Translations under genes and position numbers: made by a program
Part shown: in pieces, positions 1-64,000 of the stretch
Layout of the letters: every line of letters starts with the position of its first letter
Numbering within the stretch: position 1 is the stretch's first letter
Assembly (NCBI GenBank): GCA_041649115.1
Contig: JBAZNT010000009.1
Coordinates: 10,501-74,500 of the forward strand
Origin: Candidatus Omnitrophota bacterium
Lineage (GTDB): Bacteria; Omnitrophota; Gorgyraeia; Gygaellales; Profunditerraquicolaceae
Direction: 5' to 3'
DNA: 64,000 nucleotides
Notes under the pieces: generated by a model
Seen by the model: the letters and a program-made list of their open reading frames with translations, nothing else
What the model was told of the DNA's origin: nothing
The model's database searches: none

Positions 1-16
1 GACCGCCGCAGCCGCC

Positions 17-1453
17 ATGGCAGCGATGCTCAGTATTAAGATGGAAACCGTCAAGCGCCTGCAGATAAACGTGAACCGGCTGAAGCGCTCGCTGGACGAG
101 ATGGATGAACAGGCAAAACTTATCGTACGCACCGACATGGAGCTGAATAAGGTCCAGCAGGAACTCGATAAGAGGACGGCAAGCCTGGCTACCCTGCAGA
201 AACTGTCCCGCTCTATAAGCGGGGTACTGGAGGTAAGAGCTATCTTCAAGGGCATCAAGGCATCTTATCTGCAAGAGCTGGGATTTGATAAATCCTGCGC
301 TTACCTCTGGAACGAACGGGAGGGCGTCTTTTTGGAAGTCCTGAGCATCGGATATACCGAAGAGGAAACAGCCGCTATAACTCAATATATAAATAGCAAA
401 AGGCACGGTTATTGGGAATGGGTATTGCGCGAAAAGCCATTTTCCTCCATATCGAAACAGGAAAACAAATTCCTGAAGGCCGAAGAGATTGAATCCGTAT
501 TTAAGACCACTTCCTTTATTCTCTCTCCCATCCTGCCTGCGGAAGGAAGCAAGGGAATATTCTTCGCGGGGACCGCCAACCCGGAGGTCGCCATTACCGA
601 AGGGGACGAAGAGCTTATTACGGTCCTCGCCAATCAAATCAGCCAGTCCCTGGAAAATGCCCGTTTGTTTGAAAGGGCCTGGACTACCCAGCAGAGCCTG
701 GAGAAGAACGTCGAGGAGAGAACCCATGAGTTGACCGTTGCACTGGATGAAGTGCGCAAGATTAGCAAGCGTAAAACCGACTTTATCTCCAGCGTCTCCC
801 ACGAGCTAAGGACGCCCCTGACATCCGTAAAAGGATATGCCTCCATACTCCTGGAGGAAAAACTCGGCAAACTGCCGGATGCGGCGAAAGAAAGGCTGGA
901 AAAAATCAATCACCACAGCGACGAATTGGTCCACATGGTAAACGACCTGCTGGATATCGTCCGCATTGAATCCGGCAAGACGGTAATGAAGATAGAGGAA
1001 CAAGACCTCAACGGGATTATTGCTACTGTTTCCGACCTCATTATGATACAATGTAAAAATAAAAATATTAAGTTGGAGACCGACGTCCAGAAAAGCCTGC
1101 CGCCGGTCATGGCCGACCGCAATCAACTGGAACGGGTATTCATTAACCTTCTGGGCAATGCGGTAAAGTTTACCCCGGAAAAAGGGAAGATATCCGTAAA
1201 GGCCAAAAGGAGCGACGGCGCAGTGGAGGTGGCTATCGCGGATAGCGGGATCGGAATGCCGCCTGAGGCCTTAACCCACTTATTCGAAGAATTCTACCGC
1301 GTAGATAACGCCGTGAATCAACAGGTAAAAGGCACGGGACTTGGCTTGTCCTTGGTAAAACACATCGTGGAGGCACATAAAGGAAAAATCTGGGTGGAGA
1401 GTACGGTTGGGCGAGGAAGTACTTTTTATTTCACGTTACCCCTTAAACAATAA
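17..1453 (+). CDS. Cytoplasmic sensor histidine kinase (coiled-coil, GAF-like region, HisKA, HATPase_c); possibly 5'-truncated by the window edge
   Basis: H-box SSVSHELRTPLTSVKGY, N-box FINLLGNAVKFT, G-boxes DSGIGMP and GTGLGLSLV. No in-frame stop between position 2 and the first ATG. The response-regulator gene starts 5 nt downstream. Confidence 0.85.
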   Translation: MAAMLSIKMETVKRLQINVNRLKRSLDEMDEQAKLIVRTDMELNKVQQELDKRTASLATLQKLSRSISGVLEVRAIFKGIKASYLQELGFDKSCAYLWNEREGVFLEVLSIGYTEEETAAITQYINSKRHGYWEWVLREKPFSSISKQENKFLKAEEIESVFKTTSFILSPILPAEGSKGIFFAGTANPEVAITEGDEELITVLANQISQSLENARLFERAWTTQQSLEKNVEERTHELTVALDEVRKISKRKTDFISSVSHELRTPLTSVKGYASILLEEKLGKLPDAAKERLEKINHHSDELVHMVNDLLDIVRIESGKTVMKIEEQDLNGIIATVSDLIMIQCKNKNIKLETDVQKSLPPVMADRNQLERVFINLLGNAVKFTPEKGKISVKAKRSDGAVEVAIADSGIGMPPEALTHLFEEFYRVDNAVNQQVKGTGLGLSLVKHIVEAHKGKIWVESTVGRGSTFYFTLPLKQ

Positions 1454-1458
1454 TAAAA

Positions 1459-2391
1459 ATGAATAAACCGCGCATATTGATTGTTGATGACGATCCCGAT
1501 ATTCTGGACGTCCTCGAGATAACCCTATCCGAAGAGAACTACGAGATTTTAAAGGCGCGGGACGGAGAAGAAGCGCTGAAAATCATCAGGTCCAAACCGC
1601 TGGATCTGGTGTTGGTGGATTATAACATGCCTAGGATGAACGGAAGACAGGTGTGTACGGAGGTTAAAAAGGACGTCCTGCTGGGGCTGTTGCCTATCAT
1701 TATGGTTACGGGCAAAGGGGACATCGAAGACAAGGTCGGCGGCATAGAAGCGGGAGCTGACGACTATATCGTAAAACCCTTTGAACCAAAGGAGCTCCTG
1801 GCACGCATACGCATGATTCTGCGGCGCACCGAAAAGAATCTTGAAGCCAATCCCCTAACCAGGTTACCGGGGAATATCTCTATCTTAAACGAGCTCGGGC
1901 GCCGAATCGAAGATAAAAGCCCTTTTGCAGTCTGCTACCTTGACCTTGATAAATTCAAGTCCTTCAACGATAAATACGGCTTTGAGCACGGGGATGAGGT
2001 AATACGCGAGACCGCACGCATCCTTATCCGCACCGTCAAGGAGCTTGGAGACAAAGACGACTTTATCGGACATATCGGCGGAGACGATTTCGTGATTGTC
2101 ACCAGGCCTGTAACGGCGGATAAATTATGCGAAAAGGTTATCGCGGATTTCGACGCTACCATACCGTCTTTCTACAACGAAACAGACCGTAAGAACGGCT
2201 ATATTCTAGCCCATGACAGGCAAGGCAAAAGCCGCAAGATACCGCTGATGTCGATATCCATAGGCGTCGTTACCAACGAAAGCCGCAAGATTGAACATGT
2301 GGCTGAGATAGGCGAGATAGGCGCAGAACTAAAGAGTTACGCCAAAAAGGTCGGCAAGAGCAATTGCATCAAGGATAAACGCAAAGAATAA
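1459..2391 (+). CDS. Response regulator, REC domain fused to a GGDEF-type domain (motif reads GGDDF)
   Basis: REC motifs ILIVDDDPD, DLVLVDYNMPRMNG and VKPF. GGDEF-domain motifs NPLTRLPGN, FNDKYGFEHGDEVI and IGGDDFVIV. Confidence 0.85.
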   Translation: MNKPRILIVDDDPDILDVLEITLSEENYEILKARDGEEALKIIRSKPLDLVLVDYNMPRMNGRQVCTEVKKDVLLGLLPIIMVTGKGDIEDKVGGIEAGADDYIVKPFEPKELLARIRMILRRTEKNLEANPLTRLPGNISILNELGRRIEDKSPFAVCYLDLDKFKSFNDKYGFEHGDEVIRETARILIRTVKELGDKDDFIGHIGGDDFVIVTRPVTADKLCEKVIADFDATIPSFYNETDRKNGYILAHDRQGKSRKIPLMSISIGVVTNESRKIEHVAEIGEIGAELKSYAKKVGKSNCIKDKRKE

Positions 2392-2393
2392 CG

Positions 2394-2420
2394 GGGGCGG
2401 CTCTGCAGCCCCTAAATTTT
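2394..2420 (+). terminator. Possible intrinsic terminator after the two-component operon
   Basis: GGGGCGGC / GCAGCCCC imperfect stem with a 3-nt loop, followed by TAAATTTTT, starting 3 nt after the stop codon. Confidence 0.4.
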
Positions 2421-2653
2421 TGGCGCCTTTCCTCAGAATGCCCAAAGGCAGCCGTGTCAATTAACCTGCTCGATTCAATCCTGCCAGAACAATAAAGATC
2501 AGCGAAGAGAATAGGCCCCGCGGGCTTGGTCGTCCGCTCCCGCCTGCAGCGTGTTGCCGCTTAGGTCAACGTCCTGGAGCTAATGCAATCCGGGTTCGGC
2601 TCGGCTGAGGCTTACGACTGCCCTGCTAAGCATTTTTCAAAATAGCGACGTAC

Positions 2654-3787
2654 CTAATGAAACGCGCGCTCAACCCCCGCCTGAATCTGCTTTTTGAGTT
2701 CCTCCTTGAGTTTATTATCGATAAAGGCCCCCTCAAGCGCGTTGTAATTAAGCTGAACCAGCTCCTGCGGGCGCAATCCCATCTCTTCCATGCCAATAGC
2801 CCATTCCCTGTTTAAACTTGTATCAAATATCGTGCGGTCATCTGTATTCAGCGTGGCCTTAATCCCGCCCCTGAAATAAGCTGGCAGGGGGTGATTCCTG
2901 TAATTTTCGACGATTCCCATCTTAACGTTGGACGTGGGGCAAAGTTCCAGCACTATCCCTCTGTTTCTGACCAGATTATAAGTCCTTTTGTCTTCGCAAA
3001 GCCGTACTCCATGTCCGATTCGCGAAGCCCCCAGATCCCGGACGGCTTTTAAAATTCCCTCCGGACCGGATACCTCTCCGGCATGCGCGGTCAGATTAAG
3101 TCCATGCCTCTTTATAAATTCGCGGATCTCCCTGAAATTTTCTTTCGGGTAATCCTCCACGATATCGCCGATAAAATCGACCCCCACTACCCCCTTATCC
3201 TTGTATTCCCTGGCAAGCTGCAGGATGCGCAACTGCTGCTCCCTGGTATCCTTTCCGTTAAAACAAAGAATGAGTCCGCTTTTTACCGGGAATTTTTTTT
3301 CCGCCCTGTTTTTTCCACTGATAACCGCCTGAACGACCCGTTCCAGGCTCAAATCCCCGGAAACATGATAAGCGGGGGCAAAACGGAATTCAATATATAC
3401 GATGTTCTCTTTCCACGAATCCTCCAGGAATTCATAAGTAACTCGCTCCAGGGCGTCCTCGGTCTTTAACAAATCAATGATATAATTCAGCTTTTCTATC
3501 AAGGCGGGGTACCTGTTCTTCTCCGGAATCTCCTGCAGCCATTCTTTAAGATCCATGGCCCCGCCTCCCCGTTTCCTGCCCGAAGCGGCGGATAGCTCCA
3601 TTATGGTCTTTATCCGCACGGAACCGTCAAGGTGGGCATGCAATTCTACTTTCGGGATGTCGCGGATGTTTACCGGTAGGACCTCTTTATTCTGGGTTCC
3701 ACCTATCCCCTCCTGGATCAAGAGGAAAGACAGAAGTGCCGACACAAATATTACCCTGGCGATGCTCAAGAAATTCCCATTCTGCAC
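2654..3787 (-). CDS. add: Adenosine/adenine deaminase family metallohydrolase with a hydrophobic N-terminal signal or anchor
   Basis: Metal-binding VELHAHLDGS, HAGE and TLNTDD motifs typical of the adenosine deaminase family. N-terminus IARVIFVSALLSFLLI is strongly hydrophobic. Last gene of the minus-strand operon 8806->2654. Confidence 0.75.
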   Translation of the reverse strand: MQNGNFLSIARVIFVSALLSFLLIQEGIGGTQNKEVLPVNIRDIPKVELHAHLDGSVRIKTIMELSAASGRKRGGGAMDLKEWLQEIPEKNRYPALIEKLNYIIDLLKTEDALERVTYEFLEDSWKENIVYIEFRFAPAYHVSGDLSLERVVQAVISGKNRAEKKFPVKSGLILCFNGKDTREQQLRILQLAREYKDKGVVGVDFIGDIVEDYPKENFREIREFIKRHGLNLTAHAGEVSGPEGILKAVRDLGASRIGHGVRLCEDKRTYNLVRNRGIVLELCPTSNVKMGIVENYRNHPLPAYFRGGIKATLNTDDRTIFDTSLNREWAIGMEEMGLRPQELVQLNYNALEGAFIDNKLKEELKKQIQAGVERAFH

Positions 3788-3820
3788 GAATATCCCCCTG
3801 ATGCCGCCCCTGACTGATGA

Positions 3821-4555
3821 TTACAACCGAGAAATAAAATTCAGGTCTTTCTCCGAAATCTTTCCGGTATGTAATGCCGTCGCGATCAACACGGCATCCG
3901 CCCCGGCCGCCTGCAGGCAAGCCGCATCTTCTACCGACCTCACGCCCCCTCCGGTTATCACGTATGCATTGAGGTCACCGGCGGCCGCAATCAATTCCCG
4001 CGCGCACTCTGAAGGCCCTTCCATGGTGCCTACCCGGTCAAGGTCTAAAACGATAAAACTGCCTACGCCCAGCCCGCGCATCTCTCTTATAAGGGTTTTA
4101 ATGGAGCTGAAACCTCCGATGCTGCACATCGCGCCGCCGCCTTTTATATCGACGCTCACCGCGACGTTATCGCTCCCTTTTAGGGATACCGCATCGTAAA
4201 CAGCGCGCAACGAATTCAGCGTTTCGGTGCCCAATATAATGCAATCGGCAACCCTTGCGGCATCTTTGCGCAGGTCCTGCGGGTCTTTGATGCCGGGGTC
4301 CAAAAAAATCTTTACCCCGAGTTTATTCTTAATATCCCGCACGATGCCGAAGTTGTCTCCGGTGCCTTTGATCGAATCAAGGTCGGCAATGTATAGATCG
4401 TCCAGCATCAATTGATTTTTAAAAACCCCGGCAATGTCTAACGGATGGCAGGAAACGGTTAATACCGACTCAACCGGCTTGTAGAATTCCCTCTCGCCAC
4501 GGACGCCGTGGACTATTTTCCCGTCCAGAATATCAGCTACCGGTATCACCTTCAT
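3821..4555 (-). CDS. HisA/HisF-fold (beta/alpha)8 barrel protein, MfnF-like candidate
   Basis: N-terminal IPVADILDGKIVHGVRGE, then DLDSIKG, VITGGGVRSVED and VLIATALH, which resemble the HisA/HisF phosphate-binding motifs. No other his genes nearby. Lies in an operon with an MfnB homolog. Confidence 0.6.
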   Translation of the reverse strand: MKVIPVADILDGKIVHGVRGEREFYKPVESVLTVSCHPLDIAGVFKNQLMLDDLYIADLDSIKGTGDNFGIVRDIKNKLGVKIFLDPGIKDPQDLRKDAARVADCIILGTETLNSLRAVYDAVSLKGSDNVAVSVDIKGGGAMCSIGGFSSIKTLIREMRGLGVGSFIVLDLDRVGTMEGPSECARELIAAAGDLNAYVITGGGVRSVEDAACLQAAGADAVLIATALHTGKISEKDLNFISRL

Positions 4556-4638
4556 AAATTATGGAATTCCCCGGAATAAAACCGGAGCCGGCATCCATCG
4601 CCTTATGGCGGGCGCGTGATGCCCCGCCGGGGCAACTC

Positions 4639-5646
4639 TTAAATACGCCGGATAATTTTTAAATATAGCCGGTAAGCGCCCGTAAAGACCTTCAAGGCGC
4701 ACTTATTGGAGGACATGATTTTCTGCCCCAGGCCGTCCAGTTTCTTTTCAAGGCATGAAGAACAAAGGCCCCGGCCGAAATTAAAACCGGAGAGCCTCTC
4801 CCATAGAACGCCGGGAGTTTCGTATAATATGTTGCCGATCGATTTCTCGTAAAAAAGACAGGGCCAAAAATCCCCGTTGGATTTAATAAGCGGGAATTTA
4901 TTGCGATCGCAGATGGATACGTTGATAAGCGGGTTATTCTTGAATTCCGGCTTGGCGTGAATCCTTGAAGAAAACAGTTTCAGGAAAACCCTGATAATCA
5001 ACCAGAAAAAAAGGAACTGAAAAAGACCCAGCTGGTATTTCCTCCTGTGCTTAAAATTTTTATCGCATAAAAAAACGTCGACATGCACTTTTTTCACGCC
5101 GAATTTTTTCGCAAACCCGTCAATCTTAAAAATCTGGCCGAAGTTCATTCGGGTAACAAGCAGGGCCAGGTGGATCTCGAGCCCATCATTTCTGGCGCTG
5201 TTCAAGACTTCCAGGATATGGTCAAAATGCCCCTCCCGCGTGAAGCTATCATTGACCTTTGCAGTAGTGCCGTAAATCGTTATATTGATAGATTCCACAT
5301 CTAATCCCCGGAGCTTTTTAATCTTGTCCGCGTTTAAAAACCAGGAGTTCGTATCCACGCTTACAGCAGCCCCTTTTTTCCGCGCATATTCCATTATTTC
5401 AAAAAAATCGGGCCTCTCAAAAGGCTCGCCGCCCTGAAAAAGGATCTTAACGCAGGGCGGCCCCGTTATCTTATCAATCACCCGTTTTGACTCATCCAGG
5501 GACATATCCATTAACCGCCGTGTCTGATCGCTGATATAACAATGCGGACACCCGAAACTGCAGGAAGAAGTAATTTCGAAGCGAAAACGCGAAGGATGAT
5601 CTGTGCTGAAAGGCCGTCTATCCGTAACCGCAGTATTGCACTCCAT
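4639..5646 (-). CDS. Radical SAM enzyme with a Cys-containing C-terminal (SPASM/twitch-like) region and an internal hydrophobic segment
   Basis: CX3CX2C cluster motif SSCSFGCPHCY and a GGEP motif (FQGGEPF). C-terminal cysteines (ICDRN, WPCLF, LCSSCL). Hydrophobic stretch LGLFQFLFFWLIIRVFLKLF. Confidence 0.8.
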   Translation of the reverse strand: MECNTAVTDRRPFSTDHPSRFRFEITSSCSFGCPHCYISDQTRRLMDMSLDESKRVIDKITGPPCVKILFQGGEPFERPDFFEIMEYARKKGAAVSVDTNSWFLNADKIKKLRGLDVESINITIYGTTAKVNDSFTREGHFDHILEVLNSARNDGLEIHLALLVTRMNFGQIFKIDGFAKKFGVKKVHVDVFLCDKNFKHRRKYQLGLFQFLFFWLIIRVFLKLFSSRIHAKPEFKNNPLINVSICDRNKFPLIKSNGDFWPCLFYEKSIGNILYETPGVLWERLSGFNFGRGLCSSCLEKKLDGLGQKIMSSNKCALKVFTGAYRLYLKIIRRI

Positions 5647-5660
5647 CGATTTCCGTTAAT

Positions 5661-6479
5661 TCATTTGTTTTGCGTCAGGCTAAACAGCTCCGGCTCTGCG
5701 CCGTTGCATGTCGGGGGATGCGATTTCTTGAAAATACCAAGGAGGTCCTCCAGCGAAGATATTATTATATCCGCCTTTGTCTTATGTAAATTCGCGTTAT
5801 CAAAAAAAACCCCCGCGCCTGCCCAGCGGACAGGCTCAAGGTCATACGCGTTATCCCCGACAAACATGACTTCATTTTGGGCAATGCCAATTTTTTTACT
5901 CAAGTCTTCCAGTATGGACTTCTTGGTATCGAGGGTTACATTAACCTGGACGCCGCTAAGAATGCCGTCGGCATCAAAAACCAGGGTATTCGCAAAAAAA
6001 TGCCTTATTCCCAAGCGGCTACTGGCGTATTCGGCGAAGACGCCGATGCCGGTAGAGATAACTGCTGTTTCGATACCGGTTTTTTTTAAATACCCGACCA
6101 GATCCGCGGCCCCCCGGTTAAATTCCAGATTCTTGCATATCCCGGTAAAAAAATCCCTATGCGGCCTGGGCGACCACAAATTTATGGTATTTTCGTAAAG
6201 CTGACGCGCGTCCATCCTGCCGTCGGCATAATCCCTGAAAATTTTTTCCGACACCCGCTGCATGCCGGCGTATTTTTCCGTCACTAACCTCCAGCTGTTA
6301 GGGCAGCGGGTCAGCGTCCCGTCCAGGTCGAAAACCACCATCTTTATGCCGCGCGATAACCTTATTTTATTATCTATCACGCGCGCTGCCTGCCTCTTGC
6401 GCCAGCGCGGTTCTTTCATGCTTAAATAGAGATCACATAAAAACTTTTTGACCCGCTGCAACATAAAAACCTTACCCAA
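5661..6479 (-). CDS. HAD-superfamily phosphatase (subfamily IB / SerB-like); the true start may be internal
   Basis: Motif I VVFDLDGTLT, motif II VISTG, motif IV FVGDNAYDL. About 45 aa of basic N-terminal extension precede motif I. Confidence 0.75.
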   Translation of the reverse strand: MGKVFMLQRVKKFLCDLYLSMKEPRWRKRQAARVIDNKIRLSRGIKMVVFDLDGTLTRCPNSWRLVTEKYAGMQRVSEKIFRDYADGRMDARQLYENTINLWSPRPHRDFFTGICKNLEFNRGAADLVGYLKKTGIETAVISTGIGVFAEYASSRLGIRHFFANTLVFDADGILSGVQVNVTLDTKKSILEDLSKKIGIAQNEVMFVGDNAYDLEPVRWAGAGVFFDNANLHKTKADIIISSLEDLLGIFKKSHPPTCNGAEPELFSLTQNK

Positions 6480-6513
6480 GTATTTTAAAATACGTCCGGA
6501 TAGCCGCCCGGGA

Positions 6514-7227
6514 TCAAGCGCTGCCTTTTATCTTTGAGACAATCCTCTCTATCCGGGAGCGGTCCAGATCCGCGTTCCTGTCATTATTCAAACAAACCGC
6601 GCCTCTCACTCCAAAAATATCCACTCCGATGCCGGCCATTTTTTCGATATGGGTCTCATCTAACGAACCGGCAACGGCAGCTTTTATATTTTTTGCATGA
6701 CACCCCCGCACAAATTCTTCTATCTCTTTTAACGGCATCAAATCCAGCAGGCCCTTCCCGTCTTTTATCGCCGTATCGATCATCCCTACGGATGCGCCGG
6801 ATTCATGCGCTATCGCGGGGATATCCAGCGGGGCTACGCTTCCAACCCGGCAGTAATCGGCAAACCCGGCCGCGACCACCATGGCCCCGCCGCCTGCAAG
6901 GTCAACCGCCCCAACCGCCTCTTTCACTAACACCGCTGCCTCCTGCCTGTTTCTCGCCCCCCTTAAGCCTAATTTGATATAATCCGGCTTGAATTGCAGC
7001 GCTCCTAAGGCCGCCAAAGCCACTGTTCCCGGTAAATTCGGGACGTCGCCTACGGCAATGCTCCGCTGCCTACCGTCAGGAACTATATCCCATATTTCTT
7101 TTAAAACCCGGGGGGCCGGCGCTCCGAGAGATCCCTCTGCGGGATTTTTTACATCTAAAATGTCAAATCCGTATTTTATGAGCGTTGCTGCCTCTTGTTT
7201 ATTGATAACAGTAATCAGTATCTTCAT
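6514..7227 (-). CDS. mfnB: (5-formylfuran-3-yl)methyl phosphate synthase, MfnB family (DUF556)
   Basis: Near-collinear match to motifs I recall from M. jannaschii MfnB: DILDVKNPAEGSLGA, VGDVPNLPGTVALAALGA, DYIKLGL, VVAAGFADYCRVG, MIDTAIKDGKGL, AGSL, GVRGAVC..DRN. The catalytic Lys/Asp positions appear retained. Confidence 0.85.
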   Translation of the reverse strand: MKILITVINKQEAATLIKYGFDILDVKNPAEGSLGAPAPRVLKEIWDIVPDGRQRSIAVGDVPNLPGTVALAALGALQFKPDYIKLGLRGARNRQEAAVLVKEAVGAVDLAGGGAMVVAAGFADYCRVGSVAPLDIPAIAHESGASVGMIDTAIKDGKGLLDLMPLKEIEEFVRGCHAKNIKAAVAGSLDETHIEKMAGIGVDIFGVRGAVCLNNDRNADLDRSRIERIVSKIKGSA

Positions 7228-7230
7228 AGG

Positions 7231-8088
7231 CTATCCCCGGGCGATATGGCCTAAACTTAAAAAAAACAAATAATAAAACCCCTCCTGGAAACTGTAAAAC
7301 TTATCATTCCGCTCCCGCAGTTTTATGAAATTTTCCTGTATCGGCTCCGTTTTTTGCAGCACATATGCCCTCAAGGACGAGAATATAATCGTCCCCGTAA
7401 AAAAGAAATACCTGAGCGGGTTTATCGCTACCGCAATGAGTGCCGCAAAAAGAGGGATTATCAAAAATGCCTCTGCGACTCTGACCGATTTTTCTATACC
7501 GATAGCCCGGGGCAAAGAATATATCTTATCCCTTCCAAAATGCGCGATTTGGTGGATGACTTCGTGAAACGCCAGGTAGAAGAAAAATATCACCGAAAAA
7601 ACGCCTGCCGTTAAAGTGAACCTCTTCGCCAAGGACAGGAAGGGAAAGACGTAAAGGATAAACCCCAGGCATAAAGAATTTACAAGTATAGATAACAGGT
7701 AATTATCTTTAAGCCTTGCGAATGGAGCCTGATAGAAAAAAAACAAAACGGCATAAACTGCCAGCAACCATAAATAACCGGAGTTAAAAAAGGCCGTCAG
7801 GCCTATTATCAAAAGCGGGAGTATTGTCAAAATGACCGCCGTTTTCTCGTTCATGCCATCACGCAGTAAAACGCCGATATAGTTCTCTTCGCCCCAAACC
7901 TTGAAATCAAAATAGTCATTCATGGAAAAAGAATGCATCTGGATTAACAACAGTTGCAGTAATACTACGACTGCCGTTGCCGGCTTCGGCAGCGAATCCA
8001 AACTTAACAGAGCGATTACCCCCAACCCCAGATTTCTTATACAAAAATCCATCCTGTAAAATTTAAGTAATCTCGCAAGGTATTTCAT
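7231..8088 (-). CDS. Polytopic membrane protein, divergent UbiA-type prenyltransferase-like
   Basis: About 8 hydrophobic helices. The first motif NDYFDFKVWGEE resembles UbiA NDxxDxxxD. The second region HFGRDKIYSLPRAIG resembles DxxxDxxxGxxTLP but has His at the first Asp position. Confidence 0.5.
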   Translation of the reverse strand: MKYLARLLKFYRMDFCIRNLGLGVIALLSLDSLPKPATAVVVLLQLLLIQMHSFSMNDYFDFKVWGEENYIGVLLRDGMNEKTAVILTILPLLIIGLTAFFNSGYLWLLAVYAVLFFFYQAPFARLKDNYLLSILVNSLCLGFILYVFPFLSLAKRFTLTAGVFSVIFFFYLAFHEVIHQIAHFGRDKIYSLPRAIGIEKSVRVAEAFLIIPLFAALIAVAINPLRYFFFTGTIIFSSLRAYVLQKTEPIQENFIKLRERNDKFYSFQEGFYYLFFLSLGHIARG

Positions 8089-8125
8089 AATCCTTGTGCG
8101 GGATCCCGCCGGTCTTGGCGACCCC

Positions 8126-8806
8126 CTAAGGGACGATAACCGTCCCGGCAGACTTCCGCTTGCTCAAAATGCCTTCTATCCCCCCGCGGCAAGAAGCGGC
8201 AACGATGTGCGTGTCTCTTCCATACTTTACCGACAACTCAGGAAGGCATTCGTCAACGCAATCGCCGTATTTCTTTTTTATCAGCTCCGGCGCACGTATT
8301 TTAGATATGAATTTTTTGCGGCCAGGACCGCTGTAGATTCCACGGACGGATTTCACCAAGATGTTATGCTCGGCTTTAAGGGCATGCGAAAGATACAAAG
8401 CAATCGAATCGGAGGTAACGCTCCATGATTGCGGGAGAGGATTACCCCTCTTTAAAAGACGGTGCGCAAGAAAAACGGGAACCCGCTTATCATTTAAAGC
8501 TTTCATGCAGTCTTTAGCGCCGGTCACGGAAACAAAAGATTTATTTAACCCCGCAATAAGCATGCCGTTTATATCCATGGCCGCGATAGCCATCCAGTGG
8601 GCCAGGCTATCCGTGGTGCGGTACTCCATAGACAAGCTCCGGACGGCATCCGCTAACGCGCCTCCTCCCGGCAGGATAACTATCTTGTGCCCTTTCCTTG
8701 CCAGCCCGGCTATCTCACGGCAGATAGTCTTCAGTGCCTTTGGGTTAGCGATTACGCTTCCGCCGATTTTTACGATAGCGTTTACAGCCTTCATCTTATA
8801 TTTCAT
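8126..8806 (-). CDS. Amino-acid-kinase-fold small kinase (aspartate/glutamate/uridylate kinase superfamily), MfnE-like candidate
   Basis: VKIGGSVI and ILPGGGALAD nucleotide/phosphate-binding motifs. About 226 aa, shorter than UMP or aspartate kinases. First gene of the operon containing mfnB. Confidence 0.65.
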   Translation of the reverse strand: MKYKMKAVNAIVKIGGSVIANPKALKTICREIAGLARKGHKIVILPGGGALADAVRSLSMEYRTTDSLAHWMAIAAMDINGMLIAGLNKSFVSVTGAKDCMKALNDKRVPVFLAHRLLKRGNPLPQSWSVTSDSIALYLSHALKAEHNILVKSVRGIYSGPGRKKFISKIRAPELIKKKYGDCVDECLPELSVKYGRDTHIVAASCRGGIEGILSKRKSAGTVIVP

Positions 8807-8928
8807 AACCCGTATTTATAAATTGTATCAGTTTTTGGGAAGAAAACAAAGAACAATGTGGGGCGGCCCCGGCGCCACGGGAAGAAAACACCGATTAGCC
8901 AGGCGCCTTAACAGCCGCCTGTTAAGCC

Positions 8929-9543
8929 TTATCTTAAAGACAGCTGACCGCACCTGGCCGTGCCTCTTACGGTGGCAAGTTGCAGGCCGTGTCTTAAAAG
9001 GTAGTTCCTAAAATAAACGGCCGCCTCTTTATCAACAAGTTCAAGCTTCCCGCTCCTTTGTTTGTATCCGAAGGGATGAATGCCGCTTGCCCAGCGACCG
9101 GGGGAAAATCGCCTTCTTAAACCGAGCTTCACGGGTTGGGAGATTATTTCGCGTTCGTATTTGGCGAATAATCCGAACTGGCGGGACATAAGGAGGCCTG
9201 CGGGAGTGGCGGTGTCGATCAATTCGGTTATCGACTTGAAGCCGGCGGCGTTCTTGCTTAGTTCTCCGACAATATCAAGCAGGTCTTTGAGGTTACGGGA
9301 GAAGCGGCGGATCCTGTAGGATAGGACGGCTTCAAATTGCCGTATCGCGGCATCGGCCAGCAAATGCTGTGGTGCTGGCCGGCGTTTCGTCGCGGCAGGG
9401 CAGCCGTCATCGCAATATATTTCGGTAGGCGTCCGGCCTTTATTGCGTATAAACCTGATTATCTTATCTGTCTGGGCGGCGAGAGAGTTTCCTGCCTCGG
9501 CTTGTTCGTCGGTGGGGACCCGTACGTACACCGCGCATTTCAT
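8929..9543 (-). pseudogene. Decayed and truncated serine recombinase (large serine recombinase N-terminal part)
   Basis: MKCAVYVRVPTDEQ matches the YxRVSTxxQ catalytic motif, but the nucleophile Ser is Pro (codon CCC). The ORF ends about 25 aa after the PFGY recombinase-domain motif (about 204 aa, against more than 450 aa for intact enzymes). The 3' end of tRNA-Leu lies 180 nt away. Confidence 0.7.
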
Positions 9544-9723
9544 GGCGGCCTCCAGGTTTGCGCCTTCCGGGTTTTCTCGCGGATTCCGACTGACAAGAAA
9601 ATAGTGGAACCTCTTACGAAGTTCGCCTATTCTTGAATTTGCCCCGCCGAATTTCCGCCGAAAACGCAAATTTTGGCGCTCTGTCCCGGGAAAGAGACCT
9701 TTGGGGTCAACCGTTCAGATTAG

Positions 9724-9804
9724 TGCGCGGGGGGGGAGTTGAACCCCCACACCTTACGGCATAAGCCCCTCATGCTTACGTGTCTGCCATTCCACCACCC
9801 GCGC
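9724..9804 (-). tRNA. tRNA-Leu (anticodon GAG), no encoded CCA
   Basis: Hand-folded. 7-bp acceptor GCGCGGG/CCCGCGC, anticodon stem TAAGC/GCTTA with loop ATGAGGG, long variable arm, T-arm GGGGG-TTCAACT-CCCCC. Confidence 0.85.
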
Positions 9805-9883
9805 GTATGCTAATCTCTATATTATATAGTATCCGGGGCTATTTTACAGATTTTTTCTGAAAGCCGAATGCAGCCGGTCCGCC

Positions 9884-10063
9884 CTACGGCTCGCCGTACT
9901 CCTCAACCTGCGCCTCTACCCCCTGGGGATAGGTAGCATCGGAATCCAGCGTAAATCTACGCCCTGCCTGTTGCTCTGTATCTTTTACGGTTTGGCACCC
10001 GTATAAACAAAACCCAGTTAATGAGAATACCGCCAACATCACTAATGCTGCTGTCCTTAACAT
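9884..10063 (-). CDS. Small putative lipoprotein (59 aa)
   Basis: AGGAGG lies 5 nt upstream of the ATG at 10063. Signal peptide MLRTAALVMLAVFSLTGFCLYGC carries Cys candidates for a lipobox. The longer ORF-track start would overlap tRNA-Gln. Confidence 0.5.
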   Translation of the reverse strand: MLRTAALVMLAVFSLTGFCLYGCQTVKDTEQQAGRRFTLDSDATYPQGVEAQVEEYGEP

Positions 10064-10097
10064 CAGCGCCTCCTCTTTCTTTAACTTCCCTAAATAA

Positions 10098-10168
10098 CTG
10101 CCCCGCATGGACTCGAACCATGATAACAAGATCCAGAATCTTGCGTCCTACCATTAGACGACAGGGCA
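10098..10168 (-). tRNA. tRNA-Gln (anticodon CTG)
   Basis: Hand-folded. U1-A72 acceptor, anticodon stem CAAGA/TCTTG with loop TTCTGGA, T-arm CATGG-TTCGAGT-CCATG. Confidence 0.85.
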
Positions 10169-10175
10169 ATGGCTA

Positions 10176-10754
10176 TCAGTAGTTTTCTGCCAATACCTCG
10201 TAGAAAGACTGAGGATGTTTGCAGGCCGGGCATTCCCGCGGCGCCTCAGCCGATTCAATGACATAGCCGCAATTAATGCAATGCCATTTCACCGGGGCCT
10301 TCTTCTTAAACACCTCGCCTGCTGCAATATTGCTGATAAGCTTACGGTAGCGCGCCTCATGGAACTTCTCGACCTTGGAGACCTGCTCAAACGCCCGCGC
10401 AATCTCCGGGAACCCTTCGTCTTTGGCAGTCTTGGAAAAATCGCTGTAGATAGCAGTCCATTCCAGATTCTCTCCTGCAGCCGCTGCCTCCAGGTTAGCC
10501 TTGGTATCCTGGAGCTGCCCGGCAGGATAACTGGCGGTTATCTCAACGTCGCCTCCCTCAAGGAATTTAAAAAATACCTTGGCGTGTTCCTTTTCATTTT
10601 CAGCGGTTTCAATAAAGATGTCGGATATCTGCTGGAAGCCTTCTTTTTTGGCTATCGAGGCAAAGTAGGTATAGCGGTTCCTCGCTTGTGACTCGCCGGC
10701 AAAGGCGGCGAGCAAATTTTTCTCGGTCCTGGTGCCCCTAATGGTCTTGCTCAT
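10176..10754 (-). CDS. rbr: Rubrerythrin (ferritin-like di-iron domain plus C-terminal rubredoxin domain)
   Basis: [32 protein letters not shown] and EEHAKVF di-iron motifs, with C-terminal CINCG...CPACKHP. Start placed at the ATG at 10754. Confidence 0.9.
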
Positions 10755-10851
10755 AATACCCCTCCATAATAATGGTCTTGATCTGAACAAAAACAATTAT
10801 ATACGCTTTTTTGAGGCTGTAAAGAGGGAATTGCGGGCAGAAGACGTTATT

Positions 10852-11166
10852 CTAGGAGAGAGAAATTTTATGTTCCCCGAAATCGAGGCCACCCTGCCAT
10901 AGGCCGGATGAAATCCTGTTACACCAGGCCACCCGGGCCTCTCTGGCTACCGGCCGACCAAATAAAAAGGAGGGATGGATAACAATGTTCAATTTATCGT
11001 TGGGCCTAAGCGGCTGGGAGGTGACTATGCCTGCACCGCGGCAGGATAAGTCCCTCAAGATAGACGGTTCTTCTATGCCGTTTTCTCCGACCAGCGTTGC
11101 TGAGCCGTCCAAGCGGTATCTCTCGCAAACCCTTCTTGTCATCGTTGCTAAATCAAGGCTTCCCAT
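10852..11166 (-). CDS. Stand-alone PilZ-domain protein (c-di-GMP receptor candidate)
   Basis: RxxxR motif (RRVCER) and D/NxSxxG motif (DLSCRG) at canonical spacing. About 100 aa. Confidence 0.7.
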   Translation of the reverse strand: MGSLDLATMTRRVCERYRLDGSATLVGENGIEEPSILRDLSCRGAGIVTSQPLRPNDKLNIVIHPSFLFGRPVAREARVAWCNRISSGLWQGGLDFGEHKISLS

Positions 11167-11184
11167 AGCAAAATCCTAGCTGAA

Positions 11185-11228
11185 CAAAAATAAAAAGCAA
11201 TCCTCGCTTTCGGCAAGAATTGCTTTCC
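11185..11228 (-). terminator. Possible intrinsic terminator (minus strand) upstream of the PilZ gene
   Basis: On the minus strand, AAAGCAATTCTTGCC-GAAA-GCGAGGATTGCTTT forms an imperfect hairpin followed by TTATTTTTG. Confidence 0.4.
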
Positions 11229-11392
11229 AGTAATGTTTAAGAAGATAAAAAAACACCAGCCGCTCCTGTTCTTGTTTCCTTCTTTTCGTGGCTGGTAAGA
11301 AAATTATATCTTCCTTGCTTAAAAAGTCAAGCAAATTTTATTGTTTATTTCACCTAGCTTTTAACATATTGGAGCCAATGAAGTTATGGATT

Positions 11393-11542
11393 TTACCAAA
11401 GGTTGTCTTGCAGCCAACCGTCTACCTTCTGGGCATTTTTAAAATCCTGTTTTGCGCCCTCGCCTGCACCTTTGACCGTTTCGCAACCTGCCAGAAACAA
11501 AACACAGGCCAACATCGTTAATAAAAACGCTCTTCTTAACAT
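11393..11542 (-). CDS. Entericidin-like small lipoprotein (49 aa; not in the ORF track)
   Basis: Hand translation gives MLRRAFLLTMLACVLFLAGCETVKGAGEGAKQDFKNAQKVDGWLQDNLW. It has a lipobox LAGC, a C-x-T-x-x-G-x-G-E motif as in EcnA/B, and AGGAGG 4 nt upstream of the ATG. Confidence 0.6.
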   Translation of the reverse strand: MLRRAFLLTMLACVLFLAGCETVKGAGEGAKQDFKNAQKVDGWLQDNLW

Positions 11543-11556
11543 AAACCCTCCTATTT

Positions 11557-12852
11557 TTATTGCGCAAATGATTTTAACAGCCGTTCTCTTGAGCGCTCGC
11601 GGCCTAAATAATAAATAACCTCAAATAGGCCCGGGCCGATGGTTTTACCGGTAAGCGCGACCCGGACAGGATGTATCAATTCCTTAGATTTAATGCCAAG
11701 CTCTTCCACGAGGTTGCGAAAGACGCTTTCAATACCGGCGGCATCGAATGCCTCGAGTTGATCGAGCCTCTCGGCAAAAATCCGGAATTCCCGGGAAAGG
11801 TCTTTTTTAAAAAATTTCTCCCTGAGCTCCGCCGAAATCTTAATGTCTCTGAGAAAGAAAAAGTCTGCCCAGTCCGCAAAGTCATTAACGGTGGAAAGCC
11901 TCTCCCTGAATAATTCTACCAAAGAAACGAGATATCTTCTATCAAAATTATCCCTATCGATATAGCCCTTCTCAACCAAAAGCGGGATGACGGCATCGGC
12001 CAGGGACTCTGCGCCCTGTTTTTTAATATACTGGCTGTTAATCCAGTTAAGCTTCTGCAGGTCAAAGGTAGCCGCTGTTTTATTTACATCCGTAACGTCA
12101 AACATGCTGATCGCTTCCTTAATATCTATCAGTTCCCGATTGTCTCCAGGGGCCCAACTTAGAAGCAAAAGATAGTTCACCAAGGCCTCGGGGAGGTACC
12201 CCATGCGGCGGTAATCGCTGATAGCAGTGGCCCCTGTCCTTTTGGAGAGCCTGCCTCCGGTCATGCCCATAATCAAAGGCAGGTGCGCAAAATGTGGCGC
12301 CTTAAATCCCAGCGCCTCATACATAAGTATCTGCTTGGGGGTGTTGGAGATATGGTCGTCTCCCCTGATAACATGGGTGATCTCGGTCATAGCGTCGTCA
12401 ACCACGCATGCAAAATTATAGGTCGGGGTAGCGTCGGATTTTATAAGTACCTGGTCTTTAATGGTGGAGGCGTCAAAATGAATCTGGCCGCGGATAAGAT
12501 CATCTATTTTTATATCCTTAGCGGGGACCTTAAAAATAACCGCCTCTCCCTTGCCGGGGGTATTTTCAAGATAAGCCTTGCCTTCCTTTAAGAGCCTCTC
12601 TGCCTCTTGGCGGTAAATATCAAAGCGCTGACTTTGATAATAGACCTCGTCCCATTCAAAGCCTAACCATTTAAGGCTATCAAAGATCTCGTCTACGTAT
12701 TCCTGTTTTGAGCGCATCCTATCGGTATCCTCAACGCGCAGGACAAACCTTCCGCCCTTGGCCTTAGCGTAAAGCCAGTTAAATAACGCCGTCCGCGCGC
12801 CGCCGATGTGCAGATAACCGGTAGGACTGGGAGCAAATCTAACCTTTAGCAT
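11557..12852 (-). CDS. gltX: Glutamyl-tRNA synthetase (short form)
   Basis: RFAPSPTGYLHIGGARTALFNW (HIGH), VEDTD, and RLSKR (KMSKS-like). Confidence 0.9.
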   Translation of the reverse strand: MLKVRFAPSPTGYLHIGGARTALFNWLYAKAKGGRFVLRVEDTDRMRSKQEYVDEIFDSLKWLGFEWDEVYYQSQRFDIYRQEAERLLKEGKAYLENTPGKGEAVIFKVPAKDIKIDDLIRGQIHFDASTIKDQVLIKSDATPTYNFACVVDDAMTEITHVIRGDDHISNTPKQILMYEALGFKAPHFAHLPLIMGMTGGRLSKRTGATAISDYRRMGYLPEALVNYLLLLSWAPGDNRELIDIKEAISMFDVTDVNKTAATFDLQKLNWINSQYIKKQGAESLADAVIPLLVEKGYIDRDNFDRRYLVSLVELFRERLSTVNDFADWADFFFLRDIKISAELREKFFKKDLSREFRIFAERLDQLEAFDAAGIESVFRNLVEELGIKSKELIHPVRVALTGKTIGPGLFEVIYYLGRERSRERLLKSFAQ

Positions 12853-13387
12853 TTTTCACCAACTCCATGCCTTGATATAAAGCTTCTTTATTAACTTCAA
12901 TTAATCCTCGTTTTTCCTTTGGCGCGATGCGCTCAACTACTGCGGTAACCTTATTTATATCAATGAGTTTGGTCTCTGCTATATAAGAGCCCAATGCTAT
13001 CATATTGGCGACTTTTAAGTTCCCCAGCTTCAAGGCTGCATCGGTAAAGGGCAGCCTAAAAACACGCACGCCCTTATTATCAACAATTCCTTCTGCCAAC
13101 GAACTGTTGATAAACAATATGCCTTTATTTTTAATGCGGTTCTTAAACCTTCCCAGCGAAGGCCCGTTCATAATAATCCCGGTGTCGGCCTTATCTATGA
13201 AGGGAGAGCCGATTTCTCTATCGGAGATAACCGCCATGCAATAGGCAGTTCCTCCGCGCACCTCAGCGCCATAGGAAGGCAGCCAGGTAACTTCCATGCC
13301 GGCGTCCATGGCAGCCTCAACCAGAATCTTACCGAGTAGCATTATACCCTGTCCGCCTGCTCCGGAGATAATAACCTTCTCTTGCAT
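12839..13387 (-). CDS. 2-oxoacid:ferredoxin oxidoreductase, gamma subunit
   Basis: ISGAGGQGIMLLGKIL N-terminal motif. Operon order is delta-alpha-beta-gamma. Confidence 0.85.
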   Translation of the reverse strand: MQEKVIISGAGGQGIMLLGKILVEAAMDAGMEVTWLPSYGAEVRGGTAYCMAVISDREIGSPFIDKADTGIIMNGPSLGRFKNRIKNKGILFINSSLAEGIVDNKGVRVFRLPFTDAALKLGNLKVANMIALGSYIAETKLIDINKVTAVVERIAPKEKRGLIEVNKEALYQGMELVKNAKG

Positions 13388-14115
13388 TATTTAATCCTCC
13401 CCGGAGGGAAAGTCTTAACCATAACGTCCCTGATCCAGTCCATAGCCTTCTGAGGGGACATCCCCCAGTAGGTCGGGCAGGGGGAAAGCATCTCAACCAG
13501 CGAAAAACCCGCCCCTTCAATCTGATTCTGGAATGCCTGCTTTACTGCACGCCTGGCCTTATTCACTTCCTGCGGAGAATACAAAGCCACGCGCTCGATA
13601 TACTTCACTGCCGGAAGCCCGGCAAGCAATTCCGAAATCTTCAGGGGATACCCCTGCAGTGCCACATCGCGCCCCAAAGGGGTAGTCGCGGTCTTTTGCG
13701 CCAAGAGGGTGGTGGGCGCCATCTGTCCGCCGGTCATCCCGTAAATAGCATTGTTGATGAATATCACGGTGAGATTTTCTCCGCGGTTTGCGGCATGGAT
13801 GGTCTCGGCAGTCCCGATAGCTGCCAGGTCACCGTCTCCTTGATAGGTAAAAACGACGTTTTGGGGCCTCAGGCGCTTAATAGCGGTAGCTACCGCAAGG
13901 GCCCGGCCGTGTGCCGCTTCCGAACAGTCAAAATCCCAATAATCGTAAGCCACCACCGCGCATCCCACCGGAGCGACCGCAATAACGCTCTCCCTGACCC
14001 CCAACTCATCCACCACCTCGGCCACCAAACGATGAGCAATCCCATGACCGCAACCAGGGCAATAATGCGTGTGCGTCTTGCGTAAAGACAAGGGGTGACG
14101 ATAGGGCTTAGTCAT
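13387..14115 (-). CDS. 2-oxoacid:ferredoxin oxidoreductase, beta (TPP-binding) subunit
   Basis: CPGCGHG and GDGD...NN TPP-binding motif (YQGDGDLAAIG...FINNAIYGMTGGQ). Confidence 0.9.
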   Translation of the reverse strand: MTKPYRHPLSLRKTHTHYCPGCGHGIAHRLVAEVVDELGVRESVIAVAPVGCAVVAYDYWDFDCSEAAHGRALAVATAIKRLRPQNVVFTYQGDGDLAAIGTAETIHAANRGENLTVIFINNAIYGMTGGQMAPTTLLAQKTATTPLGRDVALQGYPLKISELLAGLPAVKYIERVALYSPQEVNKARRAVKQAFQNQIEGAGFSLVEMLSPCPTYWGMSPQKAMDWIRDVMVKTFPPGRIK

Positions 14116-15184
14116 GGCTTTTCAACATACTATTTATTTTAAGGATAATCTCTTCCGCGCTGGGTATGCCTCCTCCGGAGCGCCCCAGAAAGTCTACCCG
14201 CAACCTCTCCCCGGTGGCCAGTCTTACGTCTTCCAGCATCTGGCCATATGACATCTCAATAACCAGTATCCTGGCTTTTTTCTTTGCCTTCTTAAGGCGC
14301 TCAAAAATCTTAACCGGAAAAGGCCAGAGACTAATGGGGCGGATCAGCCCGAGCTTTTTATCCTTCAGGCGCGGGTCATTTAACGCTGCCCTGGCAATTC
14401 TGGCCATGGTGCCGTAGGCAACCAGAATAACCCTGGCGTCCTTAAGGCCGCATGCCTCGTAACGCTGTTCTTCTTGATATATCCTGCTGTACTTCTGCTG
14501 TAGGGCAATGTTGAATTTTTCAAGGTCTCCCTCCCTCAGGTAAAAAGACTTAACTACATTGGGGGAGCGCCCCTTGCAGCCGGTAAGGGCCCAGGGCTTA
14601 GGATAAGCCTTAATCTTTTTTTTGAGTTCCGGATTAATACGCACGGGCTCCATCATCTGCCCCAGCATCCCGTCACCCAGGATTATAGCGGGAGTGCGGT
14701 ATTTATCCGACAGCTCAAACGCCTCAAACATCAATTCGTAAGCCTCCTGCACGCTGGCAGGCGCCAGCACAATGCAATGATAATCTCCGTGGCCTCCGCC
14801 GCGGGTAGCCTGAAAATAATCCGATTGCGCCGGCGCGATATTGCCCAAACCCGGCCCGCCGCGCATCACGTTTACGATTACTGCCGGCAGCTCTGCCCCC
14901 GCAAGATAAGAAATGCCTTCCTGCTTCAGACTGACGCCGGGGCTGGAAGAAGAGGTCATCGCCCTTACGCCGCAGGCCGCAGCCCCGAAAACCATGTTTA
15001 TCGCCGCCAATTCCGACTCTGCCTGGACAAAATACCTCCCTGCCCTGGGCATCTTTTCTGCCATGTAGGCGGTGAGTTCGTTCTGGGGGGTAATGGGGTA
15101 GCCCGCGTAAAAAAGGCATCCTGCCTGAATTGCCCCTTCCCCAATAGCCTCATTGCCGCTAATCAATATCTTATCCTGCGACAT
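14108..15184 (-). CDS. 2-oxoacid:ferredoxin oxidoreductase, alpha subunit
   Basis: ISGNEAIGEGAIQAGC..YAGYPITPQNE typical of the N-terminus of POR/KOR alpha subunits. Confidence 0.9.
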   Translation of the reverse strand: MSQDKILISGNEAIGEGAIQAGCLFYAGYPITPQNELTAYMAEKMPRAGRYFVQAESELAAINMVFGAAACGVRAMTSSSSPGVSLKQEGISYLAGAELPAVIVNVMRGGPGLGNIAPAQSDYFQATRGGGHGDYHCIVLAPASVQEAYELMFEAFELSDKYRTPAIILGDGMLGQMMEPVRINPELKKKIKAYPKPWALTGCKGRSPNVVKSFYLREGDLEKFNIALQQKYSRIYQEEQRYEACGLKDARVILVAYGTMARIARAALNDPRLKDKKLGLIRPISLWPFPVKIFERLKKAKKKARILVIEMSYGQMLEDVRLATGERLRVDFLGRSGGGIPSAEEIILKINSMLKSHD

Positions 15185-15388
15185 TTATTGCTCCACCTCA
15201 ATACAGCAGTCCGGGCAGATCACGGCGCACATCGCGCAACCGATACACTCCCCTCTATCATGAAACCTAACGGGCTTAATCCCGCGGCAGTTAAGTTTAT
15301 TGTCGGGGTGGATCAAGCCCTTGGGGCATACCCCGACGCACAAAAGACACCCTTTACATTTCTCGCTGTTGATGACAATCTTAGCCAT
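15185..15388 (-). CDS. 2-oxoacid:ferredoxin oxidoreductase, delta subunit (2x[4Fe-4S] ferredoxin)
   Basis: Two CxxCxxCxxxCP motifs (CKGCLLCVGVCP, CIGCAMCAVICP). Confidence 0.85.
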   Translation of the reverse strand: MAKIVINSEKCKGCLLCVGVCPKGLIHPDNKLNCRGIKPVRFHDRGECIGCAMCAVICPDCCIEVEQ

Positions 15389-17243
15389 TTCTTATTGTTT
15401 CTTCGATACGCCTGGCAATCGCTTCCGGGTCAAGGTTGTAGCGGGCCAATAAAAATTCCCGGCTGCCGTGACAGATAAACTCATCCGGCAGGCCCAGTCT
15501 AACCAGCGGTTTGTTAATAAGCTCCTGGACGGCGCTTCCGAAACCCCCGCTTAAAACCCCCTCTTCAAGCGTAAAGATAAACCTTATCCTGGCGCTGGCT
15601 TCCTTAAGTAAAACGGCGTCCAGGGGCTTGACAAAACGGCTATTAATCAATGTACCACTTAATCCTCTTCTTGCCAAGAGCTCCGCTGCCCCCAGCGCGG
15701 TAACCACCGTGCTGCCCAGGGCAATAATCAGGAAGTCGCTTCCTTCCCTTAAGACCTCGGCCTTGCCTATCCCTATGGAAGAAGCCGGCATGTTTATGGC
15801 AGGGGCGCTCCCTTTAGGATACCTGATAGCTACCGGTTGTTGCAGGCCAACGGCGGTTTCTAACATTGCCCCTAACTCCGCGGCATCCTTCGGGGCCATA
15901 ATAACCAAATTCGGGACGGACCTAAGGTAGGCTATGTCAAAGATCCCCTGGTGTGTTACTCCGTCTTCTCCGACGATCCCTGCGCGGTCAAGCATAAAAA
16001 CTACCCCCAGCCTCTGCAAGGCAATCTCCTCAAGAAGCTGGTCATAGGCGCGCTGTAAAAAGGTAGAGTATATGGCCACTACCGGCTTAAGGCCCTGCCT
16101 GCTTAAACCAGCGGCAAAACAAACGGCATGGGCCTCGGCAATCCCCACATCAAAGAATCTTTCAGGATAACGGTCGCGAAATTTAGACAAACCCGTGCCT
16201 TCTGGCATGGCGGCAGTAACGGCGATAATATCTTTATAGCGTCCGGCAAGCTCCAAGAGTTTATTGCTGGCCGCTTCGGTGTAAGTAACCCCGGGTTTTT
16301 CTTTCGCCTTCGGGATACCGCTGGAGATATCGAAAGCTCCGACCCCATGAAAACCCACCGGGTCATTTTCCGCCGGAGGATAACCCTTGCCCTTCTTTGT
16401 CACCACATGCAGCAGGATAGGCCCTTTGATAGTCAGGATGTTCTTCAAGGTAGAAATGAGAAGGGGGATATTGTGCCCATCAAGCGGCCCGAAATACCTG
16501 AAACCCAATTCCTCAAAAAGCATCCCCGGAATAAATAACCCCTTAAGGCCTTCTTCAAATTTATTGGCTAATTTTAAGATGCGGCCCCCTCTTCTGGGCA
16601 TACGGGTCTTGATAAAATTTTCCAGCGAACTCCGGAAACGATTATATATCGGCATGGATATCAGGCGGTTAAGGTAAGTACTGATAGCCCCCACATTAGG
16701 GGCGATACTTAATTCATTGGTATTTAAAACCACCAGCATATCCTTCTTGATGTGGCCGGCGTTATTAAGGCCCTCAAAACATAGCCCGCCGCTTAAAGAA
16801 CCGTCTCCGATGACTGCCGCTACTCTGAAATATTCGCTGGCCGGCAGGTGTTCCCTGGCGCAGGCCAGGCCTAAGGCAAGGGAAACCGCAGTAGAGCTGT
16901 GGCCGGTAGTAAAGGTGTCGTATTCGGATTCCTCCCTGCAGGGGAATCCGCTTATCCCTCCGTACTGACGCAGGGAAGTAAAGTCTTTATTTCTTCCGGT
17001 GAGAAGTTTATGGGCATAGGACTGGTGGCCGACATCCCAGATAATCTTATCCCGAGGGGCATCCAGGCAATAATGCAGGGCGACAGTAAGCTCTACCGCC
17101 CCCAGGCTCGAGGCCAGATGCCCGCCGCTTTGGCTGACTACCTCTATTATCGTCTTTCTGAGTTCTGCTGCCAGGATATTAAGCTGCTCGTGGTTAAGCT
17201 TTTTTAAATCCTGAGGGGAATTAATGCTTTCCAGCAACATCAT
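15381..17243 (-). CDS. dxs: 1-deoxy-D-xylulose-5-phosphate synthase
   Basis: GGHLASSLGAVELTVALH, GHSSTAVSLALG, GDGSLSGG and full-length collinearity with Dxs (620 aa). Confidence 0.95.
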   Translation of the reverse strand: MMLLESINSPQDLKKLNHEQLNILAAELRKTIIEVVSQSGGHLASSLGAVELTVALHYCLDAPRDKIIWDVGHQSYAHKLLTGRNKDFTSLRQYGGISGFPCREESEYDTFTTGHSSTAVSLALGLACAREHLPASEYFRVAAVIGDGSLSGGLCFEGLNNAGHIKKDMLVVLNTNELSIAPNVGAISTYLNRLISMPIYNRFRSSLENFIKTRMPRRGGRILKLANKFEEGLKGLFIPGMLFEELGFRYFGPLDGHNIPLLISTLKNILTIKGPILLHVVTKKGKGYPPAENDPVGFHGVGAFDISSGIPKAKEKPGVTYTEAASNKLLELAGRYKDIIAVTAAMPEGTGLSKFRDRYPERFFDVGIAEAHAVCFAAGLSRQGLKPVVAIYSTFLQRAYDQLLEEIALQRLGVVFMLDRAGIVGEDGVTHQGIFDIAYLRSVPNLVIMAPKDAAELGAMLETAVGLQQPVAIRYPKGSAPAINMPASSIGIGKAEVLREGSDFLIIALGSTVVTALGAAELLARRGLSGTLINSRFVKPLDAVLLKEASARIRFIFTLEEGVLSGGFGSAVQELINKPLVRLGLPDEFICHGSREFLLARYNLDPEAIARRIEETIRNG

Positions 17244-17479
17244 TACTCCTTAAGGCCATCTTCCTCGGGGGCCTTTAAGTCAAATCCCCCTTTTTTGTTC
17301 TTAGTAAGGAGCTCCACTTTCTTCTTGGCATTCTCCAGCCGCTCGGCGCACATCCGCGCCAGCCCGATACCATCCTGGTATTTCTTAAGCGCCTCATCCA
17401 GCGACAAATCCCCTTTTTCTAAATCCTCGACTATCTTTTCGAGTTTTTTAAGAGACTCTTCGAATTTTATCTCACTCAT
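17243..17479 (-). CDS. xseB: Exodeoxyribonuclease VII small subunit
   Basis: FEESLKKLEKIVEDLEKGDLSLDEALKKYQDG is the typical XseB helix motif. Confidence 0.9.
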   Translation of the reverse strand: MSEIKFEESLKKLEKIVEDLEKGDLSLDEALKKYQDGIGLARMCAERLENAKKKVELLTKNKKGGFDLKAPEEDGLKE

Positions 17480-17495
17480 CTTGCTCCCCTTCTGC

Positions 17496-17722
17496 AGAGA
17501 CAGAACACACCTTGCCTTATCGGATAGGCAAGTGTGCGTCTTCTACGCTACCGGCGCAAATTCCGCCAGAGGGCGGATACCGGCCTTTCCTTTTAGGCCG
17601 GGCATATCACTTAGCGCCAGGTGTAAAACATATAGAGACAGAACACCAACGCAAATCCACTTAGCGTTGGGTGTTAAATGTAGAGACACAACACCAACGC
17701 CATTCCGCTTAGCGCTGGGTAC
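17496..17722. repeat. Three tandem-dispersed ~40-nt hairpin repeats plus one half copy in the xseA-xseB spacer
   Basis: Copies at 17496-17536, 17634-17674 and 17682-17720 share AGAGACA(G/C)AACAC(C)..., followed by an inverted repeat (e.g. ACACCAACGC...GCGTTGGGTGT). Half copy CACTTAGCGCCAGGTGT at 17608-17624. A separate hairpin CCGGCCT-N8-AGGCCGG lies at about 17580-17601. Confidence 0.6.
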
Positions 17723-17768
17723 TGCTTGACGCCGGGTGCAAGATTCTTACCATCCGGATCATCCCGCA

Positions 17769-19124
17769 TCAGGAGCCGCTTCCCCGAAGGTCTGTCACCT
17801 GGCTTAAAACCTCTCCTTCGTGCAGACGGGTTTTGATGGTATCCCCTATTTTTAAATCCGAGCTGTTCTTAACAACCCTGGCCTCAGGCATGCTGAAAGT
17901 AATGCTGTAACCGCGCCCCAGGATGCTTAGGGGGCTCAAGCTCCTCAATTTATCGGCGGCGGCAGAAAAATTTGCCTGCCGCATTTTAAGGATGTGTTCC
18001 ATGCCTACTAGAATCTGCCTTGCAAAATCCGAAATCCGCCTTTGATACTGCCCGACGGTAACGGCGGGGTTCAAAAGCAGTAGTTTTTTCTGCGCCGCTA
18101 AATAGGTGTTGGCGTTAAGCCTTAAGGTATTATCCATGCCTAGTCGCATCCGACGCAGAATATCCCCTATCGCATCCCGGCAAAGCGCCAGCGTATTAAG
18201 AAATGACCTTTCCAGGTCCGCCGTCAACTCCTTGACCCTTTCCTTTAAATCCTCTCTCTTGGGGGTTATTAATTCCGCGGCTACCGAGGGGGTGGCAGCG
18301 CGTACATCCGCCACCATATCGGCAATGGTCCAGTCTTTTTCGTGCCCCACCGCTGAAATCACGGGAATCTTAGAGTTGTAGATTGCCCGCGCAACAATCT
18401 CCTCGTTAAAGGCCCAGAGATCTTCCATGCTGCCTCCGCCGCGGCCGACAACCATTACCTCAATGCGCTCGCTGGCAGGGAGGGTTTCGTTAAATATATT
18501 AAAATCGGAGATTGCCCGGGCGATTTCGTCCTTAGCGCTATCCCCCTGCACCTGCACGGGGTTAATAACGATGTTTAATTCTCCGAACCTGCGGTCTAAG
18601 ACCTTCAGGATATCGCGTATGGCAGCTCCGGATAAAGAAGTAACAACCCCCACCCGCCTGGGAAGATAGGGAATGGGCTTCTTGTGTTCGCTGGCAAAGA
18701 GACCTTCCTTGGCAAGTTTCTCTTTCAGCTGCTCCAGCGCCAACTGGAGGCTGCCTATACCTTTCGGCTCAATACGCTCTACGATAATCTGGTACTGGCT
18801 GCGCGGCAGGTAGGCGTTTACTCTCCCGCAACATACAACCTTCAGGCCGTCTTCGATTTTAAACTTAACCTGGCGGCTGCCGGGCATAAACATCGCCGCC
18901 GCCAAGGTAGCATCGGAGTCTTTTAAGGAAAAATACAGATGCCCAGAGGTGTGGGCCTTGAAATTTGAGACCTCCCCTTCAACCCACACTGCTGGAAAGC
19001 TCGTTTCCAAAATAAGCTTGATGCCGCGGGTGAGCTCGGAAACCGTATAGATATGCCTGTCGTTTCCCAAAGCGGATGAGGTGGCAGCAAGAGGAGACGG
19101 GTTGTATTTGGCATTATTAGGCAT
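17769..19124 (-). CDS. xseA: Exodeoxyribonuclease VII large subunit
   Basis: N-terminal OB-fold motif VSELTRGIKLILE..VWVEGEVSNF and the central catalytic region, 451 aa. Confidence 0.9.
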   Translation of the reverse strand: MPNNAKYNPSPLAATSSALGNDRHIYTVSELTRGIKLILETSFPAVWVEGEVSNFKAHTSGHLYFSLKDSDATLAAAMFMPGSRQVKFKIEDGLKVVCCGRVNAYLPRSQYQIIVERIEPKGIGSLQLALEQLKEKLAKEGLFASEHKKPIPYLPRRVGVVTSLSGAAIRDILKVLDRRFGELNIVINPVQVQGDSAKDEIARAISDFNIFNETLPASERIEVMVVGRGGGSMEDLWAFNEEIVARAIYNSKIPVISAVGHEKDWTIADMVADVRAATPSVAAELITPKREDLKERVKELTADLERSFLNTLALCRDAIGDILRRMRLGMDNTLRLNANTYLAAQKKLLLLNPAVTVGQYQRRISDFARQILVGMEHILKMRQANFSAAADKLRSLSPLSILGRGYSITFSMPEARVVKNSSDLKIGDTIKTRLHEGEVLSQVTDLRGSGS

Positions 19125-19127
19125 CGC

Positions 19128-20996
19128 TTAACCTTGGGGCGCGCTGCTCTTTGTTTCCGTTACAGGGCTTAAGACAGATGTGACGTTACCCGTTGTGCCG
19201 TTAATATCCTTTTTCGCCGGAGCGGTAATATTCGCCTGGAGAGGCTGAGAAGGTGCTGCCGCGGGCTGCGCCTGTTCTGCCTGCACCTCCTTAGGCTTTT
19301 TCTTCAATATGATCTCCGTCACCGAGTAAGGGGAGAGCGCAAGGGATTCCTGGTAGGTTTCCTGGTTGAGGATATCCTTCTCTTCGGTCGGGCCGAAGCG
19401 GACCGTCCGGGCAACAGAGGCATCTACAACATATTTCTGATAAGAATAGTTGTCCTTTATGCCCTTGAGATTTAATTTAATAGTACGGTTGACGGATTTT
19501 AACTTCTCAACGCGCTCGCCAAGCTCCTGGAGTTGAGCCAGAAATCCCTTGACCTTGGCGGTAGTGCGCAGGCTATTGACATCCAGTTCTTTACGCAGGA
19601 CCTTGCTAAGGCGCCCGGACCTGACCAGTTCGATGATAAAGTTGCGCTCTCCGTCATTAAAAATGGCGATGTTGCGAGAGATAAAGCTGCTAACAGCGTA
19701 AGGGTCAATATAGTTATAGACAATAATGGTGACCTGGTCCTTGGATTTGCCCGCGATGACATTAACGTAATCATCGCTCACCTTGGAGCCTGCAGTAAAA
19801 AGTTCGCTGCCAAGACCGGCAAGCATGCGGAAAACCAGGTAACTCGACTTAGGGCCGCCCTTGTAGTCCGAAGACTCGGGGTCAAACCAGAAGACGCCGA
19901 CATTTCGAATCACCTTTTCTTTATTGCCGTCAAAATCCTCCAGGCAGAAGTAGGTTTGATAATCTACGCCCGCTTCGTACATATTCTTGAGGCGGCTGGG
20001 TATATAGCTTGCCGAGATGTGGGCAGCCTGGCCGCGCTCCGGGAGGATGTTTGCGCTGCTGTCGTAATTCCATTCACTTACCAAGAGAGGGAGGTTGCGC
20101 TTGAAATGAAAGTAGGTCAGCCAGTCACGCACAAGCTCAACGCTATTTTTATTATATGTAGTGGCTTCCCAGGCGGCCTTGGGGTCGCTGGTGTAGCTGT
20201 GCCAACTGACAAAATCCAAAGGAAGACGGTATCTGGAACAATAACGGATAAGGTCGTACACCAGGCTCCTCTCCGGGGTAAGTATGGTATTGCCGTCTGC
20301 ATCCTGGAACCACCAGCTTGCGCCCGGGCCTCCTACGGGGATATGAATCTTGGTCTCGGCCTCCAGCTCCTTGGCGCTCTCGGAAACGGCGCGGTACATG
20401 TTGAGGTAATCCTGCCTCCTGCCCAGAAAGAAATCGTCTAAGTCCGGGGCGCTCCAGACCTCATACCAGATGTTATACTTTTTGTCGCAGCTTAAGGTGC
20501 GCATGTAACCTTTTATCGAGGCCTTGAAAGAACGCAGGTCGCGCGGGGCGCTTCTTTTATCCAGCACCCGGCCCAGGCCGGGAGGGGTGCTGAATATATT
20601 CAGGATTACCGTTCCTCCGGCATCGCTTATCTTTTTAATAACCGCCTCGTAGTTATTAAGGAGTTTCTGATGCAGCTCTTTATCGTTGTTAAACTGGTTA
20701 ATCTCCCAAAGATTGTACTGTATGCGGTAGAAACCCTTAAAACCTATATCATTACCCCACGCCTCCAGAACCTTCTCGCTCGCCAGGTTCATTGGCCAGC
20801 CGTTCTTACGGTTATAACCCCGGCCGCTTAAGTCGATGTTCGGGCGCAACACCCTAGGCATGGCCACGGTAGCCGAATTTATATCCAGGCTAAACTCCAG
20901 ATCCTCGGCCAGCACAAAAGGCGCCCGCCAAAAATATGATAGCCACAAAAGTAAGAAGCTCGCAAAGAATGCCCTTTTGATTTCCAAGACGCGCAT
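19128..20996 (-). CDS. Exported clan GH-A-like (GH39/PslG-like) TIM-barrel protein with a Pro/Ala/Gln-rich C-terminal tail
   Basis: Signal/anchor FFASFLLLWLSYFW. WYEVWSAPD resembles the WEVWNEP acid/base strand, and LLVSEWN resembles the nucleophile strand. C-terminus KEVQAEQAQPAAAPSQPLQ. Confidence 0.45.
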   Translation of the reverse strand: MRVLEIKRAFFASFLLLWLSYFWRAPFVLAEDLEFSLDINSATVAMPRVLRPNIDLSGRGYNRKNGWPMNLASEKVLEAWGNDIGFKGFYRIQYNLWEINQFNNDKELHQKLLNNYEAVIKKISDAGGTVILNIFSTPPGLGRVLDKRSAPRDLRSFKASIKGYMRTLSCDKKYNIWYEVWSAPDLDDFFLGRRQDYLNMYRAVSESAKELEAETKIHIPVGGPGASWWFQDADGNTILTPERSLVYDLIRYCSRYRLPLDFVSWHSYTSDPKAAWEATTYNKNSVELVRDWLTYFHFKRNLPLLVSEWNYDSSANILPERGQAAHISASYIPSRLKNMYEAGVDYQTYFCLEDFDGNKEKVIRNVGVFWFDPESSDYKGGPKSSYLVFRMLAGLGSELFTAGSKVSDDYVNVIAGKSKDQVTIIVYNYIDPYAVSSFISRNIAIFNDGERNFIIELVRSGRLSKVLRKELDVNSLRTTAKVKGFLAQLQELGERVEKLKSVNRTIKLNLKGIKDNYSYQKYVVDASVARTVRFGPTEEKDILNQETYQESLALSPYSVTEIILKKKPKEVQAEQAQPAAAPSQPLQANITAPAKKDINGTTGNVTSVLSPVTETKSSAPQG

Positions 20997-21000
20997 GTCT

Positions 21001-21780
21001 TTAAAGTTTTCTTTGCAGGCGGGTGATTGATACCGCCCTGCCGCTATCTTCGTTGATTTCCACTATCGCCCCGTGCAACTGGATGTTGTCACTGGCCACC
21101 TCGAACCTCACCGGTACGCAACTCGTAAACCTTTCCAATACATCCTCGACCCGCCTGCCGATTACAGAATCAAATGGACCGGTCATCCCCGCATCGGTAA
21201 TGTATGCCGTGCCATGCGGAAGGATTTTCTCGTCCGCGGTCTGCACATGGGTATGGGTGCCCAGGACCGCCGAAACCTTCCCGTCAAGATACCAGCCCAA
21301 GGCTATCTTTTCCGACGTGGCTTCAGCATGGATATCTACGATGATGACCTTGGTTTCTCCCTGTAGCTCATTTACTGCCTCGGCAACAGTGCGAAAAGGA
21401 CATTCCAGGGCCTCCATAAAAACCCTTCCCTGTACATTAATAACCCCGACCTTGGCTCCGGAAGGGCTATTAAAAACCTCTTTACCGCTACCCGGCGCGC
21501 CTGGCGGAAAATTCAGGGGCCGCAGGATACGTTTTTCCTCCTTTATTAATTCAAAGATGTCGCGTTTCTTCCAGATATGGTCTCCGGAGGTAAGCACGTC
21601 AACGCCGCATGAAAAAAGCTCTCCGGCTACCTGCGGGGTAATCCCGGAGCCGCCGGCAGCGTTTTCGGCATTGGCAATCACGAAATCCAGACGCTCCTGT
21701 TTTTTAAGATCGGGCACCATCTTGACCACCGCATTCCTGCCCGGGCTGCCTACGATGTCGCCGATAAATAATATTCTCAT
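21001..21780 (-). CDS. ymdB: YmdB-family metallophosphoesterase (2',3'-cyclic-nucleotide phosphodiesterase)
   Basis: MRILFIGDIVGSPGR, ANAENAAGG, GDHIW. Located downstream of rny, as in many bacteria. Confidence 0.85.
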   Translation of the reverse strand: MRILFIGDIVGSPGRNAVVKMVPDLKKQERLDFVIANAENAAGGSGITPQVAGELFSCGVDVLTSGDHIWKKRDIFELIKEEKRILRPLNFPPGAPGSGKEVFNSPSGAKVGVINVQGRVFMEALECPFRTVAEAVNELQGETKVIIVDIHAEATSEKIALGWYLDGKVSAVLGTHTHVQTADEKILPHGTAYITDAGMTGPFDSVIGRRVEDVLERFTSCVPVRFEVASDNIQLHGAIVEINEDSGRAVSITRLQRKL

Positions 21781-21802
21781 CTGATATCTCTTTTTATGCC
21801 AA

Positions 21803-23356
21803 CTACTTAGCGTATTCTATGGCGCGCGTTTCACGGATAACCGTTACCTTAATCTGCCCCGGATATTCCATGCCTTCCTCGATTTTCTTGCGGATTTCCC
21901 GCGCCAGATTGATAGCCTCGCTGTCAGAGATCTTCTCGGGCTGCACAATAACGCGGATTTCCCGGCCCGCCTGGATAGCGTAAGACTTCTCAACGCCCTT
22001 GATAAGATTGGCGATGGATTCCAGCTTCTCCAGCCTCTTGATATAAGTCTCCAAGGTCTCGCGCCTGGCACCCGGACGCGCAGCGCTGATGGCGTCCGCT
22101 GCTACTGCCAGGACAGCATAGAGACTTTTTGGTTCGGTTTCTTCGTGGTGCGCCTCTATGGAAGAAGTCACCTCTTCCGCCTCATTGTATTTCCTTGCCA
22201 GGTCCGCCCCGATCTTGGCGTGGGTGCCCTCTATCTGATGGTCAACCGCTTTCCCGATATCATGCAACAGGCCGATACGCCGTGCCAACTTAAAATCCAG
22301 GCCTATTTCCGAGGCCATTGCACCCAGCAAAAAAGAAACCTCCTTGGAATGCTGCAGGGCATTCTGGCCGAAACTGGTACGGTATTTAAGGCGGCCCAGG
22401 AGTTTTACCAGCTCCGGATGCAGGCCGGTGATGCCTGCTTCAAATACAGTATGTTCACCTTCCTCGCGGATCTTCTCGTCGATATCCTTCTTGGTTTTCT
22501 CCACTACCTCCTCAATCCTCCCCGGGTGGATACGGCCGTCGGAGATAAGCTTGGTAAGGGCGGCGCGCGCCACCTCACGGCGAACGGTATCAAAACAGGA
22601 AAGGGTAACTGCCTCCGGCGTATCGTCGATAATAACGTCTACCCCGGTGGCCATTTCAAAGGCGCGGATGTTACGTCCCTCTCTTCCGATAACGCGGCCT
22701 TTCATTTCGTCGCTGGGGAGGTTGACCACGCTCACCGTGGACTCTACTACATGGTCGGCAGCGCAACGCTGGATGGCGAGACTGATGACCTCGCGCGACT
22801 TCTTCTCCGCCGCAGCCTTAAGCTCCTCTTCCTGCCGCTTTATTAACACGGCCCTCTCGTTGTTAAGCTCCTCGCTTAAACGGGCAAGGAGTATCTGTTT
22901 AGCCTCTTCCGCGGAAAGCGAAGAAATCTTCTGCAACCTCTCTTTCTCCTCGATAATAAGCTGGTGGAGCTGTCCTTCCTTGGATTTTAACGCCTCTTCC
23001 TGCTTCTTAAGGTTTTCGCTCCTGGACTCCAGCTCTTTCTCTTTCTTCTCTAAGAGGTCCAGGCGTCGCTCAATATTCTCCTCTTTCTGCGCCAGCCTCT
23101 TCTCCATATTGGCCAACTCCTGGCGGCGCTCCTGGGTCGAACGCTCAAACTCCTGGCGCATCTTATAGAGCTGGTCTTTCGCTTCTAACTCTACCTCGCG
23201 GCGGCGCTCCTGGGCTTCCTTATTGGCCTCATCCAGGATCTGCTTGGCATGCGCCTCGGCATCTTTGATTTTCCTCTCGGCAACGTATCTTCTGAAAAGA
23301 TAACCGCCGTAGCTTGCGACAATGGCAATTATAATAAACAGAATGGTATTAAGCAT
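21803..23356 (-). CDS. rny: Ribonuclease Y
   Basis: N-terminal TM helix, long coiled coil, KH motif [17 protein letters not shown] motif LLHDIGKA. Confidence 0.95.
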
Positions 23357-23441
23357 GGTATCTTGGAAACCTCCTTTGCTTATACAAGCGGACTCCGGCA
23401 GCTACAGCTATCCTAAAGCGGTGTTGTTGGCAGTGCGTTGA

Positions 23442-23984
23442 TCAGGCAAAGATGACGCGCTTTACCTTAACATCTTGGCGGGTAGTGGATACGGAAGGCA
23501 AAAGTTGGAAACCATAGGCTAGGCCGATGGTGGCAGTATTGCGCGGGAGGCGCCTCAGGAAACGGTCATAATAGCCTCTGCCGCGTCCTAGACGATTTCC
23601 CTTTTTGTCGAATGCTACGCCTGGAACAACCACGAGTTCTAGATCTTTCAACTTTATAGGTTTCTGGGGCCAGGGCTCTTTGATACCGTAAGCCCCTTTA
23701 ATCAACCTTGCGTTGGTTTTCAGCTCGCAAGGACTGATCTGCCTATTCTTCTTACATGCCGGGACTGCCACCCGTTTGCCTTCTTTTTGTGCCTGACGGA
23801 TCATCCCGTCAGTATTAACCTCGCCGTCAAATGCCATATAGAACATCACCGTTTTGGCTTTCTGAAACACTCCGGTCCTTAAAAGCTTACGCGTAATAAT
23901 GCTGCTTTTGCGCTTGCGCTGTTCCTCCTTTTGTGTTTTTAACCTTAATAAAATTCTATTGCGAAGTTCGGCTTTTGTCAACAT
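23442..23984 (-). CDS. 5-formyltetrahydrofolate cyclo-ligase
   Basis: VVVPGVAFDKKGNRLGRGRGYYDRFL is the signature C-terminal motif. Confidence 0.85.
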   Translation of the reverse strand: MLTKAELRNRILLRLKTQKEEQRKRKSSIITRKLLRTGVFQKAKTVMFYMAFDGEVNTDGMIRQAQKEGKRVAVPACKKNRQISPCELKTNARLIKGAYGIKEPWPQKPIKLKDLELVVVPGVAFDKKGNRLGRGRGYYDRFLRRLPRNTATIGLAYGFQLLPSVSTTRQDVKVKRVIFA

Positions 23985-23999
23985 CTTTGCCTGATAACT

Positions 24000-24665
24000 C
24001 TAGGCCCCTGCCTTGCCGGGGACAGCCATCCGGCGGGGCCGGGCGCTTCTTTTATAATCCTTGGGCTCTCGTATCTTACGCATCTTAGCGAGGGCCTTCT
24101 TTTTTTCCAGCTCCCGGTAGATTAAAACCCAGGCGCAGTCCGTATCTTTATCCACCTCGCATTTCCCCTTGTTCATTCCTCCGCACGGCCCATTCAAGAG
24201 ACCCTTGGGGCAGAGCGTGATTGGACAAATACCCATGGTAAACCCCAATACGCACTCCCCGCACATGGAGCATTTCTCATAGAAATCTCCGCGACCATCC
24301 GTAACCGCGCCAAATAGGGTATCACAGCCGGGCAGGACGGACAAACCAATCCTTTCATTATCCTTTATTGACTGCACCCCTAAACCACAGCTTAAAACCA
24401 ACACTGCTTCGGCCTCACGCATGGCCTTGCTGTTTTTAGCCAGTTCCGTCTTGGCCTGAGCGGCAATACAGGGTGCCTCCGGCACGCAGGTCCCGGTTAT
24501 AAACTTGCCGCTCTTCTCAAGGACCTTCTGCATGGCAATAACCTCATCCTTGCCGCCGCTCTTACAGGTAGTCGCGCACTCCCCGCAACCCACTAGGAAT
24601 ATCTTATGGTAATCTCTAAGAAGTTCTAATATCTCTTCTTGGGGCTTCTGCCTGCTGACAATCAT
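24000..24665 (-). CDS. Methylenetetrahydrofolate reductase C-terminal-domain protein (MetV-like, Cys-rich)
   Basis: GCGECATTCKSGG, CSMCGECVL, CPKGLLNGPCGG. No metF is adjacent. Confidence 0.7.
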   Translation of the reverse strand: MIVSRQKPQEEILELLRDYHKIFLVGCGECATTCKSGGKDEVIAMQKVLEKSGKFITGTCVPEAPCIAAQAKTELAKNSKAMREAEAVLVLSCGLGVQSIKDNERIGLSVLPGCDTLFGAVTDGRGDFYEKCSMCGECVLGFTMGICPITLCPKGLLNGPCGGMNKGKCEVDKDTDCAWVLIYRELEKKKALAKMRKIREPKDYKRSARPRRMAVPGKAGA

Positions 24666-25975
24666 TATCCCTGCCTCCTTAACTCTTCCAGCCGTTTTTT
24701 AATCTTGGCTTCAAAACCGATATCGCCGGGGCGATAATAGTCGGCGTCTCCAGGAGTATATTTTTGTTTTACATAGTGGTCCTTGTAATCGTGGGCGTAT
24801 TTATAGCCTTTGCCGCGCCCCAGCTTCTCTGCGCCGCGATAGGAGCTATCCTTAAGGTGCAGCGGGACTTCCTGAACTTTCTGTTTCTCAATATCAGAGT
24901 AGGCCTTATCAATTGCCAAGTAGGAGGCATTTGATTTCGGGGCACAGGCAACATAGATAGCGCTTTGGGCCAGCGGAATACGCGCCTCCGGCATCCCCAC
25001 AAATTCCGCAACCTGCAATGCGGCATTGGCTAAGACCAAGGCAAGGGGATCGGCATTACCAACATCTTCAGCAGCACAGATACAGATACGCCGGGCGATA
25101 AAACGGGGGTCCTCTCCGGCATAAAGCATCTTTGCCATCCAGTATATCGCGGCATCGGGGTCAGAGCCGCGCATAGATTTTATAAAGGCGGAGGCGGTAT
25201 CGTAATGTTCGTCCTCATCGCGGTCATAGAGCACTGCTTTTTTCTGGATGGACTCCGCGGCTGCCTCAAGCGTAAAATGAACCGTGCCATCCTTGGATTT
25301 GGGGGTAGTCAGAACCCCCAGTTCAAGGGAATTCAGCACCCTCCTGGCGTCCCCGCCCGAAGCCTTAGCCAGAAAGGTCAATGCCTTTTTATCGGCCTTA
25401 ACCTTTAATTCTCCCAGGCCCCGCTCTTTGTCCTTTAAGGCCCGGCTTAGTATAAGGATTATGTCGGCATCATTGAGAGGCTGAAGTTCAAAAACCACGG
25501 AACGCGAAAGAAGCGGAGAGACAAGGTAGAAGAATGGATTATGCACGGTTGCGCCTATCAAAACGGGGTTGCCGTTCTCAACGTCCGGCATCAGGACATC
25601 CTGCTGGGCCTTGTTGAAACGATGTATCTCGTCGATAAAAAGGGTGGTCTTGCGACCGCCGGAGATCCTCTTGTGCTTGGCCTGGGCAATGAGTTTCCTT
25701 AATTCTTCTACATTGGAGGTGGTGGCATTGATAGAAACATAATAAGAGCTGGTGGCATTGGCAATGCAGCGGGCAAGAGATGTCTTGCCGCTTCCGGGAG
25801 GCCCGTAGAGGATGATGGAACTCAGGCGATCCGCCTCAATAGTACGGCGCAGCAGCTTACCTTTGCCTAGGATGTGTTTCTGTCCTACAAATTCATCTAA
25901 GGTGCCTGGGCGCATGCGCGCTGCCAGAGGAAGCCCTTTCGGTGTTTCTTTGGTCTGTTCTTCAAAAAGTTCCAT
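24665..25975 (-). CDS. rarA: Replication-associated recombination protein A (AAA+ ATPase)
   Basis: [16 protein letters not shown], Walker [12 protein letters not shown], Walker [16 protein letters not shown]. Start placed at MELFEEQ (25975) rather than the upstream extension. Confidence 0.9.
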
Positions 25976-26208
25976 AAAAGAATATAAATAAAAAATCCCC
26001 GCGCTGTGCCGTTGGAAGGCGATAGTCTGAACCGTTTTGGTTTCAGGTGGGTGCCCTCTCCTTGGACGCTCGCGCCCAAAGAAGCATAGAGCCCCCTTAT
26101 GTTGGTGTTGGTTCAACAATTATCAGTATTCCAACGTGCACGGCAGGGATATCTAAAAGAGCGTCTATTGTCACTGTAAGTATAACACATTTTAAAACCC
26201 TAGTCAAA

Positions 26209-28236
26209 TTATCTAAACCGCGCTGACAGCTTTGCCTCCAGGGCCCGGCAGACGCGTTGATGCAGAGGACTAATCTCATCCTCGGTAAGGGTGCGTTCAC
26301 CGCTGCGGTAAAAACACGAGACGGTGATCCCTTTATAGCCGGCGGGAATCTGTTGCCCGTAGTAGTAATCCGTTATCCTGACTTCTTCCAGGAGACTGCC
26401 GGCTTCCTCTCTGACAACCGCCAAGATGTCCGCTGCCTGGGTATCTTCTTTCAATATCAGGCTGATGTCCCTTGATATGCCGGGATAAAGAGGAAGGGGA
26501 ATAATCCTTTTCTCCAGGCCCGCCTGCTTAAAAACGCCGCCTAAAGATAGTTCGGCTGCCACCACCTGCTTATTTTTGATATCAAAACTATCCAAGGCGC
26601 TTCTCTTAATATTTAGGAATACGCCTATCTTCTCCCCGCCGCAGAAAATATCGGCCGCGTATTTGCCACGAGCGGAAAATTGAAAGTCCTTGATGCCGAG
26701 GCGCTGGAATAAAACTTCGGCTGCCCCTTTCAGGTGTAACATGCCGAAACGGTCTTTAACCTGCCCCTGCTCCAGGAACTCCGCCCTCTCTCCGCTCAAA
26801 GCTATGCCCAAAGTCAAATCCTCCCGAGGTCCACCGCCGCCTAAAGAGAATACCCTGGCAATCTCAAATATGCCCACGCTGGCCTGTTTCTGGTTCAAGT
26901 TATAAGAGACGCATTTTAACAGGCTGGGGACCAGGCTCGGCCTCAAAACCTCCTGTTCGCGGCTTAAGGGATTGCAAATCCCGATTGCTGCCGGAGCTTC
27001 AACCCGGGAATCCTGCAATGATTTTTTATCAATCAGGCTATAAGTAAAAACCTCGTTGAGCCCCAGGCCAACCAGAATGCTCTTTATAAAAGCGACTAAA
27101 TCCATGGCGTTGCCGCGGGTTACGTTGCCAAAAATGCTGGGGATGCTGGATGGAATACGGTCATAGCCGAAAATACGCACTACCTCTTCGACCAGGTCAA
27201 TCTCGGAGGCAAGGTCAACGCGAAAGGAAGGGGCTTTTACCGTAAAACGCCCTTTCCCCCCAGGGTTTACCTTAAGCCCTAATCCGGAGAGGATTTTTTT
27301 AATTTTAGCATCCGGGATCTTAACGCCCAGCGTCCTGGCAACCCTCGAAGAATCAAGACTGATTTTTCTATCAAAGCGCTTTCTGGCCCCCAGGGCCCGT
27401 GCAGCCCGATAATTTCCGCCCGCCAATTTAAGCATCAGCTCTGCCGCCTCCAGAGAGGCCTTCTCCAGATTGCCATGGTCAACCCCCCGCTCAAAACGAT
27501 AGGCGGATTCGCTGGTGATACCCAATGCTCTTTTTCCGCGGCGCACGAGCACGGGATTAAAAACCGCGGCCTCTAAAAGAACGCCGGAGGTGCGATCGCT
27601 GACCTCGGTATCCTTGCCCCCCATCACCCCTGCCACTGCTACGGGGCGCTTCGCATCCGCGATAACCAGTATCTCGGGGGTAAGCTCCTTAGTTTCCCCG
27701 TCGATAGTAATAATGCTTTCCCCCTGCCTGCCGCGGCGCACCGCAATCGCCTCCCCCTGCAGCTTATCGAGATCAAAGGCGTGTAAGGGTTGGCCGTATT
27801 TAAAAAGTATATAATTGGTAAGGTCTACGATGTTATTGACGCTGCGGCACCCTAAGCCTTCCAATCTCCGGCGCAACCAAAGCGGGGAAGAGGCAACTTT
27901 GAGGCCTCTGATAATCTTAAGAGAATAGAGCGGGCAGTCCTTGCTATTTTCGACGCTCAAGCTAAAATCACACCTTTTTAATCCCGGCCTTAACCCGGGC
28001 CTGTCCGTTTTTACCTTAAGCCTTAATCCGGTTACGGCCGCTACCTCACGGGCAATACCCAGGATACTAAGCCAATCCGGACGATTAGGGGTTACCTCAG
28101 CCTCAAATATAAAATCCCCCTCCCGCGGCTGGACGGATTTTACCTCAAGACCGACCATCGTCAACTTCTCGGCCAAATCCCCCGGGTCGACCCTGATATC
28201 CACAAATTCCCTGAGCCAACTATAGGTAAATCTCAT
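26209..28236 (-). CDS. pheT: Phenylalanyl-tRNA synthetase beta subunit (lacks the N-terminal OB/tRNA-binding insert)
   Basis: MRFTYSWLREFV start, B3/4 and B5 regions, C-terminal FDX-ACB-like domain. 675 aa. Confidence 0.9.
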   Translation of the reverse strand: MRFTYSWLREFVDIRVDPGDLAEKLTMVGLEVKSVQPREGDFIFEAEVTPNRPDWLSILGIAREVAAVTGLRLKVKTDRPGLRPGLKRCDFSLSVENSKDCPLYSLKIIRGLKVASSPLWLRRRLEGLGCRSVNNIVDLTNYILFKYGQPLHAFDLDKLQGEAIAVRRGRQGESIITIDGETKELTPEILVIADAKRPVAVAGVMGGKDTEVSDRTSGVLLEAAVFNPVLVRRGKRALGITSESAYRFERGVDHGNLEKASLEAAELMLKLAGGNYRAARALGARKRFDRKISLDSSRVARTLGVKIPDAKIKKILSGLGLKVNPGGKGRFTVKAPSFRVDLASEIDLVEEVVRIFGYDRIPSSIPSIFGNVTRGNAMDLVAFIKSILVGLGLNEVFTYSLIDKKSLQDSRVEAPAAIGICNPLSREQEVLRPSLVPSLLKCVSYNLNQKQASVGIFEIARVFSLGGGGPREDLTLGIALSGERAEFLEQGQVKDRFGMLHLKGAAEVLFQRLGIKDFQFSARGKYAADIFCGGEKIGVFLNIKRSALDSFDIKNKQVVAAELSLGGVFKQAGLEKRIIPLPLYPGISRDISLILKEDTQAADILAVVREEAGSLLEEVRITDYYYGQQIPAGYKGITVSCFYRSGERTLTEDEISPLHQRVCRALEAKLSARFR

Positions 28237-28237
28237 C

Positions 28238-29266
28238 TTAGAACTGCTTCAAGAACCTCGCGTCATTTGTAAAAAACATCCTGATATCGTCAATGCCGTA
28301 CTTTAACATCGCAATCCGGTCTGCCCCCATGCCGAAGGCAAAACCGGCATATTTCCCACAAGGGTAGCCTACGTTCTTAAAAACGTGGGGGTGGATCATC
28401 CCCGCGCCTAGTATTTCCAGCCATCCCTTTCTACCGCAGACGGAACAACCTTTGCCGCCGCAGATAATACAGGAGATATCTACTTCAGCCGAAGGCTCGG
28501 TGTAAGGAAAGAAGTGCGGACGGAAGCGCATCTTGGTCTCCTTGCCGAAGACGCTCTTGGCGAAAAATTCCAAAACCCCCTTCAGGTCACCGAAAGTGAT
28601 GTTCTCATCTACCACAAACCCTTCAATCTGGTTAAACATAAAGGAGTGCGAGGCATCCACTGCGTCCGGCCGATAGACCCTCCCTGGCGCGACGATAGCT
28701 AAGGGGGGCCTTTGCGCCTTCATCGCCCGTATCTGCATGGTAGATGTCTGGCTGCGCAAAAGATAACGCCCTTCCTTGCCTGCCGCGGCATCCAGATAAA
28801 AGGTATCAAAGGCCTCGCGCGAGGGATGTTCTAAAGGTATGTTCAAGCCGGTAAAATTATTGAATTCCGTCTCTATCTCCGGGCCGTCTATTACCGCAAA
28901 TCCCATCCTGCTAAAAATCGCGCAGATCTCCTGCGTAACCTGCGTGAGCGGATGCAGATGTCCAAGCTCATGCGCAATCCCGGGCAAACTAATATCAACG
29001 CCGGCATCTTCCTCGGCTGCCGCACCCAAGGAATGCCGCTTTTCTGAAATAAGAGAAGAGACGTGGGCCTTGAAGGCATTGACTTCCCGCCCGAAGCAAA
29101 CGCGCTCTTCCTGCGCAAGGGTAGGGATAATGCCTGTTAATTCAGCCAATACCCCTTTCCTGCCCAGATATTTCAGGCGCAGGGACTCCAGCTCCTCCGG
29201 GGAAGCTACCGCCAGAATTTCGTCGTTCAGCTTCGCCTTGATGGACGCAATATCAATACCAGACAT
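28238..29266 (-). CDS. pheS: Phenylalanyl-tRNA synthetase alpha subunit
   Basis: Class II motifs: HPLTQV, RSQTSTMQIR, FRPHFFPYTEPSAEVD, GFAFGMGADRIAML. Confidence 0.95.
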   Translation of the reverse strand: MSGIDIASIKAKLNDEILAVASPEELESLRLKYLGRKGVLAELTGIIPTLAQEERVCFGREVNAFKAHVSSLISEKRHSLGAAAEEDAGVDISLPGIAHELGHLHPLTQVTQEICAIFSRMGFAVIDGPEIETEFNNFTGLNIPLEHPSREAFDTFYLDAAAGKEGRYLLRSQTSTMQIRAMKAQRPPLAIVAPGRVYRPDAVDASHSFMFNQIEGFVVDENITFGDLKGVLEFFAKSVFGKETKMRFRPHFFPYTEPSAEVDISCIICGGKGCSVCGRKGWLEILGAGMIHPHVFKNVGYPCGKYAGFAFGMGADRIAMLKYGIDDIRMFFTNDARFLKQF

Positions 29267-29718
29267 AATAACCCCAACAGTACTAGCGCTAAATTCCTCT
29301 TGGTGATATTTAAACGCTGCTTGATAGCCCTGCCTGCCCCTATGCGGCGTAATCCAGAAGCGTGGATATCAAGATCTCCTCCGTGTTCCGGGCAGGCACG
29401 GTTAAATACTCCCGTTACCGCCACCCAATCCCCCTTGCTACGGTAGTTTCCGGTATACACGATATCCCCTGCCATATCGCGCTCCATCCAAACGCCTATG
29501 GCGCCTAACCCGTCATTGACATTGACCCAGACATGGTCCCCGCGCGGCATTATCTCCCCTATAACCTCCCCTTCATAGGTTATGGTCTTGCCGTCGTACT
29601 GGCGGGCGTTGTTAATCAGCTCTGCGCTGGAGACAGCCGCAGTATTAGCTGCCGGGGCAGGGGACGGCATTACCAGAAAAGCCAGGATTAACAATGTAAT
29701 CTGCAGAAACGCTCTCAT
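29227..29718 (-). CDS. Hypothetical exported protein with a C-terminal membrane anchor
   Basis: Signal peptide MRAFLQITLLILAFLVMPSPAPA and C-terminal LALVLLGLLCLVLIL. The start overlaps the trkH stop (ATGA), and the 3' end overlaps the pheS start by 40 nt. Confidence 0.45.
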   Translation of the reverse strand: MRAFLQITLLILAFLVMPSPAPAANTAAVSSAELINNARQYDGKTITYEGEVIGEIMPRGDHVWVNVNDGLGAIGVWMERDMAGDIVYTGNYRSKGDWVAVTGVFNRACPEHGGDLDIHASGLRRIGAGRAIKQRLNITKRNLALVLLGLLCLVLILRPSRRS

Positions 29719-31223
29719 TTTCCTTTTACCGCCGCAATAAGAAATCCGAAAAGGGTAAAGACCGACATAAACTCCAGCCTCCCAGCCCACATCTGCATCA
29801 TATAGGTAACCTTCAACGCCGCCGGCATGTTGACGCTGGTAATGCCGCATGAGAGTCCGACATTAGCCGCCGCGGAGGTGGATTCAAAGAGCGAATCCAG
29901 AAAGGGATAGCCGAAAAACATCCCGATCAGCGCCCCGGCAAAATAAAGCACCAGGTACGCCAGGGTAATCAAAAACGCGGAGCGCACCTGCTTATCCTCA
30001 AGAAACGCCTCCTTGATATGGTGATACCTCTCAACCACCACCGCCTTCTCCGGCAGGATAATCCTCTTTAAATCCTGCTTCAGCGCCTTAATTATCAGGC
30101 CAAGCCTGAGCATCTTGATGCCTCCGGTAGTTGAGCAGGTTGCGCCTCCCAGCGCCATAGCCGAAATCATACCTACCAACGCCAGATTGCCCCATTCATT
30201 GATAAATTGCCTGGCATAAATGGTCATAAAACCGGTGCCGCTGTGGCCCGAGACAAGCTGGTAAAACCCTTTACGGAACAGCATCACGACCCTCGGATAT
30301 GCCCCGCTGCGGTCCAGTCCGACTGCGACGATAAAAAATATCGCGGCGATGCTGATAAAGAGCGCTACGGTTTCCAGGTTTTTAAAAATCTCCTTGCGGT
30401 TTCCGGTCCAAAGATGATAATGAAGCTTAAAGTTAATCGCGCCCAAGAGCATTATTGAAATAGTCACAACCTCAAATGCCAGGCTGTGGTAATAAAGGAT
30501 GCTCTGCGACTGCGGGGCAAAGCCGCCGGTGTCAAAGGCAGTCATAAAAATACAGGCGCCGTGAAAAAAGGCCTCCACGGGCCGCATGCCGCCCAGAATC
30601 CCCACCGCCCCCAGGGAAAGCGTCCCCAGGCTTAGATAGACGATGCCCACCGTCCAAATGAAGCGCGCGGTATGGATGACGTTCGGAAGGACCTTCTCGT
30701 CGCGCGCCTCCCCCACGTACATCTTAAAAGCCCCGGAAAGACCTTTGACAAAAAAAGACAGGGCAATAATAACGATCCCCTGGCCTCCGATAAACATGGT
30801 AAGATGGCGCCAGAAATTGTGGGTATAGGAGAAGTGGTCGATATCCTGCGCCAGGGTTAGACCGGTAGTGGCAAAACCAGATATGGCATCAAAGCAGGCA
30901 TCCAAAAAAGACTTCCAATGGCCGCTTAGATAAAACGGGATGGCTCCCAGAAGCATGGCTGCCAGCCAGGAAAGGGACACCACAATCATCCCCTGCATCC
31001 AGTTGAGGTCCTTTTCGGTGGCGCAAAGCTTAACCAGGAGGGTGCCGAAAAGCAGGGCGATTTCAATCGCAATAATAAAATCCAGGACCGGATTGAATTC
31101 CTTAAAAACTAATCCGAGGGCAATGGGGACAAGCATCGTAAGCCCCAGGCCTATAACGACCTTGCCCAGATAATAGCCGATACTCCTGATATCTTCTAAG
31201 CTAGGGCGAAGGATCATTGTCAA
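29715..31223 (-). CDS. trkH: TrkH/KtrB-family potassium uptake membrane subunit
   Basis: About 10 TM segments with repeated selectivity-filter-like GF/TTGG motifs (ATTGLT, FDTGGF, HSGTGF, STTGGIK). Confidence 0.85.
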   Translation of the reverse strand: MTMILRPSLEDIRSIGYYLGKVVIGLGLTMLVPIALGLVFKEFNPVLDFIIAIEIALLFGTLLVKLCATEKDLNWMQGMIVVSLSWLAAMLLGAIPFYLSGHWKSFLDACFDAISGFATTGLTLAQDIDHFSYTHNFWRHLTMFIGGQGIVIIALSFFVKGLSGAFKMYVGEARDEKVLPNVIHTARFIWTVGIVYLSLGTLSLGAVGILGGMRPVEAFFHGACIFMTAFDTGGFAPQSQSILYYHSLAFEVVTISIMLLGAINFKLHYHLWTGNRKEIFKNLETVALFISIAAIFFIVAVGLDRSGAYPRVVMLFRKGFYQLVSGHSGTGFMTIYARQFINEWGNLALVGMISAMALGGATCSTTGGIKMLRLGLIIKALKQDLKRIILPEKAVVVERYHHIKEAFLEDKQVRSAFLITLAYLVLYFAGALIGMFFGYPFLDSLFESTSAAANVGLSCGITSVNMPAALKVTYMMQMWAGRLEFMSVFTLFGFLIAAVKGK

Positions 31224-31333
31224 AAGTAAATAACAGCGGCTGAGATTAACAGCCCCATCGCTATGACTGCGATGGTATAAAGGATCTCTACCGCGATGCC
31301 GGAAAACGAATCAAAAAAATACCTGATATTCAT
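31220..31333 (-). CDS. Candidate 37-aa single-TM peptide between trkA and trkH (not in the ORF track)
   Basis: Hand translation gives MNIRYFFDSFSGIAVEILYTIAVIAMGLLISAAVIYF. Its ATG overlaps the trkA stop (ATGA), and its TGA overlaps the annotated TTG start of trkH. Confidence 0.3.
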   Translation of the reverse strand: MNIRYFFDSFSGIAVEILYTIAVIAMGLLISAAVIYF

Positions 31334-31995
31334 CAAAGAGTCCCCACCAGGGTATTCAGCAATTGAGGCTCGTTGCCCACGCTGGCGATGGCGATAATGT
31401 CGTCCCCGGCCTTAAGCAGGGTGTCGCCTTTTGGCACGATAACCTCTTCCCCCCGCACTATAGATACCAGCACCGAATCCGGAGGCAACTCAACATCTTT
31501 AACCTGTTTGTTGATTACCGGGGAGTCTGACGGCAGGTCCACCCGCACGATAGCAAGCTTGCCGCGCTTAAAACTCATGAGGTTGACAAAATCCGAAAAA
31601 GAGGCTTCCTCTTCGATAATCTTGGCGATAATCTTGGTGGAATCGATGGGGACGTCCACCCCCAGCTCTGAAAAGGTATGCTCGTTATCGGGGTTGTTGA
31701 CGCGTCCTACGGTGCGCTGCAACTTAAACCTCTCTTTAGCGAGCTGGCATATAATAAGATTATCCTCATCTTCTCCGGTAACCGCAGCCAGGACATTGGC
31801 CTTTTGTATGCCGGCCTCCTCCAGTATCCGCGGGTCGCAGCCGTCACCGTTAATGACCAATATCTCCAGCTGCTTGGCGATCTCTTCGCAGACGGCCTTA
31901 TCCTTATCTACGATACTGACGGTGTGCCTGCTCTGGTGGAGCCTCTTGGCCAAAAAATAACCTACCTTGCCTGCACCGACAATAACAATGTACAT
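31333..31995 (-). CDS. trkA: TrkA/KtrA-type K+ transport regulatory subunit (RCK N+C domains)
   Basis: MYIVIVGAGKVGYFLAKRL Rossmann motif. 220 aa. Confidence 0.85.
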   Translation of the reverse strand: MYIVIVGAGKVGYFLAKRLHQSRHTVSIVDKDKAVCEEIAKQLEILVINGDGCDPRILEEAGIQKANVLAAVTGEDEDNLIICQLAKERFKLQRTVGRVNNPDNEHTFSELGVDVPIDSTKIIAKIIEEEASFSDFVNLMSFKRGKLAIVRVDLPSDSPVINKQVKDVELPPDSVLVSIVRGEEVIVPKGDTLLKAGDDIIAIASVGNEPQLLNTLVGTL

Positions 31996-32006
31996 ATCGC
32001 CCCCTG

Positions 32007-32651
32007 TTATAGCCCGAACTTCTCCTTGATTTTACGAAGACTGGCTACCTTCACGACCGCGGTTAAAATATCCTTGGCCCTTAAGACATTGCTGGGCTCC
32101 GGGATAGTTACGCCCTCCAGCCGCCGCAACGCTACCACCAGGAATTCCCCCGGTATATTGATATCCGCGATGGTCTTACCGATAAACTCGCCCTTAATCT
32201 CGATTTCAATAACCCCGAGATCCTTGGCTTCAATAAGATAGCTCGAAAACCGGCTCTCAATAATCTTATCGCGTATCATGGCGGCAAAAAGAATTGTTCC
32301 GCTGATAACGTCCAGCCCCAGGGCGCTATAGATACGGGCCCGCTGCGGGTCGTAAACACGCGCGATTACCTTGGATACCTTAAATATCTGCCTGGCGACC
32401 TGGGCGGCGATAAGGTTGGTATTATCGCCGTTGGTCACGGAGCAGAAGGCATCCGCCTTCTCAATGCCTGCCTGCTTCAGCAATTTAAGGTCAAAACCGC
32501 TGCCGGTCAATGTCAGGCCGTTGAAGGTCTCTCCCAAGCGCTCGAAAGAATTCTGATTCTTGTCTATGATTACTACGTCGTGACCTTCGCTGGAGAGGAG
32601 CTTCGCTAATTCCGAACCCACCCTGCCGCAACCCACGATTATAACATACAT
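32007..32651 (-). CDS. trkA: Second TrkA/KtrA-type regulatory subunit
   Basis: MYVIIVGCGRVGSELAKLL Rossmann motif. 214 aa, paralogous to the neighbouring gene. Confidence 0.85.
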   Translation of the reverse strand: MYVIIVGCGRVGSELAKLLSSEGHDVVIIDKNQNSFERLGETFNGLTLTGSGFDLKLLKQAGIEKADAFCSVTNGDNTNLIAAQVARQIFKVSKVIARVYDPQRARIYSALGLDVISGTILFAAMIRDKIIESRFSSYLIEAKDLGVIEIEIKGEFIGKTIADINIPGEFLVVALRRLEGVTIPEPSNVLRAKDILTAVVKVASLRKIKEKFGL

Positions 32652-32685
32652 GTTTTAGCCCTCTTTAGCCTTGCGGATAAAACTC

Positions 32686-33033
32686 TTACCCGCGCGCGAT
32701 CTTGACTAATTTTTCAAAGGCCTTGCCGTCTCTAACCGCCAGCTCTGCCAGAACCTTACGGTCCAAGGCAACCTTAGAATCCTTGAGTCCTTTCATAAAG
32801 CGGCTGTAGGTAATGCCGTTCTGGCGGCAGGCAGCGTTGATACGCGCAATCCAAAGCTTGCGGAAATCCCTTTTTTTGAGGCGCCTGTCGCGGTAGGCAT
32901 ATACCAATGCGTGCATCAGCGCCCGGCGGGCCTGCTGGAACTGCTTGCTGCGGTCCCCCCAAAACCCCTTGGCCTTCTTTAAAACCCTCTTTTTTCTCCT
33001 GCGGGTAGCAACACTGTGTTTAATCTTTGCCAT
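32686..33033 (-). CDS. rplT: 50S ribosomal protein L20
   Basis: [16 protein letters not shown]...[27 protein letters not shown]. Confidence 0.97.
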
Positions 33034-33051
33034 CTAATACATCCTCCTGAT

Positions 33052-33252
33052 TTATCCGTACGGCAGGAGCCTTTTTAAATACCCTGCCTTCTTCTTGTCG
33101 GAGAGGACCTTCCCCCGGCGCAACCTCCTGAGCCTGGCTTTCTTCTTGCTTGAAAGAAGATGGCTTTTCCCCCCGGCAACATACTTAACCTTGCGCTTCT
33201 TGGTCATCTTGAATCTCTTGCTGACACCTTTTTTCGTCTTTAACTTTGGCAT
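33052..33252 (-). CDS. rpmI: 50S ribosomal protein L35
   Basis: MPKLKTKKGVSKRFKMT... Confidence 0.95.
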   Translation of the reverse strand: MPKLKTKKGVSKRFKMTKKRKVKYVAGGKSHLLSSKKKARLRRLRRGKVLSDKKKAGYLKRLLPYG

Positions 33253-33267
33253 GTCTTTTGTCCTCTT

Positions 33268-33780
33268 TTATGGTCCGATCATCATATAAATGCTTCTACC
33301 TTCTACAATCGGCTCCTTCTCTATCTGCCCGTCATTCTGGGTATCGCTGATAAATTTATCTAAAATCCTGCGGCCTAAATCCATATGCTCCATCTGCCTG
33401 CCGCGGAAAACCAACGTAACCTTAACCCTGTCTTTTTTCTTCAGGAACCCGATGGTCTGCTTCAATTTTACCTGATAATCGTGCTCGGTGATATTGGGCT
33501 TGATGCGCACTTCCTTGAGCTTGCCGTGGGCCTGGTGTTTTTTGGCCTCGCGTTCCTTCTTTTCCTGATCATATTTAAATTTACTGAAGTCCCCAACGCG
33601 GCAAACTGGAGGATTGGCTGTCGGAGCTACCTCAATCAGGTCCAGTTCCTTCTGTTCCGCAAGCTCCAGGGCTTTCTGAATCGATACCACCCCCAACTGC
33701 GAACCATCATCACCTATCAGGCGTACCTCGGGCACGCGTATCCTCTCATTGATGCGGATGAACTTTTTTATCGCAACCAC
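33268..33780 (-). CDS. infC: Translation initiation factor IF-3 (start codon uncertain: GTG at 33780 or ATA at 33771)
   Basis: IRINERIRVPEVRLIGDDG, and the infC-rpmI-rplT operon downstream of thrS. Confidence 0.93.
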   Translation of the reverse strand: MVAIKKFIRINERIRVPEVRLIGDDGSQLGVVSIQKALELAEQKELDLIEVAPTANPPVCRVGDFSKFKYDQEKKEREAKKHQAHGKLKEVRIKPNITEHDYQVKLKQTIGFLKKKDRVKVTLVFRGRQMEHMDLGRRILDKFISDTQNDGQIEKEPIVEGRSIYMMIGP

Positions 33781-33810
33781 CTCCTTTTCTGTATATCCTT
33801 AGCGCTTTAG

Positions 33811-35535
33811 CTAAAAGATAACTTTCTCGTGAATCTCCTTCTTAATGCCCTGGATAAATTCCTTCTTCCCGACGGTAATTATGCCTTTCTTCCCCCGCTT
33901 GCGCACCGCCACGGCGTCCTCCTGCATCTCGCGGGCCCCCACCACCAGGATATAGGGCACCTTTGCCATCTCTGCCTCGCGGACCCTTTTATCAAGGGTC
34001 TCATTGCGGCTGTCGAGCTCAACGCGTATTCCGCTATCGCTTAATTCTACGGCAAGGCCGCTGGCATATCCTGCAAAGTCATCTTTTATCGGCATAATCG
34101 CTGCTTGCGTCGGAGCCAACCATAAAGGGAGGGCGCCGGCATAATGTTCCAGTAGCGCACCCATAAACCTCTCCAGGCTGCCCAGGAGCACGCGGTGCAA
34201 CATTACGGGTTGTTTTTCCTTTCCGTCACTATCCGCGTAGGTCAGCGCAAACCTCTGGGGAAGCGCAAAGTCGCATTGAACGGTAGCGCATTGCCACTGG
34301 CGCTTTAAGGCATCCTTTAACTTAATATCGATCTTGGGACCGTAGAAAGCTCCGTCGCCGACGTTAACCTCGTAACTAAGCCCCTTCTCTTTCAAAGAAT
34401 CCTCCAGGGCCTGGGTCGCCTTCTGCCAATCCTCATCGCTGCCGATGGATTTTTTGGGCCTCGTGCTCAATTCTATACCCCACTCCTTAAACCCGAAGAC
34501 CTTCATGACATCAAAAACGAAATCAATAATCCCCTGTATTTCTCCCTTCAGTTGCCCGGGAAGACAGAATATGTGCGCGTCATCCTGGGTAAAACCGCGC
34601 ACCCGAAGCAGGCCGTGCAAGACCCCCGCCTTTTCGTGGCGGTAGACCGTGCCTAATTCAAAAATCCTAAAAGGCAGGTCTCGGTAACTGCGCTGTTTAG
34701 ATTTATAAATCAGGATGTGGCCGGGACAATTCATGGGCTTAAGCACGAACTCCTTTCCGTCCACATCAAAAGTATACATATTCTCTTTGTAATATTCGTA
34801 GTGCCCTGATGTCTGCCAAAGCCCGGAGTGCATAATGTGCGGGGTAATCGCCATAAGATAACCGCGCTTGAGGTGTTCCTCTTTTTCGTAGTCCTCGATT
34901 AGCTTGCGCAGCATAGCACCCTTGGGATGGTAAAACACCAGCCCTGCCCCCGCCTCTTCATGGTAGATATCAAAATATCCCAGTTGGGGGCCTATCCTGC
35001 GGTGGTCGCGCCTTTTGGCTTCCTCAACGTTCCCGAGATACTCCTCCAACTCCTTTTTGCTGTTAAAGCAGGTGCCGTAGATCCGCTGCAGCATGGGATT
35101 GGTTTCAATGCCATGCCAGTAGGCGCCTGCTACAGAAAGCAACTTAAAGGCCTTGATTTCGCCCGTCGATTTGACATGCGGACCGAGGCATAGGTCTATA
35201 AAGCTTGGGCCGGTCTTATATACCGAAACCTTCTCCCCGGGCAGGCCCCTGATAAGCTCCAACTTATAGTCTTCCCCTAACCGCTGAAATAATTGGGCGG
35301 CCTCATCTCCGGAGAGCTCCTGGCGGATGAAAGGCTCGTTTCTCTCGATAATCTCCTGCATCCTTGTCTCAATCTTAAGTAAATCCTCTTCGGTAAACGG
35401 GTCCTTCTTGTCGAAATCATAATAAAAACCGTCTTCGATAGAAGGGCCTATGGCTAATTTCACCCCGGGCCACAGTTCCTTTACGGCCTCGGCCATCACG
35501 TGCGAACAAGAATGTCTTAAGGTATCCAGCTCCAT
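33811..35535 (-). CDS. thrS: Threonyl-tRNA synthetase lacking the N-terminal TGS domain
   Basis: Begins at the editing-domain motif LRHSCSHVMAEAV. Class II motifs are present. 574 aa. Confidence 0.93.
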   Translation of the reverse strand: MELDTLRHSCSHVMAEAVKELWPGVKLAIGPSIEDGFYYDFDKKDPFTEEDLLKIETRMQEIIERNEPFIRQELSGDEAAQLFQRLGEDYKLELIRGLPGEKVSVYKTGPSFIDLCLGPHVKSTGEIKAFKLLSVAGAYWHGIETNPMLQRIYGTCFNSKKELEEYLGNVEEAKRRDHRRIGPQLGYFDIYHEEAGAGLVFYHPKGAMLRKLIEDYEKEEHLKRGYLMAITPHIMHSGLWQTSGHYEYYKENMYTFDVDGKEFVLKPMNCPGHILIYKSKQRSYRDLPFRIFELGTVYRHEKAGVLHGLLRVRGFTQDDAHIFCLPGQLKGEIQGIIDFVFDVMKVFGFKEWGIELSTRPKKSIGSDEDWQKATQALEDSLKEKGLSYEVNVGDGAFYGPKIDIKLKDALKRQWQCATVQCDFALPQRFALTYADSDGKEKQPVMLHRVLLGSLERFMGALLEHYAGALPLWLAPTQAAIMPIKDDFAGYASGLAVELSDSGIRVELDSRNETLDKRVREAEMAKVPYILVVGAREMQEDAVAVRKRGKKGIITVGKKEFIQGIKKEIHEKVIF

Positions 35536-35542
35536 GTTTTAA

Positions 35543-35619
35543 TGGTGGGCGGTAGAGGGCTCGAACCTCTGACCACCACAATGTCAATGTGGTACTCTAA
35601 CCAACTGAGCTAACCGCCC
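35543..35619 (-). tRNA. tRNA-Val (anticodon GAC), CCA encoded
   Basis: Hand-folded as GGGCGGTTAGCTCAGTTGGTTAGAGTACCACATTGACATTGTGG...CCGCCCACCA. Confidence 0.9.
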
Positions 35620-35673
35620 GTTCCCCGCTATTGTCTTACGCTAATAAAATTTAAAGAACCGCTGCCAGATTTT

Positions 35674-35759
35674 TGGTGGGCAAGGAGGGAGTCGGACCCT
35701 CACGACCTTGCGGCCAACAGATTTTAAGTCTGTCGTGTATGCCATTCCACCACTTGCCC
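35674..35759 (-). tRNA. tRNA-Leu (anticodon TAA), CCA encoded
   Basis: Hand-folded. Anticodon stem ACAGA/TCTGT with loop CTTAAAA, long variable arm, 3' CCA. Confidence 0.9.
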
Positions 35760-35834
35760 CCTTAAGCGCTCTCTGCCTCTGGCAAACTGATTTTCAGCCA
35801 ACCTTCTGCCGCAGGCAATCCACCTGCAAAGTCA

Positions 35835-35906
35835 AGGCGACGAGCGGAATCGAACCGCTGAATAGCTGTTTTGCAGACAGCTGCCTTGCCTCTTGGCTAC
35901 GTCGCC
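35835..35906 (-). tRNA. tRNA-Cys (anticodon GCA)
   Basis: Hand-folded. GGCGACG acceptor, anticodon stem GCTGT/ACAGC with loop CTGCAAA, T-arm GCGGTTCGATTCCGC. Confidence 0.85.
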
Positions 35907-36457
35907 GCAGATTTTGAAAGAACCTTATTTACTTCGCTGGCAATCTTCTCGACCTCTGCAAGGCAACCGTTGCCTTCTCTGCCGCAAGCCAACCTCCCCC
36001 GGCGCGGCCCGACTACCTTAAAGCCCAGGCTTTTTAATTTGGCGATGTTGGCCTGCGTAATTTTATTGGCATACATGTCCTCGTTCATCGCCGGGCAGAT
36101 CAAAACCGGCGCGCGTGTCGCCAGAATAATGCAGGTCAGGAGGTCGTCAGCTATGCCGCAGGCAATCTTGGCAATGATGTTGGCTGTCGCCGGAGCTACC
36201 AGCACCATAGCGGCCTTCTCTGCTAACGCTACATGCTCTACCTGCCAGGGGCCGGGGCGCTCAAACATACCGTAATAAGCCCTGTTGCCCGAGAGGCTCT
36301 CAAATATCAACGGGTTCATCAACTTCCGCGCCTCTTCGGTGAGAACCGCCGTAACCGCAAACCCGTTTTCTCCGAGACGCCTGGTAATGTCGCAGGCCTT
36401 ATAAATCGCGATGCTGGCAGTAACCCCCAGAACGATTTCTTTTTTATTCTCTGGCAT
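35897..36457 (-). CDS. coaC: Stand-alone phosphopantothenoylcysteine decarboxylase flavoprotein (CoaC half only)
   Basis: IVLGVTASIAIYKA, VLVAPATANIIAK, PAMNEDM. 186 aa with no CoaB domain. The 3' end overlaps the tRNA-Cys 5' end by 10 nt. Confidence 0.85.
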   Translation of the reverse strand: MPENKKEIVLGVTASIAIYKACDITRRLGENGFAVTAVLTEEARKLMNPLIFESLSGNRAYYGMFERPGPWQVEHVALAEKAAMVLVAPATANIIAKIACGIADDLLTCIILATRAPVLICPAMNEDMYANKITQANIAKLKSLGFKVVGPRRGRLACGREGNGCLAEVEKIASEVNKVLSKSAAT

Positions 36458-36460
36458 GCG

Positions 36461-36661
36461 CTAATCCTTGGGCTTCTTGTATCGCACCTTGTTTTCGGCA
36501 ATTTCCGCCAGGGCAACGGTAGAGGGCTTGATGTTAGCATCGAGGTTAACTAAACGCGGTTGTCCCTCGGCAATCTCAAGCGCCCTCTTAGAAGCCATAA
36601 TTACCAATTTGTAAACGGAGTTGTCACTCTTATCCAAAATGTCCTGGATGCCTTGCGCCAT
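36461..36661 (-). CDS. rpoZ: DNA-directed RNA polymerase omega subunit
   Basis: NSVYKLVIMASKRALEI motif. gmk-rpoZ synteny. Confidence 0.85.
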   Translation of the reverse strand: MAQGIQDILDKSDNSVYKLVIMASKRALEIAEGQPRLVNLDANIKPSTVALAEIAENKVRYKKPKD

Positions 36662-36678
36662 TAATCTCTTTACCTCCC

Positions 36679-37266
36679 CTATGCCTTATAGCCGATTTTT
36701 TCTAAAATTATCCCCTTTAACGCCATTAGTGCCTGATTTAGGTTTTTATTCTCCACCCGATAATCGTACTTGTGCGCCAGTCGCATCTCTCTGTCGGCTA
36801 ATCCTAAGCGCTGGCGGATTTCCTTCTCTTTGGTGTGGCGGCAACGCTCCCTGATGCGTGAACGCAGCGCCTCCAGAGAAGGAGGCAGGATAAAGACCGT
36901 TACGGTATTGCGCGGCAAGATACGCCTGAGCCGCAATGCCCCTTTAAAATCGAGGCAGAGTATAACATGCTTGCCCCTCTTGAATTGCTCATCGACAAAC
37001 TCGCGGGGCGTGCCGTAATAATACCTTAAATACCTGGTCCATTCAAGGATTTTCTTGGCGCGCAGCAGCTGCCGAAACCTGCTTTCGCTGATAAAAAAAT
37101 AGTCCTTTGCCTGTCTCTCCCCGGACCTCTTGGGCCTGGTAGTAAATGATACGGACCTGGTAAGTCTGGTCCTAAGCCGCCTGTCCCTGATTAGCCTCTC
37201 TACAAGGGTACTCTTGCCAGATCCCGAAGGTCCGGAAACCACAAAGACAAACCCTTGCCTCATCAT
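36679..37266 (-). CDS. gmk: Guanylate kinase
   Basis: P-loop SGPSGSGKSTL, then TTRPKRSGE..DYFF. Confidence 0.92.
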   Translation of the reverse strand: MMRQGFVFVVSGPSGSGKSTLVERLIRDRRLRTRLTRSVSFTTRPKRSGERQAKDYFFISESRFRQLLRAKKILEWTRYLRYYYGTPREFVDEQFKRGKHVILCLDFKGALRLRRILPRNTVTVFILPPSLEALRSRIRERCRHTKEKEIRQRLGLADREMRLAHKYDYRVENKNLNQALMALKGIILEKIGYKA

Positions 37267-38090
37267 TCTACGTTCTGTAGCTGCTCCCGTATCTTCTCTA
37301 CCTGGCTTTTAATCTGGACCGCCTTCTGTGAAATAATCTTATCGCAGGATTTAGCCCCCATGGTGTTGGCTTCGCGCTGCATCTCTTGGGAGATAAAATC
37401 CAGTTCTTTGCCTATCGAGCCGTTTTTGGCAATCTTGGATTTAAAGCTGCTGACGTGAAAGGCGAGCCGCTCGATCTCCTCTGCAATATCACTATCCCTC
37501 AAAAAGCTGCTGCGTTCCTCGTCGGATGGCAAACGCTCGAGCCTCCTCTTGACTGCCTTCTTGAAATGCGCCCTTATGCTGTCCAGGTAACCCGATACCG
37601 TCGTGGCGCGATTTTTTAAATGGCGATATAACGCTGCCCCTTCTCTCCGTCGCATTGCGCTCATATTATCTAGACTGGCAGCCAAAAGGACGCGCAGGTG
37701 CGGCCAAATCTTCTCATAGGAAAGCGGACTCTCTTCCAGCCCCAGGACACCCGGCAGCTGAATGAGGCTTTCCAGGCTTATATTGTTTTTCAAGCGGAAC
37801 TTCTTTTTTATCTCTGCGAGCGCCAGAAGGTAATTTCCCAAGAGCTTTTTGTTAATAACCACGCTGTTGGCGCGCGCGCCGCTGATGCTGACAACGCAGG
37901 TAATCCTGCCTCTCTTGACACGGGATTCAATCTCTTTCTTGACCCTCTCCTCCAGGGAAAGAAACCCCTCCGGCAGGTGTAGCACAATATCCAGAAATTT
38001 ATGATTTATGCTGCGCAACTCTACCTGGATCTTGCCAAAAGGCTCTACCCGCGCCTCGCGTCTGCCAAAACCGGTCATGCTTTTTATCAT
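37263..38090 (-). CDS. yicC: YicC-family protein
   Basis: MIKSMTGFG start, C-terminal DFISQEMQREANTMGAKS and REQLQNVE. Confidence 0.88.
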   Translation of the reverse strand: MIKSMTGFGRREARVEPFGKIQVELRSINHKFLDIVLHLPEGFLSLEERVKKEIESRVKRGRITCVVSISGARANSVVINKKLLGNYLLALAEIKKKFRLKNNISLESLIQLPGVLGLEESPLSYEKIWPHLRVLLAASLDNMSAMRRREGAALYRHLKNRATTVSGYLDSIRAHFKKAVKRRLERLPSDEERSSFLRDSDIAEEIERLAFHVSSFKSKIAKNGSIGKELDFISQEMQREANTMGAKSCDKIISQKAVQIKSQVEKIREQLQNVE

Positions 38091-38105
38091 TATCGTCGCC
38101 CCCTG

Positions 38106-38612
38106 TTATGCCCAGACCCTAACTTTTTTTGTCTCTTCAAGGGCCTCCTTAGTCGGGTACAAATCTACGATTATCTCCTCCGGCTTAAACCAGAGTTTTA
38201 TCTCGCGCTCTGCCTCCGATTCGCTAGAAGACACATGAATGACATTTTCATAGACGCCCTTGGTGGTAATCCTCCCGTAGGAACCGCGGATAGAAGTGGG
38301 GTCGGCCTCTTCGGGGTTGGTAGCTCCGGCGAGCTCCCGGCACTTGGTGATAGCGCCATCCCCCCAATAAATCAACGCCATAATCTTGCGCCGGTTATGC
38401 AGTTCTCCGCAAAAATAACGGACCAGCTCTTGGAAAAACGGCTTATCCTTAAGGTGCCGGTAATGCTCTTCAGCTAATTTATTAGAAACCTTGGTAATCC
38501 TGGCCGCAATGATCTCCAGCTTCGTCTCTGAAAGCCGTGTCAGGATATTGCCCGTCAACGATTTCTTCAGGCCGTCTGGCTTGATGAGAATTAAGGTTGC
38601 CTGATTACTCAT
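38106..38612 (-). CDS. ndk: Nucleoside diphosphate kinase (divergent, extended C-terminus)
   Basis: TLILIKPDG, and active-site His in NVIHVSSS (canonical NxxHGSD), then REIKLWF. Confidence 0.8.
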   Translation of the reverse strand: MSNQATLILIKPDGLKKSLTGNILTRLSETKLEIIAARITKVSNKLAEEHYRHLKDKPFFQELVRYFCGELHNRRKIMALIYWGDGAITKCRELAGATNPEEADPTSIRGSYGRITTKGVYENVIHVSSSESEAEREIKLWFKPEEIIVDLYPTKEALEETKKVRVWA

Positions 38613-39472
38613 ATGGCGCCGCCTCCTCTAATGCAATTGACAATCCTTTCCAGGTCTTGCTGGGAATAGAATTCTATCGAAATAGTGCCGCGCTTTTTTC
38701 TTTTGCTTACCCTGACCTTGGTGGCCAAAAGTTGCTGCAGCTGTTCTTCAGCCACCACCACATAGGTTTCGCGGCCAGCCTGCGGCCGCATGCGCATCCT
38801 GGAGCCTTTCGGGCGATGTCTGCGGATTATCGCCTCCAGCTCTCTTACTGATAACCCCTTGGCAAGAATCTCATGCGCCAGGCGGCGCTGCTGGTTAGAG
38901 TCTTCCAATTCAAGTAGCGCCCTGCCATGTGCAAAAGAAATTTCCCCTTTCTTGATTTTATCCTGAATCTCTTGTGGTAACTTTAATATTCTCAATAGGT
39001 TAGCAACGGAAGCCCTCGCCCTGCCCAGTATTTGGCTTATCTTCTCCTGGGTCATATCAAACTTGTCCATGAGGTACTGGTATGCGCGAGCCTCTTCAAT
39101 AGGATTGAGGTTCTGGCGCTGTATATTTTCAATCAATGATAGTTCGAGGGAGTCGTGGTCTGCAACATCTTTAACGATAACGGGGAGCTCTTTCAAATCT
39201 AACGCACTGGCAGCCCGAAACCTTCTTTCTCCCGCAATAAGTTCGAATTGCTCCCCCTGCCTGCGCACAAGGAGCGGCTGCAAAACGCCTTTCTCCTTGA
39301 TGGACTGCATCAATTCCTCTAACCCTTGAGCGTCAAAGTCTTCGCGGGGCTGCCAGGGATTGGGTTTGATTTTTTTGATGTCAACCAAAAGAACGTCGGC
39401 TTTTTTATCCTCAGCCCCTCTCTCCGGTATTAACGCCCCTATCCCTTTGCCTAATGCCTTCTTCTCCATCAT
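38609..39472 (-). CDS. parB: Chromosome partitioning protein ParB
   Basis: LGKGIGALI, ELMQSIKEKGVLQPLLVR, ELIAGERRFRA, HTH QEKISQILGRARASVANLLR. Confidence 0.93.
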   Translation of the reverse strand: MMEKKALGKGIGALIPERGAEDKKADVLLVDIKKIKPNPWQPREDFDAQGLEELMQSIKEKGVLQPLLVRRQGEQFELIAGERRFRAASALDLKELPVIVKDVADHDSLELSLIENIQRQNLNPIEEARAYQYLMDKFDMTQEKISQILGRARASVANLLRILKLPQEIQDKIKKGEISFAHGRALLELEDSNQQRRLAHEILAKGLSVRELEAIIRRHRPKGSRMRMRPQAGRETYVVVAEEQLQQLLATKVRVSKRKKRGTISIEFYSQQDLERIVNCIRGGGAI

Positions 39473-40284
39473 GCCTTCTCCTCCGGAACATCCTGAGCAA
39501 TCTCAATGCTTTCTTTATGTAGCGGCGCCAGGCCTAAAATCTCTCTGCTTAAATCCTCGTATTTCTGGGCCCCAAGAGAGTTTTTATCGTATAAAGCAAT
39601 GGGCTTCCCAAAGCTGGGAGCTTCTGTGATACGGATATTGCGAGGGATAACCGTATCATAAACCTTTTCATTGAAATAATTTCTTACTTCCTTGATTACT
39701 TCCCGCGTCAAATTAGTCCGAAAATCCGCCATAGTTAATAAGACTCCTTCGATTTCTAAGGAGGGGTTAAGGTTCTCTCTTACAAGCTTAACTGTATTAA
39801 TGAGTTGCGTCACTCCTTCCAAGGCATAATATTCACATTGAACAGGGATAAGCAAGGAATCCGCCGCACATAATGAATTAATGGTCAAAAGCCCTAGCGA
39901 AGGGGGAGAATCTATGATTATAAAATCAAGGTTTCCCTTTTCTTGTGTCAGGGCCCGTTTTAAACGGTATTCCCTGCCCATTACCCCTACTAGCTCTACT
40001 TCAGCTCCTGTCAAATCGAGATTGGAAGGCGCAAGATATAAATTTTGAATTGCTGTTTTTTGGAGAGTTTCTCTGATATCAAGCTCTTCTAATAAGACGT
40101 GGTAAGTACTTTTCTTGATATCGTGCTTATTGATACCTAATCCGCTGGTGGCATTTGCCTGGGGGTCAAGGTCAATGACTAATACTTTTTTTTCAGCTAA
40201 AGCCAAGTAACTGGCTAAGCTAATGGCAGTTGTAGTTTTGCCGGTACCACCTTTTTGGTTACAAACCGCAATAATCTTACCCAT
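39469..40284 (-). CDS. parA: Chromosome partitioning ATPase ParA/Soj
   Basis: Deviant Walker A CNQKGGTGKTTT. Start placed at MGKIIAV (40284). Confidence 0.93.
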   Translation of the reverse strand: MGKIIAVCNQKGGTGKTTTAISLASYLALAEKKVLVIDLDPQANATSGLGINKHDIKKSTYHVLLEELDIRETLQKTAIQNLYLAPSNLDLTGAEVELVGVMGREYRLKRALTQEKGNLDFIIIDSPPSLGLLTINSLCAADSLLIPVQCEYYALEGVTQLINTVKLVRENLNPSLEIEGVLLTMADFRTNLTREVIKEVRNYFNEKVYDTVIPRNIRITEAPSFGKPIALYDKNSLGAQKYEDLSREILGLAPLHKESIEIAQDVPEEKA

Positions 40285-40373
40285 TGAAAAATATGGAGTT
40301 ACAAAATGTTCCACGCGGAAACATTTATCTCGATCTATCGCTTATCTTTATTATCTTATAGGTTTTAAGGTTG

Positions 40374-40574
40374 TCAAGTCTTTTCTCTGGATTTGATTAC
40401 TGTTATGCGCACTTTGGCCAATTTAGCTCCTGACATTCCAAACAGCCCCTTTTCCTCTTCAGAGAGCACCTCTATCTTAAGTCTCTCCAGCGGCAGCCTT
40501 AATTCCTGGAGCGCTTTATCAATCGCTTCTTCTACTGTTTTTCCTTCGAACTCGCGGGTAATTTGAGGGGTCAT
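40374..40574 (-). CDS. Jag_N-only protein (N-terminal domain of Jag/KhpB without KH/R3H)
   Basis: EGKTVEEAIDKALQELRLPLERLKIEVLSEEEKGLFG matches the Jag N-terminal domain. The ORF is 66 aa and overlaps the yidC stop. Confidence 0.7.
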   Translation of the reverse strand: MTPQITREFEGKTVEEAIDKALQELRLPLERLKIEVLSEEEKGLFGMSGAKLAKVRITVIKSREKT

Positions 40575-42103
40575 TTTGGGCGATTAATCAACAATTGTTG
40601 CAGCATCATTAGAGAGCTATTCACAAACCAGTAAAGAACAAGACCCGATGGCATACGATAAAAAATGAAACCAAACATCACCGGGAAAAGAATAAGCATT
40701 AACTTCTGTTGCTCTGCGGAAGCGCTACTCATGCTTTTCGAAGAAATCTTCTGCTGCATAAACATCGCAACAGCCATTAAAATAGGTAAAATATTAATCT
40801 CATTTCCCAGAAAAGGAAGCTTATGAGATAATGTAATGAGCCTGTCTGGTTCTGATAAATCTTTAATCCATAGAAATTCTGCACCTTTTAAGGCTGCCGA
40901 ACGCATTAATACCTGGTACAGGGCGAAAAATATGGGTATTTGTAATATCATGGGCAAACAACCGCCAAAAGGATTAACTTTATATTTGCGATAAAGCTCC
41001 ATTATTTCCTTGTTTAATCTTTGGGGGTTATCTTTATAATTTGCCCTTAATTCCTCAATGCGAGGCTGCAATGCCTGCATTGCTTTCATCGAATGCATCT
41101 GCTTTAAAGTCAATGGGTAAAGAATAAGATAAATTAAAATGCTGAGCAATATAATTGAGAGGCCCCAATTATGCACAATAATATGAATTATGCCAAGTAA
41201 TTTCAAAAGGATACGGGCGATAAAATCAAAGACTCCGTAATAAATAACTCCTGACCATTGAGGATTGATGCTGTTTATCATATGTAACTCTTGCGGCCCC
41301 ATATAGATAAAAAATTTCTGCTTTATTTTTTCTCCGGAGATCAAAGAAAGTTCCGGAGAGTAGAGAATAGGCTGGGTTTCAGAGGAATTAAGTTTTGCCA
41401 GGGTTAAATTGTAAGAGGGGCTGGCTGGTTCCAAGATTTCGCAAAAATAACGCTCGCGCCAACCAATAAACTTTATATTTTCCCAGCTGGCGTCCTTGCG
41501 GGGATTAGGATGGAGAACGTCTCCGTTTAAAGCAACCGTAATATCCTGATAATTCGGCAGATTACCGTGTTTGGAAAAATCCAAAATTACGGGGATTAAT
41601 CCTATGGAGGTATTTAGGGCATCGCTACTTTTATTAATAATTTCTATCTCTAACTCTATGTAATAATTAGAGTTATTAAAAATGAACCGTTTGAGAATTT
41701 GCAAATCTTTACCATTATAAACAAAGGTGGCCTCTTTATCCGTGAGAGATTGATTTTTAAAGACAAACCGGGGATCAGCAAGGGCAAGTCCATATTTCAA
41801 AGGCACGCGGTGAGAACGGTAGTCCTTAAAAATTATTTCCTTAATTGCTGCGCGGGGCTCATCAAAATCAATTGCGAGCTTGTCCGTGGAAAAAGCAATG
41901 GTTTTGCCATTTTCACTAAAATTAACGGCGGGCGTTTCTGGTTGAACCCTTCTCGGTTTTGGCTCAGGGAGAGGCTGTTCTAAGGCGGCCTCTTTTTTTA
42001 TAACTTCTTTATTATCAATATGATAAGATTTTGAAGTCAGCGCAGACCAGGTTAATAAAACCAGTAATGACAAGGCAATAGCCAGAATCAATCTTTTTTC
42101 CAT
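40571..42103 (-). CDS. yidC: Membrane protein insertase YidC
   Basis: N-terminal TM, large periplasmic domain, conserved C-terminal core (NPFGGCLPMILQIPIFFALY, PSGLVLYWFVNS). Confidence 0.95.
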   Translation of the reverse strand: MEKRLILAIALSLLVLLTWSALTSKSYHIDNKEVIKKEAALEQPLPEPKPRRVQPETPAVNFSENGKTIAFSTDKLAIDFDEPRAAIKEIIFKDYRSHRVPLKYGLALADPRFVFKNQSLTDKEATFVYNGKDLQILKRFIFNNSNYYIELEIEIINKSSDALNTSIGLIPVILDFSKHGNLPNYQDITVALNGDVLHPNPRKDASWENIKFIGWRERYFCEILEPASPSYNLTLAKLNSSETQPILYSPELSLISGEKIKQKFFIYMGPQELHMINSINPQWSGVIYYGVFDFIARILLKLLGIIHIIVHNWGLSIILLSILIYLILYPLTLKQMHSMKAMQALQPRIEELRANYKDNPQRLNKEIMELYRKYKVNPFGGCLPMILQIPIFFALYQVLMRSAALKGAEFLWIKDLSEPDRLITLSHKLPFLGNEINILPILMAVAMFMQQKISSKSMSSASAEQQKLMLILFPVMFGFIFYRMPSGLVLYWFVNSSLMMLQQLLINRPK

Positions 42104-42111
42104 AGGTTTCC

Positions 42112-42327
42112 TTATGTTAAGGGGTCATACCATGATTTTCCGGAGTAGGGGTGGCAGTGCAATATCCTGAACATCCCTTTTAATAAACCGCGCAAGACGC
42201 CATACTTGCTAATGGCCTGGCAGGTATATTCTGAACAGCTCGGAGTAAAACGACAACAGCACGGCAGCCATATCCTCACATACCCCTGATAAAAACCAAT
42301 AAGGGCGATGGATATCTTCTTTAGCAT
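42112..42327 (-). CDS. yidD: Membrane protein insertion efficiency factor YidD
   Basis: CRFTPSCSEYTCQAISKYG and HPYSG motifs. Confidence 0.9.
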   Translation of the reverse strand: MLKKISIALIGFYQGYVRIWLPCCCRFTPSCSEYTCQAISKYGVLRGLLKGMFRILHCHPYSGKSWYDPLT

Positions 42328-42464
42328 TAAATGGTCAGTTTTTTTCTGCCCTTGCCACGCCGCCTGGCAAGCAGCTTCCTGCCGCTCCTGGTGGCCATTC
42401 TTTTCAAGAAGCCGTGACGGCGTTTACCGACGAGCTTTGTAGGGGTTTTTAGATGTTTTTTCAT
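42327..42464 (-). CDS. rpmH: 50S ribosomal protein L34 (45 aa; not in the ORF track)
   Basis: Hand translation gives [45 protein letters not shown]. The stop TAA overlaps the yidD ATG (TAATG). Confidence 0.92.
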
Positions 42465-42658
42465 TTCCTTCTTTCTTTAAAACAAACCTTCTGCCTACAT
42501 GCCAACGGGGTTTCCCCGGGCTGCTTTTAATAATAGGTTTTAATTATAACATAAAGAAAGGCCAAGTCAATGCAAATTCTAAGAAGCAAACCCAGAGATG
42601 CAAAAGCGGTTTGTAAAAATTTCTGCAGGCCGCCAGAAACTCATATTTGTTATTTTTG

Positions 42659-42686
42659 TTGACGGCGTCCGGGAGTAGTGTATAAT
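42659..42686 (+). promoter_or_regulatory. Sigma70-like promoter upstream of dnaA (P1)
   Basis: TTGACG (42659-42664), 16-nt spacer, TATAAT (42681-42686). Confidence 0.5.
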
Positions 42687-42708
42687 AATTAACGCTTTGT
42701 TTTTTTTA

Positions 42709-42736
42709 TTGCAATGGTTTTAATCCCTGTTATAAT
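42709..42736 (+). promoter_or_regulatory. Second sigma70-like promoter upstream of dnaA (P2)
   Basis: TTGCAA (42709-42714), 16-nt spacer, TATAAT (42731-42736). Confidence 0.5.
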
Positions 42737-42737
42737 A

Positions 42738-42779
42738 CTTTCCACAGGTTTATACAATTTGTGGATAAGCTGTGGATAT
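42738..42779. promoter_or_regulatory. DnaA-box cluster (oriC / dnaA autoregulation)
   Basis: TGTGGATAA (42760-42768) is a perfect complement of TTATCCACA. TGTGGATAT (42771-42779) has one mismatch. TTTCCACA (42739-42746) is a near box. The gene-strand switch occurs here. Confidence 0.7.
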
Positions 42780-42824
42780 TGTGTAAATCCCGAACAACCC
42801 CTCGATAATTAATAGGAAAGCTGA

Positions 42825-44156
42825 ATGCTTGAGCTCTGGGACAAGGCTTGCGAACGCCTGAAAGATAGATTAGGTAAGGCCTCTTTTGAAAGCTGGATAT
42901 CCCCCTTAAAGGTTAAAGCCAAAGACAAACACTCCGTAATCCTGGAGGCGCCGGACCAGTTTTTTAAGGATTGGCTCAAGGAGCATTACGTTACGGTTAT
43001 CTCCGACGTTCTCAGCAGTATCGCAAAGAGCGAGATCTCGCTCGAGGTCGTAGTAAAAACGCCGGAGGCGGTGCCGGGCGAAAAGGGACACCTCAAGGAA
43101 ATCGACGTTTCTGTGTTAAAAGACCCCCGCAGCCCCCTGAATCTTAATCCGCGTTACACGTTTGAAAATTTTGTGGTGGGGCCTTCCAACCGTCATGCCC
43201 ACGCATACTGTCTGGCAGTAGCGCAGTCGCCCGCCAAAAATTATAATCCCCTTTTTATCTACGGAGGGGTGGGCCTAGGGAAAACCCACCTTATGCAGGC
43301 GATCTGCCATTTCGCAAAAGACAAAAACCCTGCAAAACTAAAAATATTCTATACTACCTCTGAGCGTTTTACCAACGAGCTCATCGACGCCATCCAGCAC
43401 CACTCTACTAACGCCTTCAGACAAAAATACCGCAACGTGGACATCCTGGTTATCGACGACATTCATTTCATAGCAGGCAAGGAGTCTACCCAGGAAGAAT
43501 TTTTTCACACCTTTAATGCCTTATACGACGCCCACAAACAGATCATCGTCTCCTCCGACCGGCCACCGAAAGAAATCTCTAACCTCCAGGATAGATTGAT
43601 ATCCCGTTTTAGCTGGGGGCTAACTACCGATATCCAGCCGCCGGATTTTGAGACAAGGGTAGCAATACTGAAGAAGAAAATTGAACGCGAGCCGGTAGCA
43701 ATCCCTGACGAGGTCATCTTTTTTATCGCACAACTCATCAAGACCAACATCAGAGAATTAGAGGGAGCCCTCATACGGACAATCGCATACTCTTTATTGG
43801 AAGAAAAGCCCATTACGCTAGATTTGACCAAAGAGGTTTTAAGAGACCTCCTGAAAGAACCTAAAAAATTAATCACTGTGGATTTTATCCAGCGTTGCGT
43901 AGCTGAAGAATTTGGGGTATCACTGCACGATTTCAAGGCTAACCGCCGGCATAAAAATATCGTCCTGCCGAGACAGATAGCTATGTACTTAAGCAGGGAG
44001 TTGACCGACCTTTCATTGCCTGAGATAGGCGATTTTTTCGGCGGCAAGGACCATACCACTGTTTTACATTCTTATAATAAAATTAGGGGGGAATTAAAAA
44101 TCAATCAAGGTATGGCAAATAGGATAGAAAGGATTATTCAGGTTATTCAACAATAA
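42825..44156 (+). CDS. dnaA: Chromosomal replication initiator protein DnaA
   Basis: Walker A GGVGLGKTHL, box VII, and the C-terminal DNA-binding helix GGKDHTTVLHSYNKI. Confidence 0.97.
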   Translation: MLELWDKACERLKDRLGKASFESWISPLKVKAKDKHSVILEAPDQFFKDWLKEHYVTVISDVLSSIAKSEISLEVVVKTPEAVPGEKGHLKEIDVSVLKDPRSPLNLNPRYTFENFVVGPSNRHAHAYCLAVAQSPAKNYNPLFIYGGVGLGKTHLMQAICHFAKDKNPAKLKIFYTTSERFTNELIDAIQHHSTNAFRQKYRNVDILVIDDIHFIAGKESTQEEFFHTFNALYDAHKQIIVSSDRPPKEISNLQDRLISRFSWGLTTDIQPPDFETRVAILKKKIEREPVAIPDEVIFFIAQLIKTNIRELEGALIRTIAYSLLEEKPITLDLTKEVLRDLLKEPKKLITVDFIQRCVAEEFGVSLHDFKANRRHKNIVLPRQIAMYLSRELTDLSLPEIGDFFGGKDHTTVLHSYNKIRGELKINQGMANRIERIIQVIQQ

Positions 44157-44296
44157 ATTCAATTGTTTTTAAGAAGATTTTATAAAGCCCAGGTTGTTTA
44201 TCTTGTTATGGTTACGTCGTTTTTAACATAAACCAAACAGTATTACTACTAATACTTTATAAATATTTAATATATTAATAATAAAAGGAGTTGGGG

Positions 44297-45388
44297 ATGA
44301 AGTTTAAAACAGGGAAAGAGACCTTATTAACCGCAATACAAAGCGTACAGAATGTTATAAGTCCCAAGATAGCCTTACCTATATTATCAAATATTTTAAT
44401 CGAATCTCAACAGGACGCTATTAGATTAACCGCCACTGATTTAGATATAGGAATAACCTGTGTAATTAATGTGAATATTCAAGAAGTTGGGGCCATAACC
44501 ATACCAGCCAAAAGATTTAATGATATTATACGCGAATTACCGGGCGATGAAGTATCCATTACCACTAAAAAAAACAATCAGGTTAGCATTGAAACAGGCC
44601 AATGTCATTTTAAGGTTATGGGGTTGGCCCCCGAGGAGTTTCCTAAACTCCCAGATTTTAAAGATAAAGAAACCATTAAAATAGAGCAGGCTACCCTGAA
44701 ACACATGTTGGGGTTGACATCTTTTGCGGTATCTTCAGATGAAAGCCGCTATATCTTAAGCGGTATATTGTTTAAGATTCAAAAAAGCACCATCACGCTG
44801 GTTGCTACCGACGGAAAGCGCCTGGCGGTGGTTAATAAAAAACCAAAACAGGATATTGATAAAGATATCCAGATAATCGTTCCTTTAAAAACCATCCAGG
44901 AATTAAACCGCAATCTTCAAGAGGATGGGGATGTTTCAATGGTGTTGGGTGACAATCAGGTGATGTTTGATTTGGGTCAAACAGCCGTAATCTCGCGCTT
45001 GATTGAGGGGGAATTCCCCGATTATCGCCAGGTTATCCCGCCGCAATCAGAAAACAAAATGAGGGTTAATCGGGAAGAGTTTCTGTTGTCTGTAAAAAGG
45101 GCGGCTCTTTTATCAACCCCAGATTATCAAGCGGTAAAACTGGAGATCTTTAAAAATAAATTGGTGGTCTCTAAGTCTACTCCCGACGTGGGAGAATCCC
45201 GGGAAGAATTGGGGGTGGGTTATCAGGGCAAAGAGCTGATTATTGGTTTTAACCCGTTTTATTTAATAGATGTCCTTAAAAATCTTGAAGAAGACGAGAT
45301 AGATCTGGAGTTGACCGATAGCGAAAAACCCGGGGTAATACGTAGCAGCGGGTATATTTATATTGTCTTACCGATGCGTTTAGGTTAA
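44297..45388 (+). CDS. dnaN: DNA polymerase III beta sliding clamp
   Basis: MKFKTGKETLL...LPILSNILIE. Three-domain length. ATG at 44297 lies 6 nt after AAAGGAG (the ORF track's TTG at 44291 is less likely). Confidence 0.95.
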   Translation: MKFKTGKETLLTAIQSVQNVISPKIALPILSNILIESQQDAIRLTATDLDIGITCVINVNIQEVGAITIPAKRFNDIIRELPGDEVSITTKKNNQVSIETGQCHFKVMGLAPEEFPKLPDFKDKETIKIEQATLKHMLGLTSFAVSSDESRYILSGILFKIQKSTITLVATDGKRLAVVNKKPKQDIDKDIQIIVPLKTIQELNRNLQEDGDVSMVLGDNQVMFDLGQTAVISRLIEGEFPDYRQVIPPQSENKMRVNREEFLLSVKRAALLSTPDYQAVKLEIFKNKLVVSKSTPDVGESREELGVGYQGKELIIGFNPFYLIDVLKNLEEDEIDLELTDSEKPGVIRSSGYIYIVLPMRLG

Positions 45389-45391
45389 AAT

Positions 45392-48132
<2,741 letters not shown>

Positions 48133-48133
48133 T

Positions 48134-50563
48134 ATGTATACGCGTAACGAAAAGATAGTACCGGTTTATATTGAGGAGGAGGTAAAGGACGCCTATTTAA
48201 ATTACGCGATGAGCGTAATTGTGGGCCGGGCCCTGCCGGATGTGCGCGACGGCTTAAAGCCGGTGCACCGCCGCATCCTCTATGCTATGCAAGAGCTCAA
48301 CCTTGAGCACAGCAAGCCTTATAAGAAATGTGCCCGTATCGTCGGAGAGGTGCTGGGAAAATACCACCCCCACGGCGACGCCGCGGTGTATGATACCCTT
48401 GTCAGGATGGCGCAGGATTTTTCGCTGCGCTACCCCTTGGTTGACGGACAGGGGAATTTCGGCTCGGTTGACGGAGATACGGCAGCAGCGATGCGTTATA
48501 CCGAGGCCAGGCTTGCCTCCGTCGCTGACGATATCCTGGGGGATATTGATAAAGACACCGTAAATTTCGGGCCGAACTTTGATTCTTCTCTCCGGGAGCC
48601 GCTTTTGTTGCCGGCCTCTCTGCCCAACCTTTTGGTCAACGGCTCAAGCGGTATTGCCGTAGGCATGGCGACCAACATTCCGCCGCATAACCTTAATGAA
48701 ATAGCCGACGCAATTATTTATATTCTTGACCATCCCGAGGTCGAGGCAAAGGATCTCCTGCGGCATGTCAAGGGGCCGGATTTCCCAACCGGCGGGCTCA
48801 TCTGCGGCAAGGCAGGCATCAAAGACGCCTATACTACCGGCAGGGGCAAGCTTGTAGTGCGCGCCCGCGCCACCATAGAGCATCAGAAGAACGGCAAGGA
48901 CCTTATCGTAGTTACCGAGATCCCCTACCAGGTGCAGAAGGCTTCTTTGATTGAGGCCATGGCGGGGCTGGTGGAAGACAAGAAGATCGAGGGGGTATCG
49001 GATATCCGGGACGAATCCGATAAGGATGGCATGCGCATTGTGGTGGAGCTTAAACGTGATGCCGAAGCCCAGATTATTCTAAACCAACTCTTTAAGCATA
49101 CGCAGCTTGAGACCACCTTCGGCGTCATTATGCTGGCATTGGTGGAGAACCGCCCGCGCGTCCTAAACCTGCGCCAGATACTCGACGCCTATATTGAACA
49201 CCGCAAGGTCATCATACGCCGGCGCACCCAGTTTGAATTAGACAAGGCCCTAAAAAGGGCGCATATCCTGGAAGGCCTCAAGATCGCGCTTAAGTTCATC
49301 GACCGGATTATCAAGACCATCAAGACCTCCAAGAATACCGAGAACGCCAAGGAGCGCCTGGTTAAGGAATTTGATTTGTCCGAGGTTCAAGCCCAGGCGA
49401 TCCTTGAGATGCAGTTGCAGCGCTTGACTGCCCTGGAGCGCGAGAAGATTGATGCCGAATACGCCGAGCTCCTTAAAAAGATAGAGCTCTGCCGCGCGAT
49501 CCTTGCCTCCGAGAAGAAGATAGAGGGTATCATCAAGGAAGAGCTGGAGGGGCTCAAGAAGAAATACGGAGACGAACGCAAGACCGACGTTGCGGCGGAG
49601 GTAGAGGAGCTGGAGGTGGAGGATCTCATTGCGGAAGAGGACGTGGTAGTCACCATCAGCCACAGCGGCTATATCAAGCGCCTGCCGGTAAGCGCTTATC
49701 GTAAGCAAAAACGCGGGGGCAGGGGGGTTACTGGCGCAGAATTAAAGGAGGAGGATTTTATTGAGCACCTCTTCGTCGCCTCAACCAGGGATTACCTGCT
49801 TATCTTTACCGACAAGGGGCAGGTGCACTGGCTGAAGGTTTATGAGATCCCTCAGGCAAGCCGGACATCCAAGGGCAAGGCCATTGTTAACCTCCTGCAG
49901 ATGGCCCCCGGCAGCAAGATAAGTTCGACCATACCGGTAAAGGAATTCGCGGAGGATAGATATTTGGTAATGGTGACGAGGTGCGGGCAGGTTAAAAAGA
50001 CCAGGCTGGATTCCTACGGTAATCCGCGCAAGGGGGGCATCATTGGAATAACCCTGGATAAAGATGACGAGCTTATCGGTGTGGAGCTTACCGACGGTAA
50101 ACAAGAGTTATTGATTGGCACCCGCCAAGGAAAGGCAATCCGGTTTCTGGAGTCGAAGGTACGAGACATGGGGAGGGCGGCGCGCGGCGTACGCGCAATA
50201 TCCCTAAGCAAGAAAGACGGCGTTATTGATATGGTGGTGCCCCAAAAGGATTCCAGCATCCTGACGGTTACCGAATTGGGTTTTGCCAAACGCACGCCGG
50301 TAGAGGAATACCGCCTGACCAGCCGCGGCGGTAAAGGCATCATTAACATCAAGGTCACCGGCAAAAACGGGCAGGCAGTAAAACTCAAGACGGTTTCCGA
50401 CAAAGATGAACTAATGGTGATTACCCAAAACGGCATGTTTCTGCGTTGTGCCGTCAAGGATATCCGTGCTACCGGCAGGTCTGCCCAGGGGGTGCGTCTT
50501 ATCAAGCTCCAGGATAAGGACCGCGTTTCCTGTGTCGCCCCGGTAATTGCAGAAGAGGGTTAG
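48134..50563 (+). CDS. gyrA: DNA gyrase subunit A
   Basis: [27 protein letters not shown], active-site [10 protein letters not shown], GyrA-box-like [10 protein letters not shown]. Confidence 0.97.
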
Positions 50564-50566
50564 TTT

Positions 50567-50641
50567 GTCCCCATCGTCTAGTCTGGTCCAGGACAAGAGC
50601 TTTTCAAGCTCTCGACACCGGTTCAAATCCGGTTGGGGACG
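50567..50641 (+). tRNA. tRNA-Glu (anticodon TTC)
   Basis: Hand-folded. GTCCCCA acceptor, anticodon stem AGAGC/GCTCT with loop TTTTCAA, T-arm CCGGTTCAAATCCGG. Confidence 0.9.
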
Positions 50642-50651
50642 CTTATTTTAA

Positions 50652-52493
50652 ATGTGCGGGATAATCGGATATATCGGAGATAGAGATGTCCAGCCCGTTC
50701 TTCTTAACGGGCTTAAGCGCCTGGAGTATCGCGGTTACGATTCCAGCGGCATGGCGGTACTGCTTGGCAAGAAGCCCGCTATTTCAATCAGGAAATCCCC
50801 AGGCAAAATCAGCGCCCTTGAAAAACTGCTAGGAAATAAGCCTCTCTGCGGCACGCTCGGCATTGCCCATACCCGCTGGGCTACCCACGGAGCACCCACC
50901 CGGATTAACGCCCACCCCCACAGTGACTGCAATAAGGAGATTGCGCTGGCGCACAACGGCATCATCGAGAATTATGAATCGCTCAAGGCCCAGCTTATTA
51001 AAGAGGGGCATCGTTTCTTGAGCCAGACCGACACCGAGGTCATCGTGCATTTGATTGAGAAATTCTACAAGACCAACGTTTTATTGGAAGACGCGGTGCG
51101 GCGCGCCCTGAAGCTCGTAGTGGGTTCTTATGCTATTGCGGTTATCAGCAGCAGGGAGCCGCAGAAATTGGTAGGGGCTCGCTTCGGAAGCCCTCTGATT
51201 GTCGGGCTGGGGAGTAGCGAGAACTTTTTGGCTTCGGATGTGCCGGCGATTATGGAATACACCAAAGAGGTTGTTTTTCTTGGCGAGAAAGAAATAGCGG
51301 TCCTGGAGCGCGGCAACGTCAGGATAACCGATATCGAAGGGGAGCAGCTGCGCAAGAAGGCCAGCCTTATCGCCTGGGATATCGCTCAGGCCCAGAAGCA
51401 GGGCTATAAGCACTTTATGCTTAAAGAAATAAATGAGCAGCCCCAGATTATCGATAAATTTTTGAGCGCCAGGATTAAAAACGGCGGCTCCGAGGTCGTT
51501 TTTCAGGAACAGGACATACCCGAAGATAAGCTCAAGAGCGTCAGGAATATAGCGATAGTAGCCTGTGGTACCGCCTGCCATGCGGGCTTGGTCGGCAAAT
51601 ACATTTTAGAATCCCTTTGTTCCATTCCCGTTACGGTAGATGTCTCAAGCGAGTTCCGTTACCGCAAGTTGCTTATAGATTCCGATACCCTGGTGGTAGC
51701 GATAAGTCAATCCGGAGAAACGGCGGATACCTTGGCAGGCGTCAAGGAGGCCAGGAAGCTGGGCGCCTCCGTATTGTCGATTTGCAATGTAGTAGGCTCC
51801 ACCCTTACCCGCGAGTCCGACGGAATTATCTATACCCATGCCGGTCCCGAGATCGGGGTAGCCTCTACCAAGGCCTATACTGCCCAGTTGGTAGCTTTGT
51901 ATCTTTTGGCCTTTTATCTGGCGGAGACCAGAAATATCCTGAATCAGAAGGAGGTCTGCGGGTATCTGCAAGGATTAAGGAGGATTCCGAGGCTGCAGGA
52001 AGACATTTTGAGAAAGCAGGAAGAGATTGCCAGGCTTGCGCGTCGGCATTCGCACTTCGGCTCATTCTTGTACCTGGGCCGCAACATTAATTTCCCCTCC
52101 GCATTAGAGGGGGCGCTCAAGCTTAAAGAGATTTCTTACATCCCGGCCGAAGGGTATGCCGCCGGAGAGATGAAGCACGGCCCCATCGCCCTTATTGATG
52201 AGTACCGGGCAGTAGTATGCATTGCCCCCCGGTCCCCCATTTACGATAAGATGATTTCAAACATCCAGGAGATACGCAGCCGGGGGGGCAGGATTATCCT
52301 TATTGCCACTGAAGGAGATGAAGAGATCAAGGAGCTCGCGGGGGAGGTTATCTATATCCCCCGGGTGGAGGAATTCTTTTCTCCGTTGCTCGTGGCTTTG
52401 CCCCTGCAGTTATTGGCCTACCATATTGCGGTAAAACGCGGTTGTGATGTGGACCAGCCGCGCAATCTCGCTAAATCCGTAACCGTGGAATAA
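50652..52493 (+). CDS. glmS: Glutamine--fructose-6-phosphate aminotransferase
   Basis: MCGIIGY N-terminal nucleophile, two SIS domains, C-terminal KSVTVE. Confidence 0.97.
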   Translation: MCGIIGYIGDRDVQPVLLNGLKRLEYRGYDSSGMAVLLGKKPAISIRKSPGKISALEKLLGNKPLCGTLGIAHTRWATHGAPTRINAHPHSDCNKEIALAHNGIIENYESLKAQLIKEGHRFLSQTDTEVIVHLIEKFYKTNVLLEDAVRRALKLVVGSYAIAVISSREPQKLVGARFGSPLIVGLGSSENFLASDVPAIMEYTKEVVFLGEKEIAVLERGNVRITDIEGEQLRKKASLIAWDIAQAQKQGYKHFMLKEINEQPQIIDKFLSARIKNGGSEVVFQEQDIPEDKLKSVRNIAIVACGTACHAGLVGKYILESLCSIPVTVDVSSEFRYRKLLIDSDTLVVAISQSGETADTLAGVKEARKLGASVLSICNVVGSTLTRESDGIIYTHAGPEIGVASTKAYTAQLVALYLLAFYLAETRNILNQKEVCGYLQGLRRIPRLQEDILRKQEEIARLARRHSHFGSFLYLGRNINFPSALEGALKLKEISYIPAEGYAAGEMKHGPIALIDEYRAVVCIAPRSPIYDKMISNIQEIRSRGGRIILIATEGDEEIKELAGEVIYIPRVEEFFSPLLVALPLQLLAYHIAVKRGCDVDQPRNLAKSVTVE

Positions 52494-53146
52494 TGCTTTA
52501 TATCGTTGCTACCCCCATCGGCAATCTAAAAGACATAACCCTGCGCGCCCTGGAGGTAATGAGGTCCGTAGACCTGATAGCCTGTGAGGACACGCGGCGT
52601 ACCCGCATCCTATTGCAGCATTACGGCATAACCGTTCCCACAACCAGTTATTTTCAACACAATCGCATTACCAAGGGGCAACGCATCCTGGAAGTGCTTA
52701 AGGAAGGCAGGTCCGTTGCTCTGGTTTCAGATGCCGGCACGCCAGGGATACTTGACCCCGGCTACCACATTATAAATTTGGCGATAAAGAACAATGTCGC
52801 GGTTACGGTCATACCGGGGCCCGCAGCTTTTATCGTCGCCCTGGTGGCATCTGGCAAGCCGGCGCACCGTTTTATATTTGAAGGGTTTCTGCCTATAAAG
52901 GCGCAGGCGCGGCGTAACCGCCTAAAGGAACTCGCGCAATTTAAATATACCGTCGTATTCTATGAGTCCTGCCACCGCATCCTTGCGACGCTAGCAGATA
53001 TCAAGGGTCTCTGGCCGGAGCATGAGGTTGTTGTCGGCAGAGAGCTTACCAAGAAGTTTGAAGAGATTATCCGCGCCAGGCCCGAAGATATCATTTCCCG
53101 CCTTAAGGCCGCTCCCGCGCGCGGAGAGTTCGTGGTGATAATATAA
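52493..53146 (+). CDS. rsmI: 16S rRNA (cytidine1402-2'-O)-methyltransferase
   Basis: LYIVATPIGNLKDITLRALEVM..ACEDTR, SDAGTPGILDPG. Confidence 0.9.
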   Translation: MLYIVATPIGNLKDITLRALEVMRSVDLIACEDTRRTRILLQHYGITVPTTSYFQHNRITKGQRILEVLKEGRSVALVSDAGTPGILDPGYHIINLAIKNNVAVTVIPGPAAFIVALVASGKPAHRFIFEGFLPIKAQARRNRLKELAQFKYTVVFYESCHRILATLADIKGLWPEHEVVVGRELTKKFEEIIRARPEDIISRLKAAPARGEFVVII

Positions 53147-53161
53147 AATCAGGGTAATAAA

Positions 53162-53503
53162 TCACTCGATAGTTACGTTGACGCTGATGGTGAGATTTTG
53201 GTCTTGGCTGGTAGCCTGGGAGATGCTGATATTGGTATAGGTCTTTTCGTATACTACGCCGTCTTCTTCCGTGAGGTTATTGGTTATCCCCAGGCTTCTG
53301 TCGGCGGGGTTGGAAGAAGTGGTGTTGAATGTCCCGGCGCGCACGCCCAGGTTGCCGTATTGCAATCCTTCCACCTTGGCATTGTAGCTAGCGCGCTTTA
53401 GAAAATCCTGCTCTATGATGCGGTAGACATTGGGGGCCAGTCCGGCAAAGATGCCGCTTAGGATGAAAGCGATCATTAAGATGACGGATATGATATAGAC
53501 CAT
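53162..53503 (-). CDS. N-terminally anchored small protein, possible PilX/GspK-like minor pseudopilin (no Glu5)
   Basis: Start at ATG 53503 (2 nt after the upstream stop) gives MVYIISVILMIAFILSGIFAGL followed by a Ser/Thr/Asn-rich beta-type region. Last gene of the pilin operon. Confidence 0.4.
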   Translation of the reverse strand: MVYIISVILMIAFILSGIFAGLAPNVYRIIEQDFLKRASYNAKVEGLQYGNLGVRAGTFNTTSSNPADRSLGITNNLTEEDGVVYEKTYTNISISQATSQDQNLTISVNVTIE

Positions 53504-53505
53504 CC

Positions 53506-54054
53506 CTAACTGCTCCCGACCGCGTCCGTGAACCAAAAGCGCAGCCCTTCGGTTTTAGAGATATTGCCTTCGAGCGTAGCGGCGGTTACGGTTACGGTAA
53601 GAAAATTCGGCTCGGCACCCTCGTAGTATTGAAACGTAATGTTGGGTGAATATTGCGCGTCAATCAGTATCTCTTTTTGGTCGGGGCTGTATTTAAGAAC
53701 GAGGTTCTTTGATTCGTCCAGACAGTAGGTGTATACCGTATTGTCGGTGGAGTTATCAGGGGTGATGTTGTGGATATCGGATTCTCCCTCAAAACTGAAA
53801 GAATCTTTTGCTCCGTCTAGGCCCGCAGTAAAGAGAGATTCGTCTTCAATGCGAACGGCGCTTAAGCAGTGCAGGCGGATGTTCTCCAGGGCATAATCCA
53901 TCTGCAGATGGACATTCTGTACCCTGATGTTTTCAAGGAGCCTGCCGTAAACGAAGAGATACCCCCCGGCTACCGTAGCCAGGATTACGGATATCAGGAT
54001 GATGGCTATGAGAAGCTCCAACAGAGTGACCGCCGCGCGGGATTTATTATTCAT
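53506..54054 (-). CDS. Prepilin-type N-terminal domain protein (minor pilin/pseudopilin, PilW/GspJ-like size)
   Basis: MNNKSRAA|VTLLELLIAIILISVILATVAGG has a class III signal-like hydrophobic helix with Glu at +5. Overlaps the upstream gene by 8 nt. Confidence 0.7.
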   Translation of the reverse strand: MNNKSRAAVTLLELLIAIILISVILATVAGGYLFVYGRLLENIRVQNVHLQMDYALENIRLHCLSAVRIEDESLFTAGLDGAKDSFSFEGESDIHNITPDNSTDNTVYTYCLDESKNLVLKYSPDQKEILIDAQYSPNITFQYYEGAEPNFLTVTVTAATLEGNISKTEGLRFWFTDAVGSS

Positions 54055-54901
54055 TCGCCTCTTCTATGGCAACCACCGTTAGATCTGCCTCCCTAAGCAG
54101 GATCGTGCCCCGGGAGGTATCCTTGCACCATTTTATCGCAATGGTATGGTTTCCCGGGGAAAGGGCATCGTTTTCCGTAAGGGCCACGACGTTATTAATC
54201 AACGGCTGAGTAATGATAGGGGTACGGCTAACGACGGGCTTTGGCCCGACGTCATCCACAAAGCACCCTGTATAGATTGTATCGGTTGAATTGATGCCGG
54301 TAGCATCCTGCACGTTCGTCGCAACATTGTATATTACGAGAAGCTCTTTGGGGACTTCGTAATTCAGATTCAATGCCAATTTGACATTGTCTCCGATTAC
54401 CTGCGCTCCTGCGAAATTCCCGGGGTTGGAGGAATACCGCGCTTCGCTGTCTCCTGCCTGGTCTCGCGAGATCCATACGGAGGCTGCGTGGATAAAAGGG
54501 TAAGGAACGATGTTTGTCAGCCGGACGATTTTTTGGTAAATATTTCCGGTTTTATCAGTCTCGTTATAAAACGCAAGGGTCTCTATCTGTTTATACGGTA
54601 TAGCCCTGGCACTTCCTTCATATCGCTGCGTTACATTCACCTGCAATTTTATGGTCCCCGAAGAGTCCAGGTTTTCTCCGGGGGTCAAGTCCGAATAGGA
54701 TTTTGCCAGGTATTTTTCCATTCCCACCAGCGCTGCCCGCATGGCCCGGGATTTGTTTTCGGCCTGTTTCAGGAAAAACCTTCCCGTTGAAACGGCTGCT
54801 ACGGCAGCGCTGATCCCGATTACTATCAGGATCAGCGCTATTAGTACCTCCAGAAATGTAAAGCCTCGCAAGCGAGAGGCGCGGTTTTTTTGCTGCAACA
54901 T
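54047..54901 (-). CDS. Prepilin-type N-terminal domain protein (large minor pilin, PilV-like N-terminus)
   Basis: SRLRG|FTFLEVLIALILIVIGISAAVAAV has the canonical G|FT(F/L)xE motif. 284 aa. The ATG lies 2 nt after the upstream stop. Confidence 0.75.
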   Translation of the reverse strand: MLQQKNRASRLRGFTFLEVLIALILIVIGISAAVAAVSTGRFFLKQAENKSRAMRAALVGMEKYLAKSYSDLTPGENLDSSGTIKLQVNVTQRYEGSARAIPYKQIETLAFYNETDKTGNIYQKIVRLTNIVPYPFIHAASVWISRDQAGDSEARYSSNPGNFAGAQVIGDNVKLALNLNYEVPKELLVIYNVATNVQDATGINSTDTIYTGCFVDDVGPKPVVSRTPIITQPLINNVVALTENDALSPGNHTIAIKWCKDTSRGTILLREADLTVVAIEEANE

Positions 54902-54903
54902 TA

Positions 54904-55773
54904 TTATTCTTGTCTGGAGCCAAGAGGCAACATCGTTATATTTAAACTACGCATATTTGCCGGGCTCTCGATCTTCATGCAGGTATCGTTATACCATTTA
55001 ATTTCGATATCCATGGCGTCCGGGAATTCCCCTCCGAAATCCTCCTTGGAAAGCAGGCAACTGCCCGTAGCCGTGGGGTCCCATTTGATTACCGGTTTGG
55101 GTTTTGGCGGTTTCGGTTCATTGCTGCGGCTTATCCCGGCGTCCGGTATGCTCATGATTGCCGCCGGCCCCATGGCCGCGCCGTTGATAAATGCGCGCGT
55201 GTAAACCTGTCCTCCGGTGAACTGTTGCGAGGTAGTGCCGTGCCACTTTCTGCAGAGGCGCGGGGAAACTTTATAGGCGGAGGTCTTGTAGCCTTCCACG
55301 CGCACGGTCCAGGAGATAAGCACTTTGGAGGTTGTTTTGAAGTTCACGGGCAGCTTAAATCCGGATATCAACAGCTTGCCGCTTCCATTGTTATCCGCTA
55401 TGGATTGCCAGCCCGTTAACACCGAGGCGGGAGGCTGACTAGATTGGGTGCTTTTGAGCCAGAGCGGAGCAAGGCCTATGCCGGTATCTGCAGACCCGTC
55501 CCCGTTGCCAGCAGTGAAAGGATATCTGCATTCAGGGTCGCTGCAGACAGTTTTAATATACGCCTCGCACCCGGAGTTATCTCCGGAAGCCGCGATGAAT
55601 TGGGGGTAGCGGGTAGGCCCGTATACGGCGGTAGTGTTGCCTATTACCCGGGCTACCTTAGGCGCAGGGGTTGCGGTTTGGGCGGTGGTTTCCGCAAAAG
55701 AATCGGGGTGGGTAAAAACAGAGATAGCTGTCGCGGCACCCACCAGAAAAGCAAGGAGCCTTTTCCTGTTCAT
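54904..55773 (-). CDS. Exported protein of unknown family, paralog B (289 aa)
   Basis: Signal peptide LLAFLVGAATAISVF..SFA. About half of aligned positions are identical to the upstream gene by eye. Six conserved Cys. No motif I recognise. Confidence 0.6.
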   Translation of the reverse strand: MNRKRLLAFLVGAATAISVFTHPDSFAETTAQTATPAPKVARVIGNTTAVYGPTRYPQFIAASGDNSGCEAYIKTVCSDPECRYPFTAGNGDGSADTGIGLAPLWLKSTQSSQPPASVLTGWQSIADNNGSGKLLISGFKLPVNFKTTSKVLISWTVRVEGYKTSAYKVSPRLCRKWHGTTSQQFTGGQVYTRAFINGAAMGPAAIMSIPDAGISRSNEPKPPKPKPVIKWDPTATGSCLLSKEDFGGEFPDAMDIEIKWYNDTCMKIESPANMRSLNITMLPLGSRQE

Positions 55774-55807
55774 TTATTCTCCTTTAGCCCGCGGGGAGTC
55801 GCAACTA

Positions 55808-56626
55808 TCAATTATCCGTTGTAATCGGAACAGTAGTAATTGTCAGGTTGCGCATTTTCGCAGGGCTCTTGATTTTCATACAGGTGTCATTATACCACTT
55901 TACCTCGATATCCATCTTCTCCGGAAAGCTTGTTCCAAAGTCGTTTTTTGACAATAGGCAACTTCCGCTTAAAGTAGGGTCGTGGGGGTTGACGGAGACC
56001 ACTGTATCAGAGGAGCCGGGGATAGACATAGAGGCGGGCGTCCCCATGGGGGCCCCGTTTACGTAGAGTCGGGTATGAACCTGTCCTCCGGGAAACTGCT
56101 GCCAGGAAGTGCCGTGCCAGGGCCGGCAGAGGGTAGGCCAGGGGTTATAGGCGTCCACGGCGTAGCCCTCGATGCGCACCGTCCAGGTAACGAGCATCTT
56201 AGAGGAATTTCTATATCTATCGGCCAGCTGAAAGCCGGCTATCTTTAAATCAGGGATAGTTTCATAGCCCTTGAGCGCAATGAAAGACTTGGCTCCCGAA
56301 CTATTGGTGCTCTTGAGCCAAAGAGGGGCCAGGGACATCCCGGTATCTGCCTTGCCGTCGCCTATGCCGTATTGCAACGGATTAAGGCACTCCGCATCGG
56401 TGCACTTCTCTTTCAGATAGTTTCCGCAGGTGGGGTTATCGCTGTCAAAATGGTAGAACGAAGGGTAGCGGGTCGGCCCCAAAGATGCATCGGTGGTTCC
56501 GATCACCTGTTTTAGGGTGGGGGCGGCTGTAGGCGTCATCTGGGTGGTAGTCTCTGCCATGCATAAGGCGCAGCACGTCCATGCCGCGATGATAATCAAT
56601 GCGCTTATCGTTATTCTGCTTTTCAT
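55808..56626 (-). CDS. Exported protein of unknown family, paralog A (272 aa)
   Basis: Signal peptide ISALIIIAAWTCCALCMA. Shares blocks GPTRYP, GDGxADTGxxLAPLWLKST, WTVRxEGY, CRxWHGTxxQQFxGGQVxTR, GSCLLSKxDFGxxFPxxMDIExKWYNDTCMKIxSPAxMRxL with paralog B. Confidence 0.6.
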   Translation of the reverse strand: MKSRITISALIIIAAWTCCALCMAETTTQMTPTAAPTLKQVIGTTDASLGPTRYPSFYHFDSDNPTCGNYLKEKCTDAECLNPLQYGIGDGKADTGMSLAPLWLKSTNSSGAKSFIALKGYETIPDLKIAGFQLADRYRNSSKMLVTWTVRIEGYAVDAYNPWPTLCRPWHGTSWQQFPGGQVHTRLYVNGAPMGTPASMSIPGSSDTVVSVNPHDPTLSGSCLLSKNDFGTSFPEKMDIEVKWYNDTCMKIKSPAKMRNLTITTVPITTDN

Positions 56627-56646
56627 TCCTCCTCCTTCCTGTTTGG

Positions 56647-58038
56647 CTATTGCCGGGTTCTAATTACAATCAACCTTAGACTATTTACCTGTACCTCCAA
56701 ATCAATGCCGGTTAGTTCGGGCAGGAAGTAATAGACCTTTATCACGTAAGAATACCCCGCTTCTAATACATCATTTGGTATGTGGGTGGCGCAGAATATT
56801 GAGAATGCCGCCTCCAGGCTTTTTTGATGCAGCATGCTTTCATAGACCTGTTTTTCTGCGCCGCTCGGAGACACCTCAAATACCGCAATCTTGGAAAAGA
56901 AATAGGTAGAAGAGTTGGTTACATATGTCGGTTCCAGAGGGTTGGTTATGTCGTAAGGAGTGGTAGATATTTGCCAGATGACGGTTATATTTTCCCGGCT
57001 CCTGGCTATAAAGCGGTAATAAAAATCGTCATCGATTGTTCTAAAACACTTGCTGCAGCCTCCGGCAAGGAACCCTCCGGTAAGGCAATCCTGGGCGTTT
57101 TTCTGAATAAGCGAGCAGTCCGCCAGGGTATAGGTGTCGCAGGTAGGGTCGTTAATCCTCTCCTGGCAGGAGGCGATATTGCAATTTTGGTATCCCGGTA
57201 CGTCGAGTTCGCTGCAGACGTCTCTTTTGCAGCATTCCAACCGGTTATTGCAGGTGTCGTAGTCGTTGGCATAGGTAAGACATTTATTGACGCAGGAGGC
57301 AAATTCAGGGGTCGGGGTATACTTATAGCAGTCACGTAATCCTCCCCCCCAGCCAAAACCGGAATATGGGCAGCCAGCGGATATTACCGGGGTTATCGTA
57401 TAGTATGATGAGATGTGCGCGCATGGAGAAGCGCATTTGCTTCCTGAACCCGCAGGGCATTCCTCTTTTGCATCTTGCCGGCAGGCACACCCCGTAAAGT
57501 CGGGGCGTAACCCGCTTTCTGTACAAAGCCAGTCTGAGCCGAACTCCCTGCAGTTGCCGTCGGGCTTTATGGCAGGGCAGCCCAGGTTCTGATAGTGATT
57601 TTCGTTGGCTATCGAGTAGCTGGACCTGCAGACCGAATCCCAGTCTGTTTCGCTGGAGGTTGCGATAGCCGAGCAATTAGTGGAATCAAAAGGCACCTCA
57701 CAGCAATCATAGTCTGAGCTGTCCTGGGCGCTGCAGCGGATCGCTCTTTTGCTGTGGGTCAGGATTAAGCAGCAGTCCGGGCAGCTGGATTTTATTTCCG
57801 TGACGCAATTTATGCAGGTGCGGTATTCGTTAAATAAATCTGCTGCTGCGCTACAGGAGATCTCGGGCAGTCTTTTTGAGCCTTCCTGGTAATCCTTATA
57901 GACTGTTTGCATGTCTTCGTTGCGCGGCAGATAAGCAACCGATTCGTCTTCGCCGTAGAGACAAGCGGTAGCGAGGCCCGCCACGAGGATTATTGCCAAG
58001 AGCGCCGCCAGCCGGTAGCCGCCTTTTAAGGTTACCAT
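56647..58038 (-). CDS. Cysteine-rich exported protein of unknown family (about 463 aa from the ATG at 58038)
   Basis: N-terminal anchor/signal YRLAALLAIILVAGLATAC. About three dozen Cys by hand count, nearly all within residues ~65-340 (SCPDCC, DYDCCEV, RLECCKRDVC). The C-terminal ~120 aa are Cys-poor and beta-like. The ATG sits inside the pilin stop context (ATGGTAA). Confidence 0.6.
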   Translation of the reverse strand: MVTLKGGYRLAALLAIILVAGLATACLYGEDESVAYLPRNEDMQTVYKDYQEGSKRLPEISCSAAADLFNEYRTCINCVTEIKSSCPDCCLILTHSKRAIRCSAQDSSDYDCCEVPFDSTNCSAIATSSETDWDSVCRSSYSIANENHYQNLGCPAIKPDGNCREFGSDWLCTESGLRPDFTGCACRQDAKEECPAGSGSKCASPCAHISSYYTITPVISAGCPYSGFGWGGGLRDCYKYTPTPEFASCVNKCLTYANDYDTCNNRLECCKRDVCSELDVPGYQNCNIASCQERINDPTCDTYTLADCSLIQKNAQDCLTGGFLAGGCSKCFRTIDDDFYYRFIARSRENITVIWQISTTPYDITNPLEPTYVTNSSTYFFSKIAVFEVSPSGAEKQVYESMLHQKSLEAAFSIFCATHIPNDVLEAGYSYVIKVYYFLPELTGIDLEVQVNSLRLIVIRTRQ

Positions 58039-58448
58039 GGCGAGCACTCCTTTTCTACCGGGCCGCCGAGCTCAGTGATTTTCATGTTTTTGCCCCTGCA
58101 GTCGCCGTCTCTTCTTGTGGCAATGGCCATATAACCGGCGCCCTCGGACCCGTAGGGAGCAATAGAGTAATTAAAGTAGGTGTCCTGGATATCGAGGTCT
58201 AGGTTTTCGTTAATGCTATCCGCAGTGCAGTTGGGTTCGCAGACAAAATATGCGCTATTGTCAAGGTGGTATCTTTTCTGGGCGTTGTATATCAACGTGA
58301 GGATTGCCTCTGCCTCACGGCCCTTGCCTTTTTCTATATGCCTTCCGTAGTTAGGCACGGCCATTGCCGCTATAACGCCGATTATTATTATCACCATCAA
58401 TAGCTCGATAAGCGTCAAGGCCCTTTTCATAACTTTAAGAAACAGCAT
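58032..58448 (-). CDS. PulG/PilA-like major pilin or pseudopilin
   Basis: MKRA|LTLIELLMVIIIIGVIAAMAVPNYGRHIEKGKGREAEAIL has a prepilin-type N-terminus with Glu5. C-terminal Cys pair (DGDC...KEC) resembles a pilin D-region. Alternative start at 58430. Confidence 0.8.
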   Translation of the reverse strand: MLFLKVMKRALTLIELLMVIIIIGVIAAMAVPNYGRHIEKGKGREAEAILTLIYNAQKRYHLDNSAYFVCEPNCTADSINENLDLDIQDTYFNYSIAPYGSEGAGYMAIATRRDGDCRGKNMKITELGGPVEKECSPW

Positions 58449-58476
58449 ATCTTAAGATGGTTAGGGATGCAATTTA

Positions 58477-58504
58477 AGTATACCTTATTTAATAAAAAAA
58501 TCAA
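58477..58504 (-). promoter_or_regulatory. Candidate sigma70-like promoter for the pilin operon
   Basis: On the minus strand: TTGATT (58504-58499), 16-nt spacer, TATACT (58482-58477). Confidence 0.35.
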
Positions 58505-58554
58505 TGTTATTTATGGGGTCTTTTTATGGCGATACCGCCTTTTTAAATATTCAC

Positions 58555-58583
58555 TTGACAAAATATGCGCCAGAGGGTATTAT
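58555..58583 (+). promoter_or_regulatory. Sigma70-like promoter of the pyr operon
   Basis: TTGACA (58555-58560), 17-nt spacer, TATTAT (58578-58583). Confidence 0.55.
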
Positions 58584-58596
58584 GATTAGAAATTAA

Positions 58597-58697
58597 CCTT
58601 TAAGCCCGCTCTTGAGAAGCTGGCAAGGGGATATTAGCAATGGAGCAAAATATAACAGAAATAACCCAACCTTTTACGAAAACGGTTGGGTTTTTTT
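58597..58697 (+). promoter_or_regulatory. PyrR-binding leader with transcription attenuator
   Basis: CCUUUAAGCCCGCUCUUGAGAAGCUGGCAAGGGG (58597-58630) resembles the conserved PyrR-binding loop (..GAGAGGCUGGCAAGG..). The downstream hairpin AACCCAACC-N12-GGTTGGGTT plus a T-run (58663-58697) is an intrinsic terminator directly before pyrR. Confidence 0.7.
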
Positions 58698-58716
58698 GTG
58701 GCAGAAACCTTTATAA

Positions 58717-59265
<549 letters not shown>

Positions 59266-59269
59266 CCCT

Positions 59270-60211
59270 ATGGAATGGACAAGAAAACACCTTTTGGGAT
59301 TAGAAGAGCTTGACCGCCAGGAGGTTGAACTAATCCTGGCTACGGCAGATTCGTTTAAAGAGGTTTCTACGCGGGCCATCAAGAAGGTCCCTGCATTGCG
59401 CGGCCAGACCGTAGTAAATCTTTTCTACGAACCCTCTACTCGCACGAGGGTGTCCTTTGAGGTTGCGGCAAAGAGGCTCTCCGCAGACGTTATCAATATT
59501 GCGGTTGAGACCTCCAGCGTTAAGAAGGGGGAGAGTCTTATCGATACGGGCAGGAACATCCAGGCCCTGCGCGCCGACATCATCGTGCTGAGGCACGGAT
59601 GTTCCGGGGCAGCCAGGCTTCTCTCCCGCCACCTGGACATCAGCGTAGTTAATGCCGGAGACGGCTGGCATGAACACCCCACCCAGGCGCTGCTGGACAT
59701 TTTTACCATTAAGGAAAAACTGGGAAGGATAGAAGGGGTTGGCGTGGCGATAGTAGGAGATATCGCGCATTCACGCGTTGCGCGTTCTAACATCTGGGGG
59801 CTTTCCAAGCTGGGCGCCAAGGTAACGGTGTGCGCTCCCAAGATGCTCATCCCGGCGGCGATAGAAGAATTGGGGGTGCGCGTTACCCATGATATCGATG
59901 ATGCCTTAAAAGGAGCCGATGCCGTTAATGTCTTGAGGATGCAGTTTGAGCGCGATGAAAACAGGGCCTTCCCGTCGCAACTGGAATATTTTAAAAAATA
60001 CGGCATTACGCAGGAGAGGCTGGAAGGGCTGAAAAACAACTTTCTCGTAATGCATCCGGGGCCTCTCAACCGCGGCATCGAGATATCTTCCGAGGTAGCC
60101 GACGGAGCAAATTCGGTAATATTGGAGCAGGTTACCAACGGCATCGCGGTAAGGATGGCGGTTTTATTTCTGGTTTCCCGGGCCAAGGAGAAAGATGAAA
60201 CTACTCATTAA
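59270..60211 (+). CDS. pyrB: Aspartate carbamoyltransferase catalytic subunit
   Basis: FYEPSTRTRVSFE, HPTQALLD, HPGPLNRG. Confidence 0.95.
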   Translation: MEWTRKHLLGLEELDRQEVELILATADSFKEVSTRAIKKVPALRGQTVVNLFYEPSTRTRVSFEVAAKRLSADVINIAVETSSVKKGESLIDTGRNIQALRADIIVLRHGCSGAARLLSRHLDISVVNAGDGWHEHPTQALLDIFTIKEKLGRIEGVGVAIVGDIAHSRVARSNIWGLSKLGAKVTVCAPKMLIPAAIEELGVRVTHDIDDALKGADAVNVLRMQFERDENRAFPSQLEYFKKYGITQERLEGLKNNFLVMHPGPLNRGIEISSEVADGANSVILEQVTNGIAVRMAVLFLVSRAKEKDETTH

Positions 60212-61496
60212 AGGCGGCCGCGTAGTGGACGCGGCCAATAATGTCGATAGCATCCTTGACGTTTTGACCGACGGCCCCCGCATCGCCAAGGTAGCCAGGG
60301 ATATTAAAGAGAAGGCAGACGAGATTATTGACGCCGGGGGCAGGATAGTGATGCCGGGGATTGTGGATATGCATGTGCACTTGAGAGAGCCCGGCAGAGA
60401 AGATAAGGAAACCGTCTCCAGCGGTACCCGCGCCGCTTTAAAAGGAGGGGTTACTTCTTTGCTGGCCATGCCTAATACCGAGCCTCCCATTGATTCCCCG
60501 GAGCGGGCAGCTTTACTGAAGGGCATCCTTGAAAAAAAGGCCTCTGTCAATGTTTTTATCTCTGCGGCCATTACCAGGGGCCGCTTGGGAGAGGAGTTAG
60601 TTGATATCAAGGGGCTAAAGAGGGCGGGCGCGATAGCCTTTAGCGATGACGGCTCAAGCGTAGAAAATGCGGGGTTATTTTTAAAGGCCCTTGAACTTGC
60701 CAGGGATAACGATGCCTTGCTTATCGAGCACTGCGAAGACCGCAGCCTAAGCAATGATGGCGTAGTTAGCCTGGGCATTATATCTACCAAGCTGGGATTA
60801 AGGGGCATACCCAAAGAAGCAGAGTATAGCCGAGTGGAAAGGAATGTTAGGCTGGCCGGGGAATGCGGGGCGTCTTTGCACATCGCACATCTAAGCACCA
60901 AGGAGTCGGTTGATATTATCGCAACCGCCAAAAAAAAAGGCGCGAAGGTTACCTGCGAGGTCACCCCCCATCACCTGTCCTTGACAGAAGAGGCGGTTTT
61001 GGGCTACGATGCCAACATGAAGATGAAGCCGCCGCTCTGCGCAGATACAGACCGCCGGGCGCTCAGGGAGGGCCTCAGGAGCGGCGCCATCGATATTATT
61101 TCTTCGGATCATGCACCGCACACCGATAACGAGAAGGAAATAGAATTTGAGCGCGCTGAGTTTGGCGCAATAGGATTGGAGACCGAGCTGGCAGTCGCCA
61201 TAACTGAACTGATCCACGGCAAGGTATTGGATTGGCCCGGATTGGTGCGTATCCTCTCCTTGGCGCCCTCCAGGATACTGGGGATAACAAAGGGCACGCT
61301 TGGCATGGGCGCGGACGCGGACATTATTGTAGTTGATCCTCAAAGGGAATGGCTGGTCGAAAAAAAATCCCTGGTTTCCAAATCTAAGAATTCGCCATTC
61401 CTGGGAAGGGTCCTAAAAGGAGCGGTGGACTATACCGTCCTGGCAGGCAGGGTAGTTTATCAGGATGGCGATGGCGGATCTCCAATAAGACGATAG
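60195..61496 (+). CDS. pyrC: Dihydroorotase (type I, ~430 aa)
   Basis: PGIVDMHVHLREPG, SDHAPH, and position after pyrB. Confidence 0.92.
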   Translation: MKLLIKGGRVVDAANNVDSILDVLTDGPRIAKVARDIKEKADEIIDAGGRIVMPGIVDMHVHLREPGREDKETVSSGTRAALKGGVTSLLAMPNTEPPIDSPERAALLKGILEKKASVNVFISAAITRGRLGEELVDIKGLKRAGAIAFSDDGSSVENAGLFLKALELARDNDALLIEHCEDRSLSNDGVVSLGIISTKLGLRGIPKEAEYSRVERNVRLAGECGASLHIAHLSTKESVDIIATAKKKGAKVTCEVTPHHLSLTEEAVLGYDANMKMKPPLCADTDRRALREGLRSGAIDIISSDHAPHTDNEKEIEFERAEFGAIGLETELAVAITELIHGKVLDWPGLVRILSLAPSRILGITKGTLGMGADADIIVVDPQREWLVEKKSLVSKSKNSPFLGRVLKGAVDYTVLAGRVVYQDGDGGSPIRR

Positions 61497-61593
61497 TAGT
61501 TCTTTGGTTATCAAGGAATTTTGCTGCACTCGTATCATTGCTTCTTGCAATTCAGCCCTGGATCCGTAATGAATTTGCGGATCGATACTAATT

Positions 61594-63042
61594 ATGCGTT
61601 TGCAGAATACGAACAATACGACTATCCTTCAGAAGGTAGGTCTTATTGGGTTGGGGTTATTCTTGTGCGCAGTAATCCTCGAGGCAGGATGCAGGCTGGC
61701 TGGCGGCATAATCATATCCTGGCAGGAACACCAGAACAAGAAACGCATCCTGGGGGAGAGTGGAGAGTTTCGCATCCTCTGTCTAGGAGGTTCAATAGTT
61801 GCCAGTGGAGGTTCCAACTCTTTCCCTTCTCAGTTAGAGGAGGTCCTTAATCGTAAGGAGACAGGGAAGAGATTCGCAGTGATAAATAATGGCATTTGTA
61901 ATGCCGACTCCTCTTTTATCGTCGCGCATTTAAAAGAAAACCTAGACCGTTATCAGCCGCACATGGTAGTCGTTATGATGGGGGAGAACGATAATAGAGG
62001 AGACATTGTTCCTTACGATGATTCTCTGTCTTTTAAGCTCAAGCAGTTTGTTAAAAATATAAGAGTGCATAAGTTAATCAAATTGCTCAAGCTGCATGTT
62101 ATGAATAAAATGCAGGAATTAAAAGAAGGCACGCCGGGCCACGGCGTAGCACTTGCAACCGATACGAACAATCGCGTTATCTCTAAGCGAGCAGGCATAG
62201 ACGATACAGAGACCGTATCTCTGCAGGATTTGTTCGACCAGTTTCTAGTTTACAGGGAGGAGCAGTGGCAGGAGGCCGAACCTCTTATAAAGAAAATCGT
62301 AGAAATAGAAAATACCAATGAGGCCAAGGCCCAATTGGCGGATTTCTATACCTTGATGCTTAGGTTTAAAGATGCGGAGGAGTTATTAAATGAGGTGGTT
62401 GTCTCTAGCCCGCAAGACGCCTTTGTCCTTACCACTTTAGGGCGGTGCTATTCCCGCCAGGGCAGGTATAATGAGGCAGAGGCGGTATTGAATAAAGCTA
62501 TTGAGGCAGATCCCTTTTATAGAGTGTCTTACAGCGAACTGATGACCTGTTATCGGCTTCAAGGAGAACAACATAAATTCAAAAAGATCTTAAGCAGGCT
62601 TGAGGGTACAAGCAATAAAAGCGACGCCCTTTACGGCATGGAGGCCACCATTAGTCTTGAGATGGGTGATTATGCCGGAGCAGGGCGTTATTATAGAAAG
62701 GCAGACGAATTGAGAGAACGGTATTATAATGAGGTAACCCGTTACAATTATAATAAGCTTAAGGAGATAGTATTAGAAAGGGGCATCAAGCTGGTATGCG
62801 TGCAGCATGCCACACGTAGCGTAGGGCCGTTAAAAAAACTTTTAGGTTACAGCGATGGCATAATATTTGTTGATAACGAAAGACTCTTTAAAGAGGCCTT
62901 AAAAAGAGACAGATACGAGTATTATTTTGAAGATAATTTTGCTGGAGACTTCGGCCATTGCACTATCGAGGGGAATAAATTATTGGCGGGTAATGTCGCC
63001 AGGACAATAGTTAATGAGTATTTTAACGAAGAGGGCCTGTGA
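61594..63042 (+). CDS. Membrane-anchored SGNH/GDSL-like hydrolase interrupted by a TPR region
   Basis: N-terminal TM LIGLGLFLCAVIL. Block I-like ILCLGGSIV and MMGEND near the N-terminus. TPR repeats in the middle (LGRCYSRQGRYNEAEAVLNKAIEADP). Block V-like GDFGHCT near the C-terminus. Confidence 0.5.
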   Translation: MRLQNTNNTTILQKVGLIGLGLFLCAVILEAGCRLAGGIIISWQEHQNKKRILGESGEFRILCLGGSIVASGGSNSFPSQLEEVLNRKETGKRFAVINNGICNADSSFIVAHLKENLDRYQPHMVVVMMGENDNRGDIVPYDDSLSFKLKQFVKNIRVHKLIKLLKLHVMNKMQELKEGTPGHGVALATDTNNRVISKRAGIDDTETVSLQDLFDQFLVYREEQWQEAEPLIKKIVEIENTNEAKAQLADFYTLMLRFKDAEELLNEVVVSSPQDAFVLTTLGRCYSRQGRYNEAEAVLNKAIEADPFYRVSYSELMTCYRLQGEQHKFKKILSRLEGTSNKSDALYGMEATISLEMGDYAGAGRYYRKADELRERYYNEVTRYNYNKLKEIVLERGIKLVCVQHATRSVGPLKKLLGYSDGIIFVDNERLFKEALKRDRYEYYFEDNFAGDFGHCTIEGNKLLAGNVARTIVNEYFNEEGL

Positions 63043-63079
63043 AAACATTTCTTCTGACACCCCAAAACCCAGTTGCAAT

Positions 63080-64000
63080 ATGAAATTTATCGCTGACTTC
63101 CACATCCACTCCAGATACAGCCGTGCCACCTCCAGGGATATGGACGTGAAGCATATTGCGGAGTGGGCAAAGTTAAAAGGCATTACCCTGATGGGCACCG
63201 GAGATTTTACGCATCACCTCTGGCTGGAAGAACTAAAGGCAAACTTTGAAGATTTAGGCAACGGACTTTTCAAGCACCAGGATGTCTATTTCATCCTATC
63301 CTCAGAAATAAGCAGCATCTATTCTAAGAAAGGCAGGACCTACCGCATCCACAACATGGTCTTATCCCCATCTTTTAAGACCACCGATAAAATTAATGCC
63401 ACCCTGGCGCGTTACGGCAACCTCGCTTCCGACGGCAGGCCCATCCTGGGGTTGGATGCTGCGGAATTGGCGCGCATCATCTTTGATGTTGACGAGAATT
63501 GCATGGTTATTCCCGGCCATATCTGGACCCCGTGGTTTTCCCTTTTTGGCTCAATGTCCGGCTTTGACCGTATCGAGGATTGCTTTGAAAAACAGACCCC
63601 CAGGATATTCGCGCTAGAGACGGGCCTTTCCAGCGACCCGGCGATGAACTGGAGACTCTCCAATTTAGACCGCTTCGCCCTGGTGAGTAATTCCGACAGC
63701 CACAGCCCTGCCAAGATCGGCAGGGAGGCGAATGTCTTTGACTGCGAATTGAGCTATGCCGGAATAAGAGAGGTTTTAAGAACCAAGGATAAGAAAAAGT
63801 TTCTTTATACCGTTGAGTTCTTCCCGGAAGAAGGCAAATACCATTTTGACGGCCACCGTCTCTGCGACGTCAGGCTCTCTCCTTCCGAGACCAAAGAGCG
63901 CAAAGGGGTTTGCCCTAAATGCGGCAAGCCTGTTACGGTAGGGGTAATGAGCAGGGTGGAGTATCTGGCAGACCGGCCAGAAGGATTTGTGCCTGCCCAG
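63080..64000 (+). CDS. Endonuclease Q / TIGR00375-like PHP-domain protein, 3'-truncated by the window edge (not in the ORF track)
   Basis: Hand translation gives MKFIADFHIHSRYSRATSRDM...PGHIWTPWFSLFGS...NSDSHSP...CPKCGKPVTVGVMSRV. Open to position 64000. Confidence 0.7.
   Translation, partial: MKFIADFHIHSRYSRATSRDMDVKHIAEWAKLKGITLMGTGDFTHHLWLEELKANFEDLGNGLFKHQDVYFILSSEISSIYSKKGRTYRIHNMVLSPSFKTTDKINATLARYGNLASDGRPILGLDAAELARIIFDVDENCMVIPGHIWTPWFSLFGSMSGFDRIEDCFEKQTPRIFALETGLSSDPAMNWRLSNLDRFALVSNSDSHSPAKIGREANVFDCELSYAGIREVLRTKDKKKFLYTVEFFPEEGKYHFDGHRLCDVRLSPSETKERKGVCPKCGKPVTVGVMSRVEYLADRPEGFVPAQ

Follow-up and report, generated by a model that had tools for sequence, protein, structure and literature searches.

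The predicted operon at positions 2654-8806 of the DNA examined here (a window of 64 kb, which is a piece of bacterial chromosome around oriC with folate-type C1 genes) raises the question of what a bacterium does with genes for the furan arm of methanofuran when a membrane enzyme is encoded among them. Our tentative answer, to which we give a little less than an even chance, is that these genes specify a non-canonical furan pathway, in which this arm is reused and coupled at the membrane, with an inferred donor, acceptor and product.

A first-pass annotation had described seven minus-strand genes lying 3-83 nt apart, and we could confirm both the ORF coordinates and the successive gaps of 37, 3, 34, 14, 83 and 33 nt. 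The features are the following:

8126..8806, minus strand: MfnE-like amino-acid-kinase-fold kinase (PF00696, 78 bits; MfnE model NF040622 is the best NCBIfam match)
7231..8088, minus strand: divergent UbiA-superfamily integral membrane transferase (PF01040, 41.3 bits; AF2/Foldseek fold)
6514..7227, minus strand: MfnB, (5-formylfuran-3-yl)methyl phosphate (4-HFC-P) synthase (PF04476; NF002573; 4RC1 alignment)
6496..6511, minus strand: weak terminator-like hairpin in the MfnB/HAD gap, where modules A and B meet (consensus scan only)
5661..6479, minus strand: HAD-IB phosphatase, phosphoserine-phosphatase-like; accessory, module B (TIGR01491, PF00702)
4639..5646, minus strand: radical SAM enzyme; accessory, module B (PF04055, 77 bits)
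3821..4555, minus strand: HisA/HisF-related TIM barrel of the Orf17/MJ0703 family; conserved core (PF00977, TIGR00734)
2654..3787, minus strand: adenosine-deaminase-family enzyme with an N-terminal hydrophobic segment; accessory, module B (TIGR01430, 274 bits)
2502..2521, minus strand: terminator-like hairpin 3' of the last gene, possibly the operon end (consensus scan only)

The operon divides into two modules, A (kinase, UbiA-like enzyme and MfnB) and B (HAD phosphatase, radical SAM enzyme, barrel and deaminase). The terminator scan returned 18 sites, compared with 10.4 ± 3.1 expected, and the hairpin at 6496..6511 is therefore not strong evidence. Six of the seven family calls made previously hold, while that of the barrel as MfnF-like fails.

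MfnB had been regarded as a strong assignment, and it is. The quoted motifs are present, the ORF scores 230 bits with PF04476 and 246 bits with NF002573 (below the cutoff of 341), and it gives a full-length alignment with MJ1099 (PDB: 4RC1, E 1e-55), with D25, K27, K85, D151 and K155 retained. The profile scan likewise places the kinase with MfnE, as proposed, and not with the isopentenyl-phosphate, UMP or ArgB kinases: the match to NF040622 spans model positions 3-210 of 211 with 112.8 bits, which does not reach the equivalog cutoff of 300, and the next-best NCBIfam match, ArgB, has 44 bits. In the PDB, the kinase is closest to the uncharacterised 'Asp/Glu/uridylate kinase' 7QRH.

The barrel scores 122 bits with PF00977, and its best match is TIGR00734, 'HisA/HisF family protein' (159 bits, cutoff 179.85), compared with 89 bits for the true HisA model TIGR00007. 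In M. extorquens, Orf22 is MfnB, Orf21 is MfnE and Orf9 is MfnF (Hemmann et al. 2021, PMC8141765). The assignment of the barrel as MfnF was thus rejected, as it falls in the PF00977 family of Orf17 (the MJ_0703 homolog), which is distinct from Orf9/MfnF. For the same reason, the mapping given in the first-pass annotation (orf20 HisA-like, orf21 DUF556, orf22 kinase) is wrong, since the HisA/HisF protein of that organism is Orf17. Methylofuran formation depends on Orf17, for which no reaction is known; this requirement is genetic and concerns an early core-forming step (PMC8141765). The barrel of the operon keeps the family residues D8, R22, Y25, Y55-A-D-L-D60, D86, E111, S134, D136, GGG202-204 and H229, and a homolog with 40% identity is found inside a canonical-type Mfn cluster (L019), which has MfnA-, MfnD- and hydantoinase-like genes and no UbiA-like gene.

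We now consider the membrane protein. Its PF01040 score exceeds the cutoff of 34.2, and a sequence profile of its clade matched none of the solved UbiA structures. The AF2 model (pLDDT 92.4) confirms the UbiA fold, and Foldseek gives TM values of 0.71-0.77 to DGGGP synthase (6M31/7BPU) and AfUbiA (4TQ3) at 13-16% identity, with UBIAD1 also among the closest folds. Both Asp-rich motifs are altered: N57-x-x-x-D61...E67-x-N69-Y70 replaces NDxxDxxxD, and E176-x-x-H179-Q-x-x-H183-x-x-x-D187 replaces DxxxD. The residues at both of these diphosphate/metal-binding positions are invariant in the clade. The metal or the substrate may therefore differ from that of any known UbiA enzyme. Relatives are rare (17 among 5.8e9 proteins; 39 cluster representatives at E<=1e-30 among 1.84 billion), and the gene is the best-conserved member of the module, with up to 59% identity across domains.

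The seven genes as a whole are not the conserved unit. A four-gene core, consisting of the kinase, the UbiA-like enzyme, MfnB and the barrel, recurs in about 19 distinct loci, whereas the HAD, radical SAM and deaminase genes form a separate, rarely seen block. The kinase gene is present and adjoins the UbiA-like gene in 16 of the 17 assessable loci (kinase identity 29-43%), MfnB is found in 14 of 15 and the barrel in 14 loci, and the genes often overlap or are only 1-13 nt apart. The archaeal hosts are DPANN members, i.e. tiny symbiotic archaea, namely Aenigmatarchaeota and Nanohaloarchaeota, with Ca. Nanoanaerosalina among the hosts, and the core also occurs on an archaeal contig with S19e, L37ae and prefoldin genes; the few, scattered bacterial ones include Ca. 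Saelkia (Omnitrophota) and MAGs labelled 'Spirochaetia' and 'Deltaproteobacteria'. The loci usually lie within glycan or envelope gene neighbourhoods, with GT2, GT4, PMT_2 and PF10131 GT-C-like proteins, a Wzx-type flippase, an EamA-type small transporter, polysaccharide deacetylases and an RfbT-like methyltransferase. As locus-specific enzymes, most relatives carry an AsnB-type amidotransferase, B12-radical SAM enzymes and methyltransferases; the first of these is the commoner fifth partner elsewhere and is absent from the present locus. No description of the four-gene module was found in the literature searched.

In the pathway that we propose, MfnB would convert two glyceraldehyde-3-phosphates to (5-formylfuran-3-yl)methyl phosphate, a step with strong homology support. 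The MfnE-like kinase, judging from family membership and linkage, would then add a second phosphate, at the aldehyde or the amine stage, to yield a furan-3-ylmethyl diphosphate, an activated alkyl donor of the benzylic or allylic type, and the barrel would serve the same early step as in methanofuran and methylofuran synthesis. In the canonical pathway, MfnF joins the two methanofuran arms via an ether bond (PMC11365854). Here, the UbiA-fold enzyme may replace this soluble protein and, with the diphosphate as donor, attach the furan-methyl group to an acceptor in the membrane, for example a lipid, a polyprenyl phosphate or a lipid-linked glycan. The outcome would be a furan moiety bound to the membrane or the surface, and not soluble methanofuran. 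It is the UbiA-like enzyme that defines the variant, as a putative stand-in for MfnF, and the furan compound that the core module probably forms at the membrane or surface would be an undescribed one. That a UbiA-type enzyme here uses a diphosphate-activated alkyl donor, as had been suggested for the operon, fits the tight and conserved linkage to the kinase. None of the other cluster genes belongs to a family that uses such donors.

Two known systems bear comparison. In archaeal ether lipid synthesis, GGGP synthase, a TIM barrel, is followed by DGGGP synthase of the UbiA family. The likeness lies in the closest solved folds (TM about 0.71 for 6M31 and 7BPU), in the pairing of a phosphate-binding TIM barrel with a UbiA fold, and in the use of diphosphate-activated alkyl donors to form ethers, as proposed for the furan pathway. 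Unlike DGGGP synthase, the UbiA-like enzyme has altered motifs and reaches only 26 bits with the NCBIfam DGGGPS model (cutoff 353), and the barrel is of the HisA/HisF-related family, not PcrB/GGGPS. The second system is the UbiA-family membrane phosphoribosyltransferase of the decaprenyl-phosphate phosphoribosyltransferase type (PDB: 8J8J/8J8K), downstream of which act a phosphatase and GT-C transferases. It sets a precedent for a UbiA fold that combines a diphosphate donor of non-isoprenoid nature with polyprenyl phosphate as acceptor, the lipid-linked product then serving extracytoplasmic GT-C enzymes as donor; the UbiA-like enzyme of the operon might act by analogy. Some core loci adjoin GT-C-like genes (PMT_2, PF10131) and the small EamA-type transporter, and the window has a phosphatase; on the other hand, the structures agree less well (TM 0.69, E 0.04) and no glycosyltransferase or GT-C gene adjoins the operon in the window.

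The UbiA-like enzyme could equally well have a prenyl diphosphate as its donor and the furan as its acceptor. Taken as a complete account of the locus, in which a conventional prenyltransferase acts on the furan ring or its hydroxymethyl group to give a prenylated furan lipid or a quinone-like membrane cofactor, and the kinase and the HAD enzyme only manage the phosphate handle, we consider this unlikely. Isoprenyl diphosphates are the substrates of almost all characterised UbiA-superfamily enzymes, the closest folds are those named above, and the closest NCBIfam models are 'prenyltransferase' and DGGGP synthase, at just 26-31 bits. The window also encodes DXS, so isoprenoid precursors are available, and a HAD phosphatase is in the cluster. 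This account leaves the conserved, tightly coupled MfnE-like kinase without a reason, as a furan-methyl diphosphate is activated for transfer of the furan itself. Moreover, the canonical Mg-diphosphate motifs are altered, and no polyprenyl-diphosphate synthase is linked in any locus surveyed.

Ordinary methanofuran or methylofuran synthesis, in which the cluster supplies F1-PP, other parts of the genome encode MfnA/C/D/F and the Fwd or Fhc users, and the UbiA-like, HAD, radical SAM and deaminase genes are neighbours with no relation to it, appears distinctly improbable. Genuine families of these pathways are indeed represented by MfnB, the MfnE-like kinase and the barrel of Orf17 type, and the chemical logic proposed here, with a furan-methyl phosphate turned into a diphosphate for alkyl transfer, is that of Methanocaldococcus jannaschii (MfnA-F). 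The MfnB of the window is about equally near to methanogen MfnBs (about 50% identity) and to those of other UbiA-linked loci (47-58%), but in a rough NJ tree most of the UbiA-linked MfnBs group apart from the methanogen ones. The search for canonical partners covered the window and related loci. Among about 50 window ORFs scanned, there is no mfnA/C/D/F, fwd/fmd, fhc or H4MPT-type gene, and the tyramine-glutamate arm and the Fwd/Fhc/H4MPT genes, already reported missing from the window, are also absent from the related loci sampled. Compared with M. jannaschii, the cluster, the window and the related loci sampled thus lack the Tyr decarboxylase MfnA, the ATP-grasp ligase MfnD, the aminotransferase MfnC and MfnF, with no MfnC-type amination enzyme in the seven-gene cluster and no MfnA-, MfnD- or hydantoinase-like gene at the UbiA-linked core loci surveyed. 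The methylotroph methylofuran cluster has the same bacterial combination of MfnB, MfnE-type kinase and Orf17-type barrel, and no UbiA-like gene is described as a member of it (PMC8141765). The window differs from it in lacking Orf9/MfnF and the MyfA/MyfB glutamate ligases, with fhcABCD/H4MPT not nearby and C1 genes of the folate type. Finally, the host lineages, DPANN archaea and Omnitrophota-like bacteria, are neither methanogens nor methylotrophs, and the UbiA-like gene is too well conserved and kinase-linked to be a chance neighbour.

Two separate units that merely abut, a furan module (kinase, UbiA-like enzyme, MfnB) and a nucleoside-related one (HAD, radical SAM, barrel, deaminase) that for example processes an adenosyl or 5'-deoxyadenosyl compound from the radical SAM enzyme, are also quite doubtful: the HAD-rSAM-barrel-deaminase order is kept in one other organism only (L017/L018, 57-62% identity), where the L017 contig lacks MfnB, UbiA-like and kinase genes, the hairpin separates MfnB from the HAD gene, HisA family substrates derive from adenine nucleotides and adenosine deaminase is a nucleoside enzyme, but in 14 loci the barrel belongs to the core that surrounds the furan genes, its sole copy near module A of the window is this one, every gap is <=83 nt on a single strand, that contig has only 11.4 kb, so that module A may lie elsewhere in the L017 genome, and an apparently exported or anchored deaminase is ill-suited to cytosolic by-product salvage.

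In the membrane-coupled furan pathway, the remaining module B enzymes might carry out locus-specific tailoring, which is the most tentative step. The HAD protein (TIGR01491 110 bits, cutoff 151.9) is closest in the PDB to M. jannaschii PSP (1F5S, E 9e-17) and is 57% identical to its syntenic L017/L018 counterpart. The radical SAM enzyme (60% identical to its counterpart) has CxxxCxxC at C29/C33/C36, an N-terminal part of 170-190 residues similar to AhbD/MftC-type SPASM enzymes, an internal hydrophobic or amphipathic segment (residues 204-229) and a Cys-rich C-terminal region (cysteines 246/263/295/298/316); its best PDB match, tetraether synthase 7TOL, has merely 34.5 bits. The deaminase exceeds the TIGR01430 cutoff of 216.55, matches the ADA structure 6N91 best (E 8e-50) and has intact HxHxDG, HAGE and NTDD motifs. 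Judging from its N-terminal hydrophobic (signal or anchor) segment, which is also present in the L017 ortholog (61% identity), it appears to be exported or membrane-anchored.

The seven minus-strand genes that the first-pass annotation had placed at 2654-8806 are all present, with successive gaps of 37, 3, 34, 14, 83 and 33 nt. Pfam and NCBIfam scans were employed to assign their families, which are as follows in the direction of reading of the operon.

8126-8806, minus strand: MfnE-like kinase
7231-8088, minus strand: UbiA-like membrane protein
6514-7227, minus strand: MfnB
5661-6479, minus strand: HAD-IB phosphatase, confirmed by Pfam/NCBIfam
4639-5646, minus strand: radical SAM enzyme
3821-4555, minus strand: HisA/HisF-related barrel
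2654-3787, minus strand: adenosine-deaminase-family protein

The assignment of MfnB holds. PF04476 is matched with 230 bits over model positions 1-227 of 228, and the match to MJ1099 is full length (E 9.7e-56, residues 2-228, for the solved sequence 4RC1_A); the scores are under the NCBIfam equivalog cutoffs (246.1 bits vs 341 for NF002573, 226 vs 304 for NF002575). The protein retains Asp25, Lys27, Lys85, Asp151 and Lys155 (numbering as in MJ1099), the first four of which we take to be active-site residues of that enzyme. Lys155 of MJ1099 has been named as catalytic (PMC11365854). The identity to methanogen MfnBs is about 50%, and the nearest named relatives of both MfnB and the UbiA-like protein come from Omnitrophota MAGs (53-56% identity, about 53% for MfnB). 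In a rough neighbor-joining tree, calculated without bootstrap, the MfnBs encoded together with a UbiA-like protein mostly group apart from those of methanogens and Bathyarchaeia.

The kinase was likewise found to be MfnE-like, as had been suggested. It has the amino-acid-kinase fold (PF00696, 78 bits), and its best NCBIfam match is NF040622, at full length (112.8 bits, E 1.8e-32, model positions 3-210 of 211) and below the equivalog cutoff of 300 bits; the scores are 44 bits for ArgB, 31 for isopentenyl-phosphate kinase and 30 for UMP kinase. Its nearest solved relative, PDB 7QRH (E 1e-20), is titled only 'Aspartate/glutamate/uridylate kinase'. Our literature search found no mention of this entry, which may be an unpublished MfnE-type structure.

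The barrel, on the other hand, is not the MfnF-like protein for which it had been taken. In Methylorubrum extorquens, Orf22 is MfnB, Orf21 is MfnE and Orf9 is MfnF, while the PF00977 HisA/HisF-family protein Orf17, a homolog of MJ_0703, is separate from MfnF, and deletion of orf17 abolishes methylofuran without a build-up of Glu-n intermediates (Hemmann et al. 2021, PMC8141765). The present barrel is a PF00977-family protein of the Orf17 kind, and on the basis of this literature its identification as MfnF was rejected; no MfnF-named NCBIfam model matches it at E<=0.01. Its best NCBIfam model is TIGR00734, 'HisA/HisF family protein' (159.2 bits, under the cutoff of 179.85), compared with 89 bits for true HisA (TIGR00007) and 37 bits for HisF (TIGR00735), and the WbuZ and AglZ/HisF2 models are matched weakly. 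The named relatives carry the annotation 'HisA/HisF-related TIM barrel protein', and at all 38 columns that are at least 90% conserved among 26 family members the window barrel has the conserved residue. A homolog with 40% identity lies between the MfnD-like and MfnA-like genes of L019, a canonical-looking archaeal methanofuran cluster that comprises MfnB, an amino-acid kinase of the MfnE type, an ATP-grasp MfnD-like protein and a PLP-decarboxylase MfnA-like protein. Because the kinase groups with MfnE, MfnB is matched and the barrel is of the Orf17/MJ0703 type, the operon is assigned, from sequence, three genuine furan-pathway families, with MfnF not among them. For methanofuran and methylofuran biosynthesis, the module offers a simpler genetic context in which the reaction catalyzed by the Orf17/MJ0703 barrel could be worked out.

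The membrane protein matches PF01040 with 41.3 bits against a gathering score of 34.2, in line with its description as UbiA-like. A profile of its clade retrieved no solved UbiA from the PDB sequences, even at E<=1, and the fold was therefore established with an AF2 model (pLDDT 92.4) and Foldseek. The latter gives TM values of 0.71-0.77 to the UbiA folds 6M31 and 7BPU (both DGGGP synthase) and 4TQ3 (AfUbiA), and a weaker value of 0.69 to a membrane phosphoribosyltransferase. The identity is 13-16% to the structural neighbors and 15-16% to the solved DGGGP synthase structures, and the score of 25.9 bits for the DGGGP synthase model NF009522 (cutoff 353) is not at the equivalog level. A word-seeded search found 17 relatives among 5.8e9 proteins, and an exhaustive profile search of 1.84e9 representatives found 39 at E<=1e-30 and 264 at E<=1e-3. 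Judged by these searches, the protein belongs to a small, isolated clade.

The canonical Asp-rich motifs NDxxDxxxD and DxxxD are both altered in this protein. Motif 1 reads N-[D/N/H]-x-x-D-x5-E-x-N-Y. Motif 2 reads E-x-x-H-Q-x-x-H-x-x-x-D in the close clade, with an invariant HExxHxxxH, and E-x-x-H-Q-x-x-[H/D]-x-x-x-D in the wider family, in which H or D opens the canonical DxxxD position. A zincin-type protease motif was considered for HExxH and rejected, as in an alignment of the wider family only E176 and H179 are general and H183...D187 is the canonical DxxxD position; a modified diphosphate/metal site is the favored interpretation. Since the altered motifs still match the positions of that site, diphosphate-dependent transfer remains plausible, and the metal or the donor of the enzyme may be unusual.

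Conservation was judged from genomic contexts and tblastn tables, with flanks of up to 10 kb. The seven-gene synteny, which the first-pass annotation had singled out for a check in related MAGs, is not conserved as a whole and was discarded as the conserved unit; what is widespread is a core of kinase, UbiA-like protein, MfnB and barrel, whose genes often overlap or lie a few nt apart. The UbiA-like gene occurs in about 19 distinct loci. It is accompanied by the kinase in 16 of the 17 assessable loci (the remainder being contig ends or one distant outlier), by MfnB in 14 of 15 and by the barrel in 14. Conservation is highest for the UbiA-like protein, whose bacterial window copy reaches 59% identity with that of the archaeal contig. 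The bacterial hosts are Ca. Saelkia tenebricola, other Omnitrophota and MAGs labelled 'Spirochaetia' and 'Deltaproteobacteria', and the archaeal ones are Aenigmatarchaeota, Ca. Nanoanaerosalina (Nanohaloarchaeota) and a freshwater contig with S19e, L37ae, prefoldin and eIF2-alpha genes. Among the MAGs with the module are GCA_030765145.1 (Ca. Saelkia), JAGVVZ01 (Aenigmatarchaeota), JALDAI01 (Ca. Nanoanaerosalina) and MGSU01. The four-gene module has evidently passed between domains. It is also carried by two contigs of about 675-690 kb, L028 (Ga0315282_10000008, 690 kb) and L029 (NAR1_11, 676 kb), sizes that are typical of near-complete DPANN genomes (module flanks of +/-10 kb were taken). The retention of the module in reduced genomes of the DPANN type suggests that it matters for the lifestyle.

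The neighboring genes are overwhelmingly of the envelope and glycan type: GT2, GT4, PMT_2 and PF10131 GT-C-like proteins, a Wzx-type flippase and a small EamA-type transporter, and further polysaccharide deacetylases, an RfbT-like methyltransferase and B12-radical SAM enzymes. The commonest fifth gene encodes an AsnB-type glutamine amidotransferase (GATase_7 and Asn_synthase, ~600 aa), which adjoins MfnB or the barrel; it is found in eight UbiA-linked loci and not in the window.

Copies of the AsnB-type amidotransferase
L001 (Ca. Saelkia), 10812-12608
L011 (UbiA-linked locus), 7933-9759
L014 (Aenigmatarchaeota), 8198-9970 and 15021-16862
L020 (UbiA-linked locus), 4074-5879
L021 (UbiA-linked locus), 11573-13396
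L022 (UbiA-linked locus), 4220-6019
L028 (690-kb contig)

Its frequency suggests amide or amidine formation on the furan unit in most carriers, and its pairing with the barrel recalls the HisF-like and PP-loop amidotransferase pairs of glycan amidation. A triose-phosphate isomerase gene was observed once, in the Aenigmatarchaeota locus (L014, 6118-6921, minus strand), next to the barrel gene on the upstream side of the module, which fits a dedicated supply of glyceraldehyde-3-phosphate to MfnB. Radical SAM proteins with PF23545 (Zn_ribbon_HMPTM) lie near the module on an archaeal contig (L002, 14074-15249) and in Ca. Saelkia (L001, 19701-20714). This domain is named for the pterin methylase of the methanopterin pathway, and it is another methanogen-cofactor-type family in non-methanogens.

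For the operon we infer, for the most part, a mechanism in which MfnB would make (5-formylfuran-3-yl)methyl phosphate (4-HFC-P) and the MfnE-like kinase the matching diphosphate, after any amination or amidation step, with the barrel carrying out an early step of the furan route. The UbiA-like enzyme would then stand in for MfnF, which joins the two arms of methanofuran via ether formation (PMC11365854), and would transfer the furan-methyl group to a membrane acceptor. The envelope-gene neighborhoods suggest a polyprenyl phosphate, a lipid or a lipid-linked glycan as this acceptor, and a diphosphate donor other than a prenyl one has a precedent in the UbiA-family phosphoribosyltransferase. The enzyme is a testable candidate for a UbiA fold with such a donor. 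In its full form, the proposal is a cross-domain pathway of ultra-small symbiotic or episymbiotic prokaryotes (DPANN archaea, Omnitrophota and a few other bacteria), in which a UbiA-family enzyme takes the furan-3-ylmethyl diphosphate from MfnB and the kinase and places a furan aldehyde, amine or amide on polyprenyl phosphate, lipid or surface glycan; we advance it tentatively, as a possibility that is rather unlikely to be correct in all its parts. Its main rivals are three. In the first, the furan is the acceptor in a normal prenyl transfer.

The second rival, that the two halves of the operon are functionally independent, concerns the HAD, radical SAM, barrel and deaminase genes. The radical SAM enzyme (PF04055, 77 bits; C29-x3-C33-x2-C36) reaches no specific NCBIfam subfamily at its cutoff, and holds a hydrophobic or amphipathic internal segment; its best solved relative is the lipid-modifying tetraether synthase, with only 34.5 bits. 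The deaminase scores 274.1 bits for TIGR01430, over the cutoff of 216.55, with the metal and catalytic motifs HAHLDG, HAGE and NTDD intact. None of the other UbiA-linked loci has the HAD protein, this radical SAM enzyme or the deaminase. Together with the barrel they recur in the same order, at 57-62% identity, in one other organism only (L017/L018), where a GT4-radical SAM fusion and a GDSL/TPR protein come next; its 11.4-kb L017 contig carries genes for neither MfnB nor the UbiA-like protein nor the kinase. The operon is therefore a fusion of two modules, the first made up of kinase, UbiA-like protein and MfnB and the second of HAD protein, radical SAM enzyme, barrel and deaminase, with the barrel common to both. 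Where the two meet, there is a weak terminator-like hairpin. In both organisms the deaminase carries a hydrophobic segment at its N-terminus and is therefore probably exported or membrane-anchored.

A GDSL/SGNH-lipase and TPR protein is also encoded in the window (61594-63042, plus strand). A homolog with 34% identity adjoins the second module in L017 (8014-9438), and a similar protein lies near the furan module in L011 (57-1325). Such proteins may be recurrent partners in envelope modification, or simply typical of the lineage.

The third rival is ordinary methanofuran synthesis with the other genes elsewhere in the genome, and the three furan-pathway families are those of that route. The absence of the canonical partners from the window was confirmed: among ~50 scanned ORFs there is no MfnA, MfnC, MfnD, MfnF, Fwd/Fmd, Fhc or H4MPT-type gene of the canonical methanofuran or methylofuran system. 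In the UbiA-linked loci, taken with at most 10 kb of flanking sequence, no MfnA-, MfnD- or hydantoinase-like gene like those of the canonical cluster was found. The C1 enzymes encoded in the window are of the folate type (5-formyl-THF cyclo-ligase and an MTHFR C-terminal domain), alongside a 2-oxoacid:ferredoxin oxidoreductase and DXS.

To our knowledge, 4-HFC-P and its derivatives are known only as precursors of methanofuran and methylofuran, the soluble carriers of C1 units in methanogens and methylotrophs. A conserved module in which the furan arm is coupled to a membrane transferase, in very small genomes with no sign of methanofuran-type C1 chemistry, points to a second function for this furan unit in biology, and the cell envelope is its probable place. 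If the full proposal is correct, envelope modification would gain a new class, and the furan unit of methanofuran would have a second biological use beyond C1 metabolism. The families involved are known, and what is new is their wiring, the hosts and the probable product. In a full-text literature search, neither an MfnB/MfnE/barrel/UbiA module nor methanofuran genes of Omnitrophota turned out to have been described, and one DPANN survey lists 'methanofuran biosynthesis' merely as an annotated pathway. Where such an annotation rests on MfnB or MfnE in a DPANN or Omnitrophota MAG, it is probably no sign of methanofuran.

The window is a bacterial chromosome region surrounding oriC. At 40000-46000 it encodes yidC, parA, parB, dnaA, dnaN and gyrB/gyrA, with GC down to 0.39-0.45, and the GC skew flips sign near 42 kb. 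The furan operon is ~35 kb away from oriC. The following features lie upstream of the operon.

8929-9669, minus strand: serine-recombinase ORF (246 aa, Resolvase N-terminal domain only), directly upstream of the operon and probably a truncated remnant
9723-9804, minus strand: tRNA-Leu(GAG), beyond the recombinase ORF
10097-10169, minus strand: tRNA-Gln(CTG), beyond the recombinase ORF

A genomic island at tRNA-Leu is unsupported, as no att-like direct repeat of a tRNA end occurs in 2300-10300 and the GC content is unremarkable. Elsewhere in the window, five successive minus-strand ORFs at 53506-58047 (182, 284, 289, 272 and 466 aa) form an uncharacterized block for which Pfam gives no match at E<=1e-5. 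A 6S RNA (Rfam RF00013, 63.5 bits; 25992-26152, minus strand) covers the first ~43 codons of an MgsA/RarA-like ORF (24665-26119, minus strand), which was called mechanically with a TTG start and whose real start is probably further downstream.
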